A stretch of 64,000 nucleotides of DNA. Origin: a virus. The stretch spans positions 128,001 to 192,000 of IMG/VR virus record IMGVR_UViG_3300045988_177154; one strand, written 5' to 3'. The translations under genes were made by a program, and so were the position numbers. Below are positions 1-64,000 of this stretch, in pieces. The notes under the pieces were generated by a model. That model saw nothing but the letters and a program-made list of their open reading frames with translations, searched no databases and was not told where the DNA came from. Positions within the stretch are counted from its first letter, which is position 1; each line of letters starts with the position of its first letter.

Positions 1-2
1 TT

Positions 3-581
3 GTTTTTTGCTCACAATATCCTGTATTTGAGAAAAGTTTAAATTCTCTATTCACAAATAGTGCTTTGATTGTAGCAGTTTTAGGATTTATACTACAAAA
101 CACAATCAAGAATATTATAGCAGGCTTAATGCTTTTATCTGCTGAAACTTTTAAAATTGGGGATAGAATAAGAATGCCCGCTCAAGATATTACTGGAACA
201 ATAGAAGAAATGACTTTAAGACATACAACTTTAAAACTTGTTACTAATGAAAGAGCAATTATTCCTAACTCAATTATGAATGATTCTATAATAGTAAACA
301 ATGATATAAAAGAGTCAATAACAAGCTACCCTATATCTCTCCAAGTTAAAATTGATAAAGATATAAGCCTTGCTAAACAAATATTAGAAGAAGCAATAGA
401 AGCTAATCAAAATCTATTAAATAAAGAAAATTCAAAAGTGACTATATCTCATGTAACTGAAACAATAGTAGAATTGAAAGCTCTTATATGGACCAAGGAT
501 ATTGAAACAAGCTTTGAAGAATTATCTAATTTAAAATTAGAAGTTATCAAAAAATTTCAAGAAAATAACTTATATGACTAA
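3..581 (+). CDS. MscS-family mechanosensitive channel, C-terminal part (5' end outside window)
   Basis: Frame is open from base 3 with no stop before the TTG at 66. NIIAGLMLL..FKIGDRI..G.IEEM.LR.T.L...N...IPNS resembles the MscS pore helix plus beta domain. Confidence 0.7.
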   Translation, partial: VFCSQYPVFEKSLNSLFTNSALIVAVLGFILQNTIKNIIAGLMLLSAETFKIGDRIRMPAQDITGTIEEMTLRHTTLKLVTNERAIIPNSIMNDSIIVNNDIKESITSYPISLQVKIDKDISLAKQILEEAIEANQNLLNKENSKVTISHVTETIVELKALIWTKDIETSFEELSNLKLEVIKKFQENNLYD

Positions 582-587
582 TAAAAA

Positions 588-604
588 GGAATAATATAAC
601 TATG
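588..604 (+). promoter_or_regulatory. Conserved promoter-like box GGAATAATATAACTAT (copy a)
   Basis: Matches the box repeated at 28939, 29981, 38191 and 46400. It sits just after the MscS stop and is followed by ~140 nt without an ORF and then a strong terminator. Confidence 0.45.
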
Positions 605-631
605 AATATAATTTTTATATTCAATAAGTAA

Positions 632-692
632 TTTTGGAGATTCCGAGCCTCACTGGAAGTTTTATATTTTGGAGATTCCGTGCCTTACTGGA
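632..692 (+). repeat. Tandem direct repeat, two 26-nt units with a 35-nt period
   Basis: TTTTGGAGATTCCGAGCCTCACTGGA (632-657) and TTTTGGAGATTCCGTGCCTTACTGGA (667-692) differ at 2 positions. Confidence 0.85.
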
Positions 693-721
693 GATAAATA
701 TGCCTGAGCCAGGTAATACAG

Positions 722-753
722 AATAACTTAGGAGTAATCCTAAGTTATTTTTT
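722..753 (+). terminator. Rho-independent terminator
   Basis: AATAACTTAGGA / TCCTAAGTTATT stem with a GTAA loop, followed by a T-run. Confidence 0.8.
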
Positions 754-835
754 AGCATTCAAATACTATTATAAAACAAAAACGTTTTTATAATTTGTCT
801 TATAATAGTTTAGCTCTTAGAGTATCAAGGAAGTA

Positions 836-850
836 GAATAATATAACTAG
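836..850 (+). promoter_or_regulatory. Box-like promoter element GAATAATATAACTAG upstream of pflB (copy b)
   Basis: Partial match to the GGAATAATATAACTATAAG box, about 65 nt upstream of the pflB ATG. GATATAAT follows at 853-860. Confidence 0.4.
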
Positions 851-915
851 ATATGATATAATAAACGAAAAGGGTTACATTTTTGGTAACTCAAAAGAAA
901 ACGAGGTGCTTTTTA

Positions 916-3216
916 ATGAAAAAAGTTATTGATGAAGCAATTTATAGTAAAGCTTGGGAAGGCTTTAAAGGAAATGCTTGGAAAGAATCGACTAGTGTTG
1001 CTAAATTCGTCCAAGATAATTATACTCCATATGATGGTGATAAAAGTTTCCTAGAAGAAGCAACAGAACGAACTTTACATATTAAACATATTATGGACTC
1101 AACTAGAGCCGAATATGAAAAAACAAGATTTCCGATGGATACTCGTCCAACTTCTATTGCTGATATTCCAGCAGGCTATATTGACAAAGAAAATGAACTT
1201 ATCTATGGACTTCAAAATGATGAATTATTCAAATTGAATTTTATGCCAAAAGGTGGTTTAAGAACAGCTGAAACCGCATTGAAAGAACACGGCTTTGAAC
1301 CCGACCCAGTTGTTCACGATTTCTACTCTAAGAATGTTGTTACAGTTAATGACGGTATCTTTAAAGCATATACACAAGACATTAGACGAGCTCGTCATTC
1401 TCACTTAATTAGTGGTTTGCCAGATGCTTATTCTCGTGGTCGTATTATTGGTGTTTATGCTAGATTGGCTCTATATGGAGCAGAATACCTAAAAGAAGAA
1501 AAGAATAGAGATTGGCAAGCAATTACTTCAACTGATGATGAATCAATCAGATTAAAAGAAGAAATCTTTAACCAATATAAAGCTCTTGATGAAATTATTA
1601 GATTAGGAGATTTGTATGGTGTTGATGTTCGTAGACCAGCATTTGATACTAAAGAAGCTATTCAATGGACTAATATTGCTTTCATGGCTGCTTGTCGTGT
1701 AATCAATGGGGCTGCTACTTCTATCGGACGCTTACCAATTGTTCTTGATGTATTTGCTGAACGTGACTTAGAACGTGGAACTTATACTGAAAAAGAAATT
1801 CAAGAGTTTGTTGATGATTTTGTAATCAAATTAAGAACAGTTAAATTTGCAAGACAAAAAGCATTTGATGAAATCTATTCAGGTGACCCAACATTTATCA
1901 CAATCTCAATGGGTGGTATGGGTAACGATGGCCGTCATAGAGTTACTAAAATGGACTATCGTTTCTTACACACTTTAGATAATATTGGAAATGCACCAGA
2001 ACCAAACTTAACTGTTCTTTGGACTGATAGATTACCTTATAACTTTAGACACTATTGTATGGAAATGAGTCACAAACACTCTTCAATCCAATACGAAGGT
2101 GTTACAACAATGGCTAAAGATGGATACGGTGAAATGAGCTGTATCTCATGTTGTGTATCTCCACTTGACCCAGAAAATGAAGAATGCCATGCAAATATTC
2201 AATACTTCGGAGCTCGTATTAACGTATTGAAAGCATTACTTACTGGATTAAATGGTGGCTATGATGATGTTCACCGTGATTACAAAGTATTTGATGTAAC
2301 AGAACCAATCACCTCTGAATATTTAGATTTTGATGAAGTATTAGACAACTTTGACAAAGCTTTAGAATGGACTACTAAGAATTATGTTGATGCTTTAAAT
2401 ATTATCCATTATATGACAGATAAATATAATTATGAAGCTGCTCAAATGGCATTGCTACCATCTAAGATTGGAATTAACATGGGATTTGGTATTTGTGGAT
2501 TTGCTAATTTAGTAGATTCATTATGTGCTATTAAATATGCTAAAGTTAAAACAATTCGTGATGAAAATGGCTATATTTATGATTATGAAGTTGAGGGTGA
2601 GTTCCCACGTTATGGTGAAGATGACCCACGCTCAAATGAAATGGCAGAATGGTTGTTAGAAACTTATTACCACAAACTTGCTAAACATAAATTGTATAAG
2701 AATGCTCGTGCTACAGTATCTATCCTTACAATTACTTCAAACGTAGCATATTCTAAACAAACTGGTAATTCACCTGTTCACAAAGGTATTTATCTAAATG
2801 AAGATGGTTCAGTAAATTACTCTAAAGTAGAGTTCTTCTCACCAGGTGCTAACCCATCTAACAAAGCAAAAGGTGGATGGCTACAAAATCTAAACTCATT
2901 ATCAAAACTTGATTTCAAATATGCTAATGACGGTATTTCATTAACAACGCAAGTTGCTCCTAAAGCATTAGGTAAAACTTATGAAGAACAAGTTGATAAC
3001 TTAGTAAGTATTCTTGATGGTTATTTTGAAAAAGGTGGTCAACACGTTAACTTAAACGTAATGCAACTTGAAGATGTTTACGAAAAGATTATGAGTGGTG
3101 AAGATGTCATAGTGAGAATCAGCGGATACTGCGTAAATACAAAATATTTAACTAAAGAACAAAAAACAGAATTAACTCAACGTGTATTCCATGAAATTTT
3201 AAATGGAGTAGAATAA
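916..3216 (+). CDS. pflB: Pyruvate formate-lyase (formate C-acetyltransferase), glycyl-radical enzyme
   Basis: ATG at 916 preceded by a GAGG RBS (the track start at 883 is TTG). Motifs: [20 protein letters not shown], adjacent active-site cysteines in CISCCVSP, C-terminal glycyl-radical motif VRISGY. Confidence 0.9.
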
Positions 3217-3223
3217 AAAAATT

Positions 3224-3255
3224 AGAGAGCATAGATTAAATTATGCTCTCTTTTT
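3224..3255 (+). terminator. Rho-independent terminator of pflB
   Basis: AGAGAGCAT / ATGCTCTCT stem followed by TTTTT. Confidence 0.8.
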
Positions 3256-3375
3256 AGCGTCAGTTTAAGCAACGCTAAACTGTTTTATTGAAAACATGAA
3301 GAATGAATCGAAAGTTATGCTAAGCTGTTTTAGAGCGCTGTTAGTGACAGTGTAGCAATGTCTAAAACAAAATTG
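3256..3375. repeat. IGR-120 intergenic repeat, copy R1 (divergent, forward-like)
   Basis: Contains two TAAGCTGTTTTA-type words (ACGCTAAACTGTTTTATTG and TGCTAAGCTGTTTTAG) and TAGTGACAG, which resembles the TAGTGACGATATAAC end of other copies. Confidence 0.6.
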
Positions 3376-3458
3376 GAATAAAATATTTTTTGATTTACTT
3401 TTTTGAAAGATTTTGTTACAATAGATGAAATAAAAATAAAAAAGAAAAGAGATTCTAT

Positions 3459-4025
3459 ATGATAGATTCAAAACTATTAAAACCTCGTAGTGGCACTAAC
3501 AAGTGCAAGTTATTTATTAAAGGTGACTGGAATGATGCTGATTATATTACAGAAGATACCTCTTTGACTATTGACCAACTGAAAGAACTATTGCCCTATT
3601 TTAGTATTTTGTTGGATTTATTCAAATTTGACAATAATTATAGACGCAAAACTCGTGATTACAGAATAGATATTAGAGATGAGTTTAATAGTGCTTTAGC
3701 TTTTTATCTTGGCTACAATAAGAACTTCTACCCACAACTTTTAGAGTTAAAGAAAAATAAAGAAATCCTTTCAGATAGACTAATTGATTTAGATGAAGAT
3801 AATTTTGAAGATGTGTATTATACAGTACTTCTGAATATTAAGGACTTTAGTTATGACGAATTTTTGCCTTATTATGAAGGTTGGGGCATTCATAACATTG
3901 TGGATATGTATATTGATTACAAAGGTAATAAATATGATGTGTTACCAGGCAAATCATTAGAAGCTTTTGCAGAACTTATGGATATGGAGTATGACAACTT
4001 CTCTTGGAGCCATGAAGATGAATAA
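3459..4025 (+). CDS. Hypothetical protein
   Basis: 188-aa ORF with ATG start and a weak purine-rich RBS. Its 3' end overlaps the start of the following HTH gene. Confidence 0.6.
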   Translation: MIDSKLLKPRSGTNKCKLFIKGDWNDADYITEDTSLTIDQLKELLPYFSILLDLFKFDNNYRRKTRDYRIDIRDEFNSALAFYLGYNKNFYPQLLELKKNKEILSDRLIDLDEDNFEDVYYTVLLNIKDFSYDEFLPYYEGWGIHNIVDMYIDYKGNKYDVLPGKSLEAFAELMDMEYDNFSWSHEDE

Positions 4026-4353
4026 AGAAATAGGAAATCGAATAAAAACAATGAGAGAAAATGCTTCATTAACTCAAGATGAAGTTGCTAAATATCTTGG
4101 TATAAGCAAAGATAAATATGCTGGAATAGAATTAGGAATATTTACACCAACGTTAGTAATTCTAAATCAATTATCTAAGCTCTTTAAAGTTTCGGTAGAA
4201 ACACTAACAGAAAATAGTAAAGAATCAAATTATGCTGATTTTAATATAACAAAAGAAACAAAAGATAAACTTGATATGATTGACTTATTTTATGCTAACA
4301 AAAATTTATATAAAAAATTGATTTATCAGAAGCAAGGAAAAGGAGTAAACTAA
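4012..4353 (+). CDS. XRE-family helix-turn-helix transcriptional regulator
   Basis: IGNRIKTMRENASLTQDEVAKYLGISKDKYAGIELG is a typical Cro/C1 HTH. ATG at 4012 or 4018 preferred over the track start at 3967. Confidence 0.7.
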   Translation: MKMNKEIGNRIKTMRENASLTQDEVAKYLGISKDKYAGIELGIFTPTLVILNQLSKLFKVSVETLTENSKESNYADFNITKETKDKLDMIDLFYANKNLYKKLIYQKQGKGVN

Positions 4354-4371
4354 AACATTTACTCCTTTTTC
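4338..4371 (+). terminator. Rho-independent terminator
   Basis: AGGAGTAAA / TTTACTCCT stem spanning the stop codon, followed by a T-run. Confidence 0.7.
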
Positions 4372-4495
4372 TTAGTGTTAAAATAAGCAACTCTAAGCTG
4401 TTTTATTGAATGGTCGATACATTTATAGAAAATCAGTTTTGACTGTATTACTGTTTCACTAGTGACGATATAACGACATTCAAAATCAGTTTCAG
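4372..4495 (+). repeat. IGR-120 intergenic repeat, copy R2 (forward)
   Basis: CTCTAAGCTGTTTTATTG, a degenerate palindrome GTCGATACATTTATAGA, AAAATCAGTTTT, CACTAGTGACGATATAACG, CAAAATCAGTTT. Confidence 0.85.
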
Positions 4496-4526
4496 TATAT
4501 AGAAAAAGAGAGCAAATTGCTCTCTT

Positions 4527-5699
4527 TTATTTTGTCAGTGATTCAATAAATTCTTTTTTAGATTTTCCTTGGCAAGCAAGTTTTTTAGATTGCAAAATCA
4601 GTTCACCAAATTCTTTTGATGGTTTAAATCCAAGTTGAATTAACTCTTGACCTGTAATGAATTGTGTTGAAATTATTTCTTGACTCACTTTAAACATAGA
4701 AGTCAATAATTTAATTTCAAATGTTGGCAAACCTAGCTTAATACCTTGAACAAGAATTGAGAATAAAGCAAATTCTTTAAATTTGATTTGCTCTGTTTTG
4801 AAAACAAATTCTCCAACTGTTTTTGAATCTTTAATAAATGATGAAGTAACTTCAGCCAAGAATTTGAATGATTTAATCATTTCAACAATTTCTGTTTGAT
4901 TTGTGATTGTTAATTCAGAACTTTCAAAGATGAAAGCAATAACAATTTCTGTTACTTTCTCTGGGCATAATTCCTTTGTAGCTTGAGTTAATTTATCAAT
5001 CAATTCAAGTTTTAAAGATGTTGGGAAGAAATCTGTAAGCACTCCCATTTTTTCTAATTTCTTAAAGAATACAGATGGTTTTTCTGATTTAGTAATTGCT
5101 TTGTGAGTTTCTTCAAAAATTCGTTCCATTGGAAGAATAGAGCAATCAAGAGTTTTAGAAATTTCAATTGTTTCAGGTGCAATTTCAAATCCAAAGCGAG
5201 AAGCAAATTGAGCTGCACGAAATACTCGTAATGAATCTTCAGCAAATTTTTCAGTACAATGTCTAATGACACCAGTTTCTAAATCTTTCATTCCACCAAA
5301 GAAGTCAAGAATTTTACCTGTTTGTGTGTCTTTCATTAGAGCGTTGATTGTAAAATCTCGGCGTTCAGCAGCTTTTGCTTCACCAATAAATGGGTCAACA
5401 ACAATTTCAAAGTCAGTATGTTTTTCTCCAATTTGTTTTTCTGTACGAGGGAAACTAAAGTCGAAATCAGTTCCGTCCATGAAAGCTTTGTAAACGCCAA
5501 ATGACTTGCCCACAAAGTCAATTTTAATACCAAGAGATTTAGCAACAGAAATAAAATCATCTTCTGTAATAAAATGAATTTCAATGTCAATGTCTTTGTT
5601 AGTTTTGCCTAACACTTCATCTCGGACACAACCACCTACATAATAAGTTTTTGCTCCCTTTTCTGATAATTTTTTAAGTAGTGTTTTTAATTTAGTCAT
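4527..5699 (-). CDS. cca: CCA-adding enzyme (tRNA nucleotidyltransferase, class II)
   Basis: YYVGGCVRDEVLGK..KDIDIE head motif and RRDFTINAL motif of the PolyA-polymerase/CCA family. 390 aa. Confidence 0.85.
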   Translation of the reverse strand: MTKLKTLLKKLSEKGAKTYYVGGCVRDEVLGKTNKDIDIEIHFITEDDFISVAKSLGIKIDFVGKSFGVYKAFMDGTDFDFSFPRTEKQIGEKHTDFEIVVDPFIGEAKAAERRDFTINALMKDTQTGKILDFFGGMKDLETGVIRHCTEKFAEDSLRVFRAAQFASRFGFEIAPETIEISKTLDCSILPMERIFEETHKAITKSEKPSVFFKKLEKMGVLTDFFPTSLKLELIDKLTQATKELCPEKVTEIVIAFIFESSELTITNQTEIVEMIKSFKFLAEVTSSFIKDSKTVGEFVFKTEQIKFKEFALFSILVQGIKLGLPTFEIKLLTSMFKVSQEIISTQFITGQELIQLGFKPSKEFGELILQSKKLACQGKSKKEFIESLTK

Positions 5700-5730
5700 A
5701 AGTTTTTCCTCTTTCGTTTTCTATATTTAT

Positions 5731-5759
5731 ATGATACAACAAAAATTTCACTTTGTCAA
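5731..5759 (-). promoter_or_regulatory. Sigma-70-type promoter for cca
   Basis: On the minus strand: TTGACA, 17-nt spacer, TATCAT. Confidence 0.6.
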
Positions 5760-5776
5760 CAATAAAATAAAAAATA

Positions 5777-5805
5777 TTTACATTTTTAAAATTTTTTGTT
5801 ATAAT
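5777..5805 (+). promoter_or_regulatory. Sigma-70-type promoter for the Thg1-like operon
   Basis: TTTACA, 17-nt spacer, TATAAT. Divergent from the cca promoter. Confidence 0.6.
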
Positions 5806-5868
5806 GAATTTGTTCTCAAAAGGTGCTTAAAAAATTTGAATAAAATAAAATAAATTGGAGAACACAAA

Positions 5869-6663
5869 ATGAAAACACAAGATGTTATTGGAAACAAATA
5901 TAAAGCCTTGGAAAAGGAATATAGAGCAAAATTTGAAAGCAATAAATATTTAATTCTTAGATTAGATGGTAAAGCTTTCCACTCATTCACAAAAGGAATG
6001 AAAAAGCCATTTGATGAAAGATTATATGAAATCTTCAAAGAAACTTTGAAATACTTATGTGAAAATGTCGATGGCGTGAAAATTGGCTATTATCAATCAG
6101 ACGAAATCTCTTTGGTCTTATTTAATGATAGCCCTAAAATCAATAAACAATATTGGTTTGATAACAAAGTAGAAAAAATCCTTACTATTGCTACATCAAT
6201 CTGTACTGCTAAATTTAATTCTGAATATAACAAATTCGGACAATTTGGAGCTAAAGAGTTTGGCTTCTTCGATGCAAGAGGATTTGTAGTAGATACACTT
6301 GATGAAGTACAAGAATATTTAGAATGGAGAGTTAATGACTCTGTTAAAAATTCTGTTTATTTATATGCTTTTGATAAAGTGAAAGATAATAGCAATCCTA
6401 CTAAAGCTTTGATGAATATGTCTGTTAAAGAAAAGATTGATTTGTTAAAGAATGAATATGGAGTAGATTATTACAACTTTGAATCAAAATATAGAAAAGG
6501 AATTTTTTACTCTAAAGAGTATACTACATTCGTAGTTAAAAAAGAACAATACCCACAACATTTGAAAGAAGATAAGATTGTCACTAGAAGAAAATTCAAA
6601 TTACATGAAACTTTTGATAATGTTGCAGATATTGTTGACCATTTTAGAACGAAAGGTGAATAA
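5869..6663 (+). CDS. Thg1-like protein (tRNA-His guanylyltransferase family 3'-5' nucleotidyltransferase)
   Basis: LILRLDGKAFHSFTKGMKKPFDERL and YQSDEISLVL match the Thg1/TLP palm-domain motifs. Confidence 0.75.
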   Translation: MKTQDVIGNKYKALEKEYRAKFESNKYLILRLDGKAFHSFTKGMKKPFDERLYEIFKETLKYLCENVDGVKIGYYQSDEISLVLFNDSPKINKQYWFDNKVEKILTIATSICTAKFNSEYNKFGQFGAKEFGFFDARGFVVDTLDEVQEYLEWRVNDSVKNSVYLYAFDKVKDNSNPTKALMNMSVKEKIDLLKNEYGVDYYNFESKYRKGIFYSKEYTTFVVKKEQYPQHLKEDKIVTRRKFKLHETFDNVADIVDHFRTKGE

Positions 6664-6665
6664 TT

Positions 6666-7421
6666 ATGAGTAATAATCAGATTATTACTAGTTATAATAA
6701 AATTGCTTTTTTAGGTGACTTGCATGGAAATACAAATAATGCTTATAAGTTAATTGATTACATTATGGAACAAGATAATCCCGATTTGTTAATTCAAGTT
6801 GGAGATATGGGAGTAATGGGGGAGCTGTTTGAAAAATACCTAAATAAGCTAAATAAAAAATTGGAATCTTATAATATAGAGCTTTGGTTTATTGACGGCA
6901 ATCATGAGAATTTCAATTGGTTACTAAACAAAGTTAAAAATCCTCATGGACTCAATTCTATTACTTCTAAAATTAAATATATTCCTAGAGGAACAATGCT
7001 AACACTAGGAAAGAAAAACTTTTATTTTTGTGGTGGAGCCTTCTCTATTGATAAATTCATGAGAACTATTTATAAGAGTTGGTGGCCACAAGAAACTTTA
7101 TCCAAAGAAGAAACTGAAGAGCTAATCAATTATTACAATGAGAATTATAGTAATTATAAAATTGACTATTTTATCTCACATGATACTCCATTGTTTGACC
7201 ATTATCAAGATGATTCTATCTTTAGGAGTCAGGCAGATTTTTATGAAGATTACTTCCATAAGATGAATTTAAGTAAATTGTATGAACTAACTAAAGCTCC
7301 AAAAATTATTCATGGGCATTATCATACTTATAATAAATTTGAAAAAGATGGTATTGAAAATATTACTCTTAATTGTGATAGCTCTCCATTTGAAGAACAA
7401 TATATTATTGTGGAAGTGTAA
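6666..7421 (+). CDS. Calcineurin-like metallophosphoesterase
   Basis: Motif series IAFLGDLHGN, VGDMG, GNHEN, ISHDTP, IHGHYH. Starts 3 nt after the Thg1-like stop. Confidence 0.75.
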   Translation: MSNNQIITSYNKIAFLGDLHGNTNNAYKLIDYIMEQDNPDLLIQVGDMGVMGELFEKYLNKLNKKLESYNIELWFIDGNHENFNWLLNKVKNPHGLNSITSKIKYIPRGTMLTLGKKNFYFCGGAFSIDKFMRTIYKSWWPQETLSKEETEELINYYNENYSNYKIDYFISHDTPLFDHYQDDSIFRSQADFYEDYFHKMNLSKLYELTKAPKIIHGHYHTYNKFEKDGIENITLNCDSSPFEEQYIIVEV

Positions 7422-7488
7422 CTCAGAGTTGACTTTTTATTGATTTTATGATAGAATGGAAGAAAATAAATTTTAAAAGGGTGAAGAA

Positions 7489-8496
7489 ATGACAATAGAT
7501 AAAAAAGCTTTAGAATATAGAAATGAAGCAATTCAACTAAGAGAAGAATATGAACAAAGAGCTAAAGAATTAAAGAATTTAGATAATACAACAAAAGAAT
7601 GGTTTGATGGAATTGATGAAAATAGAAGATTTTTCTTTAAAGCTCTTTTGCCTGAATACAAATTCTTAAGTTATCTGAATGATGAACAATTAGCGAAATT
7701 TACTGAACATCGTATGGGTAAACCAAGAAAAGAAAATCCTAATTATAACTTTCACCCAGAGATTACTGACTATAACAGAAGTAATTGCTTAAATCTTATG
7801 AGTGCTATTTCAGGTAAAACAATTGAACAAATTATTAAAGTTAGAGATAAACTTGAAAATATGACTGAATTAGAAGCTTATCGCTATATTATGGAACGTA
7901 TTCCATTACGAACTGATAAGCCAATTGTTGCTTTGGATTTAGAAGCCGCTTCACCTAGTCTTCGGGATATGAATAATAAATTTGACTTTGGTCCTCGTAC
8001 AGAAATTATTGAAGTTGGTTATATTAAAGTTTGGCCTGATGGTAAAGTTAAGAAATTCTCTAAATTATTTGGTGTAGACCCAAATTTACTTAAAACTAAT
8101 GGAACTGGTAGAGAAGATATTCACAATATTTCCCCGAACGACATTAAAGATTTACCTAGATTTGTTGATGATTTAGAAGCTCAAAAAGAAATCTATAATG
8201 ATTTGAAAGATTCTATTTTATTGGCTCATAATGCTCGTTATGAAAAGGGGCAACTATCTCATTCATTGAGGGGCTTTAATAAACTTATGAAAGAGAATAG
8301 ATTAGAAGTTATTGATACAATGCACTTATCTCAATTCTTTATGCCTCAAAATGAAAATAATACTAACGAAGCTTTTGTTACTAATACTGGTGGAAAATAT
8401 GAAGAAGCTCATAGAGCCTTTGCTGATGCACTAATGTCATTAAATGCTTTTATGAGATATTTTAAAAAACCAGAAATTAAAATCAAAAAGGATTAG
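7489..8496 (+). CDS. DEDD(h) 3'-5' exonuclease (DnaQ/RNase T-like) with an unknown ~140-aa N-terminal domain
   Basis: ExoI IVALDLEAAS, ExoII LLAHNARYEKGQL, ExoIII HRAFADAL. Confidence 0.7.
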   Translation: MTIDKKALEYRNEAIQLREEYEQRAKELKNLDNTTKEWFDGIDENRRFFFKALLPEYKFLSYLNDEQLAKFTEHRMGKPRKENPNYNFHPEITDYNRSNCLNLMSAISGKTIEQIIKVRDKLENMTELEAYRYIMERIPLRTDKPIVALDLEAASPSLRDMNNKFDFGPRTEIIEVGYIKVWPDGKVKKFSKLFGVDPNLLKTNGTGREDIHNISPNDIKDLPRFVDDLEAQKEIYNDLKDSILLAHNARYEKGQLSHSLRGFNKLMKENRLEVIDTMHLSQFFMPQNENNTNEAFVTNTGGKYEEAHRAFADALMSLNAFMRYFKKPEIKIKKD

Positions 8497-8498
8497 TT

Positions 8499-8993
8499 AT
8501 GAACAAAAGAAAAATTATTGCCATATGGGCAGAAGATGAAAATGGCTTAATTGGTAAAGACAATGGTTTACCATGGAAAAAGCCCGAAGATTTAAAACAT
8601 TTTAAAGAAACAACTATCAATAAAACAATTGTAATGGGTAGTAAGACTTTTGAAGGTCTTGGAAAGAAAACACTTCCTAACAGAACTACAATTATCCTTA
8701 CTAGAGATTTAAATTATGAGGCTAACGGAGCGATTGTTTGTAATTCTATTGATGAAGTTTTAAATAGTACAAATGATAATTTGTATATTGTTGGTGGGAA
8801 AGAAGTTTATAAATCTTTCTTTCCTTACCTTACTGATTTAATTAAAACTGAAATTAAAGGAACTTATGAGGGCGATACTTATATTGATAATACGTTTAAT
8901 TATCTACAATTTAAGCTAGACTCAATTAAACAGCTTTCTGATGATGTGCTTGTAAAATATTTCAAGAGGGTATCTGATGAAGATTATCAATAA
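8499..8993 (+). CDS. folA: Dihydrofolate reductase
   Basis: IAIWAEDENGLIGKDNGLPWK, DLKHFKETT, IVMGSKTFE, LPNRTTIILTR, YIVGG. Confidence 0.85.
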   Translation: MNKRKIIAIWAEDENGLIGKDNGLPWKKPEDLKHFKETTINKTIVMGSKTFEGLGKKTLPNRTTIILTRDLNYEANGAIVCNSIDEVLNSTNDNLYIVGGKEVYKSFFPYLTDLIKTEIKGTYEGDTYIDNTFNYLQFKLDSIKQLSDDVLVKYFKRVSDEDYQ

Positions 8994-9411
8994 AGATATA
9001 ACAACTCTCAAAAAAGGCATTTTACTTCAACAAGTCAATTGTCAAAATACAATGGGCTCTGGAGTAGCAAAAGCTATTTATTTAAAATGGCCTATCGTCA
9101 AGAAAGAATACCACAAATTTTCTCAAAACAAAACCCCTAATGATTTGCTTGGTCTAATCCAAGAAATAAAAATCAATGAAGATTTATTAGTAGTAAATTC
9201 CTTTACTCAATTAACTTATGGAAGAACTGGAAAACATACCAATGAAGATTTACTAATCAAAAATATTAAAGAAATTGCTAATAAATATAGCAATCAAACA
9301 ATAGTTATTCCTTACTTAATTGGGTGTGGATTAGGTGGTGGAAATTGGGATTACATTTTTAAAAATATAAAAAATATAAACAATCTTTTAATCTGTAAAT
9401 ATGAGGGATAA
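8977..9411 (+). CDS. Macro domain protein (ADP-ribose binding/hydrolase)
   Basis: LLQQVNCQNTMGSGVAKAI and GCGLGGGNW resemble macro-domain phosphate-binding loops. Overlaps the folA 3' end by 17 nt. Confidence 0.65.
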   Translation: MKIINKDITTLKKGILLQQVNCQNTMGSGVAKAIYLKWPIVKKEYHKFSQNKTPNDLLGLIQEIKINEDLLVVNSFTQLTYGRTGKHTNEDLLIKNIKEIANKYSNQTIVIPYLIGCGLGGGNWDYIFKNIKNINNLLICKYEG

Positions 9412-9413
9412 TT

Positions 9414-9773
9414 ATGAAAGACTTGAAATTAAATGTCAAAGAATCACGTTACAAAGGCTTTAAAGTAGGACAAGGAGTACAATTTACTTATTTCACAAAA
9501 GATGATTTAGAAGTTATTAGAGTAGCATTTCTAACTTTAGGAAATGTCCGAACTAAATTCCAACGTGTTATTAAAAAGAAACCAGAGTTAGAAAAAGGTT
9601 TGGAAGAGCTTAAACATATTATCTATAAACGAACTAACTTTGTGCCAAGTGATAAGAACGATAAAGAATTTTTAGATTGGTGCAATAACATTGTCAAAGA
9701 AGGCTCAGTTGATTATTATAAAACATTGTTAAACAAAACTAAGAAAGAATTAGAAGAAGAAAAAGGAGAATAA
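9414..9773 (+). CDS. Hypothetical protein
   Basis: 119-aa ORF with a GAGGG RBS. Tightly packed in the operon. Confidence 0.65.
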   Translation: MKDLKLNVKESRYKGFKVGQGVQFTYFTKDDLEVIRVAFLTLGNVRTKFQRVIKKKPELEKGLEELKHIIYKRTNFVPSDKNDKEFLDWCNNIVKEGSVDYYKTLLNKTKKELEEEKGE

Positions 9774-9775
9774 AT

Positions 9776-10267
9776 ATGACTACAATTAAAGAAAAAATTA
9801 CAGCTATGACAAAAGAAGCATTACTTGCTAATAAAGCTGCTTCAATGGATGGAGTAAAAGGAACTCCTAAAGAAAAAGAATTAAAAGAAGCAATTAAACC
9901 AAAACTTACTACATTACGTTCAATTGAAGCTGCTATTCACAATAAAGAAATTGAGAAAAAAGCTAAATTAACTGAAGATGAAATTGTTGGTGTGCTTAAA
10001 TCTGCTCAAAAAGTTCGTCTTGCAGAAAAAGAAGCTTTAGCAAATGCTGGAAGAGATACAGAAAAACTTGATGTTCAATTAGCAATTATCGAAACTCTAT
10101 TACCAGCTCAAATGTCTTATGATGAAGTTGTAGCAAAAGTAAAAGAAATTATTGCTAACGCAGAAGTAAAAGACCGTAAACTTATCGGAATTGCACAAAA
10201 AGAACTTAAAGGTAAGGCAGACGGAAAACTTATTACTCAAATTGTGAATGAGGAATTAAATAAATGA
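9776..10267 (+). CDS. GatB/YqeY-domain protein
   Basis: Helical K/E/A-rich sequence with LKGKADGKLI..IV near the C-terminus, as in YqeY and the GatB tail domain. AGGAG RBS. Confidence 0.7.
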   Translation: MTTIKEKITAMTKEALLANKAASMDGVKGTPKEKELKEAIKPKLTTLRSIEAAIHNKEIEKKAKLTEDEIVGVLKSAQKVRLAEKEALANAGRDTEKLDVQLAIIETLLPAQMSYDEVVAKVKEIIANAEVKDRKLIGIAQKELKGKADGKLITQIVNEELNK

Positions 10268-10863
10268 ATCCAGCTATATTAGCAGCTAATAAGAAACAAG
10301 GTAGAGGAAAATTTGACTTCACAAATTTTCTTCTCCTATTTTCAATCTTATTCATTATTACACGAGTATTCTTTTGGGGTACTTATAAAGTAGAAGGTCA
10401 TTCAATGGACCCTACTCTCAAAGGTGGAAATTACTTAGTATCAATAAATTATTTCACACCTGAAAGGGGCGATTTAGTAACAGCTAAAGAAGATGATAGA
10501 GTTATCATAAAAAGAATTATAGGCTTACCAAATGATACTATTGAATTTAAAAACGATAAACTATATATAAATGAAGTAGAACAAGATGAGTCTTACTTAA
10601 ATACTTTTAAAGAAGCATTTACTAAAGACAGACTTCATGAAATATATTCTTACAACGAGAACTATCAAATAAGAGCTGCACAAATGACACATTTTACTCT
10701 TGATAATGAGGGTAGAAGTGAATTTAAAATTACTCTAAAAGACAATGAATATTATCTATTAGGCGATAATCGACCAGTTTCAAAAGATAGTAGAGAAGTA
10801 GGGGCTTTTACTAGAAATCAAATTAATGGAAAAGTTATCATTAAAAACATTAACCCATTTTAA
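10264..10863 (+). CDS. lepB: Signal peptidase I
   Basis: N-terminal TM helix. Catalytic Ser box EGHSMDPTL, GDLV, Lys box IKRIIGLPNDTIE, YYLLGDNRPVSKDSR. Confidence 0.85.
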   Translation: MNPAILAANKKQGRGKFDFTNFLLLFSILFIITRVFFWGTYKVEGHSMDPTLKGGNYLVSINYFTPERGDLVTAKEDDRVIIKRIIGLPNDTIEFKNDKLYINEVEQDESYLNTFKEAFTKDRLHEIYSYNENYQIRAAQMTHFTLDNEGRSEFKITLKDNEYYLLGDNRPVSKDSREVGAFTRNQINGKVIIKNINPF

Positions 10864-10870
10864 AGTTGAA

Positions 10871-10898
10871 AACGGTTGAAAAACCGTTTTTCTTTTTT
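10871..10898 (+). terminator. Rho-independent terminator
   Basis: AACGGTT / AACCGTT stem followed by a T-run. Confidence 0.7.
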
Positions 10899-10941
10899 GA
10901 TATGATTATTGTAAACAAAAATAAAAAAGGAGACTTTTGCT

Positions 10942-11193
10942 ATGACAAATTTAGTAGAAATAGCAAGAGCTTGGAGAGATAAACAACTAACTAAAGATGA
11001 ATTACTACAACATCTAAAACGAGTTAAAATATATAGACCAAATACAGATAGAGATAGCTCAGAAGAGCTTATCTACTTCATTGGGGATAAAAATAGTTTA
11101 TTTGAAGTCGAAGAATATATTTTCCCATTAGAAGAAGATAAACCCTCTTTTAACGAGTTTCAAACTTTGGTTAATTCTTCAAGTATCGCATAA
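10942..11193 (+). CDS. Hypothetical protein
   Basis: 83-aa ORF with an AGGAG RBS. Followed by the hairpin GCCGGATTACGATTCGGC and a T-run. Confidence 0.6.
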   Translation: MTNLVEIARAWRDKQLTKDELLQHLKRVKIYRPNTDRDSSEELIYFIGDKNSLFEVEEYIFPLEEDKPSFNEFQTLVNSSSIA

Positions 11194-11292
11194 CAGAGTA
11201 AAGCCGGATTACGATTCGGCTTTTTCACGTTTGCAAAATACTCCATTTTTTGATAGAATATATTATAAAACAAAAAGAAAGAGGTGAACTAT

Positions 11293-11823
11293 ATGAACTT
11301 AGAAATGCTTATTACTTTTTCAATTATCTTCTTTCTGAATTTGATTACTTCAGCATTAAGCCAATTGAAATATGTACTTGCTAATAAATCAAAGAGTTGG
11401 GAAATGTACGCTCTTATTGGAATTGATACTCTATTCTATTTGTGGTCTTTAAAATTAGTTATGAAAGATACATCACTTTGGGGTGTAGTTGTTCTAACAA
11501 TTGGTAAATTATTAGGTATTACATTAGCTAACTTTATTGAAGATAAACTAATCAGAAAAATCTACCTTTATCAAATTTATTTATCAGATTATGAATTTGT
11601 TTTAGATTTAGAAAAAGCAGCTCATGAAAATAATATTTCAGTTACTACAGTAAAAGGTCACTCAAATGGCATTGAGCGATTCATTATTTCTGCTCATTTA
11701 ACTTCAAAACAAGCAAAATGGTTATTTACTTACTTAAAAGAGCATGGAATTAAAGACCCGACAGCAGATGCTTTTGAATTATCAAAGACTTTTGGAAATA
11801 TTAAGAATAGATTAGATTTTTAA
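11293..11823 (+). CDS. Membrane protein, possibly UPF0316/DUF2179-like
   Basis: ATG at 11293 with an AAGAGG RBS (the track GTG at 11284 sits too close to it). Three predicted TM helices followed by a soluble C-terminal domain. The family assignment is from memory only. Confidence 0.4.
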   Translation: MNLEMLITFSIIFFLNLITSALSQLKYVLANKSKSWEMYALIGIDTLFYLWSLKLVMKDTSLWGVVVLTIGKLLGITLANFIEDKLIRKIYLYQIYLSDYEFVLDLEKAAHENNISVTTVKGHSNGIERFIISAHLTSKQAKWLFTYLKEHGIKDPTADAFELSKTFGNIKNRLDF

Positions 11824-11842
11824 AAATATTTTTAAATAGTTG

Positions 11843-11871
11843 TTGACAATTTTGGTAAAATCGTATATAAT
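11843..11871 (+). promoter_or_regulatory. Sigma-70-type promoter
   Basis: TTGACA, 17-nt spacer, TATAAT. Confidence 0.7.
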
Positions 11872-11901
11872 AGACTCATAAAAAGAAATGAGGATAAAAA
11901 T

Positions 11902-12015
11902 ATGTTTTACATTTTGCTAATTTCAATTCTACCAATTGCTTATGCTATGTGTTCAGAAGTTGATGAAAAAGTATTGCTTGAAAATGGTGTTATGCCATAT
12001 AAAAAGGGGAAATAA
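11902..12015 (+). CDS. Micro-ORF, 37-aa hydrophobic peptide (below the ORF-track cutoff)
   Basis: MFYILLISILPIAYAMCSEVDEKVLLENGVMPYKKGK. GAGGA RBS 7 nt upstream. Its stop lies 1 nt before the next ATG. Confidence 0.45.
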   Translation: MFYILLISILPIAYAMCSEVDEKVLLENGVMPYKKGK

Positions 12016-12016
12016 T

Positions 12017-12232
12017 ATGGTAAATGAAATTCTATTAGAAGTTATCAAAGAAGAACTTGCAGAAAAAGGACAAGTTAAAATTGTCAAAGGTTCAAAAGTA
12101 TTTGTAATGAAAGATTTACTCTATGTGGGGGCTCGTGATGATTACCAATTATCAGAGCAACCATTTGCACAAGACAAAGTTTGGCTTAAAGATTTCCAAA
12201 AGAATTGGGATTTTGACGCTATTGCTATTTAA
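12017..12232 (+). CDS. Hypothetical protein
   Basis: ATG at 12017 with a GGGGAAA RBS. The track TTG start at 11936 would overlap the micro-ORF. Confidence 0.55.
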   Translation: MVNEILLEVIKEELAEKGQVKIVKGSKVFVMKDLLYVGARDDYQLSEQPFAQDKVWLKDFQKNWDFDAIAI

Positions 12233-12265
12233 AACTTATCATTTTTGATAAGTTTTTTATTTTTG

Positions 12266-12294
12266 TTGACAAATTTCATTCCTTATTGTATAAT
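12266..12294 (+). promoter_or_regulatory. Sigma-70-type promoter
   Basis: TTGACA, 17-nt spacer, TATAAT. Confidence 0.7.
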
Positions 12295-12324
12295 AAATAT
12301 ATAAGAACAAAAGGAGCATGAAGA

Positions 12325-13179
12325 ATGACAGCATTAACAGAATTAAAAGAAATTGTAAATATTGAAAGTTTGCAATCAGCATATTATCAAGATAAATTCA
12401 AGCTTAATCTTGAAGAAACTTTAAATCTGCTAGATAAACTTGAAATTGAACAAATGATTAAGGAATTAACTTTCTATGGAAAGGGCTTTAAAATTATTGT
12501 TATCTCTAATGATGAAGATTACACTTATTTTGAATATGTATCTACAAAAGCTCCCAAAGTTAAAACAGAATATACTCCACTCTCATTATGGAAATCTGAT
12601 TTGACTTATTCAAATGAATTTAAAACTTCTGTACCATTTAAAACTCAAAAAATGCTTAAAGAGGAAGAAGAGTTAAGAATTAAGGAAGAAGCAGATGCTA
12701 AAGAAAGACAAGAAAAAGAATTAAATGAAGTAAAAGAAAACATTACTACATGGAAAGAAGAAATTGAAAGAGATTGTACTCCAATTACAGATATTACTTC
12801 TTTTACAATGATTGACCACAAAAGAAATCGTTTTAGTGCTTATCTTGTTGTTCCATATTTGCCAAAGAATTATATGTACAGAATTTCTGATGAAAACTTT
12901 TTGACTGAGAAAGAACGCTATGCTTTTGATTGGATTGGATATGGAACAATTGAAGATGGTAAGTTACAACTTGTAGGTAAGGGTATGGCTTATGTTACTA
13001 AAGCTTATAATGACATTTATCAAAATGCAGTTGAAGAATTATTAAAGAAGCAGTTAATTATTCCTATTCTTGGTATCTCACCTAAGCGTTTGCGTTTGAC
13101 TGGATTTGAAATAAGTGAATGCTCTACTAAGGAATACATTAACATAGTTTTACCAGATATTAAGAATTATTATAAGTAA
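12325..13179 (+). CDS. Hypothetical protein with a central E/K-rich coiled-coil segment
   Basis: 284-aa ORF with an AGGAG RBS. Confidence 0.65.
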   Translation: MTALTELKEIVNIESLQSAYYQDKFKLNLEETLNLLDKLEIEQMIKELTFYGKGFKIIVISNDEDYTYFEYVSTKAPKVKTEYTPLSLWKSDLTYSNEFKTSVPFKTQKMLKEEEELRIKEEADAKERQEKELNEVKENITTWKEEIERDCTPITDITSFTMIDHKRNRFSAYLVVPYLPKNYMYRISDENFLTEKERYAFDWIGYGTIEDGKLQLVGKGMAYVTKAYNDIYQNAVEELLKKQLIIPILGISPKRLRLTGFEISECSTKEYINIVLPDIKNYYK

Positions 13180-13200
13180 GAAAATGAAAGGGAAATAAAA

Positions 13201-13413
13201 ATGAATAAATTTGTTGAGATTATTATTTGGAAACAAGGTTATGATGAACAAGTAATCATCAATGTTGATGATATTGCTAGGCTGAGTGAGGGACCAAATA
13301 TTCTCACACTAAAAACACCCTTTGCAGATGGGAGTTTTGATAGAAGTATATCCTCTGAAACTGCTGATAAACTAAGGAAAATATTAAATATAGAAACAAT
13401 TGATGCTATGTAA
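13201..13413 (+). CDS. Hypothetical protein
   Basis: 70-aa ORF with an AAGGGA RBS. Confidence 0.55.
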   Translation: MNKFVEIIIWKQGYDEQVIINVDDIARLSEGPNILTLKTPFADGSFDRSISSETADKLRKILNIETIDAM

Positions 13414-13467
13414 AATCACTTTTTGAATAATGAAAATGAAAGAGTTATGAAAATAACTCTTTTTTTG

Positions 13468-13496
13468 TTGACTTTTTTAGAAAATTTTAATACAAT
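13468..13496 (+). promoter_or_regulatory. Sigma-70-type promoter
   Basis: TTGACT, 17-nt spacer, TACAAT, immediately after a terminator hairpin (AAGAGTTAT / ATAACTCTT). Confidence 0.65.
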
Positions 13497-13586
13497 GAAT
13501 ATAGGTAAATATATATAAATTAAGTGACAGTTAATTATTATATATTTTTAGATATAAAATATAAAAAAGAGAGGTTAGCAAAAGAA

Positions 13587-14039
13587 ATGACAACTGTATT
13601 ATCCAAGCTCATTTTCAAAAATGAATATGTAGTAATACTTAAAAATGACGAAGCAATTGGTGTAGATAAAGTTTCAGGCTTCGCAGGCAAAGTTATTATT
13701 TTGAAAAATGGTAGTAAATACAATGAAGATACTCTAACAAGTAGGACTGATGAAACTAGAATTGTACCATATTATACTTTGACTGCTCATAGAACTCTAT
13801 CTGCTTGGGAAAAAGAAAATAAAATCAAGAAATTTAGACATAGAGTTTTATTTAAATTATTTAAAGAATTTGCTTTGCGATTTACATTTGATACTTGTTC
13901 GCAACTGACACAAGAAAAATCAAAATTAACTCCAATTAAATACGTCATTACTCCACTTGAGCTTGAACAGACTGTCAGTGAAAAAGTTGCTGAGCTCTAT
14001 AAAGGAGAATATTATGACCGTGAACCCGTACAAAATTGA
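13587..14039 (+). CDS. Hypothetical protein
   Basis: ATG at 13587 with an AGAGAGG RBS, preferred over the track start at 13524. Confidence 0.6.
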   Translation: MTTVLSKLIFKNEYVVILKNDEAIGVDKVSGFAGKVIILKNGSKYNEDTLTSRTDETRIVPYYTLTAHRTLSAWEKENKIKKFRHRVLFKLFKEFALRFTFDTCSQLTQEKSKLTPIKYVITPLELEQTVSEKVAELYKGEYYDREPVQN

Positions 14040-14202
14040 GTATCAAAATTTACTCAAAGAATTAGCAGAGGATAGAGATGAATCCTTAAAAGTGCTAGAG
14101 GAAGGAGTTGATTCCGAAACACATATAGAACTTAAAAAAGAAGTTTATGTTTTGAATAGCATAGTAGCAAGAATGGAAAGTTTTTTGAGGGAAGAACCGT
14201 GA
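14014..14202 (+). CDS. Hypothetical protein (small, helical)
   Basis: ATG at 14014 with an AAGGAG RBS. Overlaps the neighbouring genes at both ends. Confidence 0.55.
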   Translation: MTVNPYKIEYQNLLKELAEDRDESLKVLEEGVDSETHIELKKEVYVLNSIVARMESFLREEP

Positions 14203-14543
14203 AAATATTTTTGGACGATTTAAGACCAGTACCAGATGAATTTGATTTAGTATTTAGAAGCGGTAAAGCATTACTGAAATACTTAAAAGAAAATCCTAAT
14301 CAACATTATGAGTTAATCTCATTTGACCATGATTTAGGAGAAAACACTTTAACTGGCTATGATGTAGTAAAAGAAATTGTAGATGATTTAGACATTAACT
14401 TTACTTTTGATAGATTTCAATTTCACACTGCCAATGTAGTTGGATTTAGGAATATGTATTATTACTTAGTAAATGCTCAAATTTATGATTTATTCCCACC
14501 TGGTATTATAGATAAAAATTTAAAGACTTACACAAGTGTATAA
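14199..14543 (+). CDS. Receiver-like domain protein, resembles the cyclic-phosphate-processing receiver (cREC) family
   Basis: MKIFLDDLRPVPDEF...ELISFDHDLGE..LTGYDVVKEIV matches my memory of the cREC pattern (LDD.R.P, S.DHDLG, TGYDV). GTG start overlaps the upstream stop. Confidence 0.45.
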   Translation: MKIFLDDLRPVPDEFDLVFRSGKALLKYLKENPNQHYELISFDHDLGENTLTGYDVVKEIVDDLDINFTFDRFQFHTANVVGFRNMYYYLVNAQIYDLFPPGIIDKNLKTYTSV

Positions 14544-14655
14544 CTGATTTTGAGGGTTGTTATATCGTCATATAAGCAACGCTAAAACAGTTAAAACTGA
14601 TTTTCGATAAATGTATCGAAAGTCTACAAAAGCAGCTTAAAACAGCTTAAAATTA
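14544..14655 (-). repeat. IGR-120 intergenic repeat, copy R3 (reverse)
   Basis: CTGATTTTGAGGGTTGTTATATCGTCATATAAGCAACGC, palindrome TCGATAAATGTATCGA, AAAAGCAGCTTAAAACAGCTTAAAA. Reverse complement of the R6/R7 arrangement. Confidence 0.85.
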
Positions 14656-14718
14656 CATTAGCAAATTTGCCAAAAAACTATATAAAGGAATAAAATTAGA
14701 AAGACAAAAGGCAACAAA

Positions 14719-15345
14719 ATGACTACGTTTAAAGAACTTACTAAAAAATATAACTGTACAGCAAAATGTCAATCACTTTTAGAGCGACTTGATATGGTAG
14801 AAGAAAAATTTGAGCAATTCAGTAACAAACATCAAATTGATGAACACTATGGATTAGACTTTGACTTTCTTTATGGGGACTTTACTTGGAAACCTAAATT
14901 AACTCAAAAACGCACTATTCAAGAGCATTTAGTAACTAATCACGAATTGATTGAAGAATTGAAAAATCTCTCTGATGAAGATTTTATTAAAGTGATGTCT
15001 ACTATGGAAAGTGATTTGCTAAAAGCATTTGCTTATCACATTGTTAATATTACTGGCCTGGCTATTTATTACAATTGCTTATTCAAAATAGACCAATTAA
15101 GAAATGTTAACCAAGACTTTAAAGAAACGATAAATTACAAGGACGAAGATATTACTATTTCAAAAACATATGATTACTTTGTTATGAATTACAAAGATTA
15201 TTTATGTATTCATTATTTTAAAAATGATAGAATGTTTTCATTTTCAAATCCAAGCCTCAAAACTAATGAGATTGAATGTCTTAAAGATTTTGAAGAGCAG
15301 GTTGAAAAAGATGTGGAGTTCTTGATTGAATTTTTGAATAGTTAA
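14719..15345 (+). CDS. Family C paralogue 1 (short form), hypothetical
   Basis: N-terminus MTTFKELTKKY and C-terminus VEFLIEFLNS are shared with the 15426 and 17219 products. Confidence 0.65.
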   Translation: MTTFKELTKKYNCTAKCQSLLERLDMVEEKFEQFSNKHQIDEHYGLDFDFLYGDFTWKPKLTQKRTIQEHLVTNHELIEELKNLSDEDFIKVMSTMESDLLKAFAYHIVNITGLAIYYNCLFKIDQLRNVNQDFKETINYKDEDITISKTYDYFVMNYKDYLCIHYFKNDRMFSFSNPSLKTNEIECLKDFEEQVEKDVEFLIEFLNS

Positions 15346-15371
15346 AGATAGCACTTTATGTGCTATTTTTA
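15344..15371 (+). terminator. Rho-independent terminator (duplicated with family C)
   Basis: ATAGCAC / GTGCTAT stem followed by a T-run. Near-identical to the terminator at 16715. Confidence 0.7.
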
Positions 15372-15425
15372 GTTACTTTTTCAGAAAAAATATTATATAA
15401 TACAATAAAGAAAAGGAGTAAAAAT

Positions 15426-16715
15426 ATGACTACATTTACAGAATTACTTAGAGAAGCAAAAGATGAACCAAAAATAAAGATTAAAGAGCGGCCAATAAAT
15501 TTAGACTTACAAAAGACTATTGATTCATTAAATAAAATGTTTAATGAAAATTGGACTCCATTATTTGATGAAAATAAAGAATATGAATTATGGGATAAGT
15601 ATAATTCTCACATTTATTTTGGCAAAGATTATAAATATGTATTACTAGCAGGCAAAACACCAATCAACAAAGTTGAATTATTACCTGTAAATTGGCTTTT
15701 TATTAAGAAATTTCCTTACTCAACAAAGATTTTATATGTTATTGTTTTAAGAGAATTGGTACAACAAAAATTGAGTGCAAAATTTAGTGAAGCTATCTCA
15801 GTCTCTGGTTTAGCTGAAATCTTTGATGATGTACAAGATTTAGATTATTTAATAAAGAGCATGAATAATGTTTTAGGTGAGAATACACTTATTGAAAAAG
15901 ATAATAGTATTAAATTCAAAAATGAAATAATTTCAGTACCTAACTTACAACTAATGAAAGATTGTTATAATGTTAAAAATGAAGAGCTTTTTGATGCCAT
16001 TACTTCAAAACATTATGAAGAAATAAATTTAGATTTATTTAATATGCTCAATACACATGAGAAGATTTATCCTACTCTTATTAAATTACTTAACAAATTG
16101 AAAACTCTATATCTTGATGAAGTACACACTTATTACAAAGATGAATGTATTAAATATGCTGAAGCTGAATTTGAAATACTTTGTGAGGATTATTCTATCA
16201 ATCCAAACCATTATGTTTTATGTCCAGTTATCTTTAAGAATAAATTAACTTGGGATATAAGGTCTAAAAATAGACTTAAGCTTCCTACTTTTTATCTATT
16301 GAATCATTGGAGCACTCATAAAGCTATGAAATCAATTTCTGAATCTGCTTTTCGTGAAAGCTTGGGTTCTATGGTAAAACCTATTGAAGATGAAGCTCTG
16401 CGTTTAGAATGTAATTCTACAGTTGATAAGATTGTTAATGAATCATTAAAACCAATTAAGAAGCTTAATTTATCAATGAGAGATTTAGATAATGAAATTG
16501 ATTTTAACAGTTGTAAAATAAATGTAAAGACCAAAGACGGCAAACTTACTCTAAAATACAAAGACTATACTTTCCATGTACCTTATTACTCTCCAAATAG
16601 TGTTCACACTTATTTTGAAAAAGAAAATGGAATTGAAGATAATAAAATTTGGGCAAAAACAAAAGAAGATATTCAAACAGTTGCTGATTTGTTCATTGAA
16701 TTTTTAAATAGTTAA
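15426..16715 (+). CDS. Family C paralogue 2, hypothetical
   Basis: ATG at 15426 with an AGGAG RBS (the track GTG at 15360 lies inside the terminator). Motifs MTTFTELLREAK, NENWTPLFDENKEYELW, C-terminal LFIEFLNS. Confidence 0.7.
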   Translation: MTTFTELLREAKDEPKIKIKERPINLDLQKTIDSLNKMFNENWTPLFDENKEYELWDKYNSHIYFGKDYKYVLLAGKTPINKVELLPVNWLFIKKFPYSTKILYVIVLRELVQQKLSAKFSEAISVSGLAEIFDDVQDLDYLIKSMNNVLGENTLIEKDNSIKFKNEIISVPNLQLMKDCYNVKNEELFDAITSKHYEEINLDLFNMLNTHEKIYPTLIKLLNKLKTLYLDEVHTYYKDECIKYAEAEFEILCEDYSINPNHYVLCPVIFKNKLTWDIRSKNRLKLPTFYLLNHWSTHKAMKSISESAFRESLGSMVKPIEDEALRLECNSTVDKIVNESLKPIKKLNLSMRDLDNEIDFNSCKINVKTKDGKLTLKYKDYTFHVPYYSPNSVHTYFEKENGIEDNKIWAKTKEDIQTVADLFIEFLNS

Positions 16716-16748
16716 AAGATAGCACAAATTTGTGCTATTTTTTATTTT
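16715..16748 (+). terminator. Rho-independent terminator (duplicated with family C)
   Basis: ATAGCACA / TGTGCTAT stem followed by a T-run. Confidence 0.7.
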
Positions 16749-16752
16749 TCTA

Positions 16753-16781
16753 TTGACAAACTAAAAATTATATAATATAAT
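16753..16781 (+). promoter_or_regulatory. Sigma-70-type promoter
   Basis: TTGACA, 17-nt spacer, TATAAT, followed by ATAATAGAC as at 35741. Confidence 0.7.
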
Positions 16782-16810
16782 AGACTTATACAATGAAAGG
16801 AAGATAAAAA

Positions 16811-17176
16811 ATGGAAAGATTACATAGAACTATTTACTTAATCGAAGAAAACCCACTTGTAAAAAGCTTTGGAAACGTTGAAGATGTTTTGAAAAGTATT
16901 TATGGTGGGCGAAAAGTTAAAACAATTACAACAAAAAGAACTGATAAGAATTTTGATTTTGGCCATGGTGGAAGAAATCAATCTTATTATCTAACAGACC
17001 AAGAAACTCGCACATACGAAATTGCTGTTACTCCAACTGATAATTATATTATTAAAGTAACAGGTTACAATCTTCAAACTTGTGACCGTCATTTTAAGGT
17101 GGACGAATTTGAAGTACTTGGTATGTCAATAGTTAAAGTGTTAAAACGTTCAATGAAAACTGCTGGAATCGTTTAA
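16811..17176 (+). CDS. Hypothetical protein
   Basis: 121-aa ORF with an AAGGAAG RBS and its own promoter. Confidence 0.6.
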   Translation: MERLHRTIYLIEENPLVKSFGNVEDVLKSIYGGRKVKTITTKRTDKNFDFGHGGRNQSYYLTDQETRTYEIAVTPTDNYIIKVTGYNLQTCDRHFKVDEFEVLGMSIVKVLKRSMKTAGIV

Positions 17177-17218
17177 AACATTACTTAATTAAATTTTAAA
17201 AATAGAAAGAATAAAGAA

Positions 17219-18562
17219 ATGAAAACATTAAAAGAACAACAAGTAACATCACTATCAGAATTGCTAAAAAATGCTAAAAAAGCAGAACAAACAGTTGAAC
17301 AAGATAATAATAAAGAAACTGCTGTTGACAGAGCAGCTAAAAATCTCAACTCATTGTTTAAAAAATATTGGACGCCCTTGTTTGATGAAAATAAAGAATA
17401 TCCAATGTGGAATGATGGTATCTTAATTTATTTTGGACAAGGAATGAACGATTATTTCAGGGTTAAACAAACTTCTATTAACAAAATAGTACTTGTTAAA
17501 TGCCCTGCAAGTAACAGAGTGACTTACCCAGATACAATAGCTAAATCTTACAATAAAATTCTTTTGATGATTATTACTCTTCATATGTACAAAGACTTTA
17601 AAAAGGAAGTTGATTTTTGTGAAATTCTCAAAGAGAGAAATATTAGGCATGCTATCAACAGTTTTCAAGATTTAATTGACCTAATTGGATTTGTTTCTTA
17701 TGAAACACTTAATGAAAATCATAAAAACAATACTATTGAAATTAAAAATTATAAGATTAAAATTTCTCCAACATTAGACTTCGCTAAGAATTATTATTAT
17801 AAATTATATTCTAGTAATATAAAGAATATTCGACAATATGTGAATGAAAATAGTGATTTTTCTGAAATTCTATTTGAGCGTTTAATGACTCACCAAGATA
17901 ATTTTGCAGAACTTAAAGAAACTATTAACCAGTTAGTTCAAGTTTATTCAGAAATGTGTGATATGCTTTTACCAAAATCAGATATTCAACAAATTAAAAA
18001 ACAATTTGATGTTCTCTGTAAAAAATATGATTTAGATAGCAATAATTATCGTGTTGCAGTAACTAACTGGCATAATTATAAATTTATCTTTTCTGTTGCA
18101 GAACGAGGTAAATGGGAATATGGAACTTTTGAGGAATACTTAAAAAATAATTCTAATTACCGTACTTTAAAAGCTAAAGAAAAAGGGAATACTACTTTTG
18201 ATTATCAAGATTTAGAAAACAAAATCAAAGCTCAAGCTTTTGAAAATTATGCAAAAGAATTTGCTCAAAAATTTTACGAAAAAAATAAATCTGAAATAGA
18301 AGAGCTTAAAAAAGTAAAATTTCTTCATAAGAGAAATTTAAAATTCAAAAATGAAGAACTCAGCATTTTTATTAACCAAGAATACTCTAGACTTCAAATT
18401 ACTTATAACAATTTTAAATTTTATAGAGTTGCTGGTAATATATACAATTTTACAATTGACTCTTTCACTGTTCATGATAAAATAATGGAATTATCATTTG
18501 AGGAAATTCAAAAACGCTTAGAATCTTCTGCTGAAGTAATTGAGAAATTTATAAATAGTTAA
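17219..18562 (+). CDS. Family C paralogue 3, hypothetical
   Basis: SELLKNAKK, KKYWTPLFDENKEYPMW and C-terminal VIEKFINS align with the 15426 product. Confidence 0.7.
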   Translation: MKTLKEQQVTSLSELLKNAKKAEQTVEQDNNKETAVDRAAKNLNSLFKKYWTPLFDENKEYPMWNDGILIYFGQGMNDYFRVKQTSINKIVLVKCPASNRVTYPDTIAKSYNKILLMIITLHMYKDFKKEVDFCEILKERNIRHAINSFQDLIDLIGFVSYETLNENHKNNTIEIKNYKIKISPTLDFAKNYYYKLYSSNIKNIRQYVNENSDFSEILFERLMTHQDNFAELKETINQLVQVYSEMCDMLLPKSDIQQIKKQFDVLCKKYDLDSNNYRVAVTNWHNYKFIFSVAERGKWEYGTFEEYLKNNSNYRTLKAKEKGNTTFDYQDLENKIKAQAFENYAKEFAQKFYEKNKSEIEELKKVKFLHKRNLKFKNEELSIFINQEYSRLQITYNNFKFYRVAGNIYNFTIDSFTVHDKIMELSFEEIQKRLESSAEVIEKFINS

Positions 18563-18577
18563 AAGGAAAGATAAATC

Positions 18578-19399
18578 ATGAACAGAACTATAAAAGATTG
18601 TGTTTATGGCCTTGCTGTTGGGGACGCTTTAGGAGTCCCCTTTGAATTTAGGCCTAGAGATTCATTTAATGCAACAACTATGACTTCAGGTGGTGTTTGG
18701 AACCAACCTATTGGAACTTGGTCAGATGATACTAGTATGACCATTGCTACTTGTGATGCTCTTAAAGAAAACAATAAAAAGATTGATTTAAAAGCAATTC
18801 AACGAAACTTTGTTATTTGGAAAGACTACGATTCTTATACAGCTCATAACAATACTTTTGATGTGGGCAATACAACTTCACAAGCTTTAGATAGAAGAGT
18901 TGGATTGGACGATTTATATTCTAATGGTAATGGAAGTCTAATGAGAATTGCTCCTTTAATATTTGTTGATTGTACAGATGAAGAAATTGCTCAAGTAAGT
19001 GCTATTACTCATGCTCATCAATACTCAATCGAAGCTTGTATCTTATATGTGAAAATAGGTAAAGAACTACTTAAAGGAAAAGATTTAAAGACAATACTAG
19101 ATGAATTAGATTGCTCAGACACTTTTGCCAGATTAAACAATCTCAAAAATTTAGATAGGGACTCTATCCAATCTGGTGGTTATGTTGTTCATACCTTGGA
19201 AGCTTCCTTATGGTGCATTTTAAACACTGCTACATACAGTAGTGCTGTGCTCACTGCAGTTAATCTTGGTGATGATACAGATACAACGGCTGCTGTTACA
19301 GGCGCTCTAGCTGGACTTATTTACGGGTACGAATCAATACCAAAAGAATGGATTGACACTTTAGCCAACAAAGAGTTAATTGATTCTTGCTTGTTTTAA
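18578..19399 (+). CDS. ADP-ribosylglycohydrolase (ARH/DraG family)
   Basis: CVYGLAVGDALGVPFEF, GTWSDDTSM and GDDTDTTAAVTGALAGLIYG are the metal-binding motifs of the family. Confidence 0.8.
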   Translation: MNRTIKDCVYGLAVGDALGVPFEFRPRDSFNATTMTSGGVWNQPIGTWSDDTSMTIATCDALKENNKKIDLKAIQRNFVIWKDYDSYTAHNNTFDVGNTTSQALDRRVGLDDLYSNGNGSLMRIAPLIFVDCTDEEIAQVSAITHAHQYSIEACILYVKIGKELLKGKDLKTILDELDCSDTFARLNNLKNLDRDSIQSGGYVVHTLEASLWCILNTATYSSAVLTAVNLGDDTDTTAAVTGALAGLIYGYESIPKEWIDTLANKELIDSCLF

Positions 19400-19404
19400 A
19401 CAAA

Positions 19405-19444
19405 AAGAAAAAGATTTAGCACTATCTATGCTAAATCTTTTTTA
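19405..19444. terminator. Bidirectional rho-independent terminator
   Basis: AAGATTTAGC / GCTAAATCTT stem flanked by an A-run and a T-run, between convergent genes. Confidence 0.75.
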
Positions 19445-19849
19445 AGTAAATTCTATTAAATTTATTTTATAAGCAAGTTCTACAACTAATTGTTGCCCTA
19501 ATGACAATTCATTAAACTTCTTATCTTCCATTTTTTCAAGTTCATTTTTATATTTTGCTCTAATTTCTAACTTTCTTATTTCTTTTTCATATTCTGCTCT
19601 GTTACTAACTTGTTCAGCAACAATTTCTTTTACTTCATCTGAAATTGTGATTTTAACTTCATTATCTAGCAATCCATAAGCATAGCAAAACTTAATCAAT
19701 TCTTTTTCATCTTTAATAATGAAATGCTTTCTTTTATATCCTTTGGGTAATTTATCAAAATTGCTTATAGGGAACTTGTCATTCCTTGAATTTGCCCAAC
19801 GTGGAACAAGTCTACTTTGTCTTTTTAAATAACTTTCTTTATAATTCAT
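19442..19849 (-). CDS. Hypothetical protein
   Basis: 135-aa ORF on the minus strand with an AAGAAAGAGAG RBS. Confidence 0.6.
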   Translation of the reverse strand: MNYKESYLKRQSRLVPRWANSRNDKFPISNFDKLPKGYKRKHFIIKDEKELIKFCYAYGLLDNEVKITISDEVKEIVAEQVSNRAEYEKEIRKLEIRAKYKNELEKMEDKKFNELSLGQQLVVELAYKINLIEFT

Positions 19850-19920
19850 TTTACAAACTCTCTTTCTTATGTTACAATAGATATGTATAAATTATTATTC
19901 TAAAAATAAGAGGTATAAAC

Positions 19921-20187
19921 ATGACTATTTTAATTATCGGAATTGCTGTATTAGTAGGTATTTTCATTTTGGGCTATCTTTATAAAAATAGAAAAAAGAA
20001 TGAATCCAGCCAAGATAATCTTGAAGATTTTTCATTCACACCAGGTGTAGAATTAACTACTAATGTGAAGAAAAAATCTGAATTGACTCCAATGGAAAAA
20101 TCTACAGCTATTAAAACTTTGGAGAAATTGGGGTATAACAAAGCAGAAATCATTGGCTTGCTAGGAGAAGAAGTTTATGACAATTAA
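19921..20187 (+). CDS. Small membrane-anchored protein
   Basis: N-terminal TM helix ILIIGIAVLVGIFILGYL followed by a KNRKK stop-transfer sequence. AAGAGG RBS. Confidence 0.6.
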   Translation: MTILIIGIAVLVGIFILGYLYKNRKKNESSQDNLEDFSFTPGVELTTNVKKKSELTPMEKSTAIKTLEKLGYNKAEIIGLLGEEVYDN

Positions 20188-21439
20188 AATCGGCTTAATC
20201 CAAGGTAATGGAAAGGATTTAGTTGGTGGCGGTTCAATTCAATTAGAGTATAATCTATGGGCTGACTCACAAAATGACATTGAATTAACGAATTTTGTAG
20301 CAGTACCAAATGATGAAAAAACTAATTTCTATAATGAAAAAGAAATTTCAGGTAGAACATTAAAAAATGTAGTTGAATTTAATAATTCTTCACCAAATAC
20401 AATCTTTGACAACATGGATAAGTTGATTGTGCTAACTTATCCTTTTGCTGATTCTTTGGAAAATAAAGAAGAAACAGCTAATTGGTATAAAAACACTTTA
20501 AAACAATTTAAATCTAATAAAGATAAATGGCTAGGCGTTATTTGTTATGACTACAAAAAAGAAGTTGTTTTGAATAATCTTGGAGCACTTCATGTGGAGT
20601 TATATGAAATGGCTGACAAGATTTGGGTAAATAACAAATCAAATCCATTAGTTAATTATTTACTTGAAAATAGTAAAGTAACAATGAACCAATTTCATTT
20701 TACTTGCCCACAATTCATGAATGAAACCAAATTGGAATGGAAAAATCCTAAAGATAAAAAAATGAATTGGCTTTATTATCAAGGAAGAGCATTAGCTTGG
20801 AAAGGTTGGGATGCTTTACCTCATTTATCTCAATATTTAAAAGATTATTACTTAATCTTTAATGGAATGGGTACTATTAAAGGAGAATTTGACTCAATCT
20901 TTACAACAAGTTATGTTGAAGCAACTTATGATGTTAACTTAGCTGATAAAGACCGCATGGAATTTAATGCTATGTATGAGAAATACTTTGTAAGAAAAGA
21001 GAAAGAAACTTCAAAAGTTGAAATGTATGGTTTTTATGACCCGAAAACTGCTAATGAAATAACTTCTACTGCTGGATTTGCTATGTATTATACAATCTTA
21101 AATCCAGACCACAATTTCTTCCCCGAATACGCTCTTATTGATGCGATTAGAAATGGTACTGTTGTTATCTTGCCAAGTTGGTATTTCGACCCAGATAATT
21201 TTCTTGAACTTAGTGATTCGTTAAATAAATATACTAAAACTAGAATTATTAACGGAACACCTGAAGAAACAGGTTTCTTAACTTATGATTACAAGAACAA
21301 TGATTACTGGCAACTGCAACAAAAACTTGATGAATTACGTTCTAATCCTAATCTATATGAGCAATATAGAGAAAGAGCTTATAATTACATGATTAAAGAA
21401 CATGGAGCCAATAAGAAAATTAGAGAGTTTTTGAAGTAG
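20177..21439 (+). CDS. Hypothetical protein, possibly a GT-B-type glycosyltransferase
   Basis: 420 aa. C-terminal FFPEYALIDAIRNGTVVILP loosely resembles the E-x7-E region of GT4 enzymes. This is weak, by-eye evidence. Confidence 0.35.
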   Translation: MTIKIGLIQGNGKDLVGGGSIQLEYNLWADSQNDIELTNFVAVPNDEKTNFYNEKEISGRTLKNVVEFNNSSPNTIFDNMDKLIVLTYPFADSLENKEETANWYKNTLKQFKSNKDKWLGVICYDYKKEVVLNNLGALHVELYEMADKIWVNNKSNPLVNYLLENSKVTMNQFHFTCPQFMNETKLEWKNPKDKKMNWLYYQGRALAWKGWDALPHLSQYLKDYYLIFNGMGTIKGEFDSIFTTSYVEATYDVNLADKDRMEFNAMYEKYFVRKEKETSKVEMYGFYDPKTANEITSTAGFAMYYTILNPDHNFFPEYALIDAIRNGTVVILPSWYFDPDNFLELSDSLNKYTKTRIINGTPEETGFLTYDYKNNDYWQLQQKLDELRSNPNLYEQYRERAYNYMIKEHGANKKIREFLK

Positions 21440-21454
21440 AAAGGAACTAATATA

Positions 21455-22330
21455 GTGGAAATAAATACAAAAACAGAATTATTAAGAGAAATTGAAGCAT
21501 TTACTAAAGCTCTTTATGAATATAGAAATATTGGCCCACTAATAATTTCTGAAAAAGAATATAATCCTTATTATGTTGAGAATGGTTATTTGAAACGAGC
21601 TGATTATAGTGGTGTTATTCTTGATGAAAATGCTTTCCTGGCTTTTTATGCAGTATTTTTTGATTCAATCAAATTAGATTCTAATGCAGGGAAAGTTTCT
21701 GATAGTGATTACTTCAATACTCTTTATTTTAAATATAAAGCAAAATATGAAAAAGAATCAAGTAATTTAGACCCATTTATGCAGATTGTCAGAAGTAATC
21801 AAGAAGATAAAAATAAATCAGTTGAAGATGAAGAAGCATATAGTGCAGTTGAAGGTTTTTTAGACCTTGTACTTAGACGAAAAATTCGTAAAAACATCAA
21901 ATCCAAAACTTCAAAAGATAAATCTCTGGCTCAAATAGTAAAAAAGGAAGATGATAACAAAGATTACAGGACAATAAGTTTTGTGGTAAGTTCTTTGTTA
22001 TCTTTCTCAACTGTAGTTTTGTGGACGTTTACTGGCTTTAATCCAATGACTGTAGCTTTTATCATTGTTATTGTTTTATGTTTATCCTCTTATACTATCT
22101 CTTGTTTTACTGTAAATAAATTAAGTAAATCAGAAAAAGAAGAATTAAAACAACTACCTAAAGATTTTAAAAAATATATCCTTGGTGATTACACTACTTT
22201 TAACGAAGAATTTTTCTCATATCAAATCTCAAGTTATATTGATAGTTTCTTCAAAGATAGTGTAGTTTACCATTATGTAAAAGAAAAATATACAAAAATA
22301 GAAAGTGGAAACAGTATTACAAATGAATAA
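21455..22330 (+). CDS. Array A paralogue 1 (two-TM membrane protein), hypothetical
   Basis: GTG start with an AAAGGA RBS. ELLREIEAFTKAL, FLAFYAVFFDSIKL, DYFNTLYFKY, two TM helices, C-terminal YHYVKEKYTKIE. Confidence 0.7.
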   Translation: MEINTKTELLREIEAFTKALYEYRNIGPLIISEKEYNPYYVENGYLKRADYSGVILDENAFLAFYAVFFDSIKLDSNAGKVSDSDYFNTLYFKYKAKYEKESSNLDPFMQIVRSNQEDKNKSVEDEEAYSAVEGFLDLVLRRKIRKNIKSKTSKDKSLAQIVKKEDDNKDYRTISFVVSSLLSFSTVVLWTFTGFNPMTVAFIIVIVLCLSSYTISCFTVNKLSKSEKEELKQLPKDFKKYILGDYTTFNEEFFSYQISSYIDSFFKDSVVYHYVKEKYTKIESGNSITNE

Positions 22331-23180
22331 AAGAGAATTACTTTACGAAATTGATAAGTTTGATGAAGCATTACAAACTCATAAATACACTGAAGAGTTG
22401 ATTCCAATAGACAAGTATTATCCTTACAAGCTAGATGAAAGAGTTCTTGTAAGAAGTGATTTTGAAAGCAGTATCTGGGTTGAGGATTCATTCCTTATGT
22501 TTTATCAAACATTTTTTGATAAAATCAAGCTGAATGAAAATGCTCAACAAGTATCAAAGAGTAAATATTTTAATACGCTTTATCATGATTATCTTAAAGA
22601 AATAAAACAAGATACGTTTTTACAGTCACTTGGCGAAAACAAAAAGAATAAAAATGAAGCTCAGCCACTTGTAATTTTAAACTTCTTTTCCAATTTGCTT
22701 ATGTACAAAGGTCATGAAATTCAAGAAAAGTTAAAAAGTAAAGCTTCTCCTAAAAAACAATTGTTCAAAGTGATAAGTAGAAAGTATAATTATGAGGAAA
22801 CTATGCAACTAATTGGAATGATTGATGTTGCAATGTTAATAGCAATTTTTCTAACAATGTTAGTAAACATTGCTAATAAAGATAATTTTCTTGAATGGCT
22901 AGTACCAGTAACATTTATGGCTGTTATTCCTATAAATTTAGGGCTCCTTATATATTGGTTTACACATAAAACAACTAAAGAGGAAAATAACGAATTAAAA
23001 GACTTACCTGCTAATTTTAAATCATATGTTCACGGTGGGTTAATAATAACTAGTGAAGATTTCTTCAGTCCTATTACTTTTGATTATCTCGATTCATTCT
23101 TTAATGATAGTGAAGTTTATTTGTACTTGAAAAAGAAATACACCAAAATTGAAAGAAAGGATAATATAGCAAATGAATAA
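22323..23180 (+). CDS. Array A paralogue 2
   Basis: The ATG at 22323 overlaps the upstream stop in the junction ATGAATAA. ELLYEIDKFDEAL, FLMFYQTFFDKIKL, KYFNTLYHDY, YLYLKKKYTKIE. Confidence 0.7.
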   Translation: MNKRELLYEIDKFDEALQTHKYTEELIPIDKYYPYKLDERVLVRSDFESSIWVEDSFLMFYQTFFDKIKLNENAQQVSKSKYFNTLYHDYLKEIKQDTFLQSLGENKKNKNEAQPLVILNFFSNLLMYKGHEIQEKLKSKASPKKQLFKVISRKYNYEETMQLIGMIDVAMLIAIFLTMLVNIANKDNFLEWLVPVTFMAVIPINLGLLIYWFTHKTTKEENNELKDLPANFKSYVHGGLIITSEDFFSPITFDYLDSFFNDSEVYLYLKKKYTKIERKDNIANE

Positions 23181-24012
23181 GAATGAATTGATTAGCGAAA
23201 TATATGAATTTGAAAAAGAATTAGCACGAAATTATGATAGGAAATTATCCACTAGAGATAAATTCTCACCTTATTTTATAAATAAAGGCGTATTAGTTAG
23301 ACAAGTGTTTGATGGCCATGAAAATGTAGAAATAAATGCTAGAGATTTAAAAACAACTGAAGAGTTAATAACTTTTTATGAGAATTTCTTTAAATTAGTA
23401 GATAATGTGTATGAGAACACCTATAAATCATTAAAGGATAATTGTCAAAACTCAGATAGTAAATATTTCAACAAATTATCGTGCTTCTTAGCAGGCGGTT
23501 ATGACTCTTTTGAGAGAATCTATAACAATCATAACTCAGGTCAGACAGACTCATTATCTTTCATATTCAAAAAAAGATTTCAAAATGATTTTATTTATGA
23601 AGTAGATATAAAAGGGAAGACTTTGAGTAATTGGTATAAATTTGAATATAATAAATATTTTATAGCGTTTATGGGCGGTCTCATAGGTTTTATTGTGACT
23701 GGATTTTTCTATTTCTTATTTAATAATTTGATTGGAACATTAGTTTCAGGTGGTGTCTTTTCTTTTATTGTTGCTTTTGACATTATAAAAGCACAATACA
23801 CACTTAGAACCCATCATATAACTAAAATTGAAGAAGAGTTCTTTAGTAAAATTCATGACATATCTTCACAAGAACTTCTTAAATATATTAAACTTTGCAA
23901 ATACGAAAAGTATTTCAATGATTATTTTAAAGGTGATGTTCTGTATGAAGAATTAAAACGAAGATATAATATTAGCACTACTAATTCTGAAAATGAAATT
24001 GTAAATGGTTAG
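23173..24012 (+). CDS. Array A paralogue 3
   Basis: Same ATGAATAA overlap junction. ELISEIYEFEKEL, ITFYENFF, KYFNKL, two TM helices, LYEELKRRYNI. Confidence 0.7.
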   Translation: MNKNELISEIYEFEKELARNYDRKLSTRDKFSPYFINKGVLVRQVFDGHENVEINARDLKTTEELITFYENFFKLVDNVYENTYKSLKDNCQNSDSKYFNKLSCFLAGGYDSFERIYNNHNSGQTDSLSFIFKKRFQNDFIYEVDIKGKTLSNWYKFEYNKYFIAFMGGLIGFIVTGFFYFLFNNLIGTLVSGGVFSFIVAFDIIKAQYTLRTHHITKIEEEFFSKIHDISSQELLKYIKLCKYEKYFNDYFKGDVLYEELKRRYNISTTNSENEIVNG

Positions 24013-24018
24013 AACTTA

Positions 24019-24047
24019 TTGACTTTATTTCAGCTTTAATATATAAT
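24019..24047 (+). promoter_or_regulatory. Sigma-70-type promoter
   Basis: TTGACT, 17-nt spacer, TATAAT. Confidence 0.65.
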
Positions 24048-24090
24048 ATAAACTATAGAAGTTAACAAGAAAGTAGGATTAAGGTGTTAA

Positions 24091-24891
24091 ATGAATAAAA
24101 GTGAATTGATTCATGAAATATATGAATTTGATAAAGAATTAACAGATTATGGACTGAAGAAAGAAATTAAATTACATAACAATTATTATTTGTGCTTTGG
24201 AACGTTACACCGTAAAATTGGTAATAATACAATCTTTGTTTCAGATTTGACCACATATAATAAAGAAAAAGAATTGTTAGCTTTTTATGAAACTTTTTTC
24301 CATGATTTAGATACATTAGATGAATACCGTGATGGAAGTTCTTACTTTGAGAAAGTGCTCAATTATATCAAAAGGAAAACATCTTATGATAAATTTGAAT
24401 TAGTTCATTCTGGCTTTGATAGTAGAAATGATTACAATAGCATTGAGTATCACTTCCAAGATAGCTACAATAAAGAATTTTTACCAGAAAGCAAAACTCA
24501 AAAAGAGGCATTAGAAAATAGACACAAATTATTCAAATTATACAATATTCTCTATTGGTCAGTTCTTGCAATTTTTGTTGCTTCGTGCGTTGTAGTAATC
24601 ACTTTTCTTTTTGGAAATATAAATGTTTTCTACAATCCATTCTTTACATTACTATTGATTTTGGGGATTTCATTGAAAATTTCTAGCAATCATGTCTATG
24701 AAAAGGTTGAAAAATATAGAACTATAGCTGACGATATAACTTATAAAATTGGAGATTTTGCAAAATTAAATCAAAGAGATTATTATAAAGACATTTATCA
24801 ATTCTATAAAGATGATTTATTCTTCAAAGAACTTCAAAAACAATATAATATAACTACAACACCAACAGGTAATCAAATCATAGGAGATTAA
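24091..24891 (+). CDS. Array A paralogue 4
   Basis: ELIHEIYEFDKEL, LAFYETFF, SYFEKVL, two TM helices, FFKELQKQYNI. Confidence 0.7.
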   Translation: MNKSELIHEIYEFDKELTDYGLKKEIKLHNNYYLCFGTLHRKIGNNTIFVSDLTTYNKEKELLAFYETFFHDLDTLDEYRDGSSYFEKVLNYIKRKTSYDKFELVHSGFDSRNDYNSIEYHFQDSYNKEFLPESKTQKEALENRHKLFKLYNILYWSVLAIFVASCVVVITFLFGNINVFYNPFFTLLLILGISLKISSNHVYEKVEKYRTIADDITYKIGDFAKLNQRDYYKDIYQFYKDDLFFKELQKQYNITTTPTGNQIIGD

Positions 24892-24893
24892 AA

Positions 24894-25946
24894 ATGAACA
24901 GAACTTTAAAAAACACATACAAAAATAAAAAAGTATTTATTACTGGTATTACTGGGTTTAAAGGAAGTTGGCTTGCACTACTATTACATAGATTAGGAGC
25001 TGAAGTTAAGGGCCTTGGATTAGAACAATCAGAGAAAAATACTATTTTCTATAAAGGCGAAATTGAAAAAATTGCTAAGGTTTATATTCAAGACTTACGA
25101 GAAGAATTTTCAGATGAGTTAATTTCTGACATTCAAGAAGCAGATTATATTTTCCATTTAGCTGCACAACCAATCGTATCAGAAGGCTATCGTGACCCTT
25201 ATGGAACATTTAATACAAATGTTATGGGTACTGTTAAAATGCTAGAACTTGTTAAAAATTCTACTCATGAAGTGTCTTTTCTTAGCGTAGCAAGTGACCG
25301 AGTTTATGCTTCAGTTCCACACCCTCATGTTGAAACAGATTCAATGGCTGGATTTGAACCTTATTCATTATCTAAAGTATTTGATAATATGCTTGTAGAT
25401 ATGTATAGCCAAATGGACGGTGTGTCTGATAAAGTTAAATTTATTAACGCTCGTGCTTCAAATGTGCTTGGTGGCGGAGATAAAGGAATTAACCGTATTG
25501 TAACTTCAATTATGGATGCTGTTGAAAAAGGCGAAACACTCAAACTTAGAAACCCAGCATTTGTTCGTCCTTATCTTTATGTGTTAGATTGTCTTTCACA
25601 ATACTTGATTATTGCTTCTTATGGAACATATAATGCTTACAATATTGGTGCAGGTGAACATACAAGTGTTTCTGTACAAGAGCTTGTGGAGTCATTTATC
25701 AAACAAAGCTATCACAATTTGAAATGGAATAATACTGGAGAGCAATTTGGATTTGAAGGTAATACATTACTTGTAAATACTGACAGATTCCACAATGAGT
25801 TCCCTAAAGTAAATTCTGTATGTGATACTATTGATGATGTTGTTAATCGTATCTTGCTAATCAATAATGAATCAGACAAAGAACTTGCTAAACAAAAAGC
25901 AAATACTCTTATTGATGAAGCAATCTCTGTATATAATGAGTTTTAA
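24894..25946 (+). CDS. NAD-dependent sugar-nucleotide 4,6-dehydratase, CDP-glucose 4,6-dehydratase-like (SDR family)
   Basis: KKVFITGITGFKGSWLALLL Rossmann motif typical of RfbG-type enzymes. YSLSK catalytic Y-x3-K. Confidence 0.65.
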   Translation: MNRTLKNTYKNKKVFITGITGFKGSWLALLLHRLGAEVKGLGLEQSEKNTIFYKGEIEKIAKVYIQDLREEFSDELISDIQEADYIFHLAAQPIVSEGYRDPYGTFNTNVMGTVKMLELVKNSTHEVSFLSVASDRVYASVPHPHVETDSMAGFEPYSLSKVFDNMLVDMYSQMDGVSDKVKFINARASNVLGGGDKGINRIVTSIMDAVEKGETLKLRNPAFVRPYLYVLDCLSQYLIIASYGTYNAYNIGAGEHTSVSVQELVESFIKQSYHNLKWNNTGEQFGFEGNTLLVNTDRFHNEFPKVNSVCDTIDDVVNRILLINNESDKELAKQKANTLIDEAISVYNEF

Positions 25947-25958
25947 GGTATATTAACT

Positions 25959-26321
25959 ATGGATAAAATTTTAATTGAAATTTATAATTGTTATGGTAGT
26001 GATTGTAAAATTACTAAAAAAGTAAAAAGTTTGGTTATTGATTCTATTGAAGAACTTAAAAGTGGATTGGAATCTATTGGATATGATTGGATTTTAGAAG
26101 AAGTTTATAATGACTATGATTGGCTTGATGTTGACGAAAAAAGTGATTATGAGGACTTCATTAAAGGCAATACTTCATTTCTTTTAATAGAATGTGATGG
26201 TGATTGGGACGACCCGTTAGGTTGTAAATTAGTCCGTTACTCTTATGATGAAAAGATGAAAGAGCTTGATGAAGCTTATAAAACTCAAAAAGATGAAATA
26301 AATTTATTGTTTAGGGGTTGA
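25959..26321 (+). CDS. Array D paralogue 1 (small acidic protein)
   Basis: MDKILIEIYNCYG..., VIDSIEEL, D/E-rich, KDEINLLFRG C-terminus. Confidence 0.6.
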   Translation: MDKILIEIYNCYGSDCKITKKVKSLVIDSIEELKSGLESIGYDWILEEVYNDYDWLDVDEKSDYEDFIKGNTSFLLIECDGDWDDPLGCKLVRYSYDEKMKELDEAYKTQKDEINLLFRG

Positions 26322-26377
26322 CAGTTCATTAAATATTTGATATAATAAATTCATCAAATGAAAAGGTGGATTTAAAA

Positions 26378-26704
26378 ATGAAAAAATATTTAATTGAAAT
26401 TGCAGACGTAGTTTGTTATGATGAAGAAACAGAAATTGATAGTTTTGCTGTAAACTCACTTGAAGAAGTTGAAGCAGAATTATTAAAACGTGATTTGGAA
26501 TATATTTACCGTTACGGTAAAAAATCAGATTTACAAAAATTCATTAACGGGGAAACTACTGTTGCAACATTCCCTAAAAAACGTAATAGTGATGTATCTG
26601 AATTTTATTCAATTACTTGCTATTCCTACCAAGAGAAATTAGAAGAACTTGAACGAATATTCCAATTCGGAAAAGACAAATTAAACAAATTATTTGAAAT
26701 TTAA
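26378..26704 (+). CDS. Array D paralogue 2 (small acidic protein)
   Basis: ATG at 26378 with an AAGGTGG RBS. MKKYLIEIADVV, AVNSLEEVE, FINGETTVATFP, KDKLNKLFEI. Confidence 0.6.
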   Translation: MKKYLIEIADVVCYDEETEIDSFAVNSLEEVEAELLKRDLEYIYRYGKKSDLQKFINGETTVATFPKKRNSDVSEFYSITCYSYQEKLEELERIFQFGKDKLNKLFEI

Positions 26705-26727
26705 ATTATAAGAAAGGCTGTTTAAAT

Positions 26728-27051
26728 ATGGAAAAATATCTGATTGAAATTTTTGGAATCTATGGTAAAGGTGACGCTGATAAAGAAGTAGAAAGCTTTG
26801 TTATAAATTCCATTGATGAACTTGAAGAAACTATGGAAGGTTATGAATGGCTTTGTAGTGATGGCGGTAAATCTGATTACCAAAGATTCGTTAAAGGAGA
26901 AATCACAACTGCCACATTCCCTCACTATGGTGATTGGGACGAACCTGACGACTATGAAATTGTTCGAACTTCATACAAAGAAAAACTAGAACAAATTGAA
27001 AAAGAGTACAAAGATAAAAAAGAAGAATTGAATAAACGCTTTGGAAACTAA
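26728..27051 (+). CDS. Array D paralogue 3 (small acidic protein)
   Basis: MEKYLIEIFGIYG, VINSIDELE, FVKGEITTATFP, KEELNKRFGN. Confidence 0.6.
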   Translation: MEKYLIEIFGIYGKGDADKEVESFVINSIDELEETMEGYEWLCSDGGKSDYQRFVKGEITTATFPHYGDWDEPDDYEIVRTSYKEKLEQIEKEYKDKKEELNKRFGN

Positions 27052-27131
27052 AGGAAGAAAGATAAAACTTTCTTCCCTTTCTTTTGATTGATATATAAAT
27101 AAAAATTTTAAAATAAAAGAGGCTTTTTACT

Positions 27132-27830
27132 ATGAAAACTTTTGATTTTAAAGGGAACGCAATCACAAATAATTATACTTTAAGTGATTACTTCTCTACC
27201 ATCTATACTAAGATGTTTATTGGCTTGATTATTACAGCCTTAGTATCTTATATGCTTCCATTAGCATTGCCAGGATTGTTTGTTACAATCGTACACAATT
27301 ATAAAATCGTAGCAATACTTTCATTATTTGTTGAATTAGGAGTAATATTCTATATTGCAAAAGCTATGAAAGATAATACTAAGAATTTGACTCCATGGTT
27401 CTATTTCTATTCATTCGTGAATGGAATTACAATGAGTGTTATCTTAGCATTTTCTAATCCAGTTACAGTAGCTGTTACTTTCTTAATTACTGCAGTTCTA
27501 TTTGGAACACTTGCTTTCATTGGAAGAACAACTAAGAAAGATTTATCTGGTATTGGTAAATTTGCTATTGCAACATTGCTTGGTTTAATCATTGCTACAT
27601 TAGTTAATATTTTCTTACATAATACTATGTTAGATTATATTATTACTTATCTTGGTGTAATTGTTTTCTCTGCTTTGATTGCTTATGACAATCAAAAAAT
27701 TCAAAAAGGATTTGCAAGAGTAAATCAAGATAATTATAATAATGTTACTACTTGGCATGCTCTTGATTTATACCTAGACTTTATCAACCTATTCTTATAC
27801 ATTTTAAGAATTTTGGGCAAAAACAAATAA
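27132..27830 (+). CDS. Bax inhibitor-1/YccA-family membrane protein
   Basis: Seven-TM-like profile. FSALIAYDNQKI and LDLYLDFINLFLYILRILG resemble the conserved C-terminal BI-1 motifs. Confidence 0.75.
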   Translation: MKTFDFKGNAITNNYTLSDYFSTIYTKMFIGLIITALVSYMLPLALPGLFVTIVHNYKIVAILSLFVELGVIFYIAKAMKDNTKNLTPWFYFYSFVNGITMSVILAFSNPVTVAVTFLITAVLFGTLAFIGRTTKKDLSGIGKFAIATLLGLIIATLVNIFLHNTMLDYIITYLGVIVFSALIAYDNQKIQKGFARVNQDNYNNVTTWHALDLYLDFINLFLYILRILGKNK

Positions 27831-27942
27831 ACTGCAGTCTGAGCTGTTTTATCAATGGTTAGGGTTAACTATCAAAAATAACTCCAAACTGTTGCTAAAA
27901 CAGCTTTTCAGCGTTTAGCAACAATACTAATAACGATATACA
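27830..27942 (+). repeat. IGR-120 intergenic repeat, copy R4 (forward, divergent)
   Basis: ACTGCAGTCTGAGCTGTTTTATCAATGG, AAACTGTTGCTAAAACAGC, CTAATAACGATATAC. Ends about 30 nt before the next start codon. Confidence 0.7.
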
Positions 27943-27970
27943 AAATAAAAATTTCAAAGAGGTATTTTTA

Positions 27971-28909
27971 ATGAGTCAAATGCACATTGGAAGTAGAGGT
28001 GTGCCTATGAAATGTGTGGCACAACCAGGCAAATGCCCGAAAGCACCAGGTATTGGGCACTTTGAGAAAGTGGAACAAGCTCAAGAATTTGCAGACCGCT
28101 TAAACGAATTAGAAGCGAACGGGTTTACTTATAAAGATGTTCCAAAAGAAGATATTAGCAAGCTTGATAATGCACAACTAATCCTTGTTCAAAAGGAATT
28201 GAATGCTCACAAATCGGAATATGAAGATTACAAGCAACGTATCAAATGGCGTAAGGAAGTTAGGTCAAAAGCCCAACGTGAAATGAAATCTATTATTGAT
28301 GATAATAATAGTCAAATTGCAAGAGTAGTACAAGCTAATAATTTAACTGCACAAGCTCGTAGAGCATGGAAAAATGCAGAGGGTGAAGAAAGAAAAGCTG
28401 CTTATACTCAATATAAAGAAGCATTAGCAAATAGTAATGCTATCTATCAAGAAGCAAGTGAAATCACAAAAACTAATCAAGAAAATTTTGCTAAATTAGT
28501 AGATAAGAAAGAGAAAGCAGAAACAGAGCTACAAGAATTTATGGAAGCAAGAGCTGTTCAATCAAGTGAAAAGAATTATGCTATTAACGTAGATGCTGAA
28601 GTAGATAAACGTGAAATGGAGAAAATTGAAGGCTCAGTGGAATCGTCTAAAGAGGAAGCTCCTAAAAGTAGCCAAAGTAGCAGAGTGCTTAATGAGAAAC
28701 AAATGAAATTAGTAAGCAGATTGCTAGAAACAGCAGGGCTTGACAAAAAATTAGCAAAAGGATTACAAGAAAATTCTACAAAAGATGCTCCATTACACAA
28801 TCGAGCTGGAAAACATATTGGTCATGAATATGTTTACGAAATGCCAGATTATACTGCAGTCATTCAAGTAGATAAGAAAAATACTATCCAAGATTTCATG
28901 TACTATTAA
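27971..28909 (+). CDS. CKN-module protein 1: N-terminal Cys/His module plus a long K/E/Q-rich coiled coil
   Basis: MSQMHIGSRGVPMKCVAQPGKCPKAPGIGHFEKVEQAQEFADRLNE aligns with the N-termini of the 33658, 53826 and 45319(-) products. Confidence 0.75.
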   Translation: MSQMHIGSRGVPMKCVAQPGKCPKAPGIGHFEKVEQAQEFADRLNELEANGFTYKDVPKEDISKLDNAQLILVQKELNAHKSEYEDYKQRIKWRKEVRSKAQREMKSIIDDNNSQIARVVQANNLTAQARRAWKNAEGEERKAAYTQYKEALANSNAIYQEASEITKTNQENFAKLVDKKEKAETELQEFMEARAVQSSEKNYAINVDAEVDKREMEKIEGSVESSKEEAPKSSQSSRVLNEKQMKLVSRLLETAGLDKKLAKGLQENSTKDAPLHNRAGKHIGHEYVYEMPDYTAVIQVDKKNTIQDFMYY

Positions 28910-28938
28910 AAGAGGTGTTTTCACCTCTTTTATTTTTT
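28908..28938 (+). terminator. Rho-independent terminator
   Basis: AGAGGTG / CACCTCT stem followed by a T-run. Confidence 0.75.
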
Positions 28939-28957
28939 GGAATAATATAACTATAAG
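28939..28957 (+). promoter_or_regulatory. Conserved box GGAATAATATAACTATAAG (copy c)
   Basis: Exact 19-mer, directly after a terminator T-run and about 70 nt upstream of the SPFH gene. Confidence 0.55.
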
Positions 28958-29028
28958 AGTTGAAAAAGATATTTAAACTCATTAAATCATGCTTAAGAAA
29001 TTAAGCTATATTAAAGGAGAAAAAGATT

Positions 29029-29925
29029 ATGCCCTTTTTTATAATTTTTTTAATTATTGCTATTGCAGTACTTGCATTTTTCTTCTCAACTTACTACATT
29101 GTACCACAAGGAAGTGTAGCAATTGTTGAAAGATTAGGTAAATACCACAAAACTTCAACAGCTGGTTTACATTTCTGTTTGCCTTTAGGAATTGATAAAG
29201 TTGCTATTAAATTACCACTTCGTATGCAACAAGAAGAAATGGCAGTAGAAACAAAAACTAAAGATAATGTGTTCGTAGTTATGGCTATTGCTACACAATA
29301 CAGAGTTTCAGAAAATAATGTAACAGATGCTTTCTATAAATTGCTTCGTCCTAAAGCACAAATTCAATCTTACATTGAAGATGCTTTAAGAAACGCTGTT
29401 CCAAAATTAACTCTTGATGAACTTTTTGAAAAGAAAGATGAAATCGCTCTTGAAGTTCAAAAACAAGTTGCTGAAGAAATGTCAACATACGGTTACATAA
29501 TTGTTAAAACACTTATTACAAGAGTTGAACCTGACGCTGAAGTTAAACAATCAATGAACGAAATCAACGCAGCTCAACGTAAAAGAATGGCTGCTCAAGA
29601 ATTAGCAGAAGCAGATAAAATTAAAATTGTTACTGCAGCTGAAGCAGAAGCAGAAAAAGATAGATTACATGGTGTTGGTATTGCGAACCAACGTAAAGCT
29701 ATTGTTGATGGTTTAGCAGAATCTGTAAAAGAATTAAAAGACTCTAATATGCAATTAACTGAAGAATCAATTATGAGTATTCTATTAGTCAACCAATACT
29801 TAGACAGTTTAAATAATTTTGCCAAAGGAAATAACAGTACTATCTTCTTACCTTCAAATCCTACTGGAATTGAAGATATTAGAACTCAAATGCTAAGTGC
29901 ATTAGCAACAGATAAAAATAAATAA
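29029..29925 (+). CDS. SPFH/band-7 (stomatin/prohibitin-like) membrane protein
   Basis: N-terminal TM helix. YIVPQGSVAIVERLGKYHKT..GLHF and an A/E-rich coiled-coil tail are typical of the SPFH domain. Confidence 0.8.
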   Translation: MPFFIIFLIIAIAVLAFFFSTYYIVPQGSVAIVERLGKYHKTSTAGLHFCLPLGIDKVAIKLPLRMQQEEMAVETKTKDNVFVVMAIATQYRVSENNVTDAFYKLLRPKAQIQSYIEDALRNAVPKLTLDELFEKKDEIALEVQKQVAEEMSTYGYIIVKTLITRVEPDAEVKQSMNEINAAQRKRMAAQELAEADKIKIVTAAEAEAEKDRLHGVGIANQRKAIVDGLAESVKELKDSNMQLTEESIMSILLVNQYLDSLNNFAKGNNSTIFLPSNPTGIEDIRTQMLSALATDKNK

Positions 29926-29980
29926 AATTTTAGAAAAAGCACAAAAAATTGTGCTTTTTTCTTAGTTTAGCTTAGAAAGT

Positions 29981-29999
29981 GGAATAATATATAATAAAG
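29981..29999 (+). promoter_or_regulatory. Conserved box variant GGAATAATATATAATAAAG (copy d)
   Basis: Follows the terminator hairpin AAAGCACAAAAAATTGTGCTTTT. Lies 27 nt upstream of the HNH gene start. Confidence 0.5.
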
Positions 30000-30025
30000 A
30001 ACTCAAAATAGAAAGAATTGGTAAT

Positions 30026-30985
30026 ATGAAAAATTATAAATTATTCCAACAATTAACTGAAGAACAAAAGACTAAATATGTAGTAACTTCAAAATCTACG
30101 GACAATTATCCACATTTGTATAGTCCATCAAATTCTTCTTCACAATCAAGATATTTCTCTGAACGTATTGAAGGTGGGATGGGTGCAACTTTAAAAAGGG
30201 ATATTTGCCGTTATGCTATTTTCTTAACTCGAGGAAAATGTGCTTATTGTGGAGATACACTTATCAATTTAAAAAATGGTGAGAAATATGGAAGTAAAGA
30301 TTTGAATTGGGACCATATTAAACCAGCTTCAAAATGTAACATTCTAACTTATGGAAATGTATTGCTTTCATGTTCCGATTGTAACATTAAGAAAAGTGAT
30401 AAAGATACATTAACTTGGTTCAAAGAACAATTAGACAATGATGAGTTCCCTAATGCTTTGTTTACTTATAAAGAATTTGAAACTCTATTAAAACAAGAAT
30501 TTGAACAATATGCAAAAGATTATCCTTGGGCTAAATTAGTCAACTCAGACTACTTCCACAGCCCAAAAAACAATGATGAAAGAGATTTGACTCTTATAGC
30601 AATTCTTCAAGGAATGGGAATTTCCATTTTCCCTCCAATTTCTGTAAACAATTACAGGTGTTCAGCTGTCTTTAAGAATGAGCTTAATATTTTAATTGAA
30701 AAAGTTCCAGAGATTGCCAAACCTGAAAATTTCAAACTTGCAGAAAGATATTTCTTCAACAATTTTGGATATACTGAAACATTTCTGAAAGAAGATTTAA
30801 TCGACTCATTATTAGATTATAATAATTTTATTTTTGCATTTGAAGTGTTTCTTTCAAATCTTAATCAACACACTTATTCTAAAGTAAAAAAATTTGCTGA
30901 AACTATTATCGAATATTACTTCAAAAAAGATTATAAATTTCCAAGTTATAAAAAACGAATTATTTATTTGAAAGACATTGATTAA
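30026..30985 (+). CDS. HNH endonuclease-domain protein with a ~190-aa C-terminal extension
   Basis: CAYCGDTL...LNWDHIKPASK...NVLLSCSDCNIKKSDK matches the HNH/CCHH pattern. Confidence 0.75.
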   Translation: MKNYKLFQQLTEEQKTKYVVTSKSTDNYPHLYSPSNSSSQSRYFSERIEGGMGATLKRDICRYAIFLTRGKCAYCGDTLINLKNGEKYGSKDLNWDHIKPASKCNILTYGNVLLSCSDCNIKKSDKDTLTWFKEQLDNDEFPNALFTYKEFETLLKQEFEQYAKDYPWAKLVNSDYFHSPKNNDERDLTLIAILQGMGISIFPPISVNNYRCSAVFKNELNILIEKVPEIAKPENFKLAERYFFNNFGYTETFLKEDLIDSLLDYNNFIFAFEVFLSNLNQHTYSKVKKFAETIIEYYFKKDYKFPSYKKRIIYLKDID

Positions 30986-31018
30986 GAGTACTTATATAAG
31001 TGCTCTTTTCTCTTTTAT

Positions 31019-31047
31019 TTGACTATTTAAGAAAAATATTGTATAAT
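31019..31047 (+). promoter_or_regulatory. Sigma-70-type promoter
   Basis: TTGACT, 17-nt spacer, TATAAT. Confidence 0.65.
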
Positions 31048-31076
31048 AACTTAAATAACCTTTAGAAAGGGTAACA

Positions 31077-31430
31077 ATGGACGATAAAAACATTTTACTT
31101 ATAGAGATTATAAGTACTTTATTCGTGGCTAAACTCGTTGAACAAAAAATGTTAAATAGAACAGAGATTAAAGATTCATTTGAAGCTTTAGTTGATTATC
31201 AAAATGAATTATATGGAGCAGATTATGAAATTATATTAGATGAAAAAGATTGCTCGTTAAATCTACATTCATATTTAGATAGCATTAAAATCACTGCTAG
31301 ACTCATCAACCAGTTAATTCCCTTAACTCAAAAAGAAGAAGATAAGCACTTCCTTAGACAAATTAAATGGAATTTTGCTGACGAAGTTAAGTTTATTAAA
31401 AGCACCTTAAAAAATCAATTGGGTGAATAA
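31077..31430 (+). CDS. Hypothetical protein
   Basis: 117-aa ORF with an AAAGGG RBS. Confidence 0.6.
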   Translation: MDDKNILLIEIISTLFVAKLVEQKMLNRTEIKDSFEALVDYQNELYGADYEIILDEKDCSLNLHSYLDSIKITARLINQLIPLTQKEEDKHFLRQIKWNFADEVKFIKSTLKNQLGE

Positions 31431-31548
31431 CGCTAAATCAGTTTAAGGGTTGTTATATCGTCATATAAGCAACGCTAAAACAGTTAAAATTAACTTTCGA
31501 TACATTTATCGACTTTGAAGTAAAACAGCTCAAAACAGCTTAAACTTA
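31431..31548 (-). repeat. IGR-120 intergenic repeat, copy R5 (reverse)
   Basis: GGGTTGTTATATCGTCATATAAGCAACGCTAAAACAG is shared with R3. Palindrome TCGATACATTTATCGA, then AAAACAGCTCAAAACAGCTTAAAC. Confidence 0.85.
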
Positions 31549-31566
31549 AATAGAAAAGAGAATAAA

Positions 31567-32292
31567 ATGAAAAAACAAATTGCAGCCTTTTTTGACATTG
31601 ACGGAACAATTTATAGAGACTCATTAGTAACAGAGCTTTATAAAAAATTGCTTAAATATGAAATCATTCCACAAGAGGAATATATTAAACAAGTTAAAGA
31701 ACCATTAACTGCTTGGAAAAATCGCCAAGTTAGTTATGAAGATTATTTAGAAGCACTTACTGAAAACTTCTCAACAACAATTAAAGGATTAACTAAGGCT
31801 CAGATTGATTTTGTTACTGACCAAGTAATGAAATTAAGCTCAGATAAAGTTTATACTTATACTCGTGATAAAATCAATAATCATAAAGAACAAGGACATA
31901 TGGTTATCTTTATTTCAGGTTCGCCAGATTTTATTGTATCACGCATGGGAGAAAAATATAATGCTGATTTGGCAATTGGCTCTGGTTATGAATTTAAGAA
32001 AGATTTATTTACTGGAAAGATTAAACCAATGTGGACTTCACGAGCAAAAAATAAAAAAATCAATGAACTTGTTGAAGAATATAATATTGATTTAGAAAAT
32101 AGCTTTGCTTATGGAGATACAAACGGAGATACTTTAATGCTTTCTAAAGTTGGAAATCCTATTGCTATCAATCCTAATAAAGAATTGCTTGCTAATATTA
32201 TGAAATTGAAAGATAATAGTCATTATAAAATTATTGTTGAACGTAAAGACTCAATTTACAATTTAACACCAGATATGCTAAAAGATATTTAA
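31567..32292 (+). CDS. HAD-superfamily hydrolase, subfamily IB (SerB-like)
   Basis: Motif I AAFFDIDGTIY, motif IV YGDTNGDTLML, helical cap between them. Confidence 0.7.
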   Translation: MKKQIAAFFDIDGTIYRDSLVTELYKKLLKYEIIPQEEYIKQVKEPLTAWKNRQVSYEDYLEALTENFSTTIKGLTKAQIDFVTDQVMKLSSDKVYTYTRDKINNHKEQGHMVIFISGSPDFIVSRMGEKYNADLAIGSGYEFKKDLFTGKIKPMWTSRAKNKKINELVEEYNIDLENSFAYGDTNGDTLMLSKVGNPIAINPNKELLANIMKLKDNSHYKIIVERKDSIYNLTPDMLKDI

Positions 32293-32318
32293 TTTAAAAA
32301 CTATAAGGAGCTAATCTT

Positions 32319-32657
32319 ATGACTCAATCATTTGACATGAAACATTTTGTACAAGATGTTTTTACTTATATAACAGGCAATCCTAAAATTCTTTCAATTC
32401 TTATCTCACTTGTTTTCTTGTTTATCTTGTATGTGATTATTAAGAAATTTATTAGGAAGCTTTCATCTGCTGTAAAATATTACTTTTATAGCTCAATTGG
32501 GCTATCATCTGTCAATATTTTAACTACAATCCTATCTTACTTTACAATTACATTACCATTTGGAATTAGTAGCATTTTACTTAACTCTGGTAGTTTAATT
32601 ACTCTATTGATTGGATTATGGAAAATGAAAAAGGAGCTTGAACAACTTGGCATTTAA
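32319..32657 (+). CDS. Small membrane protein
   Basis: 112 aa with three hydrophobic helices. AGGAG RBS. Confidence 0.6.
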   Translation: MTQSFDMKHFVQDVFTYITGNPKILSILISLVFLFILYVIIKKFIRKLSSAVKYYFYSSIGLSSVNILTTILSYFTITLPFGISSILLNSGSLITLLIGLWKMKKELEQLGI

Positions 32658-33252
32658 TCTTGACTTATTCTATGAAGAAATACTAAATAAAGAGTCAGTT
32701 AACTTTTATATTTATGTAGAAGATATGAAGTCAGGTATTAACTTAACAAAATCAATGCCGACTCTTACTGCCCTCTTAAATTGGGATTACAATTGTATTC
32801 TTGATTTACAAAACGATTATCAATCTGGCTTGTATGAAGATAATAGAGTTTTTGAAATGGTTCATAATGAAGTCTTTGAAATTGTCAATTTTGATGAAAT
32901 TGAAGAAAATAGAGCTATTATTAACAATTTAACTCAAGAAGATTATGAGAATGGTTATTCTTGGATTGATGAAAATAATATTATCTTATTAGCAAGTTCT
33001 AAATGTGAAGATAATGAACTAGATTTTAAAGAATATGCTAAAGATAGAAGAAAGGAATTGAGCATAGCTATTTATACTTTAATTACTATATTTGTAGCTG
33101 TTTCAATTATTTATGGTGTGTTTGTTTTTAATCTAGGAAGTCTATCTTCAATGATTATTTTTGGCTTAATTTATTTAATCATTTCTTACTTTGTGTTTTT
33201 AAAAATAAAAGAGCCAATTGATTTAAAAAAGAAATTAAAAAATGGATTATAG
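32638..33252 (+). CDS. Hypothetical protein with two C-terminal TM helices (start uncertain)
   Basis: The track start is a TTG too close to the AGGAG at 32630. The next in-frame ATG is 30 codons downstream. Confidence 0.5.
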   Translation: MNNLAFNLDLFYEEILNKESVNFYIYVEDMKSGINLTKSMPTLTALLNWDYNCILDLQNDYQSGLYEDNRVFEMVHNEVFEIVNFDEIEENRAIINNLTQEDYENGYSWIDENNIILLASSKCEDNELDFKEYAKDRRKELSIAIYTLITIFVAVSIIYGVFVFNLGSLSSMIIFGLIYLIISYFVFLKIKEPIDLKKKLKNGL

Positions 33253-33349
33253 AAAAGAACTTAATCTAAAAATAATAACTTTGTATTGAAAACAATTTAA
33301 AAATTTGTTATAATAGTAAAAATGAACTCAATAGAAAGGAGATGAAAAT

Positions 33350-33559
33350 ATGAACTTCGATTTTGCAAAACCAAATCTTGATGATAAAGTACTTAAATAT
33401 GTTTCCATGGCAGAATCTATTGCCAAAATGGGTAAAAACTATGACAAAGACTCTATCATTAAGGAACTAAAGGATACTAAGGACTATAAGAATAATACTC
33501 TTACAGACTTGGATATTGAAAAAATTGTAGAAATTCTAAAAGATAGAAAAATCTTTTAA
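33350..33559 (+). CDS. Hypothetical protein
   Basis: 69-aa ORF with an AGGAG RBS and a downstream terminator (AAAAGAACTAAATTTTAGTTCTTTT). Confidence 0.55.
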   Translation: MNFDFAKPNLDDKVLKYVSMAESIAKMGKNYDKDSIIKELKDTKDYKNNTLTDLDIEKIVEILKDRKIF

Positions 33560-33657
33560 TAGCCTAAATAAAAGAACTAAATTTTAGTTCTTTTATTTTT
33601 TATCCTACCGGTTTGATATAACTTCTTAAATAAAACAATAAAGGATAGGATAGATAA

Positions 33658-34320
33658 ATGAGTAAAAAATACCACATTTCAAAAAATGGAATACCTGCAG
33701 TGTGTCATGCTCAACCGGGTAAATGCCCTATAGGTGGTAATGATGTTCACTTTGATTCTGTTGAAAAAGCTCAAGAATATGCAGATTATCAAAATCATTT
33801 CGAAGCACTGACTGAAAATCTTAATGCGACAGATACCCCGTCTGACCCTATGTATGACATTGTTAGGACAGATAGAGCACAATTAAATCTAAATATGAAA
33901 GGCTCTCAAGTTTATGTTGATACTGTTGATAATGTATTAAGTACAACTTCTGAACCAGATGGCGGAAGTACTTATAATCCTTATGTAAAAACTTCTCCAC
34001 AAGTTGGCTTCTGTTATTCACCTTATCCAGAGCGTTCAGTAGAATTTAGTTCTGTTGATGATTTGACATTAAGCACTTATGACGAATATTGTGAGCAAAA
34101 CAAAGACTTACTTAGTAAAGATAATCATTATGTAGGAACATGGCATGACCCAGCTACAGGTAAAATTTATCTTGATGTATCTATAAATACTATGGATGCT
34201 AAAGAAGCAAGAAAACAATGTGAAGATAATGACCAAATCGCTTACTTTGATTTACAAGATTTTACTTCTGTAACAGTTAATCAAAACGCTACAAGTGGTC
34301 AATCACCTCAAAAAGAATAA
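33658..34320 (+). CDS. CKN-module protein 2: N-terminal Cys/His module plus a ~170-aa globular domain of unknown function
   Basis: MSKKYHISKNGIPAVCHAQPGKCPIGGNDVHFDSVEKAQEYADYQN. The C-terminal domain contains GTWHDPATGKIYLDVS. Confidence 0.75.
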   Translation: MSKKYHISKNGIPAVCHAQPGKCPIGGNDVHFDSVEKAQEYADYQNHFEALTENLNATDTPSDPMYDIVRTDRAQLNLNMKGSQVYVDTVDNVLSTTSEPDGGSTYNPYVKTSPQVGFCYSPYPERSVEFSSVDDLTLSTYDEYCEQNKDLLSKDNHYVGTWHDPATGKIYLDVSINTMDAKEARKQCEDNDQIAYFDLQDFTSVTVNQNATSGQSPQKE

Positions 34321-34329
34321 ACTTTTCTA

Positions 34330-34358
34330 TTGACAAGTATTATTTCTTGTTGTATAAT
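34330..34358 (+). promoter_or_regulatory. Sigma-70-type promoter
   Basis: TTGACA, 17-nt spacer, TATAAT, followed by ATAACTATAAA, which matches the downstream half of the conserved box. Confidence 0.7.
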
Positions 34359-34399
34359 ATAACTATAAAAACAATAAAGAAGAAAAGAGAATAATAGAT

Positions 34400-34648
34400 A
34401 TGAAACAAGAAATCCAAACACAATTACTTAATTTGTCAGAAGAAAAACAAAAAGAACTATATGAACTTACTGTTGCTGTAAGAACTCAATTGGCAAAAGA
34501 AAACAAAAATAAAAAATTGAGCTTAACTTATATGAATCTAAAAAACAAACGTAATGAGTTCATTAGAATCAATATGCCTAATATTGAACGAATTGACCGT
34601 GTGGTAGTTGGAACAATTTGGGCTACACTTTACAATAAATTTTATTAA
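34400..34648 (+). CDS. Hypothetical protein
   Basis: 82-aa ORF with its own promoter. Confidence 0.55.
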   Translation: MKQEIQTQLLNLSEEKQKELYELTVAVRTQLAKENKNKKLSLTYMNLKNKRNEFIRINMPNIERIDRVVVGTIWATLYNKFY

Positions 34649-34702
34649 AAAAGCTTTTTAACACAAAGCTTTTTTATTTTAAATAAAAAGGAGTAATATT
34701 AT

Positions 34703-35554
34703 ATGACTTTGCTAGACGGGAAAGCAGTTGCTAAAAAAATTCAAGAAGAATTAAAAGAAAAAATTAAAAATGAACCACGTAAACCAATCTTAACAGTTAT
34801 TATGGTTGAATCTGAAAAATCAGGCCCTAGTCAAATCTATGTAAGAAATAAAATCAAAGCTGCTGAAGAAGTAGGAATTGATGTTAGCGTTATTAACATT
34901 CCTAAAACAGTTGAAGAAGATGATTTGATTAAATTTATCGGTGCGTATAATGAACGTTTATATTTAACAGATGGGCTTATTGTTCAATTACCATTACCCG
35001 ACCATATTAACGAACATAAAGTTTTAAATTCTATTAGTCCTCGTTTAGATGTAGATGGCTTTCATGCCCAAAATGCTGGATTAACTCTTGCTGGTAAAGA
35101 TTGTATGAAACCTTGTACTGCTTATGGAATTATGCGATTATTAGAAGCTTATAACATTGATGTTACTGGAAAGAAAGTAAAAATTATTAACAGAAGTATG
35201 ATTGTTGGAAAACCACTTGCTTCATTGATGTTAAATAAAAATGCAACTGTTACTGTACTTCATAGTAAAAGTCTAAATATTAAAAAAGAATGTAGAACTG
35301 CTGACATTATTGTTACTGGAGTTGGTATTCCAAACTTTATTAAAGAAGATTACATTAAAAAGGGAGCAATTGTTGTTGATGTTTCAATCAATCGTGTTTA
35401 TGATGGCTTTGTTTCTAAAATTTGTGGTGATGTAGATTTTGAAAATGTAGCTCCTAAAACTTCATATATTACACCTGTACCTGGTGGAGTTGGCCCAATG
35501 ACTATTGCTATGCTCATGGAGCAAACTTACCAAGCTTATCTCAATAATAAATAA
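34703..35554 (+). CDS. folD: Bifunctional methylene-THF dehydrogenase / methenyl-THF cyclohydrolase
   Basis: LLDGKAVAKKIQEEL, SQIYVRNKIKAAEEVGI, VQLPLP, DVDGFH, PCTAYGIM, VINRSMIVGKPL, TPVPGGVGPMTIAMLM. Confidence 0.9.
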   Translation: MTLLDGKAVAKKIQEELKEKIKNEPRKPILTVIMVESEKSGPSQIYVRNKIKAAEEVGIDVSVINIPKTVEEDDLIKFIGAYNERLYLTDGLIVQLPLPDHINEHKVLNSISPRLDVDGFHAQNAGLTLAGKDCMKPCTAYGIMRLLEAYNIDVTGKKVKIINRSMIVGKPLASLMLNKNATVTVLHSKSLNIKKECRTADIIVTGVGIPNFIKEDYIKKGAIVVDVSINRVYDGFVSKICGDVDFENVAPKTSYITPVPGGVGPMTIAMLMEQTYQAYLNNK

Positions 35555-35583
35555 GAAATGCTTTAATTAGCATTTCTTATTTT
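35553..35583 (+). terminator. Rho-independent terminator of folD
   Basis: AAGAAATGC / GCATTTCTT stem followed by a T-run. Confidence 0.75.
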
Positions 35584-35692
35584 AAGCGATTTTAAGCAGT
35601 TTTTCTTTAAAGTCGATACATTTATCGAAATCACGATTTTAGGATTTTACTGTATTACTAATGACGATATAACAACCCTCAAAATCAGTTTT
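35580..35692 (+). repeat. IGR-120 intergenic repeat, copy R6 (forward)
   Basis: TTTTAAGCGATTTTAAGCAG, GTCGATACATTTATCGA, TACTAATGACGATATAACAACCCTCAAAATCAGTTT. Confidence 0.85.
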
Positions 35693-35717
35693 ATAAAAAA
35701 TATTTTTAACATTTTTA

Positions 35718-35746
35718 TTGACATTAGTCTAGTTATATAATATAAT
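35718..35746 (+). promoter_or_regulatory. Sigma-70-type promoter of the telA-like operon
   Basis: TTGACA, 17-nt spacer, TATAAT, followed by ATAATAGAC. Confidence 0.7.
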
Positions 35747-35779
35747 AGACACAAATATAAAAAAGAAAGTAGGACTACT

Positions 35780-36943
35780 ATGAATACTAAAGAGAAAGAA
35801 ACATTAGCATCGAATACAGAACTTGCTAAAGAAGTATTAGCAACTCAAATGCTAAATACAAACGTAGAAGAGCTTGATTATTCATTAGCGGCACTTAAAG
35901 AACAAGACCGTGTTAAAGCTGTTCAAATTATGAAAGACCTTGATGAAAATAATTACTCATCATTGGATAATTTTGGGCAAGATGTTTATGATAAAGTAAA
36001 CGTTAATGCTAACAATGTTCTTTCAAATGTTAGAGGTAAAGATATTTCCAACTTAGGTTTAGACCTAGACACATTGCTTGAGAAAGTTAACAGTATCTCA
36101 CCTAAAGATATTAACAAAGCTGACCCTAGCAAAGCATTGTTCAAAGATATTTTTGGTTTTGCTCGCCGACACTTGTATCGCCTGAAAAATCATTATAGCT
36201 CATTGGATAGTCAAGTAGATACAATTGCAGAAAGCTTAGAATTATCTGTTGCAGAATTGCAAAATGACAATCGTACTTATGAAGCTCTTAAAGAACAAGC
36301 AAAACAAACATTTGAAGAATTGAATGCTTATATTGCAGCTGGAGAAGCTAAAGTCCTTGAATTAGGTCATACAATTGATGAAACCAATAAATCTATTGAA
36401 AATGATAACACTTCTAATAAGATGAGTTTGACTACACAAACGACTTCTCTTGTAAATTATCAAACACGACTACGCAAAAAGACTCAAGATATGCGTAACT
36501 TACAATTCTATCTTGCGTTTATTCAATACCCATCAATCAGCCAATTGCAATCTGATAATGAATTGGTAATCAATAATATTCGTGATACAATTCAAAACGG
36601 ATTACCTATCTACAAAACTAACTTGACAACAATTCTTGGAGCACTACGTACTCGTAAAGCTATTGAACAAACAAAAGCTGTTCGTGAAGTTATCAATAAA
36701 CAAATTTCTCTTGCTGTAGATATGGTTCAAAAGAACGCCGAAGATATTTCAAAATCTGCTATGGAAACAACTATTGATACACAAGTAATTATTGACGCTG
36801 CTCGTAAAATGCAAGAAACTCATGAAAAACTATCTGCTGTTCGTAATGAAGCAGTCAAGGCATTTGATGAACAATCTAAGGCTTTGGAAGAAGCAACAAA
36901 TAAAATTAACAATCATTTGAAAATCGTTGGAGGAGCTAAATAA
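35780..36943 (+). CDS. TelA-like toxic-anion-resistance family protein
   Basis: 387-aa all-helical protein. Its length and layout (LDNFGQD early, long helical repeats) match my memory of TelA/YceH. No strict motif was checked. Confidence 0.55.
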   Translation: MNTKEKETLASNTELAKEVLATQMLNTNVEELDYSLAALKEQDRVKAVQIMKDLDENNYSSLDNFGQDVYDKVNVNANNVLSNVRGKDISNLGLDLDTLLEKVNSISPKDINKADPSKALFKDIFGFARRHLYRLKNHYSSLDSQVDTIAESLELSVAELQNDNRTYEALKEQAKQTFEELNAYIAAGEAKVLELGHTIDETNKSIENDNTSNKMSLTTQTTSLVNYQTRLRKKTQDMRNLQFYLAFIQYPSISQLQSDNELVINNIRDTIQNGLPIYKTNLTTILGALRTRKAIEQTKAVREVINKQISLAVDMVQKNAEDISKSAMETTIDTQVIIDAARKMQETHEKLSAVRNEAVKAFDEQSKALEEATNKINNHLKIVGGAK

Positions 36944-36945
36944 AA

Positions 36946-37812
36946 ATGGGAATGAATGATGTATTGACTTTGAATCTTGAAAATAAGAAGTATTATTGTT
37001 TTTATTGGAATAACCATCTTTATCAGATGAAAGATTTGAAGTCAATCTTCGGCCCCCAATTAACAACTTCTATTTTCTATGATTTAATTAACAATGATAA
37101 TGAAGAGGCTGCAGTAATTGTAGAAGAAGATACTATCAATTACTCAGTTCTTGACATTGAATCGTCTATTTTAGATTTCTTACCTAATGGAAAACAAACT
37201 TTAATTTACGAAGCTATGGCTAATGATGAATTAGAAGATTATGACAAACAACTAATCTATACTAATCATTTTAAATGTTTCAACTCCTTTGATTTGATTA
37301 AAGCAATGGTGGAAGTAAATGATAGTTATTTTAATTTCATGCTTGATGATTATATTAACAATCATGGAGCTTTCTTCCCTATTGAAATTTACTTCAATAA
37401 TGATAATAAAGAAATAACAATTAAAAATCCATTTCAAATTAACTCTTCAATTGAAGAAACTTTAAAACTAAAAGAAGATTTGAGTAATTTCTATATTGAA
37501 GAAAATCATCTTGGTAAAGAAATTGACGAATACCAAAAATATAAATCAACACAATTGCCTAATAAAGGTATTATCCAATTAACTGAATTTGTCTTAAATA
37601 CAGAAAAAGAAAACTCTGTTTTTGATTATGAAAATCTATTCTATAAACAATTGCCGTCATTGGTGTTGCTAAGAAGTCGTGATTCTTTAGAAACAAATAT
37701 TACTGCTTATCAAGCTGAAACAAAAATTTGCTTGGAATTTGCTAAAAAAATTTATGAAAGCATTTCAAGAGAACTAAAATATATTAAACTTATTCAAGAG
37801 AGGTATTTGTGA
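36946..37812 (+). CDS. Hypothetical protein (telA-like operon gene 2)
   Basis: 288-aa ORF starting 3 nt after the telA-like stop. GGAGGAG RBS. Confidence 0.65.
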   Translation: MGMNDVLTLNLENKKYYCFYWNNHLYQMKDLKSIFGPQLTTSIFYDLINNDNEEAAVIVEEDTINYSVLDIESSILDFLPNGKQTLIYEAMANDELEDYDKQLIYTNHFKCFNSFDLIKAMVEVNDSYFNFMLDDYINNHGAFFPIEIYFNNDNKEITIKNPFQINSSIEETLKLKEDLSNFYIEENHLGKEIDEYQKYKSTQLPNKGIIQLTEFVLNTEKENSVFDYENLFYKQLPSLVLLRSRDSLETNITAYQAETKICLEFAKKIYESISRELKYIKLIQERYL

Positions 37813-38156
37813 TGTTTGAATTTTTCTCAGCGCTTTTTTCTCAAAGAAATACAATCAAGGAAGATAAGCAAACTAATAAAGAATTTGTTAAAAGAAAAAG
37901 AGAAGTATTATCTATTCTAAAGGATTTAGATGATATTGATTTGAATTTTGCTTCAAGAGCACGATTAGATATAGAAAAACTAGAAAAAATTCTAAAAGAT
38001 AATGAAGCTATAATTGAACTATCATTTGGAAATTTATTAGAAGAAGCTCTAACAACTTTAGATTTGATTGAAAATAAAGCTATTGAAATTAAAACTACTA
38101 ATAAAACAATGACAGATGATTATGTAATTCAAAGAGCTATTCAAAATTTAAAATAA
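37812..38156 (+). CDS. Hypothetical protein (telA-like operon gene 3)
   Basis: The ATG overlaps the upstream TGA (TGATG). GAGAGG RBS. Confidence 0.6.
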   Translation: MFEFFSALFSQRNTIKEDKQTNKEFVKRKREVLSILKDLDDIDLNFASRARLDIEKLEKILKDNEAIIELSFGNLLEEALTTLDLIENKAIEIKTTNKTMTDDYVIQRAIQNLK

Positions 38157-38161
38157 AAATG

Positions 38162-38190
38162 AGTGAACTGATAAAGTTCACTATTTTTTT
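38162..38190 (+). terminator. Rho-independent terminator
   Basis: AGTGAACT / AGTTCACT stem followed by a T-run. Confidence 0.75.
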
Positions 38191-38209
38191 GGAATAATAT
38201 AACTATAAG
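38191..38209 (+). promoter_or_regulatory. Conserved box GGAATAATATAACTATAAG (copy e)
   Basis: Exact 19-mer directly after the terminator T-run. Confidence 0.55.
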
Positions 38210-38252
38210 GATTGATATTCCTATCAAATCTATAAAAAGAGGTTATATAATC

Positions 38253-38633
38253 ATGTTTAAAAAAGGTTTAATTTTAGCCACTGTATTAGGTGGTGTTGTT
38301 GCTGTAACTACTGCTAAATATCTTAAAGAGAAATTTGAAGAAGCAGAGGCAGAAAAAGAAACTATTATTGGTTACAGATTTTCAGTAGAAAGCAAATCAG
38401 AAAATTCTATTGCTTATAAAGAAGTTGAGTCTTATGATGTAGATTCTTTATACAAAGCAGTAGAAGAAGCTGTCGCAGAGGGTTACATTTCTGAATTTGA
38501 ATTTATTACTGAATCTGGTTCTTATGATAACGTTGATTCTATTTTGGTTTATGATAATGAAGATACACCATCTCATTTACATTTCTACCAAGATGGTGAA
38601 GATTTAGTTATCGAAGCTCATATTAGAGCCTAA
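38253..38633 (+). CDS. Membrane-anchored acidic protein
   Basis: N-terminal TM helix GLILATVLGGVVAVTTA followed by an E/D-rich soluble domain. Confidence 0.6.
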   Translation: MFKKGLILATVLGGVVAVTTAKYLKEKFEEAEAEKETIIGYRFSVESKSENSIAYKEVESYDVDSLYKAVEEAVAEGYISEFEFITESGSYDNVDSILVYDNEDTPSHLHFYQDGEDLVIEAHIRA

Positions 38634-38697
38634 TCTATAAAGAGTACTTTTACGGTACTCTTATTTTAATCTAAAAATAAAGGAGTAAAATTAAAAT

Positions 38698-38931
38698 ATG
38701 GCTATCACTGTATATGGAAAACAAAATTGTAAACAATGTGAATTTACTAAGAAATTTCTTGATTCAAAACACGCAAGCTTCGTTTATGAAGATTTAACTA
38801 ATGACATTGACAAACAAATTGCTTTGAAAGAAAAGTACAATGTTGAGAAAATGTCTTTACCATTTGTTGTTACTGACACTGCTACTTGGTCAGGTTTCCA
38901 ACCAGACAAATTAGCAAAAGCAATTAAATAA
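38698..38931 (+). CDS. nrdH: NrdH-like glutaredoxin/thioredoxin-fold protein
   Basis: 77 aa. ITVYGKQNCKQCEFTKKFL carries a CxxC site near the N-terminus. SLPFVV and WSGF as in NrdH. Confidence 0.65.
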   Translation: MAITVYGKQNCKQCEFTKKFLDSKHASFVYEDLTNDIDKQIALKEKYNVEKMSLPFVVTDTATWSGFQPDKLAKAIK

Positions 38932-38974
38932 AAAATAAAAGTACAACTTGTCTAGTATAAGTTGTACTTTTTTA

Positions 38975-39003
38975 TTGACTTTGGCTCTATTTTATTATAT
39001 AAT
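38975..39003 (+). promoter_or_regulatory. Sigma-70-type promoter
   Basis: TTGACT, 17-nt spacer, TATAAT, after the terminator hairpin GTACAACTT...AAGTTGTAC. Confidence 0.65.
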
Positions 39004-39047
39004 CTATTTGTAATTGAAAAAAGATTATTTAAGAAAGGAAAAATAAT

Positions 39048-39260
39048 ATGACACGTGGTATGGTTATTAAATGGAGTGATGATGAAATCGAGTTCGGAGA
39101 ATGGACTCAGGAAAACAATTTGGAAACCTTTGTTGCTGAAACAGAATTGGGGACTTTGAGAGTTCCGATTGACCCAAGTACTGAATATTATGATGATGAA
39201 ACTGGTCGAACTTACTTTGAAGCAACTGGGAAAGAATATAAAACAGTCGTATTGTTTTAG
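39048..39260 (+). CDS. Hypothetical protein
   Basis: 70-aa ORF with a GAAAGGA RBS. Confidence 0.55.
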   Translation: MTRGMVIKWSDDEIEFGEWTQENNLETFVAETELGTLRVPIDPSTEYYDDETGRTYFEATGKEYKTVVLF

Positions 39261-39270
39261 GTATTAGAAT

Positions 39271-39516
39271 GTGAGAAAAATTTCAGATTTTACAGGCATT
39301 ATTATTGGAAAGTTGAAGGTGATTGCTAAAACTAAAGAGAAAGATAAATACGGTTATTTTCTTTATGATTGTGAATGTGAATGTGGCAAAGTAGTTCAAC
39401 GAAATGCTCGCTCAATTGCTCAATCAATTAAAAAACAAACCCATGCAAGTTGCCCCGATTGTAAAAATCAAAGACAATCAGATTTACTTGTAGAAAGACA
39501 CAAAAAACAAAAGTGA
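39271..39516 (+). CDS. Small Cys-rich (zinc-ribbon-like) protein
   Basis: GTG start with a weak RBS. CECECGK...CPDC forms two Cys pairs. Confidence 0.45.
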   Translation: MRKISDFTGIIIGKLKVIAKTKEKDKYGYFLYDCECECGKVVQRNARSIAQSIKKQTHASCPDCKNQRQSDLLVERHKKQK

Positions 39517-39557
39517 TATACTACACTAATATAATATAATAAGGAGGTTTTTGAATC

Positions 39558-39770
39558 ATGAAAAAATCAAAAACTAACAGAAAACTTGACGGCGTATTGG
39601 GTGGTATTGCTGAATATTGTAACGTTGACCCAACACTATTACGTTTAGGCTATTTCGTATTCGGTTGTTTCTACCCTGGATTAGCACTTATAATGTATGT
39701 TGGAGCAAGTATTATCATGTCTAACGCCGATAATAATTCTGAAACAGATAATACTGAAAATAAAGAATAG
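39558..39770 (+). CDS. PspC-domain membrane protein
   Basis: KLDGVLGGIAEYCNVDPTLLRLGYFVF followed by one TM helix. Confidence 0.75.
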   Translation: MKKSKTNRKLDGVLGGIAEYCNVDPTLLRLGYFVFGCFYPGLALIMYVGASIIMSNADNNSETDNTENKE

Positions 39771-39782
39771 AAAGAAGAAACT

Positions 39783-40874
39783 ATGACAACAATTTATAAT
39801 ATTGATTATTTGAACACTCTTTCAAAGCTAGAACTTTGGAATTTAGCCAAAAAAAATTCTAAATTTAAAGTATCAAGCATGGAAAGCTCATTGCAAATGC
39901 CACATAATACTGCTAGAGTTGCAACAACGAAATTTGAAACATCAAAGTATGACGAAAAAATCAAGAAATATCTTATTGATTTTTTATCTACTCAAACTGA
40001 TTCAGATTTGAATTTAGAAGAACTTTTTAAAGAAGCTAATAAATATCAAAAAATCACAAACAAACAAATTGCTGAAGAATTGGGTTGTGATGTAACTACT
40101 GTTTCTGCTTCTAAAACGGGTAAATCAAAAGGAAAAAATGCTTATCTGATTAAAGAATATTTAGAAAATATTATCAATCAATACAAATTATTAGATGAAG
40201 CAATCCAACAAGATTCAATTCAAGAAAAGGAACAAGAAACTATGACTGAAGAAACACTTACTGATACTAAAGAAATGAAAACTTATGATGAATTTCTAAA
40301 CTTTATCAACACTCAAAAAGAACTTCCTATTGTTAAGAAAGCTTTAGATGAAACTCTTTCTACGAACCAAAACCTTGAGAAAATCTTGGCTAAAGAAGAA
40401 TTTATTACTATCAAAACTGCTCAAGAACTTAATGAAAAAATCTTTGCTAATGAATATACAGAAGCAGAAATCCTTGATTTTGAAAATCAATATTACGGAG
40501 CTGCTAATGGCGATTCATTGAAAGATAAAATTAAATCTTTTGTAGAAAAACATAATCTATCTCTTGAAACCGCTCTTAAATTGCTACAAATTTCAGAAGA
40601 AGATTATAAGAGGATGCTAGAAGGTGCTGATAAAGTTTCTAACAAAGCTGCTGACAAAATCTATAAAGCAATCACTGCTTTTGAAGAAGTTTATAAATCA
40701 GAAAAAACTCAAGATACTATCAACAATACAAAGAATACTTTTGTAACAGGTTTCGCTATTGCTTCAGCAAAAAGTCAAACATTCCTTAATAAAGGATTAA
40801 ATAAATTTGCTGACTTCTTGAATAAGAGCGCTGATAAAATCAAAAATTCAAATTCTGAAAATAAGGAAGATTGA
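39783..40874 (+). CDS. Hypothetical protein with a possible HTH segment
   Basis: 363 aa. NKQIAEELGCDVTTVSASKTG looks HTH-like. The rest is helical and E/K-rich. Confidence 0.55.
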   Translation: MTTIYNIDYLNTLSKLELWNLAKKNSKFKVSSMESSLQMPHNTARVATTKFETSKYDEKIKKYLIDFLSTQTDSDLNLEELFKEANKYQKITNKQIAEELGCDVTTVSASKTGKSKGKNAYLIKEYLENIINQYKLLDEAIQQDSIQEKEQETMTEETLTDTKEMKTYDEFLNFINTQKELPIVKKALDETLSTNQNLEKILAKEEFITIKTAQELNEKIFANEYTEAEILDFENQYYGAANGDSLKDKIKSFVEKHNLSLETALKLLQISEEDYKRMLEGADKVSNKAADKIYKAITAFEEVYKSEKTQDTINNTKNTFVTGFAIASAKSQTFLNKGLNKFADFLNKSADKIKNSNSENKED

Positions 40875-40880
40875 TTTATA

Positions 40881-40994
40881 ATGAAAAAACTTATACCCGT
40901 TGTGTTACTTGTATTACTTCTTTCTGGGTGCACGGCTAAAACTTATAAAATCGCCCCAGGGGATAAATACGAAACACACTTAGCTAAAGAATAA
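40881..40994 (+). CDS. Micro-lipoprotein, 37 aa (below the ORF-track cutoff)
   Basis: MKKLIPVVLLVLLLSGCTAK has a signal peptide and an LSGC lipobox. Starts 7 nt after the upstream stop. Confidence 0.5.
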   Translation: MKKLIPVVLLVLLLSGCTAKTYKIAPGDKYETHLAKE

Positions 40995-41058
40995 TACAAT
41001 CATTTTTTGACTTAAATAAAGAAAAAGTGAAAATTTATTAAAAATTTTCACTTTTTTG

Positions 41059-41087
41059 TTGACAAAAAATAATTTATATGTTACCAT
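41059..41087 (+). promoter_or_regulatory. Sigma-70-type promoter of the surface-protein gene
   Basis: TTGACA, 17-nt spacer, TACCAT, after the terminator hairpin AGTGAAAATTT...AAATTTTCACT. Confidence 0.6.
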
Positions 41088-41146
41088 GAAAATAAATTAT
41101 TAGAAAAATTACGAAAATTACAGAAAAAGAAAGGTAAATCTAATAT

Positions 41147-43762
41147 ATGAAAAAACAAACTATTATTGCCGGAGCTGCTATTCTGGCCTCAACTACTGGA
41201 ACAACTGCATTCGCAGAGGAAGTTAACCCAACTACTCCTCCTACTGAAATTGTAGCCACAACTACAACTGATACAGTAACAACAACTAATAATGTAGCTA
41301 AACCTGTTGAAACAACAGAAGCTACTACTACAACAGAAAATGCTACTCCTATCGAGAAAGCAGAAAAACAAGTAGGAGAAACTGGCAAAGCAGTTACTGA
41401 CGCTGAAAATTCTGCTAAAGAAACTTTCGAAAAAGAAACTCAAGATAAATCTGCTTATGACAAAGCAACAAATGAAGCAAAAAAAGCTCAAGGTGATGTT
41501 GATAAAACAAAAGAAGATTTAACTAATTCTAAAAATAAATTAGCAGAAGATGAATCAAAAGCTCCTCAATTAGAGAAAAAACTTGCTAATGCTAATAAAT
41601 CTGTAACAGATACAGAAAAAGAAATTTCTGATACAAAAAATGATTTGGCAGCTGCTAAAGAAAATCAATCTAATGAAGAAGCTAAAATCCAACCACAAGT
41701 TAATGCTTTGAAGAAAGCTACTACTGACAAAAAGAATGCTCAAGATAAAGTAGATACTATCAAACAAGATTTGAAAACTAATCAAGCAAATGAAGCTACT
41801 TTAACTGGCGAAATCAATGATTTAACTGCTGCTAAAGAAGTTGCTAACAAAGAAGTAACTTCTACAGGCAATGCTTTGGAAAATGCTAAAAAAGCTGACC
41901 AAACTCGTGCTAATAATATTGCTTCACAAAAAACAATTGTAGCACAAGATACAACAGACAAAAATAATTCTATCGCAACAGAAAAAGCAAAAACTGCTGA
42001 AAAAGAAAAATTAGCTACTGATTTGGATTCTGCTAAGAAAGCATTAGCAGACAATTTGGAAATTCCATTAACAGATGCTTATATTTCTGCTCTTAAAGCT
42101 TATAAACAAAACAAAACAACTGCTAACAGTGACGCTGTAAATAAAATTGCTCAAGAAATTCTAAAATCAAAACAAGTTAAAGCTGCAATGGAATTGCTTA
42201 AAGAAAGTGATACACGTGCTGTTGACCCATCTAATCTTACAACTGAACAATTAAAAGAATTGAATATCCGTATGGCTCAATTTATTGAAGATGTACGTAC
42301 TAAATTCGGTACATTCTCTCCAACTATGGTTCGTGTAAGTGAAGAATCAGTAAACCTATCTAAACTTATCGGTGAAACATATAAAAATGCTATTCGTAAA
42401 GCTGCTGGTAATACAAATCCTACTGTATGGAACGCAGCTGAATTAGGCCACTTGAAGAGTAGCGAAACTGTTGGTGCTAACTTAACAAAAGCTGGTTATA
42501 ACACTACAGCTGCTCCAATTCGTATGGAAACACTTGCTTATTCACCTGAAACAGATATGACAACAATGGGTGAACTAAAAGCTGAAGTTTACAACAGCAT
42601 GATTCGTTGGTTGTATGATGATGAATTGAGTGATTGGGGCCATGCTCTTATCCAATCTGGTTTAGTTTGGAACTACAAGAAAACTGAATTACAAACTTTC
42701 GTAGTTCAAGACGGAAGCTACGTGTTGATTGGTGCTGATGAAACAAGCTTGAAAGAGCAAGATAGCAAATTGAAAACTAAAGAGTATGACATTCCAACAA
42801 CAGATTTCAATGCAGCTAACGCTCGTGTAACTACTCTTGAAAAACAAATCGAAACAAACAAAGCTGAATTGGCTCAAGCTACTAAGAATGTAAAAGCTAC
42901 AACTCAAAAACTTGAAGATTCAACAAATGAATTGAAACGTTTAGAAGCAGTTGAGATTCTTACACCAAAAGCTCAAGAAGCTTATGACAATGCAGTTGCT
43001 AAACATACTGATTTATCTAACCAATTAACAGACAAGAAAAATACTCTTGCTACTGTTCAAGCTAAGATTAAAGAATTAAACATTGCTCTTCCACAAGCTG
43101 AAACTGCTTTAGAAAATGCTACAAAAGTTTACGATAATGCTAAATCTGAATATGATAAAGTAAGTGCTGATGTAGAAAAAGCAAAAGCAGAAGTGAAGCG
43201 TATTGAAAATCAATTAGAAACACTTAATGCTAAATTAAAAGACAACAAAGCAAATGTTGCTTCTACTCAAGAAGAAATTGCTAACAACAACAAAGAAATT
43301 GAAACACTAACAAATTCAATTAAAGAACTTGAAAAACAACTTAAAGAGCAAGAAAAAACACTTGAAGAAAAAGTTAAAGTTCAAAAAGAAAAAGAAGCAA
43401 TTTACTTGAAAGCTAAAGAAGCTGCTGATAAAGAACGTGCTAAAATTGCTGAACTTAAAGCAAAACACGAAGAAGCGGTTTCTAAATTAGAAGCATTGAA
43501 AGAAGAACAAGCTCGTAAAGAACAAGAAAAGGCTCGTGAAGAACAACGACAAAGAGAGCTTGAAGATTACAACCGTGCTATTGATGAAGTATTGTATGGA
43601 ACAAATGCTACAACAAATACAACAACTCCTAACAAATCTAAAAACACATTGCCGGTAACTAACACTTCTAATGAATCAATCTATATTGTTTTTGGGGCTG
43701 CTATTCTTGCCTTCCTTGCTGGACTTGGTTTATACTTCAAAAAGAAAAACAAAAAAGACTAA
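41147..43762 (+). CDS. Cell-wall-anchored coiled-coil surface protein, PrgA/Sec10 surface-exclusion-like
   Basis: Signal peptide MKKQTIIAGAAILASTTGTTAFA. Long K/E/A/T coiled coils flank a central globular domain (..SDWGHALIQ..). C-terminus has LPVTN, a hydrophobic helix and a KKKNKKD tail (sortase-type sorting signal with N in place of G). Confidence 0.55.
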   Translation: MKKQTIIAGAAILASTTGTTAFAEEVNPTTPPTEIVATTTTDTVTTTNNVAKPVETTEATTTTENATPIEKAEKQVGETGKAVTDAENSAKETFEKETQDKSAYDKATNEAKKAQGDVDKTKEDLTNSKNKLAEDESKAPQLEKKLANANKSVTDTEKEISDTKNDLAAAKENQSNEEAKIQPQVNALKKATTDKKNAQDKVDTIKQDLKTNQANEATLTGEINDLTAAKEVANKEVTSTGNALENAKKADQTRANNIASQKTIVAQDTTDKNNSIATEKAKTAEKEKLATDLDSAKKALADNLEIPLTDAYISALKAYKQNKTTANSDAVNKIAQEILKSKQVKAAMELLKESDTRAVDPSNLTTEQLKELNIRMAQFIEDVRTKFGTFSPTMVRVSEESVNLSKLIGETYKNAIRKAAGNTNPTVWNAAELGHLKSSETVGANLTKAGYNTTAAPIRMETLAYSPETDMTTMGELKAEVYNSMIRWLYDDELSDWGHALIQSGLVWNYKKTELQTFVVQDGSYVLIGADETSLKEQDSKLKTKEYDIPTTDFNAANARVTTLEKQIETNKAELAQATKNVKATTQKLEDSTNELKRLEAVEILTPKAQEAYDNAVAKHTDLSNQLTDKKNTLATVQAKIKELNIALPQAETALENATKVYDNAKSEYDKVSADVEKAKAEVKRIENQLETLNAKLKDNKANVASTQEEIANNNKEIETLTNSIKELEKQLKEQEKTLEEKVKVQKEKEAIYLKAKEAADKERAKIAELKAKHEEAVSKLEALKEEQARKEQEKAREEQRQRELEDYNRAIDEVLYGTNATTNTTTPNKSKNTLPVTNTSNESIYIVFGAAILAFLAGLGLYFKKKNKKD

Positions 43763-43763
43763 C

Positions 43764-43797
43764 AAAAAGAGCTATCTAAGATAGCTCTTTTCTTTTT
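43764..43797 (+). terminator. Rho-independent terminator
   Basis: AGAGCTATC / GATAGCTCT stem followed by a T-run. Confidence 0.8.
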
Positions 43798-43798
43798 G

Positions 43799-43922
43799 TT
43801 TTAAGCGATTTTAAGCGACTCTAAGCTGTTTTTATTATAAGTCGATACATTTATCGAAAATCAGTTTTTACAGTCATAGCGTTTCACTAGTGACGATATA
43901 ACGATATTCAAAATCAGTTTGA
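43799..43922 (+). repeat. IGR-120 intergenic repeat, copy R7 (forward, most complete)
   Basis: TTTTAAGCGATTTTAAGCGACTCTAAGCTGTTTTT, GTCGATACATTTATCGA, AAAATCAGTTTTT, CACTAGTGACGATATAACG, CAAAATCAGTTT. Confidence 0.9.
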
Positions 43923-43962
43923 GAACATTATTCCAACCGAAAGTTTTTAATTCTATTCTTAT

Positions 43963-43991
43963 TTGACAAATCTCTAAAAATATTATACAAT
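43963..43991 (+). promoter_or_regulatory. Sigma-70-type promoter
   Basis: TTGACA, 17-nt spacer, TACAAT. Confidence 0.65.
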
Positions 43992-44021
43992 AGTAATATA
44001 AAGCGAAAGGTGATTAAATAT

Positions 44022-44651
44022 ATGACTTTAAAAGATTTAACTAGGCAAGAACTTTTACAAATTTACTATAATGAAGCTTTAGAATTGCTATTCAATCAAG
44101 AAAAGATAACAAAAGAATGGCTTACAAAAATAAAAGAAAAATTCAAATTAGAAAGTTTTCGATTAGGAGTTTGCTTCGACAAGGACAATCCCACAATCAT
44201 TGAAGAAATTTCTGTTATTGATAGCATTACTCATAAATCACGTTATTTTTGGAGCTCTTATAATGAATTAGGGCATTATGAAGATGTTCATTGTTCAGAA
44301 TATACGGGTAATGATAGAGTAGTTATTAAAAAGATTATAGAACTTTCTAAAGCGAACAAAATTTATACAATGAATTGCTATGATGAAGATTATTTGTTAA
44401 ATTCAGAAACGTATAAGAAATTAAGTAGTCATTTCTTTAAAAACTTGGATTATCGTTTATGGCAACATAATAGAGATAATTACAAAATAGAAAATTTAAA
44501 AGATTTACATAAACTAAAAGATTATACTGTTCTTATTACTGATGGGTTAATCTCTTTAAAACACAAAACAGACGATTTTAAAATTGAAATTATTACAGTT
44601 TCTAAACCTGTTGATTACAAGGAAGAGTGGAAAGAAGAAAGAGAATACTGA
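44022..44651 (+). CDS. Hypothetical protein
   Basis: ATG at 44022 (the track GTG at 44010 overlaps the AAAGGTG RBS). Confidence 0.6.
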   Translation: MTLKDLTRQELLQIYYNEALELLFNQEKITKEWLTKIKEKFKLESFRLGVCFDKDNPTIIEEISVIDSITHKSRYFWSSYNELGHYEDVHCSEYTGNDRVVIKKIIELSKANKIYTMNCYDEDYLLNSETYKKLSSHFFKNLDYRLWQHNRDNYKIENLKDLHKLKDYTVLITDGLISLKHKTDDFKIEIITVSKPVDYKEEWKEEREY

Positions 44652-45292
44652 TGAAACAAGAAAAATATTTAACTGAAACATTAGCAAAATTTTGGGAAAA
44701 GCTTTCCTTACCAAGTTCTATCATTACAAGTTATTCTGAAATTGAAATACCCTTTAATTGGGGGAGTTTCTATTATAGAGCTAATACTGGGGAAACTAGA
44801 ATCCATTACAAAAAGAAAATCAATAAATGGAGTTATAGTGGATTACAAAATTCAAATCTTTGTAATATGATTATTTATAACAGCGAATACAAAAGATTGC
44901 CTAATAGAGTAGTAAAAGAACTAACAGAAGCGATGAACAATAACTTAGAAGAGCTGTTAATTGATTCTGCTTTTAAAAATAAAAATATGCTATCATTTGT
45001 AACTCACCCTCTTATCCTAGAATTTAATAAAATTAGTCAGAAGCTTATTGCACTTAATCAAGATGAAAAAGTCATTTGGCTTGATAAATACAATTTTGCT
45101 ATGATTAAGAATTTAGATGATGAATATAAAATTTACTATAAGAGCTTAACTTTCACTTTTTATATTTCAATTCCAAAAGATGAAAGACAAAGACCTCATA
45201 TTGAAGAATTTACTTATGATGAAAATAAAATGATTTATCCTACTGTTAAAGAATACATGAAACGACTAAGTGCTGAATTGGATAAAAAATAA
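44651..45292 (+). CDS. Hypothetical protein
   Basis: The ATG at 44651 overlaps the upstream TGA (TGATG), indicating translational coupling. Confidence 0.6.
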   Translation: MKQEKYLTETLAKFWEKLSLPSSIITSYSEIEIPFNWGSFYYRANTGETRIHYKKKINKWSYSGLQNSNLCNMIIYNSEYKRLPNRVVKELTEAMNNNLEELLIDSAFKNKNMLSFVTHPLILEFNKISQKLIALNQDEKVIWLDKYNFAMIKNLDDEYKIYYKSLTFTFYISIPKDERQRPHIEEFTYDENKMIYPTVKEYMKRLSAELDKK

Positions 45293-45318
45293 AAGAGAGT
45301 GAAAAATCACTCTCTTTT

Positions 45319-46164
45319 TTAAGTCCTAATTGTTAAACGAATGCTATCGCCTCTATCATTAAATTTAGAGAACTCATCGTATCTACCTGCATCTTTAAGA
45401 GCTTTTGTATCTACAATATTTTTCGTATATTCTGGCACATATGAAAGTGTTGCAGTACCAACTTTAATTTCATCAACACCTGCTTCTTTCATGTTTTCCA
45501 TAATTTCATTTCGCATTTGTTTTTCTAATTCTTTAGTTTGTTTTAAAGTATCTTCAAATTGTTTTAATTGGCGTAGAGCTTCTCTAGTTTCGTCATTGAT
45601 TTGAGCATTACCATCTTCATCAACACTTAAATTAAAGTTAATTGACTCACCTGATGGCATAACCATACGTTCCTCAAAGCGAATAGCTCTAGCATCTTTT
45701 TCAACATCTAATGAAGTATGCTCTCTCACATTTACTTCTTTTGAATATTGTTCATAAAGACCACTTTCTTTTAATCTTTCTGTATCTACACCAAGAACAG
45801 GTTTACCCTCAATAAATGAGATGCTTCCCACTTCATCTTTGATAGATTTCACATTTAACTCTTTCATAGAGTTAAGGATTTGATTTCTAGCGTTTTCTTT
45901 AATATTATCTAAACGCTTCATAACAATACGCAAGTTATTAAGTTTAACAACTGCTAATTCTGTTTCTTTATCAACTTGAACCCAATTACCACTTCTTGCA
46001 ATTCCAAATGATTGAGCACTTTGTAATTGTTCGTTTAAATCATCAGCAATCGCCATGCCTTCATCAATTGTATTGAAATGGTCAGAAATTGCTCCGTAAG
46101 GGCATGCTTTAGTAGCTCTACATCGCTTTGGTGTTCCGTCTTTTCCAATATGATACTTAGCCAT
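45319..46164 (-). CDS. CKN-module protein 3: N-terminal Cys/His module plus two tandem ~85-aa modules (Gp157-like by eye)
   Basis: MAKYHIGKDGTPKRCRATKACPYGAISDHFNTIDEGMAIADDLNE. The internal duplication is NQILNSMKELNVKSIK..VGSISFIEGK..VDTERLKESGLYEQYSK versus NEIMENMKEAGVDEIK..GTATLSYVPE..VDTKALKDAGRYDEFSK. Confidence 0.7.
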   Translation of the reverse strand: MAKYHIGKDGTPKRCRATKACPYGAISDHFNTIDEGMAIADDLNEQLQSAQSFGIARSGNWVQVDKETELAVVKLNNLRIVMKRLDNIKENARNQILNSMKELNVKSIKDEVGSISFIEGKPVLGVDTERLKESGLYEQYSKEVNVREHTSLDVEKDARAIRFEERMVMPSGESINFNLSVDEDGNAQINDETREALRQLKQFEDTLKQTKELEKQMRNEIMENMKEAGVDEIKVGTATLSYVPEYTKNIVDTKALKDAGRYDEFSKFNDRGDSIRLTIRT

Positions 46165-46349
46165 TATTCCACCTCATCTTCGTCTAAGTCAATAACTAAA
46201 TCGTCAATAACTAACCTTTTAAGATTATTAGCTTTCATGAAGAAAATTAGTTTTTCTCTTAATACAATCATACTTTCTGCTTGTTTATCTAATTTAGCTT
46301 GGTTATTTTCTAACTTCTCTAAATTAGAGTTAATTTCTGCTTTATTCAT
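46164..46349 (-). CDS. Small coiled-coil protein, translationally coupled to CKN protein 3
   Basis: 61 aa. Its TAA overlaps the downstream ATG (TAATG on the minus strand). Acidic tail DLDEDEVE. Confidence 0.55.
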   Translation of the reverse strand: MNKAEINSNLEKLENNQAKLDKQAESMIVLREKLIFFMKANNLKRLVIDDLVIDLDEDEVE

Positions 46350-46399
46350 TAGGCTTACTCCTTTTTTATTTTCTATATCACTTAGTTGTTGCTAGAAAA

Positions 46400-46418
46400 G
46401 GAATAATATAACTATAAG
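46400..46418 (+). promoter_or_regulatory. Conserved box GGAATAATATAACTATAAG (copy f)
   Basis: Exact 19-mer 25 nt upstream of the ATG at 46443, in a divergent intergenic region. Confidence 0.55.
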
Positions 46419-46442
46419 AAGATTTTTAAAAAGAGGTTCAAG

Positions 46443-46922
46443 ATGAACAAAAAATACTATGAAATTCAAGATTTTAGTATCTTTAATAAAGACAAAATCA
46501 AAGAAGTTATTTTTGAAGTAGCAGGTATTAAAATTGAAACTTCATTTAGTCGTGATGAAATTGAAAATATTTATGCTCAAGGATATGTATGTAAACAAGG
46601 CTTTGAAGATTTAGACATTGTATTAGAGCCTGAATATAGAATAGTCGATTTAATTTTTGTAGCTAGAAAAGATTTCTCAATGATACCAAATGAGGAATTA
46701 GAATGGATGGTTACTAAATTTGAAGCTAATGAAGATTATCTAATGACTGTTAAGTTAATAAATGATGAAGTTTACACTTTCCAAATCAGCACTCCACAAA
46801 TGAAGAGTATTAAATCTTTACATTGTATTACTCTCACTGATACAAGTGGTGGGAAACGATTTGTAGCTGAAGCTCGAAAGGGTAATTATGATACTTCACA
46901 AATGGAAGTTAAATTTGTTTAA
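46443..46922 (+). CDS. Hypothetical protein
   Basis: 159-aa ORF with an AAGAGG RBS. Terminator AAAGGAGTT...AACTCCTTTTTT follows. Confidence 0.6.
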   Translation: MNKKYYEIQDFSIFNKDKIKEVIFEVAGIKIETSFSRDEIENIYAQGYVCKQGFEDLDIVLEPEYRIVDLIFVARKDFSMIPNEELEWMVTKFEANEDYLMTVKLINDEVYTFQISTPQMKSIKSLHCITLTDTSGGKRFVAEARKGNYDTSQMEVKFV

Positions 46923-46990
46923 AAAGGAGTTGTTAAAACTCCTTTTTTGTTGTATAATATGACTATCACAAAAAAGAAAAGAGAAAATTT

Positions 46991-47275
46991 ATGAAGCGAG
47001 TATGGAAATCAAATATCCAACCATGCCCATGGAGTCCTACCGGAACAATTGATGTGGGCCAAAAAGTTAATATTGAAGTAGAAGAAGTAAAACGTGTAGT
47101 TCTAACTGAAAATGATTTACACTTTTATCCAACACAAGAGCAATTGAAAACTATTGAATTTGTTGCTCCTAAAGAAGTTTATGATAAATTATTCCACGCT
47201 TATTACAATTTGCGTGAAATCACAAAAAGTGGAAGAGTTAAAGATAGCAAGCTAATGCTTAAATGCTTAGATTAG
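46991..47275 (+). CDS. Hypothetical protein
   Basis: 94-aa ORF. Confidence 0.55.
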   Translation: MKRVWKSNIQPCPWSPTGTIDVGQKVNIEVEEVKRVVLTENDLHFYPTQEQLKTIEFVAPKEVYDKLFHAYYNLREITKSGRVKDSKLMLKCLD

Positions 47276-47285
47276 GAGTAGAAGA

Positions 47286-48092
47286 ATGGAAAACTATTCA
47301 AGTAACAAAGATATATACATTAAAAGAATGAATCAAACGGCTAAATCTAAATTTGCTGTTGTTGAGCCTTATTTATCAAAAGGTATGAAAATTCTTGATT
47401 TTGGCTCAGGTATTTCACCTGAATTTATTTCAGATGTAGACTCATCTGGTGCTGAATATTATGCTTATGATATTTCTAAAACAGTTCAAACAGAATTGGC
47501 AAGTATGGGTGTAAATGTTATCACACAAGAAGATTTAACTAATAAAAAAGTAAAATTTGATGTTATTTATCTATCTAGTGTATTCCATGAAATCATCAGT
47601 TATCTAAATCGTCAAGAACGAACAGAAACAATTGCTATGATTATTAACAATTTAAAATCTGGCGGTTATCTAGTAATTCGTGACTGGGCTAATCCCAATA
47701 ATGACAGCAACTTCAAAATTCAAACTGTTTCTAAACAGGCTGAAGAAGAAATGAATATTTGGATTAAAGAGCTCAAAAAAAATTCTATCATTGATAACGA
47801 TTGTCATAAGCTTGTGGATGGCTCAATTTTAACAAGTTGTACAAATGCTTATGAAATCATTTTCCATACTGTATGGGGCTTAAAATCATTAAGCCGTGAA
47901 TCAAAAGAACAATATAATGTTGAAGAAAGCATTGAGAAATGGATTTATAACCCTTGGGAAAAAGAGTTAAAGCTCCAAACTGTTTATTATGAAACTGATG
48001 AAACTTATTTACCTCATTTACAAAAATACTTTAAATCAGATGAAGTTCCATTTGAAACTAAATCAATTCATATTTTCCAAAAAAATAAATAA
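47286..48092 (+). CDS. Class I SAM-dependent methyltransferase
   Basis: Motif I MKILDFGSGISPE, acidic loop YAYDIS, DVIYLSSVFHEI, GGYLVIRD. Confidence 0.7.
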   Translation: MENYSSNKDIYIKRMNQTAKSKFAVVEPYLSKGMKILDFGSGISPEFISDVDSSGAEYYAYDISKTVQTELASMGVNVITQEDLTNKKVKFDVIYLSSVFHEIISYLNRQERTETIAMIINNLKSGGYLVIRDWANPNNDSNFKIQTVSKQAEEEMNIWIKELKKNSIIDNDCHKLVDGSILTSCTNAYEIIFHTVWGLKSLSRESKEQYNVEESIEKWIYNPWEKELKLQTVYYETDETYLPHLQKYFKSDEVPFETKSIHIFQKNK

Positions 48093-48098
48093 AATCTA

Positions 48099-48127
48099 TT
48101 GACTTTAATTTTTGATTATGATAGAAT
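48099..48127 (+). promoter_or_regulatory. Sigma-70-type promoter of the first RNA cluster
   Basis: TTGACT, 17-nt spacer, TAGAAT. No ORF with an RBS follows. Confidence 0.6.
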
Positions 48128-48151
48128 AACTATTGTAAGATAGTTTAAGCA

Positions 48152-48277
48152 TTTGTCAGAACAAGACTTCAAATCCGTACTTGCACCACTACGTACAAAG
48201 CAATCATAAGACCAGTTCATAAGAGTGGATATGAACTACTAAAAGACAGAATGTTAGTTCGATTCTGACAAAAGACT
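48152..48277 (+). ncRNA. tRNA-like element E1 (unresolved, no complete cloverleaf)
   Basis: Canonical T-arm GTTAG-TTCGATT-CTGAC at 48253-48269 with no matching 5' acceptor strand. Instead a perfect 10-bp long-range stem TTTGTCAGAA (48152-61) / TTCTGACAAA (48263-72). Shares GAATGT.GTTCGATTC and TTC.AAATCC blocks with E2. Confidence 0.25.
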
Positions 48278-48379
48278 TGTTAATATTTCTTATCATTTGG
48301 CTTAAAGAAGTTTTACAAGGTGACGATGGTTTGGTTCTGAAAAGGCAAAAGGGTTACAATGCCGTTTCTTTTTATTTTT

Positions 48380-48453
48380 GGACCATTAGCTCAATTGGTC
48401 AGAGCACCCGGCTCATAACCGGATGGTTGCAGGTTCGAACCCTGCATGGTCCA
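48380..48453 (+). tRNA. tRNA with CAT anticodon (elongator Met, or Ile2 if lysidinylated)
   Basis: Hand-folded cloverleaf: acceptor GGACCAT/ATGGTCC, D-arm GCTC-AATTGGTCA-GAGC, anticodon loop CTCATAA, T-arm GCAGG-TTCGAAC-CCTGC. No encoded CCA. Confidence 0.85.
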
Positions 48454-48588
48454 TTCCTAGTTTGGCATATAGTCGACTATGCTAATATTGGTAGGGCCCG
48501 TTAGTGACCCCATATTGAGTTCTAAATCCAGTAACGTAACGGACGATAGTTCTGAATATGAATGTAGGTTCGATTCCTATCTAGGAAA
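48454..48588 (+). ncRNA. tRNA-like element E2, ~134 nt (too long for a canonical tRNA)
   Basis: Starts directly after the Met tRNA. Perfect 7-bp acceptor-type stem TTCCTAG/CTAGGAA, canonical T-arm GTAGG-TTCGATT-CCTAT, 6-bp D-like stem GGCATA/TATGCT. About 78 nt lie where a 17-nt anticodon arm plus variable loop belongs, and I could not fold a clean anticodon arm. Confidence 0.3.
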
Positions 48589-48617
48589 TAAAAATTTAAA
48601 TTTTTTAAATTTTTCTA

Positions 48618-48647
48618 TTGACTTTGCTTAAAATTGTGATATAATAA
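48618..48647 (+). promoter_or_regulatory. Sigma-70-type promoter of the second RNA cluster
   Basis: TTGACT, 18-nt spacer including a TG, TATAAT. Confidence 0.6.
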
Positions 48648-48693
48648 TATTATCGGATATGACAAAAGCATCTAAATGATGCTCCTTTCTTAT

Positions 48694-48767
48694 GGCCTGC
48701 TAGCTCAATTGGATAGAGCACACGCCTTCTAAGCGTGCGGTTATAGGTTCGAATCCTATGTGGGCCA
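48694..48767 (+). tRNA. tRNA-Arg (TCT)
   Basis: Acceptor GGCCTGC/GTGGGCC, D-arm GCTC-AATTGGATA-GAGC, anticodon arm CACGC-CTTCTAA-GCGTG, T-arm ATAGG-TTCGAAT-CCTAT. No encoded CCA. Confidence 0.85.
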
Positions 48768-49144
48768 TTACTTAGACTCGGACAGCTATCTCATTTAATA
48801 TAGGAAAAATACATTAAAGATACAGTCACCAATTTTTTAAAACAATTTTAAAACGAATTTACGAGTCTAGAATTTAGGAACGAACAGCAATCCTTTTCTA
48901 AACAACTATTAAAGCTAAATAATAATTTGAAATGAAAAAGAGAGTTCCTAGTTTGATTTAAGGGGTTTCTTGTGAAGTTAAATTAGTTCAAAACTAATAA
49001 CTCCTATAAAGCGGGGCCTTTGATTTCCCCCGCTTGAAAATCACTAAAAATAAATGCTCCTAAGAATTTATTTTTTGTTTTTTTCGTTTCTTTTCATTTC
49101 ATTCCGCTTGGGTAATACTTCCTCCTGTTACCCAAGTACATTAT

Positions 49145-49215
49145 TACGGGTTAGTGAAAAGGTATCACATAGGGCTCATTACCCTAAATTGGGGGTTCGA
49201 ATCCCTCGCCCGCAA
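49145..49215 (+). tRNA. Atypical tRNA with CAT anticodon (initiator-like anticodon stem)
   Basis: Acceptor TACGGGT/GCCCGCA with an A2xC71 mismatch. D-arm GTGA-AAAGGTA-TCAC. Anticodon arm TAGGG-CTCATTA-CCCTA has three G:C pairs next to the loop and T at position 37. T-arm GGGGG-TTCGAAT-CCCTC. Confidence 0.6.
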
Positions 49216-49240
49216 TTTCCATTGGCTACCACCGACAAAA

Positions 49241-49294
49241 AGCTCACTAATTCCAATCATAAAGATTGAAAATTAGTGAGCTTGGTGTTTTTTA
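49241..49294 (+). terminator. Rho-independent terminator of the RNA cluster
   Basis: 12-bp stem AGCTCACTAATT / AATTAGTGAGCT followed by a T-run. Confidence 0.8.
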
Positions 49295-49317
49295 TAAACA
49301 TGAAAGAAGGTTAATAA

Positions 49318-50424
49318 ATGAAATATAGTTACTCATACTATAATGAAGAAGATTTTGATACTTATGTTAAACAATTTGATAATTATTCTTTGCTTCAAAG
49401 TAGAGAATGGGGTGCAGTAAAAAGCCCTATATGGAAAAATAAAAAAGTTTTATTCTATGAAAATGAAAAAGTAGTAGGAACTGCCCTAATTCTTATTAGA
49501 GAAATTGCTTTTCATAAAAACTTTATCTACATTCCTTATGGGCCGCTTTTTGATTATTCTAATAAAGAATTATTTAACTTTGTAACAGAAAGCTTAAAGA
49601 AAATTGCTAAAGAAAATAAAGCAATTTTTGTAAAAGTAGTTCCACCTGTATTTGATGATAATTCTATTAGTGTCGATTTCAAAATTAACGGTTGGGTAGA
49701 AAATGTTACTGAAAAATCTTTTGATTCTATTCAACCAAAATTAAATGCTGTAATTAAAGATTTCAAAATGAGTAAAAGAATGAAACAAGAAAGACGAACA
49801 ACAGAAAATAAAAATGTACATTCTGTTTATTCTATTGACACTGAAGCTTCTTTTGAAACATTATTACATGATTTTTATTCTTTGACTAAATTAACTGAAA
49901 AAAGACAAGGTATTAAATTAAGAAATAAAGATTATTTCAGACAATTACTATATAGATACCCAAATTCATTCATTACTGTTTCTTATATTGATAAGGAAAA
50001 ACAAATTGCTAAATTAAATGAAGAATATAATAAATCAAATAGTGAAAAAGCTAAACAAGAATTAGAAAAACTTAAACATAATCAAGCTAAAAACATTCCG
50101 ATTTCAGGCACTCTTACTGTAATTTATGGAGATACGGCAGAATTACTCTATGCGGGATTTGACGATAATTTCAAATCATATAATTCTGCTTCTTATTCTT
50201 GGAGTAATTCTATTATGAAAGCTTTTGAGCTTAATCCTAATCTTAAATATGTAAATTTAGGTGGAGTAGAAAATGATGGGCACTTGCTAAACTTTAAAAA
50301 GAAATTCCACCCAGAGATTAGAACTTCTTGTAATGAATTTGATTTACCAATTAGTCCTTTATACTATTTATTCAAATTTGCTCTAAAACATAAGAAACTT
50401 ATTCTCAAATTTATCAAAAAATAA
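49318..50424 (+). CDS. FemAB/MurM-family aminoacyl-tRNA-dependent peptidoglycan peptidyltransferase
   Basis: LLQSREWGAVK, YIPYGPLFDYS, AIFVKVVPP, a coiled-coil insert (EKQIAKLNEEYNKSNSEKAKQELEKLK), then GTLTVIYGDTAELLYAGFDD and YVNLGGV. This is the FemABX layout. Confidence 0.7.
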   Translation: MKYSYSYYNEEDFDTYVKQFDNYSLLQSREWGAVKSPIWKNKKVLFYENEKVVGTALILIREIAFHKNFIYIPYGPLFDYSNKELFNFVTESLKKIAKENKAIFVKVVPPVFDDNSISVDFKINGWVENVTEKSFDSIQPKLNAVIKDFKMSKRMKQERRTTENKNVHSVYSIDTEASFETLLHDFYSLTKLTEKRQGIKLRNKDYFRQLLYRYPNSFITVSYIDKEKQIAKLNEEYNKSNSEKAKQELEKLKHNQAKNIPISGTLTVIYGDTAELLYAGFDDNFKSYNSASYSWSNSIMKAFELNPNLKYVNLGGVENDGHLLNFKKKFHPEIRTSCNEFDLPISPLYYLFKFALKHKKLILKFIKK

Positions 50425-50563
50425 AATTACTTGATATAATATATAAAGAGGGGTTAACTACTACTCTTCTTTATATATTGATTGTCAATAAATTTAATCT
50501 TAATGGTTGCAAAATAAATTTATTTTTGATACAATATTTAAAATGATATTTTATAAACTTTTT

Positions 50564-50652
50564 GGAGAGGTACTCAAGTCTGGTTAAGAGGACGGTTTGC
50601 TAAGCCGTTAGGTCGTTAATTCGGCGCGTGGGTTCGAATCCCATCCTCTCCA
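50564..50652 (+). tRNA. tRNA-Ser (GCT), type II with a long variable arm
   Basis: Acceptor GGAGAGG/CCTCTCC, anticodon arm ACGGT-TTGCTAA-GCCGT, 19-nt variable arm, T-arm GTGGG-TTCGAAT-CCCAT. Discriminator is A. No encoded CCA. Confidence 0.85.
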
Positions 50653-50696
50653 TATTTTATACATTAAAAAACTTTCAATAAGAAAGGAGCATAACT

Positions 50697-52611
<1,915 letters not shown>

Positions 52612-52640
52612 GAAAGCAGATTTATTGCTTTCCTTTCTTT

Positions 52641-52750
52641 GCATAAAACGCAGTTTAGGACAGCTAGAGAACAGCTAATAAAATCATATACAAACTAACA
52701 TAAGTATTGCTCAAACAGCTTAGGAACAAACTACTGCTGTCTGAGTGCAA
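52641..52750. repeat. IGR-120 intergenic repeat, copy R8 (degenerate, mixed orientation)
   Basis: CAAACAGCTTAGG (reverse word) followed by ACTGCTGTCTGAG (the forward start seen in R4 and R10). Follows the rmlB terminator. Confidence 0.5.
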
Positions 52751-52771
52751 AATAGAAAGGGTTTTTAACTT

Positions 52772-53812
52772 ATGAATGAAGTAATTATACCAATCACACC
52801 AATTATGAAATTAAAAGCTTTTAATCAAGCAACTTTTATGAAAAATAGAAGTGGTAATAAAATCCAACAATACGGAAAAGATTATAGTAATTCAAGTGAG
52901 GAACAATCTTTTAATAATACCATTGTTGGTGAATTAGGAGAATTAGCTTTTAGAGAATATTTGAAAGATAATAATTTATATTACACTGATGATGAAAGAG
53001 AGTTAATTAACAAAGGGCATGATTACAATTCCCCTACCAAAAAATCTGATATGGGTGATTTCTTTTGTAGTAAAACTCAAGAAAGCATAGATTTAAAAAC
53101 AAACCATCTTTCATCAGGTAAGAATATTCTGATTAAGAAATGGGTACATGAATGGCGACCTATTGATTTCTATGTAAGTCTTTCAATTTATCCATTAAAT
53201 AGCTGTAAGTCAGAGTTTGATTTAAACAAAGTTACTCATGCAGTAATTCATGGTTATGTTTCAGGTGAGGAGTTTATGAAGAATGGGACTCAAATTACTG
53301 CTAAAGGATTTGGCTATCCTAGATATAAATTAAGACCTTTTTCAGAGTTATTCCCTAGATTTTATAAAACAAATGAATTACCAGTAACAAAAGAACAAAA
53401 GACTATTACTTTAGATGAATATAAAGAGCTTAACAAGCAAGAAAATATTGTAAATATATTCTTTACAGATAGTGTTCAATCTATTACTCATTGGGATATG
53501 AAATATGTATTAGACGAGCAACAAAGATTAGAAATTACTGTTTATAAGAATATAAAGCATTATGATAGGCACAAAAAGATAAAAATAAACAATAGAAATA
53601 TTTTTTGTACTATTATAAATAAAGATAATACTATTGATGTACAAATGTTAATTAGAGCTTTGCGAAGAACTTCTGCTATGGCTGAATTAAACGGGTACAA
53701 ATTAGTTATTCCTTGGTACAAATTAAAAGAAATTGTAGACCCTTATGACTTAGAATTAGTCGATTATTACTTGAAAGATTTTTCATGGATAAAGGTTGAT
53801 ATAGAGAACTAA
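52772..53812 (+). CDS. Hypothetical protein with a possible N-terminal PD-(D/E)xK nuclease fold
   Basis: GELGELAFREYL...MGDFF...QESIDLKT could supply E / D / (D/E)xK residues. By-eye evidence only. Confidence 0.35.
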   Translation: MNEVIIPITPIMKLKAFNQATFMKNRSGNKIQQYGKDYSNSSEEQSFNNTIVGELGELAFREYLKDNNLYYTDDERELINKGHDYNSPTKKSDMGDFFCSKTQESIDLKTNHLSSGKNILIKKWVHEWRPIDFYVSLSIYPLNSCKSEFDLNKVTHAVIHGYVSGEEFMKNGTQITAKGFGYPRYKLRPFSELFPRFYKTNELPVTKEQKTITLDEYKELNKQENIVNIFFTDSVQSITHWDMKYVLDEQQRLEITVYKNIKHYDRHKKIKINNRNIFCTIINKDNTIDVQMLIRALRRTSAMAELNGYKLVIPWYKLKEIVDPYDLELVDYYLKDFSWIKVDIEN

Positions 53813-53825
53813 AAAGGAGTAAACA

Positions 53826-54635
53826 ATGGCTTATCATGTATCATCTAAAGGAATTTTGACTGTATGTAAAGCCCAACCAGGTAAATGCCCATTGGGTGGT
53901 AAACATTTTGAAAATGAATCCGCGGGAATGGAATACTTAGACAATCTAAATAACAAAGAAAGCTTAATCGAAAAATTCAAAAATGCTCCAACACCAGGTG
54001 CTAGAATAAGATTAAGAAAAGAAATTAGATTATTAAATCAAGCATTAGGCTTAGAAGATGATGCCGATATTCCAGCTCCTCAACCGTCAAAAGAACAACT
54101 AGAAAGAGAAAGACGAATTAAGGAAAGAGAAATAGAAGAAGCTAAAAAAGAAAAAGAAATGGCCGAGAACTTAAAAGAATTTGAAAATAAAGAGTTCTTA
54201 TCTATTCCAAAAAATATAGAAAATTTAAGAAGTAATTATTTATTTAAAGAAAATTATTTCTCTCGTCAAGCTATGTATAAATCAACTTATAGGGGCGAAC
54301 AGAGTAGAGAAAATAGAGACCATAATACAGGTACTGCTATGTATGGCCAAGGAAGATACTCTACTACAAATAGAAAATACGCTTCAAAATTTGGAGAAGT
54401 CAGAACCGTTGATTATGAAGAAATGCCATCTAAACCTCTATCATTCAAAAATGCGACTGCTTTTGAAATGTTTGAACAAGAACTTGCAAGAGAACATAAC
54501 ATAGATAAAAGGCATATGTACCGTAATCAAGATTTATCAGAAATTATTAAAAAGATGGGCTATAATGGAGTAACAATTGGGCCTAAATCGGATATGGTTA
54601 TTGTTTCTTATGAGACTAAAATGAAAAATACTTAA
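53826..54635 (+). CDS. CKN-module protein 4: N-terminal Cys/His module, E/K-rich linker, C-terminal domain with a possible R-S-E ADP-ribosyltransferase-like pattern
   Basis: MAYHVSSKGILTVCKAQPGKCPLGGKHFENE. The C-terminal domain has TYRG, RYSTTN and FEQE in the order expected for R / STS / ExE, but the R-to-S spacing is short. Confidence 0.6.
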   Translation: MAYHVSSKGILTVCKAQPGKCPLGGKHFENESAGMEYLDNLNNKESLIEKFKNAPTPGARIRLRKEIRLLNQALGLEDDADIPAPQPSKEQLERERRIKEREIEEAKKEKEMAENLKEFENKEFLSIPKNIENLRSNYLFKENYFSRQAMYKSTYRGEQSRENRDHNTGTAMYGQGRYSTTNRKYASKFGEVRTVDYEEMPSKPLSFKNATAFEMFEQELAREHNIDKRHMYRNQDLSEIIKKMGYNGVTIGPKSDMVIVSYETKMKNT

Positions 54636-54689
54636 ATATAAATTAAAAGTTATTTAGCTTATCCTAAATAACTTTTTTATATTTAGAAA

Positions 54690-54790
54690 GGAGTCTAAGC
54701 TGTTTTATATATAGGCAATAAAAACTATCATATATTACCGTAAACTGTCTTAGCTGCTGTTTTAACAACAGCTAATATGATTTTAAAGTA
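54690..54790 (+). repeat. IGR-120 intergenic repeat, copy R9 (forward, divergent)
   Basis: GTCTAAGCTGTTTTAT, AAACTGTCTTAGCTGCTGTTTTAACAACAGC. Confidence 0.6.
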
Positions 54791-54890
54791 ACACCTTATC
54801 TTTATTAAATATTGATAGTTTAACTATAATATAAAAACCTAAAATAAAAGAATAATATAAATAAAAGAAGAAATTTAAAAGGAGTACAAA

Positions 54891-55835
54891 TTGGATAATA
54901 AATATGATGTAATTATTATTGGTGGTGGCCCTGCTGGATTAAGTGCGGCTTTATACACTTCTAGAGCTAATTTAAAAGTTCTTGTTATTGAAAAGAATAT
55001 AATTGCTTCTCAATTGTACGAAACAGAACATATTGATAATTACTTAGGTAGTGTTTCCACAAAAGCGGCCGAATTAGCAGACAAAATGAGAGAAGATGGT
55101 GCTAAATTCGGAGCAGAATTAAAAGAATTTGAAAATGTAACTAAAATTAGTAAAGAAAATAATTTATATAAAGTAGAAACAACTGAAACTTATGACGAAA
55201 GTGTTCAAAACACTTATTATGCAAAAGCTGTTCTATTAGCAACAGGTACAGAACATAATCATTTAATTCTTGAGCAACATGATGAGTTATTAGGCATGGG
55301 AATTAGTTATTGTGCTACTTGTGATGGTGCTTTCTATGCTGGTAAGAATACAGCAGTAATTGGTGGCGGAGATAGTGCAATGGAATCAGCATTATTACTA
55401 TCTGAATTTGCTAATAAAGTTTATCTTTTAATTAGAGATAAAGTTAGAGCAAAATCACATTTACTTAAAATGGTTGAAGAAACAGAAAATATTGAAATTA
55501 TATATAATGAAGTAACAGAGCTTATTAGTGAAAACAATACTTTAAAAGCTGTTAAACTAAAAGATAATACGATTCTTGAAGTATCAGGTTTATTCCCTGC
55601 AATTGGAGCAAGCCCTAATACTAATTATATTGATTCTCTATATTTAAACAATGTTGAGAAATTCAATGATTATCTATTACCTGTTACCACCCATAACTTA
55701 TTAACGTATCATAATGGTAATGGATTGTTTATTGCTGGAGACTTGAAAAATCCAAAATATAGACAAGTTGCTATTGCAGTAGGAGAGGGGGCTTATGCAG
55801 CTTTAGAAATCTATGATTATCTAAAAGGAGTATAA
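54891..55835 (+). CDS. trxB: Thioredoxin reductase
   Basis: TTG start 7 nt after AGGAG. FAD motif DVIIIGGGPAGLSAALY, redox-active CATCDG, NADPH motif AVIGGGDSAMESA. Confidence 0.85.
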   Translation: MDNKYDVIIIGGGPAGLSAALYTSRANLKVLVIEKNIIASQLYETEHIDNYLGSVSTKAAELADKMREDGAKFGAELKEFENVTKISKENNLYKVETTETYDESVQNTYYAKAVLLATGTEHNHLILEQHDELLGMGISYCATCDGAFYAGKNTAVIGGGDSAMESALLLSEFANKVYLLIRDKVRAKSHLLKMVEETENIEIIYNEVTELISENNTLKAVKLKDNTILEVSGLFPAIGASPNTNYIDSLYLNNVEKFNDYLLPVTTHNLLTYHNGNGLFIAGDLKNPKYRQVAIAVGEGAYAALEIYDYLKGV

Positions 55836-55840
55836 GCTTC

Positions 55841-56323
55841 ATGAATGGAATTGTTAAAAATGAATATACTGAAATTCAAAAGTATTTTGATGATTACTAT
55901 AAAGAACAATTAGAAAAATATGAAGAGTTGAAGTATTATGATAATTACTTATTTACGAACATTGAGGACGAACCAATTTATTGGGGATTTGGTATTATTG
56001 TTCTAATATTAGTTAGTATAATAGCTGACAAGTCTCAATATGAATTTTGGAACTATGTGTTTTTTGCAGTTTTAGGAATTTTTATTTTATTCACAATTTT
56101 AATATTCTTCAAAGCTGTATTTTGGAATTATGAGTTTAAAAAATCTAAAAAGACTTTCTTTAAACATTATTATAAATCTAAAAATATTAGAACAGTAACA
56201 AGATATTTAGGTGTTAATAAATCAGATTTGCTTTTTAATGAAGATTATATTATAATCGGTCTTAATATTAAAGATGAAAAACAACTAAATAAACTAGAAA
56301 GAGAACTTAAAAATGGAAAATAA
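55841..56323 (+). CDS. Array B paralogue 1 (two-TM membrane protein), hypothetical
   Basis: Starts 5 nt after the trxB stop. NEYTEIQKYFDDYYKEQLEKYEE, two TM helices, C-terminal KQLNKLERELKNGK. Confidence 0.65.
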   Translation: MNGIVKNEYTEIQKYFDDYYKEQLEKYEELKYYDNYLFTNIEDEPIYWGFGIIVLILVSIIADKSQYEFWNYVFFAVLGIFILFTILIFFKAVFWNYEFKKSKKTFFKHYYKSKNIRTVTRYLGVNKSDLLFNEDYIIIGLNIKDEKQLNKLERELKNGK

Positions 56324-56873
56324 TTTAGTAGAACTTAAATACGATAAAGTAAATGAATATTTTGAGAATTTCAAGAAGAAATATACAAGTAATTATGAAG
56401 AAAACAAAACAAAAGGCTATCGTACTGTAATTCCTTATCGTATGTTAATCAGTCCCACTATTATGAGTGTAATTAGTATCGTTGTTGCTTATGTAACAAA
56501 TACTATATTATCAGATTTACCAAAAATAAACTCGAATGATACAGCTGGGGCAATATATAGTATATATGAAGTTTTAGTATCATGGATATTTCCAGTAATG
56601 ATTCTTACTTCATTATCTCACCTTTTAGTAACTTTTGTTAGAATGGGGTTCAATTCTTATGACGTACCTATTTCTTACAAAAAAATAGACTACTATAATA
56701 AAATCAAAACAAGAATGTTAAATGAGATACAAACAGATTTAAACACTCCAATTACAGAGAATATGCTTATTTTAGATGCAAATGGGTTGATTGTTGCTCC
56801 TAATCTAAGTAATAATGAAAACAAAAAGATTTTTGGAGAAATAGAAAGGAATCTTAAAACAAGTGAAAAATGA
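56313..56873 (+). CDS. Array B paralogue 2
   Basis: Overlaps the upstream gene by 11 nt. NNLVELKYDKVNEYFENFKKKY, TM helices, ITENMLILDANGLIVAPNLSNNENKKIFGEIERNLK. Confidence 0.7.
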   Translation: MENNLVELKYDKVNEYFENFKKKYTSNYEENKTKGYRTVIPYRMLISPTIMSVISIVVAYVTNTILSDLPKINSNDTAGAIYSIYEVLVSWIFPVMILTSLSHLLVTFVRMGFNSYDVPISYKKIDYYNKIKTRMLNEIQTDLNTPITENMLILDANGLIVAPNLSNNENKKIFGEIERNLKTSEK

Positions 56874-57432
56874 TTTAGTAGAACTAAAACTTGATAGAAT
56901 TGACCGCTATTTTGAAAAATTTAAAACAAAATATAAACTTCATTATGAACTTAATAAAACAAATAAGACACATTTGGTATTACCTTATCAGAAGTTAATA
57001 ATGCCTGTAATATTTATTTTTATTGGTATTATTACTTTTCTTATGACTCGTGTTATATATTGGCAAATAAGCAATTTTTCATCTAGCATGACATTATCAA
57101 GTTTTAATGAAGCTGCAATGTTGCTCATAAATATTTTATCTATTGTTTTATTGGGTGTACTCTCACTTTTGATTGTGACTCATCTTATTGACTTTTTTAA
57201 AAATATTCATAAAGAAACTATTGAATATACGAAAAAAGAATACTACAACAAAATTAAATCTATTATGATTGAGCAAATCCAATCAGAATTAAGTAATCTA
57301 ATTACTGAAGATATGCTTACATTTGATTTAGATGGGTTAATTATAGCTCCAAACTTAAATACTAATGAAAATATAAAGTTATTTAAAGAAATAGAAAGGG
57401 ATTTAAAGTTAAATGAGCAACAATCTCATTGA
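56863..57432 (+). CDS. Array B paralogue 3
   Basis: GTG start overlapping the upstream gene by 11 nt. NDLVELKLDRIDRYFEKFKTKY, ITEDMLTFDLDGLIIAPNLNTNENIKLFKEIERDLK. Confidence 0.7.
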   Translation: MKNDLVELKLDRIDRYFEKFKTKYKLHYELNKTNKTHLVLPYQKLIMPVIFIFIGIITFLMTRVIYWQISNFSSSMTLSSFNEAAMLLINILSIVLLGVLSLLIVTHLIDFFKNIHKETIEYTKKEYYNKIKSIMIEQIQSELSNLITEDMLTFDLDGLIIAPNLNTNENIKLFKEIERDLKLNEQQSH

Positions 57433-57997
57433 GCTCAAATATGATAGAGTCAAAGGATTCTTTGATGAAATGATAGCTAAATATGAAGTTGAGTATCAAA
57501 ATAATAAAACAACAACTGAAAAAATATATGTTAGTAATGTTAGAAGAGTATTAGAGTCTATCCTAATTATTTTTATTATGATTGCTTTTTGTGGGGGGCT
57601 AATTTGGTTCATAAAGAGTGGCTCCAATTACACTAAGACTGAATTTACAGATAAATTTATTAAGGTAATAGATGAAGATGTAATTCCATTATTAGCACCA
57701 TTTGTTGGTATTATTTTTGTTGGTTTGATAAATATTAAACTAATGAAAGTCATTCTTGGAATAAGGCCTAACAATGAAACAAGAACAATAACAAAAACTC
57801 TATCAAAAAAGAAATATTTCACCAAAATCAAAGCAGATATGCTCTATTACGTTAGATACAATTTAAGTTATTCCATTACAGAAAATATGCTTATCTTTGA
57901 TAAATATGGTATGATAATTGGGCCCGACTTAAGTACTAATGAAAACAAGAAAATATTTGGCGAAGTAGAGCATAAATTGGAGCAAAAGAATGAATAA
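57413..57997 (+). CDS. Array B paralogue 4
   Basis: Overlaps the upstream gene by 20 nt. NNLIELKYDRVKGFFDEMIAKY, ITENMLIFDKYGMIIGPDLSTNENKKIFGEVEHKLE. Confidence 0.7.
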   Translation: MSNNLIELKYDRVKGFFDEMIAKYEVEYQNNKTTTEKIYVSNVRRVLESILIIFIMIAFCGGLIWFIKSGSNYTKTEFTDKFIKVIDEDVIPLLAPFVGIIFVGLINIKLMKVILGIRPNNETRTITKTLSKKKYFTKIKADMLYYVRYNLSYSITENMLIFDKYGMIIGPDLSTNENKKIFGEVEHKLEQKNE

Positions 57998-58508
57998 TAT
58001 AGTAGAATTTGGTTACCCTAATTTAGATAACTACTTTAAGGATTTGTTAGAAATCCAAAAGAAAAAATATGAAGTAAAAAAAGAGAAATGGCAAAATCAT
58101 TTTAAGGAATTTTTCTCTAAAGCTATTCCAGTTGTAATAAGCATGATTATTGTTTCAATCTTAAATCATTTAATAACTTTAGATTATCCTAATGCTGTTA
58201 AATTGATTCTTGTTATAGGTGATGTTATATCAGCTATTTATGTTTTTGTGAATGGTTTTGTTTTCCTATTTCATCTTCCATTATTCTTTATTTCTTCATA
58301 TGTTGTATTTAAAGAGATAGCAAATTACAAAAGCTATAACGAACGAGAAACACTTAGAACAATTAAAGATGATTTAGATGTTTATTTAAATAGCTCAAAC
58401 GTTATTATCAATTCTAAGGGCTTCATAACCGATTTAAAACGTGATGATAAAGAGCTCTGTCAAAAAATAGAAGAACATTTAAAAACAAACAAAAAAGAAG
58501 TTATTTAG
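57990..58508 (+). CDS. Array B paralogue 5 (divergent)
   Basis: Overlaps the upstream gene in the junction ATGAATAA. NNIVEFGYPNLDNYFKDLLEIQKKKY, TM helices, KELCQKIEEHLK. Confidence 0.65.
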   Translation: MNNIVEFGYPNLDNYFKDLLEIQKKKYEVKKEKWQNHFKEFFSKAIPVVISMIIVSILNHLITLDYPNAVKLILVIGDVISAIYVFVNGFVFLFHLPLFFISSYVVFKEIANYKSYNERETLRTIKDDLDVYLNSSNVIINSKGFITDLKRDDKELCQKIEEHLKTNKKEVI

Positions 58509-58530
58509 CTTTTGCTAAATGACTTTTTTA

Positions 58531-58645
58531 ATAACGCTTACTGCTGTTTTAAGCTGTTTTTATGAAGAGTCGATATATTTATCAAAAATAGATTTTTACT
58601 GTTTTAGCGTCTTACTAGTGACGATATAACATATACTAAAATGAA
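58531..58645 (+). repeat. IGR-120 intergenic repeat, copy R10 (forward)
   Basis: CTTACTGCTGTTTTAAGCTGTTTTTAT, GTCGATATATTTATCAA, TTACTAGTGACGATATAAC. Ends about 30 nt before the next start codon. Confidence 0.85.
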
Positions 58646-58673
58646 TTAGAGCAAATTAAAAGAGAGGTATAAA

Positions 58674-59024
58674 ATGCCATTGCCAAAAAGAAATCCAAAA
58701 TTACCTGATTTAGAAGAAATGAATCAAGGTGAAATCAATATTAGAGAAACTGAACGCTGGAAAAAATTATATATGAGATTGATTGATTCCAAAAAAGCAA
58801 TGAGAGGCTCTGCTAAAGATAAAGAAGAAACGTATAAACAGATGATTGATAAATTATATGGTGAACCACCTGTAGAGCAAAGTAATATTATGGGTGGAGT
58901 TCATTCATTTATGAATCCTAACTTCAAATATACTAATGATGATGAGGACCCCGAAACTCAACGTTTAATTGCAGAAGCAAGAGCAAAACGAATTGAAAGA
59001 GAAATAGCAGAAGGCTTACGATAA
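58674..59024 (+). CDS. Hypothetical protein
   Basis: 116-aa ORF with an AGAGAGG RBS. Confidence 0.6.
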   Translation: MPLPKRNPKLPDLEEMNQGEINIRETERWKKLYMRLIDSKKAMRGSAKDKEETYKQMIDKLYGEPPVEQSNIMGGVHSFMNPNFKYTNDDEDPETQRLIAEARAKRIEREIAEGLR

Positions 59025-59039
59025 TAGGAGAGATTACAA

Positions 59040-59831
59040 ATGACTAAAACAAATATTTTATCTATGGAAACTCCTAGTGATGTAAATGCTAAACTAATGG
59101 AAGTAACAGAAAATTTCCTAAAGAATGATAGGCATTACTTTGGAATAGCAGCTGCTTCATTACAGAATCAATTAGACGACCCGAAATACAAACAATTCAA
59201 TCCAAATATTAAACTTATCAATGCTGGTATTGATGGTGAAAAGAAAACTTCACAAATACTTAGAGAATGGATTGCAGATAAACCTGATTGTATTTTGATT
59301 GATAGCATTTCTTTACCAATTGAAGAAAAAATGGAGCCAGAAATTGATGGTGAAGAGGGACAACTAGACTTAGGTGATACAGACCATTTACTTATTATTG
59401 GCTCAACACTTGTTATCATTGACTCAAAGAACTGGAAATCAAAAGCTTCTTATAAGTTCAATGATGATGGTTCAATCCTACGCTCAGGAAAAGAGTTCCC
59501 TGGTAATAGACCAAGAATAAATCAAGCTCGTTACTTATGGGAAAAATATTATAGTAATACAACAATTGCAGATATTGAAGCTTTTGTTTGTATCTCGGCT
59601 GACGGAAATACATTCATTCAACGAGACCGAAATTGGTGGAAATTTGGGTATAAATTAGTAAATCAAGAAACACTGATTTACTTCTTAGATAAGTTATATT
59701 CTCAAATTTCAGATAAAGGATATGTAAGACCTGAATTAGTAGCAAAAGCTCTAAAAGGATTAACTAAACCTTATAATAAATATAAAGAGAAATTCGGTAA
59801 TGTGTACAACTTAGCAACTGCTAAAAAATAA
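59040..59831 (+). CDS. NERD (nuclease-related domain) protein
   Basis: GEKKTSQILREWI...CILIDSISLP...DTDHLLIIGSTLVIIDSKNW matches the NERD layout (GE..., D.D-H-hydrophobic strand, .E/D.K). Confidence 0.6.
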   Translation: MTKTNILSMETPSDVNAKLMEVTENFLKNDRHYFGIAAASLQNQLDDPKYKQFNPNIKLINAGIDGEKKTSQILREWIADKPDCILIDSISLPIEEKMEPEIDGEEGQLDLGDTDHLLIIGSTLVIIDSKNWKSKASYKFNDDGSILRSGKEFPGNRPRINQARYLWEKYYSNTTIADIEAFVCISADGNTFIQRDRNWWKFGYKLVNQETLIYFLDKLYSQISDKGYVRPELVAKALKGLTKPYNKYKEKFGNVYNLATAKK

Positions 59832-59846
59832 GAATAGTCAAATTGA

Positions 59847-60236
59847 CTATTCTTTTTCTTTTTCTTGAGTTTTCTTAATGAAATCAATAGCATGATAGAG
59901 AATTTCCATAGGTGAGCCACATAAAGCCCCTAGATTATAGACAATTCCATTTTCAAAGCAATAATCTTCATCAATGACTTCCCTTAATTCAATAAGCAAA
60001 TTCTCAAATTCTTTACTTTTAAATTCTGAGGGAATATCTTCTCGAGCACTGTACAAAAATTCTTTTTCCTCAATAGGATAAACTCTATCACCGTTAATTT
60101 CTAAAAGATTTGCTTTTGTATCTGGGTAAAAGCCAATTAAAAACGTACCATCTTTTGTTTCTTTTATAACAGCACCTTCAATAGCAACACGTTGTCCTTT
60201 TTTAAGATTTTTCTTGTAAATATAAGGATATACCAT
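59847..60236 (-). CDS. Hypothetical protein
   Basis: 129-aa ORF with a GAGG RBS. Convergent with the NERD gene. Confidence 0.6.
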   Translation of the reverse strand: MVYPYIYKKNLKKGQRVAIEGAVIKETKDGTFLIGFYPDTKANLLEINGDRVYPIEEKEFLYSAREDIPSEFKSKEFENLLIELREVIDEDYCFENGIVYNLGALCGSPMEILYHAIDFIKKTQEKEKE

Positions 60237-60253
60237 AAATTACCTCAAATTTT

Positions 60254-61063
60254 CTATTTTGATAACAAATATTCCAAGCCACCTTTAAGTTGATTCAATT
60301 TAAGTTTTTTACTTAATTTAGTAACAACTAATTCACGAGTAGCATTTCGTCCGAATGAAAAGATTTTATTTTTATTGTAAAATACGTTATCATCTTCAAT
60401 ATAATAATCTTTATCTTTTTCTGCTTTTACTTGATAATCAGATAGAATTTTGTTAAGTTCTGAAGCACTAGGATTCTTTTTGTTATCCCAAATAATAGTT
60501 TCATCACTGAACCAAAAGATAAAATCACCTACAGAAACAGAGTTAATAGCATACCTCCCCAATATGATTGTACCTTCTTCCTTTTGAAGTCGATTTAACA
60601 AAATGTATCTAGCCACTATTCCATTCATAACTTCTTCAATTAAACAAGTGCCAAAGTTCATATTAAGATTTTCTAATTTTTCATAATTCCAATGAGCAGT
60701 AAAATCATCATAACAATTTGAATAAGTAAAGATTCTTAAATGACTCTCTATATCGTCTTTCATGAATTTTTTATAGCCTTTATTTTCTTTATTAAAGTAT
60801 CTAATTCCAATATTTGCTATTTCTGCCAAATCTTTAATAGGCGACACTTCGTATTTTTCAACTAATTCAGACAACCAATCAGTTTGTTTGAAATGGTAGT
60901 CCCAATAACCATAATCTCTATTAGTCATTCTGATAAGTGTTTTAAAATCTTCATTCTTTTGAGTGATTTCTCTATATTCAATTGCTTTCTTAGCTTCTTC
61001 TTCTGATTTGTAGTATCGCCCAGCAACTTTATACACTACTTCTTTTTCGATTTTATAATCCAT
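60254..61063 (-). CDS. Hypothetical protein
   Basis: 269-aa ORF with an AAGAGAG RBS. A minus-strand TTGACA-17-TAAAAT promoter lies in the 61064-61195 gap. Confidence 0.6.
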   Translation of the reverse strand: MDYKIEKEVVYKVAGRYYKSEEEAKKAIEYREITQKNEDFKTLIRMTNRDYGYWDYHFKQTDWLSELVEKYEVSPIKDLAEIANIGIRYFNKENKGYKKFMKDDIESHLRIFTYSNCYDDFTAHWNYEKLENLNMNFGTCLIEEVMNGIVARYILLNRLQKEEGTIILGRYAINSVSVGDFIFWFSDETIIWDNKKNPSASELNKILSDYQVKAEKDKDYYIEDDNVFYNKNKIFSFGRNATRELVVTKLSKKLKLNQLKGGLEYLLSK

Positions 61064-61195
61064 ATTTAAAACTCTCTTTCATTTTTTGGTTATTCTATTT
61101 TACAAAAAAAATTCTATTTTGTCAACAAAAAGTTAAAAAACAGTTAATTTTGATATGAAAAACAAATAAACAATACTATTTAAAGGAGTTATTAG

Positions 61196-62899
61196 ATGAA
61201 TTTACTTATTCAGTCTATTCTTCTAATTCTGCTTTATTTCATCTCAGTCCCATTCAGTTTTTGGTTTAAAGACTGGATTGCTTATCAAATTAGAAAGAAA
61301 AGAAGAAATAATAGGCAGAATAAACAACCTACTGAAGAATTAACTTATAAACAAAAAATTAAACGTGAAAAGAAATTCGCTTTAAAAGAAGCCAGTAATA
61401 AGAATGTAATTAGACTAATCTATGTATTAACTATTCTTATCGGCCCAATTGTTGCTATAAAAACACTCCTTTGGGGAGCTGTTTTATCATTTTTTATCCC
61501 GTATGTATTTATTGGAATTGTTCATAATATGATAAGTGCAGAATTAGCTGCTAGAGATAAACTTATATCTCGTATGCTTGATTTCAAACGTTCTAAAATG
61601 GGCTTAATTGACAACAAAGCAAATATAATGGATTATACTGAAGAATTTATTATTTTAGAAAATGACCCAGAAGATAAGAAACCATCTAAAATTAGATTGT
61701 TTTTACCAGTTAACTTCGACCCGTTACAAGCTAATACTTTTCTATCAGATTTTTCTACACAATTCGGTAGAGGTCGTCCATTTGAAATTGATTACGAAGA
61801 TAAAGAATACCCAGGTTGGGATACGGATAAAGGTGTAGCAACTATCTCATTACAAGCTCCACTTCCTACTATGGCTAAATGGGATAAACATTATTTAGAA
61901 GACCCAATAGTTCAATGGAGTTTTATTCCACTAGGATTATCTTCTAGGGGTGGACTTCCAATTAAAAATCCCGAAACTGGTGAAATTGAACACGTTGTAG
62001 GATTTGACTTAGACGGAACTCAAAAGAAATATTGTGATAAAAATGGTATTCATATTGGTGCCGATATTATCGCTTCACCCATGACTCTTATTGCAGGTGT
62101 TACAGGTGGTGGAAAATCTGTTGCTCAATGGAATATTATGAACTCATGTTTAGCTAGACCAGATAAATGGTTGTTATTTGGTATAGATATGAAGAAAGTG
62201 GAACTTAGCCAACTTAGACAATATGGTGTTGCTGTTGGAACTACTATGGAAGATGCTTGCGACATTTCTTGCTTCGTTCAAAAAGTCATGATGGATAGAT
62301 ATGAACTTATGGAAAGACTCGGTATCAATAACTGGGAAGATATTCCGAAAGAATATGACGGCCCAGCAATTCTATTGCTTGTTGACGAGGCTGGGGAACT
62401 ACTTGCTGAAATCAAAGGTAAAGATGAAATTTCAAAAGCTAATCAAGAATACCAAGATAAAATTAGAGCCGCTTTTGAAAGTATTGCTCGTCTTGGTCGT
62501 GCAGCTCGTGTATTCTTAGTTTGTGCAGCACAAAGACCATCATCAGATGTTATCCCTATGCAAGTTCGACAAAATATGAGTAATAAATTAGCTGCAGGTT
62601 CATTACCAGCAACTATTTCTCAAATGTTGTTTGAAAATAACGAAGGCCAAAAAGTTAAAGGTAATCCTAAAGGTAGAATTGGATTAAAAGTTCACTCAAG
62701 TGATGTTATTCATGCTCAAGGATTTTACTCTCCAACTGATTGGATTGACGGTTATATTAAAGAAAAAGGCTGGCCTAAGAAACTTTATGAAAACTCATCA
62801 TTTGTCAATGAGTTAAATGAAAGTAAAGAAGCTAATGCTTCTAATGCTGAAGAAGCTATGTCAGAAGAAGATTTTGACTTATTAGAGTCAGTTAAATAA
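61196..62899 (+). CDS. FtsK/SpoIIIE-family DNA-translocase ATPase with N-terminal TM helices (conjugative coupling-protein-like)
   Basis: Two or three N-terminal TM helices. Walker A AGVTGGGKS, Walker B ILLLVDEAGEL, VFLVCAAQRPS. Confidence 0.75.
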   Translation: MNLLIQSILLILLYFISVPFSFWFKDWIAYQIRKKRRNNRQNKQPTEELTYKQKIKREKKFALKEASNKNVIRLIYVLTILIGPIVAIKTLLWGAVLSFFIPYVFIGIVHNMISAELAARDKLISRMLDFKRSKMGLIDNKANIMDYTEEFIILENDPEDKKPSKIRLFLPVNFDPLQANTFLSDFSTQFGRGRPFEIDYEDKEYPGWDTDKGVATISLQAPLPTMAKWDKHYLEDPIVQWSFIPLGLSSRGGLPIKNPETGEIEHVVGFDLDGTQKKYCDKNGIHIGADIIASPMTLIAGVTGGGKSVAQWNIMNSCLARPDKWLLFGIDMKKVELSQLRQYGVAVGTTMEDACDISCFVQKVMMDRYELMERLGINNWEDIPKEYDGPAILLLVDEAGELLAEIKGKDEISKANQEYQDKIRAAFESIARLGRAARVFLVCAAQRPSSDVIPMQVRQNMSNKLAAGSLPATISQMLFENNEGQKVKGNPKGRIGLKVHSSDVIHAQGFYSPTDWIDGYIKEKGWPKKLYENSSFVNELNESKEANASNAEEAMSEEDFDLLESVK

Positions 62900-62934
62900 A
62901 AAAAAGAAAGTTGCTATTTAAAATAGCAACTTTT

Positions 62935-63342
62935 TTAAAGCATTTGTTCCAATTGAGCTAATCTTGATTTTAACTCTTTGATTGTGTTGTTTATATCTCT
63001 TTTTAGAGACTTGTTATATGTTTCATAACTTCTATAAGTAGTATCTTTGTATAAAATTCTGATTTCGGGTAATGAATTTACTTCTGTTGAAAAATTCAAA
63101 CTTTCTCTAGGATTAAGCGGGGAAAATCTAAATTTAAATTCTGTATAAGAATTAAGTATCTCATCTTGAATATAAAAGTTTATTGAAACAAACTTTCCAT
63201 TCAAGAAGCTACTTGAAAAACCAGATTTATCAATCTTTTTAGAGTAATTATCAAATATTCTTTGAATTTTTGTTCTATTAAGCTTTGATTTTGATTGCCA
63301 AAATTTTTCAGATGTTAATTTTTCAATTGTTTTTAAATCCAT
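62935..63342 (-). CDS. Hypothetical protein
   Basis: 135-aa ORF with an AAGGGG RBS. Starts 1 nt after the upstream gene's stop. Confidence 0.55.
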   Translation of the reverse strand: MDLKTIEKLTSEKFWQSKSKLNRTKIQRIFDNYSKKIDKSGFSSSFLNGKFVSINFYIQDEILNSYTEFKFRFSPLNPRESLNFSTEVNSLPEIRILYKDTTYRSYETYNKSLKRDINNTIKELKSRLAQLEQML

Positions 63343-63343
63343 T

Positions 63344-64000
63344 TTAAAACCCCTTAATCATTTTAAGCATTCTTTCTGAATCAGATAATCCTAAAAGAAA
63401 CACAGAATATTTATATTTTTCTGCTTCTTCTAATGAGTCCCATAATTCAGAATTTGTAAAACTAATCTTGTTTAGAGTTAAATCTATGAAATTTTTATCC
63501 TCTTTGCTAGCTCCAGCACCAAAAGAATACATTAAATCTAAATCATATTTTCCAGTTAAATATTTCAAAGCATTTTCTTTTGTTACAAATTTAGGAACTA
63601 CATAAAGTTTGTTATCTTGTACAAAACAATTCCAATCTTTATATAAAAACGGTTTCAGCAATCTCAATACCATTATTTCTTGGTGTTCTTTTACTTCAGC
63701 ATAGTAATAGTACCCTTTTAATTCAAAATCAGATTTGAATAATGACGAGCAATTGTATAACAATGATTCAACATCTGATAAATCTATTTTATCAAATTCT
63801 TTTTGAATTATCGCTTGCCAATTTCCATCCTCAACAAGTCCTTTATGTAGAATTGCTAATCCATTAGATAAAATAGCATGTTCAAACATCGAATAAAAAG
63901 TAATTCGTTTGAACTCTTCTAAAGACCTAGAAGTAATTGGAATGATTGTAATTACTTCATTTAGCGATTTTAAATAATCAAGCGATTGCTTTGTCATATA
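63344..64000 (-). CDS. Hypothetical protein, possibly an HAD-IIB-like hydrolase. The N-terminus may lie outside the window.
   Basis: ITIIPITSRSLEEF and FGAGASKEDKNFID resemble HAD motifs II and IV, but no DxD motif I is present after the ATG at 63997. The true start may therefore be beyond base 64000. Confidence 0.35.
   Translation of the reverse strand, partial: YMTKQSLDYLKSLNEVITIIPITSRSLEEFKRITFYSMFEHAILSNGLAILHKGLVEDGNWQAIIQKEFDKIDLSDVESLLYNCSSLFKSDFELKGYYYYAEVKEHQEIMVLRLLKPFLYKDWNCFVQDNKLYVVPKFVTKENALKYLTGKYDLDLMYSFGAGASKEDKNFIDLTLNKISFTNSELWDSLEEAEKYKYSVFLLGLSDSERMLKMIKGF

Follow-up and report, generated by a model that had tools for sequence, protein, structure and literature searches.

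A thioredoxin reductase gene adjoining a copy-number-variable array of two-TM proteins in a clade of oral jumbo phages

The stretch of DNA analyzed here (64 kb; hereafter, the window) belongs to a phage genome of ~325 kb that originates from human mouth metagenomes. On the plus strand, a thioredoxin reductase gene, trxB (54891..55835), was followed by five overlapping genes, a1 to a5, each encoding a protein with two transmembrane (TM) segments. Every coordinate of this arrangement given in an initial annotation of the window was confirmed: trxB has a TTG start and encodes a CATC redox site, a1 begins 5 nt after the end of trxB, and the five gene starts (55841, 56313, 56863, 57413, and 57990) produce overlaps of 8–20 nt (a1/a2, 11; a2/a3, 11; a3/a4, 20; a4/a5, 8 nt).

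The trxB gene, which starts 7 nt after an AAAGGAG, encodes a low-Mr thioredoxin-disulfide reductase of 314 aa. Alignment to solved thioredoxin reductases (TrxRs) placed the FAD-binding GxGxxG motif at residues 11–16 (GGGPAG) and the CATC redox site at residues 141–144 (nt 55311–55322); a GGGDSA NADPH-binding motif was found at residues 158–163. The alignment covered the full length of the protein and was best with 7aaw (E 1.8e-48), in which CATCDGAF aligned with CAVCDGAF and GGGDSAME was also aligned. In place of the HRRxxxR 2'-phosphate motif, the alignment showed a reduced I-RDKVRA that lacks one Arg. TrxB matched Pfam Pyr_redox_2 (E 1.1e-33), and its best-scoring family was TIGR01292 (E 1.8e-79), with a score of 266.7 bits that lies below the curated equivalog cutoff of 343.45 bits. 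TrxB is a divergent member of the low-Mr TrxR family. TrxB sequences were 93–95% identical within the clade, with a dN/dS of 0.07–0.12 that reflects strong purifying selection, and single TrxB variants occurred on 177–295 contigs from human oral metagenomes.

The NrdH-like redoxin that the initial annotation had placed at 38698 was present as a glutaredoxin of 77 aa (38698..38931, plus strand). NrdH proteins were recognized by a CxxC site and a C-terminal WSGFRP-type motif in a protein of ~75–80 aa; here CKQC was found at residue 11 (nt 38728–38739) and WSGFQP at residue 64, near the C-terminus. TIGR02194 was the best family (E 2.3e-15), at 56.6 bits against a curated cutoff of 85.75 bits. A ribonucleotide reductase (RNR) gene was not found within the 64-kb window. 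Bacterial NrdH is reduced by thioredoxin reductase and gives electrons to class Ib RNR (PMC3190916, PMC8564101), and by analogy with this biochemistry TrxB probably reduces the phage NrdH-like redoxin. As a working low-Mr reductase, TrxB would most likely serve to recycle this redoxin, and possibly host thioredoxins too, and so feed ribonucleotide reduction while the ~325 kb genome replicates.

The array consisted of two "bookend" genes, a1 (55841..56323; 160 aa; family HMM E 2e-41) and a5 (57990..58508; 172 aa; 1.3e-56), and three variable internal members, a2 (56313..56873; 186 aa; 6.2e-77), a3 (56863..57432; 189 aa; GTG start; 6.6e-68), and a4 (57413..57997; 194 aa; 6.9e-59), all on the plus strand. 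Each of the five proteins had two hydrophobic segments; a1, a2, and a3 contained no Cys, and a4 and a5 one each. A cruder scan counted about three TM segments in a5. The five paralogues were mutually 24–43% identical. Paralogy of a2–a4 was far above chance (32–43% identity, BLASTP E 1e-26 to 1e-43), with a3 43% identical to a2 (E 1.2e-43) and a4 32–34% identical to a2 and a3. The bookends were distant members (pairwise E ~1e-4 to 1e-5); the family profile includes a1 and a5, so that their HMM scores are not independent, and independent support for their membership comes from the pairwise E-values together with shared position and architecture. The proposal of five paralogues sharing a TM pair was therefore upheld, most firmly for a2–a4, whereas the N- and C-terminal motifs proposed for the whole set fitted a2–a4 and did not fit a1 and a5. 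At the DNA level, repeats of 103 and 109 nt recurred in the array with a period of 550–574 nt.

The array proteins had charged termini and a positive-inside charge bias, and they are predicted to have both termini in the cytoplasm and two helices joined by a short external loop. The AF2 model of a2 (pLDDT 84.6) contained two long helices. As modeled, the N- and C-terminal cytoplasmic parts would form a small helix/beta domain that has no known relative. No invariant polar or catalytic residue was found in the family.

Two intrinsic-terminator-like hairpins on the plus strand flanked the block and together made up the repeat pair D14. The hairpin closing the upstream unit (54636..54682) has an AT-rich 12-bp core stem followed by a U-run and folded at -11.9 kcal/mol (z -4.59); the hairpin closing the trxB-array unit (58494..58529) has a 16-bp stem followed by a U-run and folded at -17.9 kcal/mol (z -6.36). 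For each of them, none of 200 shuffles folded equally well. The downstream hairpin sequence was kept in relatives. RNA folding of the internal junctions found them unstructured, with no terminator hairpin inside the block, and the a1 ribosome-binding site (RBS), AAAGGAG, sits within the final codons of trxB. Relatives retain this trxB-a1 junction, shared RBS included, with a gap of 4–5 nt. Because hairpins flank the block, internal junctions are unstructured, and the a1 RBS lies inside trxB, trxB and the array likely form one transcription unit, in agreement with the co-transcription suggested initially.

The same unit had been described as bounded by two copies of an intergenic repeat (unit ~120–160 nt), and this description fitted its downstream end better than its upstream end. 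The downstream copy, R10 (58515..58665, plus strand; nhmmer E 5.7e-30), is a full copy that every relative retains, even the distant L009. R10 lies upstream of conserved genes encoding a 116-aa protein and a NERD protein and is likely a regulatory element for this next unit. The upstream copy, R9 (54667..54870, plus strand; E 5.1e-21), is partial and degenerate, with a well-conserved portion limited to AAGCTGTTTT, and ranked second-weakest among the eight repeat copies in the 64-kb window. R9 was found in the window and in L001, L004, L011, and L018; it was missing in L002, L006, L008, L017, and L009. Relatives without R9 had a spacer of just 76–82 nt upstream of trxB and also lacked the 54636..54682 hairpin.

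The array family comprised 56 clusters among 1.84 billion representative proteins and gave 272 matches in a collection of 5.8e9 proteins, none of which had a name. Outside the phage's own proteins, no significant match was found in PHROG, Pfam, PADLOC, PDB, or BFVD; in Pfam, SLATT families included, nothing but noise appeared at E <= 0.1, and PADLOC gave no match below E 0.05. By these searches, the array proteins appear to be a new orphan family. A SLATT/CBASS-type 2TM effector or a known defense membrane protein was rejected as an identity for want of a Pfam SLATT or PADLOC match. A DsbD/CcdA/DsbB-like membrane thiol-disulfide partner was likewise rejected: the conserved TM-proximal Cys pairs were absent, and the window's members contained zero or one Cys. 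As had been remarked from the window alone, the proteins are largely cysteine-free; no conserved Cys column was found across the family, and 104 of the 205 family members had no Cys at all.

Array family members were found only in one clade of oral jumbo phages with genomes of ~315–350 kb, and every array context examined was the same collinear block. The synteny of trxB and the array, for which a conservation search had been proposed, was indeed conserved: the two co-occurred in every clade genome examined, including a divergent lineage (L009) in which TrxB was 70%, NERD 91%, and array members just 24–29% identical. In L009, a soluble 59-aa gene lay between trxB and the array. The nearest outgroup TrxBs were 58%, 46%, and 49% identical to that of the window; the first two were encoded beside RNR genes with no array and the third beside neither. 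The two outgroup phages with RNR neighbors were L014 and L016. The order in L014 was trxB, a 74-aa gene, a 156-aa gene, and a Ribonuc_red_sm gene. The order in L016 was a Ribonuc_red_lgC gene, an ATP-cone gene, trxB, and a partial gene resembling, as judged by eye, an RNR small-subunit N-terminus. Enterococcus phage EF1 carried nrdD, nrdG, one gene, and trxB, and trxB of Bacillus phage G had neither RNR neighbors nor an array. No array-family member was found in any outgroup locus. The outgroups thus return trxB to its expected place, beside ribonucleotide reductase.

Within the clade, arrays contained 3, 4, 5, or 6 genes belonging to 14 types at 60% identity, which bears out the initial description of a diversifying family. 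Genomes with an identical NERD protein or identical neighboring genes carried different arrays; a2, for instance, was absent in L019–L021, though their NERD protein is identical to that of the window. Some genomes contained pseudogenized members (a4 was broken into 121+52 aa in L007, and a1 was split into 69+95 aa in one relative), and chimeras, such as the a4/a5 chimera P0034, and one partial duplication also occurred. An a1-type gene was first in every complete main-clade array and an a5-type gene was last in every main-clade array. Among complete loci, the array was never wholly lost. The orthologous position of a2 was just 46–50% identical with dS >1, which indicates allele replacement at that position.

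Array dN/dS was 0.12–0.44 (a5, 0.12–0.25) vs. 0.03–0.17 for neighbor genes, and no other part of this otherwise conserved region changes as fast as the array. By domain, dN/dS was 0.17 and 0.19 in the cytoplasmic parts and 0.54–0.64 in TM1, the loop, and TM2, remaining <1 everywhere. Faster evolution of the TM segments and loop need not signal an arms race; a hydrophobic anchor under weak constraint could also produce it. Growth and shrinkage of the array and the formation of chimeras would come about as its conserved coding repeats (5' and 3') recombine unequally, with the a1-type gene staying first and the a5-type gene last throughout this turnover.

The reading we favor, to which we give about an even chance, is that trxB and the membrane-protein array are two functionally independent modules in one compact unit, the array being likely accessory or conflict-related. 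The array would be a clade-specific, copy-number-variable cassette locus of small membrane proteins. From its evolutionary pattern and architecture, its role would most likely be accessory, either in superinfection exclusion or in some other conflict at the membrane. The paralogues may each block a different threat that acts on the membrane, such as the device with which a superinfecting phage penetrates it or a host membrane defense effector. Among the ideas offered initially, an immunity or exclusion array thus seems the most plausible once redox dependence is removed from it. The protein mass is mostly cytoplasmic and conserved, which suits the binding of a conserved partner inside the cell no less than the recognition of an external invader.

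A functional redox link, as first suggested, would have TrxB wired to the array, whose members would be membrane anchors docking TrxB or NrdH, or redox-regulated immunity proteins, carrying reducing power to a membrane or envelope target. The tight, conserved trxB-a1 junction with the a1 RBS inside trxB, the co-occurrence of trxB and array in all clade genomes examined including the 70%-TrxB lineage, an array that is never completely lost, and a conserved cytoplasmic domain (dN/dS 0.17–0.19) that could bind a soluble partner such as TrxB are all compatible with it. We nevertheless consider it improbable: no Cys is conserved and half of the members have none, trxB and the array evolve at decoupled rates, a different gene directly follows trxB in L009, and outgroup trxB genes lie beside RNR (two of three metagenome outgroups and EF1) or alone, never with such proteins. 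Other arrays of the same genome also adjoin unrelated enzymes. Linkage is itself little informative, since the sole clade with the family has the entire block in collinear order and synteny in such a case cannot separate function from shared ancestry; tight operon linkage and synteny inside a single collinear clade do not amount to evidence of functional partnership. Because complete loci never lack the array and relatives keep the trxB-a1 junction and its shared RBS, the array may still depend to some extent on trxB expression or may even be physically linked to TrxB. A specific form of such a link, in which the bipartite cytoplasmic domain docks co-translated TrxB or NrdH at the membrane and interchangeable adaptors steer disulfide-reducing power toward various targets in the membrane or envelope, is slightly less probable again; if true, it would be a redox-powered exclusion or envelope-remodeling system of a kind undescribed so far. 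Housekeeping membrane tethers are unlikely, though less so than a redox link. Here the cytoplasmic domain would bring a component of the phage or host, for example from the machinery of replication, assembly, or envelope synthesis, to the membrane; the TM hairpin would serve as an anchor under weak constraint, with neutral drift in copy number. Conserved cytoplasmic domains beside a TM region that is merely less constrained (dN/dS <1), the constant retention of a1 and a5, and a neighborhood rich in envelope-related genes (FemAB, RmlA-like transferase, epimerase, and LPXTG protein) suit tethers, but internal members come and go between near-identical genomes and some are pseudogenized, which is unusual for housekeeping. 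Five paralogues diverged to 24–43% identity argue for differing specificities, and invariant polar or catalytic residues are lacking. Class II holins have two TM helices and N-in/C-in topology. Holin- or antiholin-like regulators of lysis timing would share these features and the charged termini with the array proteins, and a weak BFVD structural match listed a putative holin (E 4.5). However, judged by endolysin linkage, a length of 60–150 aa, and one or two copies, the array departs from holins on each count: no endolysin was found among the neighbor genes scanned, the proteins are 160–194 aa with a folded cytoplasmic domain and so larger than typical holins, and there are 3–6 copies. No PHROG lysis family was matched either, and this is the least probable of the readings considered.

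Returning to independent modules, several known systems resemble one or the other part of the unit. The EF1-type phage trxB beside RNR genes encodes an enzyme of the same family with the same motifs, and it too is found in large phages that have low-GC Gram-positive hosts and also encode a small NrdH-/glutaredoxin-like redoxin; in contrast, trxB of the window heads a membrane-protein array rather than adjoining RNR, the NrdH gene lies 16 kb away, and TrxB falls below the TIGR01292 cutoff with its HRR motif reduced to I-R. The T-even internal-protein locus is a hyperplastic, polymorphic accessory locus in which tandem genes are rapidly replaced at a fixed position within a conserved backbone. 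The array likewise is a gene cluster replaced fast at a fixed site, with conserved terminal coding segments that favor recombination, but it encodes membrane proteins rather than virion-packaged soluble ones, and its first and last members are constant. Firmicutes polymorphic-toxin systems include tandem orphan immunity arrays of diverged paralogues, often small membrane proteins, with strain-variable copy number. The phage array is similarly tandem, diverged, and copy-number-variable; it differs in its phage genome, in having no linked toxin gene or secretion system, and in showing no homology to known immunity families. In phage T4, the small membrane protein Imm blocks genome entry through binding to the tape measure protein (bioRxiv 10.64898/2026.03.06.709160). 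By hydrophobic segments, AF2 helices, and charge bias, the array proteins are predicted to be small phage-encoded cytoplasmic-membrane proteins, as Sie-type proteins are. Their likeness to T4 Imm and HK97 gp15, which are small inner-membrane proteins encoded by accessory genes, is one of possible mode and not of membership, and as in T4 Imm the membrane-embedded part would set specificity. Unlike those proteins, to which they have no sequence or structural similarity, the array proteins are twice the size, possess a conserved bipartite cytoplasmic domain, and occur as 3–6 tandem paralogues.

Phages of this clade are abundant in metagenomes of the human mouth. If exclusion or counter-defense is true, the array would represent a new membrane-level conflict protein family in uncultured jumbo phages of Gram-positive-type hosts. 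The array locus would also be a convenient strain-level marker. Tandem arrays are common in this genome: six paralogue families were found in the window, including a second two-TM tandem array (21455-24891) adjoining glycosyltransferase and epimerase genes. Its four tandem overlapping or abutting paralogues share with the trxB array a cytoplasmic N-domain, a TM hairpin, and a cytoplasmic C-domain in the same genome, but its proteins are larger (266–291 aa), its flanks are the glycosyltransferase and epimerase genes rather than trxB, and the two arrays were not homologous (hhalign probability 0.6%).

The trxB gene, encoding a thioredoxin reductase (54891–55835, + strand), was read from a TTG start 7 nt after AAAGGAG. 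It was followed by five tandem genes for two-transmembrane (TM) proteins, a1 to a5 (the array). The first array gene began 5 nt after trxB, and successive array genes overlapped by 11, 11, 20, and 8 nt; the coordinates of this unit in the initial annotation all hold. TrxB carried the motifs GGGPAG, CATC (residues 141–144), and GGGDSA and could be aligned over its full length to thioredoxin reductases of known structure (best E = 1.8e-48). At residues 181–187 (55431–55451) the NADPH 2'-phosphate motif HRRxxxR appeared only as I-RDKVRA, one arginine short when aligned to 7aaw; by its sequence, the reduced motif may shift the NADPH/NADH preference of the enzyme.

Each array protein contained two hydrophobic segments and zero to one cysteine. 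The annotated paralogy was unambiguous for a2–a4 (32–43% identity; E = 1e-26 to 1e-43), across which DNA repeats recurred with a period of 550–574 nt. The a1 and a5 proteins were distant members (pairwise E of about 1e-4 to 1e-5) that scored well on a family profile itself containing both. The N- and C-terminal motifs described as common to all five were conserved in a2–a4 and not in a1 or a5. The ribosome binding site (RBS; GAAAGG) of each next array gene fell within the conserved C-terminal ‘ERxLK’ codons, and part of the conservation of these codons may therefore be dual-coding.

The array proteins are a new orphan family. Profile searching of 5.8 billion proteins gave 272 family matches, all of them unnamed and lacking a Pfam domain. 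Among 1.84 billion cluster representatives, searched exhaustively with HMMER, the family accounted for just 56 clusters, of which many were fragments. Comparison with Pfam, PHROGs, NCBIfam, and PADLOC gave only noise, and a sequence-profile search of the PDB matched only designed helical proteins. An IMG/VR scan with a distant member (P0143) returned only the same clade, a group of ~315–350 kb oral jumbo phages. When all ORFs of the window and of the context loci were scanned with the profile, no members were found elsewhere. Conserved synteny of trxB and the array, raised in the initial annotation, was confirmed: in 12 of 12 genomic contexts looked up, array members lay within one collinear block, in which trxB and the array are preceded, in order, by genes of 346 and 269 aa and followed by a 116-aa gene and then a NERD-domain gene.

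An AlphaFold2 model of a2 built on an 18-sequence alignment was confident (pLDDT 84.6). It comprised an N-terminal helix and strand, long TM helices at 42–68 and 77–113, a strand, two helices (124–143), a beta-hairpin, and a last helix. Foldseek searches with the full-length model found no match in the PDB (best E = 1.3), and the BFVD matches were all to proteins of the phage itself. The C-terminal cytoplasmic domain was re-modelled alone, lest the TM hairpin mask a match; the resulting helix, hairpin, and helix (pLDDT 86.4) also had no PDB match (best E = 2.4). The charge distribution gives moderate support to an N-in/C-in topology in which the external loop is net negative.

The components of the block differed in their rates of change. 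Between clade genomes, NERD proteins were 96–98% identical, TrxB 93–95%, and array proteins 46–89%; the corresponding Nei-Gojobori dN/dS values were 0.03–0.05, 0.07–0.12, and 0.12–0.44. By domain, array dN/dS was 0.17 in the cytoplasmic N-terminus, 0.19 in the C-terminus, 0.54 in TM1, 0.62 in the loop, and 0.64 in TM2. Judged by these gene-wise and domain-wise ratios, the array proteins are real and constrained, and their membrane part changes fastest. Positive selection was not demonstrated, as dN/dS never exceeded 1 in any region. For a2, dS exceeded 1 between clade genomes, which points to allele replacement.

Array content also varied. Copy number was 3, 4, 5, or 6, with an a1-type gene first, an a5-type gene last, and one to four variable members between them in main-clade arrays. 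Members sorted into 14 types at 60% identity, and genomes whose NERD protein was identical to that of the window carried differing array content. Single members were broken in some genomes; P0034 was an a4/a5 chimera, and P0023 contained a partial N-terminal duplication. In the most divergent lineage, L009, TrxB was 70% and NERD 91% identical and array members only 24–29%; a soluble 59-aa gene separated trxB from the array. Hypervariable accessory gene arrays are a known kind of phage feature, and this family belongs among them. Just downstream of the array, the 116-aa gene (58674–59024, +) occurred as two alleles, ~70% and 97–99% identical to the window's copy, while the adjacent NERD protein stayed at 96–98%.

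Tandem arrays were common in this genome, with six paralogue families in the 64 kb. These included: a second two-TM array of four paralogues (291, 291, 279, and 266 aa; 21455–24891, +), with about two TM segments per protein near the C-terminal third; a three-gene tandem array (120, 112, and 107 aa; 25959–27051, +); a pair of ~450-aa proteins (15360–16715 and 17219–18562); and a dispersed four-member family (27971, 33658, 45319 on the − strand, and 53826). Kinship between the two two-TM arrays was ruled out (hhalign probability 0.6%). The dispersed-family copy at 53826–54635 lay directly upstream of trxB.

A single transcript from trxB to a5, as annotated, is likely, because AT-rich hairpins with U-runs flank the block on the + strand (54636–54682, −11.9 kcal/mol, z = −4.6; 58494–58529, −17.9 kcal/mol, z = −6.4), its five internal junctions were unstructured (z of about −0.4 to +0.55), and a generic terminator scan was negative for the + strand within it. 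Scanning for sigma-70 promoters gave no information in DNA this rich in A+T (41 sites vs. 44 expected). An intergenic repeat of ~120–160 nt, with the conserved core AAGCTGTTTT ... GTCGATACATTTATCGAAAA ... CACTAGTGACGATATAACGA, occurred in eight copies: 3244–3449, 4361–4515, 14546–14716, 31439–31560, 35563–35772, 43787–44009, 54667–54870, and 58515–58665. Two copies also scored on the opposite strand. The full copy downstream of the array (58515–58665) was kept in all relatives; the copy upstream of trxB (54667–54870) was partial, and many relatives lacked it, having a 76–82 nt spacer there. Bounding of the unit by two repeat copies (R9 and R10) therefore holds for this genome and not for the clade. 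A canonical TTGACA-17-TATAAT promoter followed each of two copies (35.7 and 43.9 kb); the copies at 54.8 and 58.6 kb had none. The repeat may be a regulatory element specific to the phage, and relatives differed in its insertion or deletion.

It had been proposed that TrxB may be functionally wired to the array through redox chemistry, possibly with an NrdH-like redoxin as go-between. Consistent with such a tie, the trxB–a1 junction, with the a1 RBS inside trxB, was conserved, the array was never lost entirely, and its cytoplasmic domain was conserved enough to bind a conserved partner. Against it, no cysteine position was conserved in the family, half of the members had no cysteine, and trxB and the array changed at decoupled rates. 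The next-nearest TrxBs also lay in other contexts: L014 (TrxB 58%) encoded trxB, two soluble small genes, a ribonucleotide reductase (RNR) small subunit, and NDK; in L016 (46%) trxB came after an RNR large-subunit gene and an ATP-cone gene and before a partial gene that on visual inspection resembles the N-terminus of an RNR small subunit; and L015 (49%) had neither RNR genes nor a two-TM array. The array profile, run on the L014 and L016 loci, matched none of the ORFs adjoining trxB there, and the 59-aa ORF after trxB in L009 and the 74-aa ORF after trxB in L014 had no detectable kinship (E = 0.9). In Enterococcus phage EF1 trxB came right after nrdD and nrdG, and in Bacillus phage G it stood alone. 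Since the array family occurred only where the whole neighbourhood was collinear, conserved synteny says little about function; arrays are, moreover, common here, and the second two-TM array sat between a glycosyltransferase (20177–21439) and an epimerase (24894–25946). Together, this evidence gives no support to a functional tie, and the redox model has a low probability. An exclusion array without redox dependence is plausible.

In the most likely working model, TrxB would instead reduce the phage's NrdH-like redoxin (38698–38931, +; CKQC, WSGFQP), and the array would be an accessory membrane-protein cassette locus. Known clients of TrxR include NrdH redoxins, which feed class Ib RNR (PMC3190916, PMC8564101); a search of the clade for an RNR gene with outgroup NrdF as query gave no match. 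T4 Imm is a small membrane protein that binds the incoming tape measure protein and blocks genome entry (bioRxiv 10.64898/2026.03.06.709160). By analogy, the fast-evolving hairpin would determine specificity and multiple paralogues would deal with multiple threats, a role read from pattern only.

The window had a G+C content of 29%, four tRNA genes, and ~78 of 86 crude gene calls on the + strand. The a2 protein was 100% identical to UniProt A0A8S5RWJ3 from the uncultured phage ‘Siphoviridae sp. ctHip2’. The same proteins were found on ~315–350 kb metagenome contigs, one of them an IMG/VR viral genome, and several source records were labelled human oral metagenome. Against 50,697 phage records, neither megablast of the region nor tblastn of a2 gave a match, and oral-phage papers that supplied context did not describe the trxB-array locus. 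Envelope and membrane cargo suggests a host of Gram-positive type and extensive remodelling of the envelope: TelA (35780–36943; 2.2e-44), an 871-aa coiled-coil protein with an LPXTG anchor (41147–43762), a FemAB-family gene (49318–50424; Pfam match on the equivalent gene of relatives), an RmlA-like nucleotidyltransferase plus epimerase/dehydratase (50697–52611), an FtsK/SpoIIIE ATPase with ~3 TM segments (61196–62899), and an MscS-like fragment at the window edge (66–581). A comparison of the phage FemAB gene with 185,579 species genomes found no relative.

Near the trxB-array locus, clade genomes carried a serine-recombinase (Resolvase) gene paired with a 457–498 aa gene (L002, 1–1750; L004, 22–2005; L009, 15822–17892; JGI 3300007339 contig). 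The partner matched Cas12f1-like_TNB in L009 and L010, with no Pfam match on record for the other copies. The pair is an IS607-like element; the window's version of this region lacked it, and its position near the locus differed between clade genomes. The window also encoded a full-length pyruvate formate-lyase (formate C-acetyltransferase; 883–3216, +; TIGR01255, 1173.7 bits, above the cutoff of 994.2). The ORFs scanned included no identifiable activase. A metabolic gene this large is unusual phage cargo.
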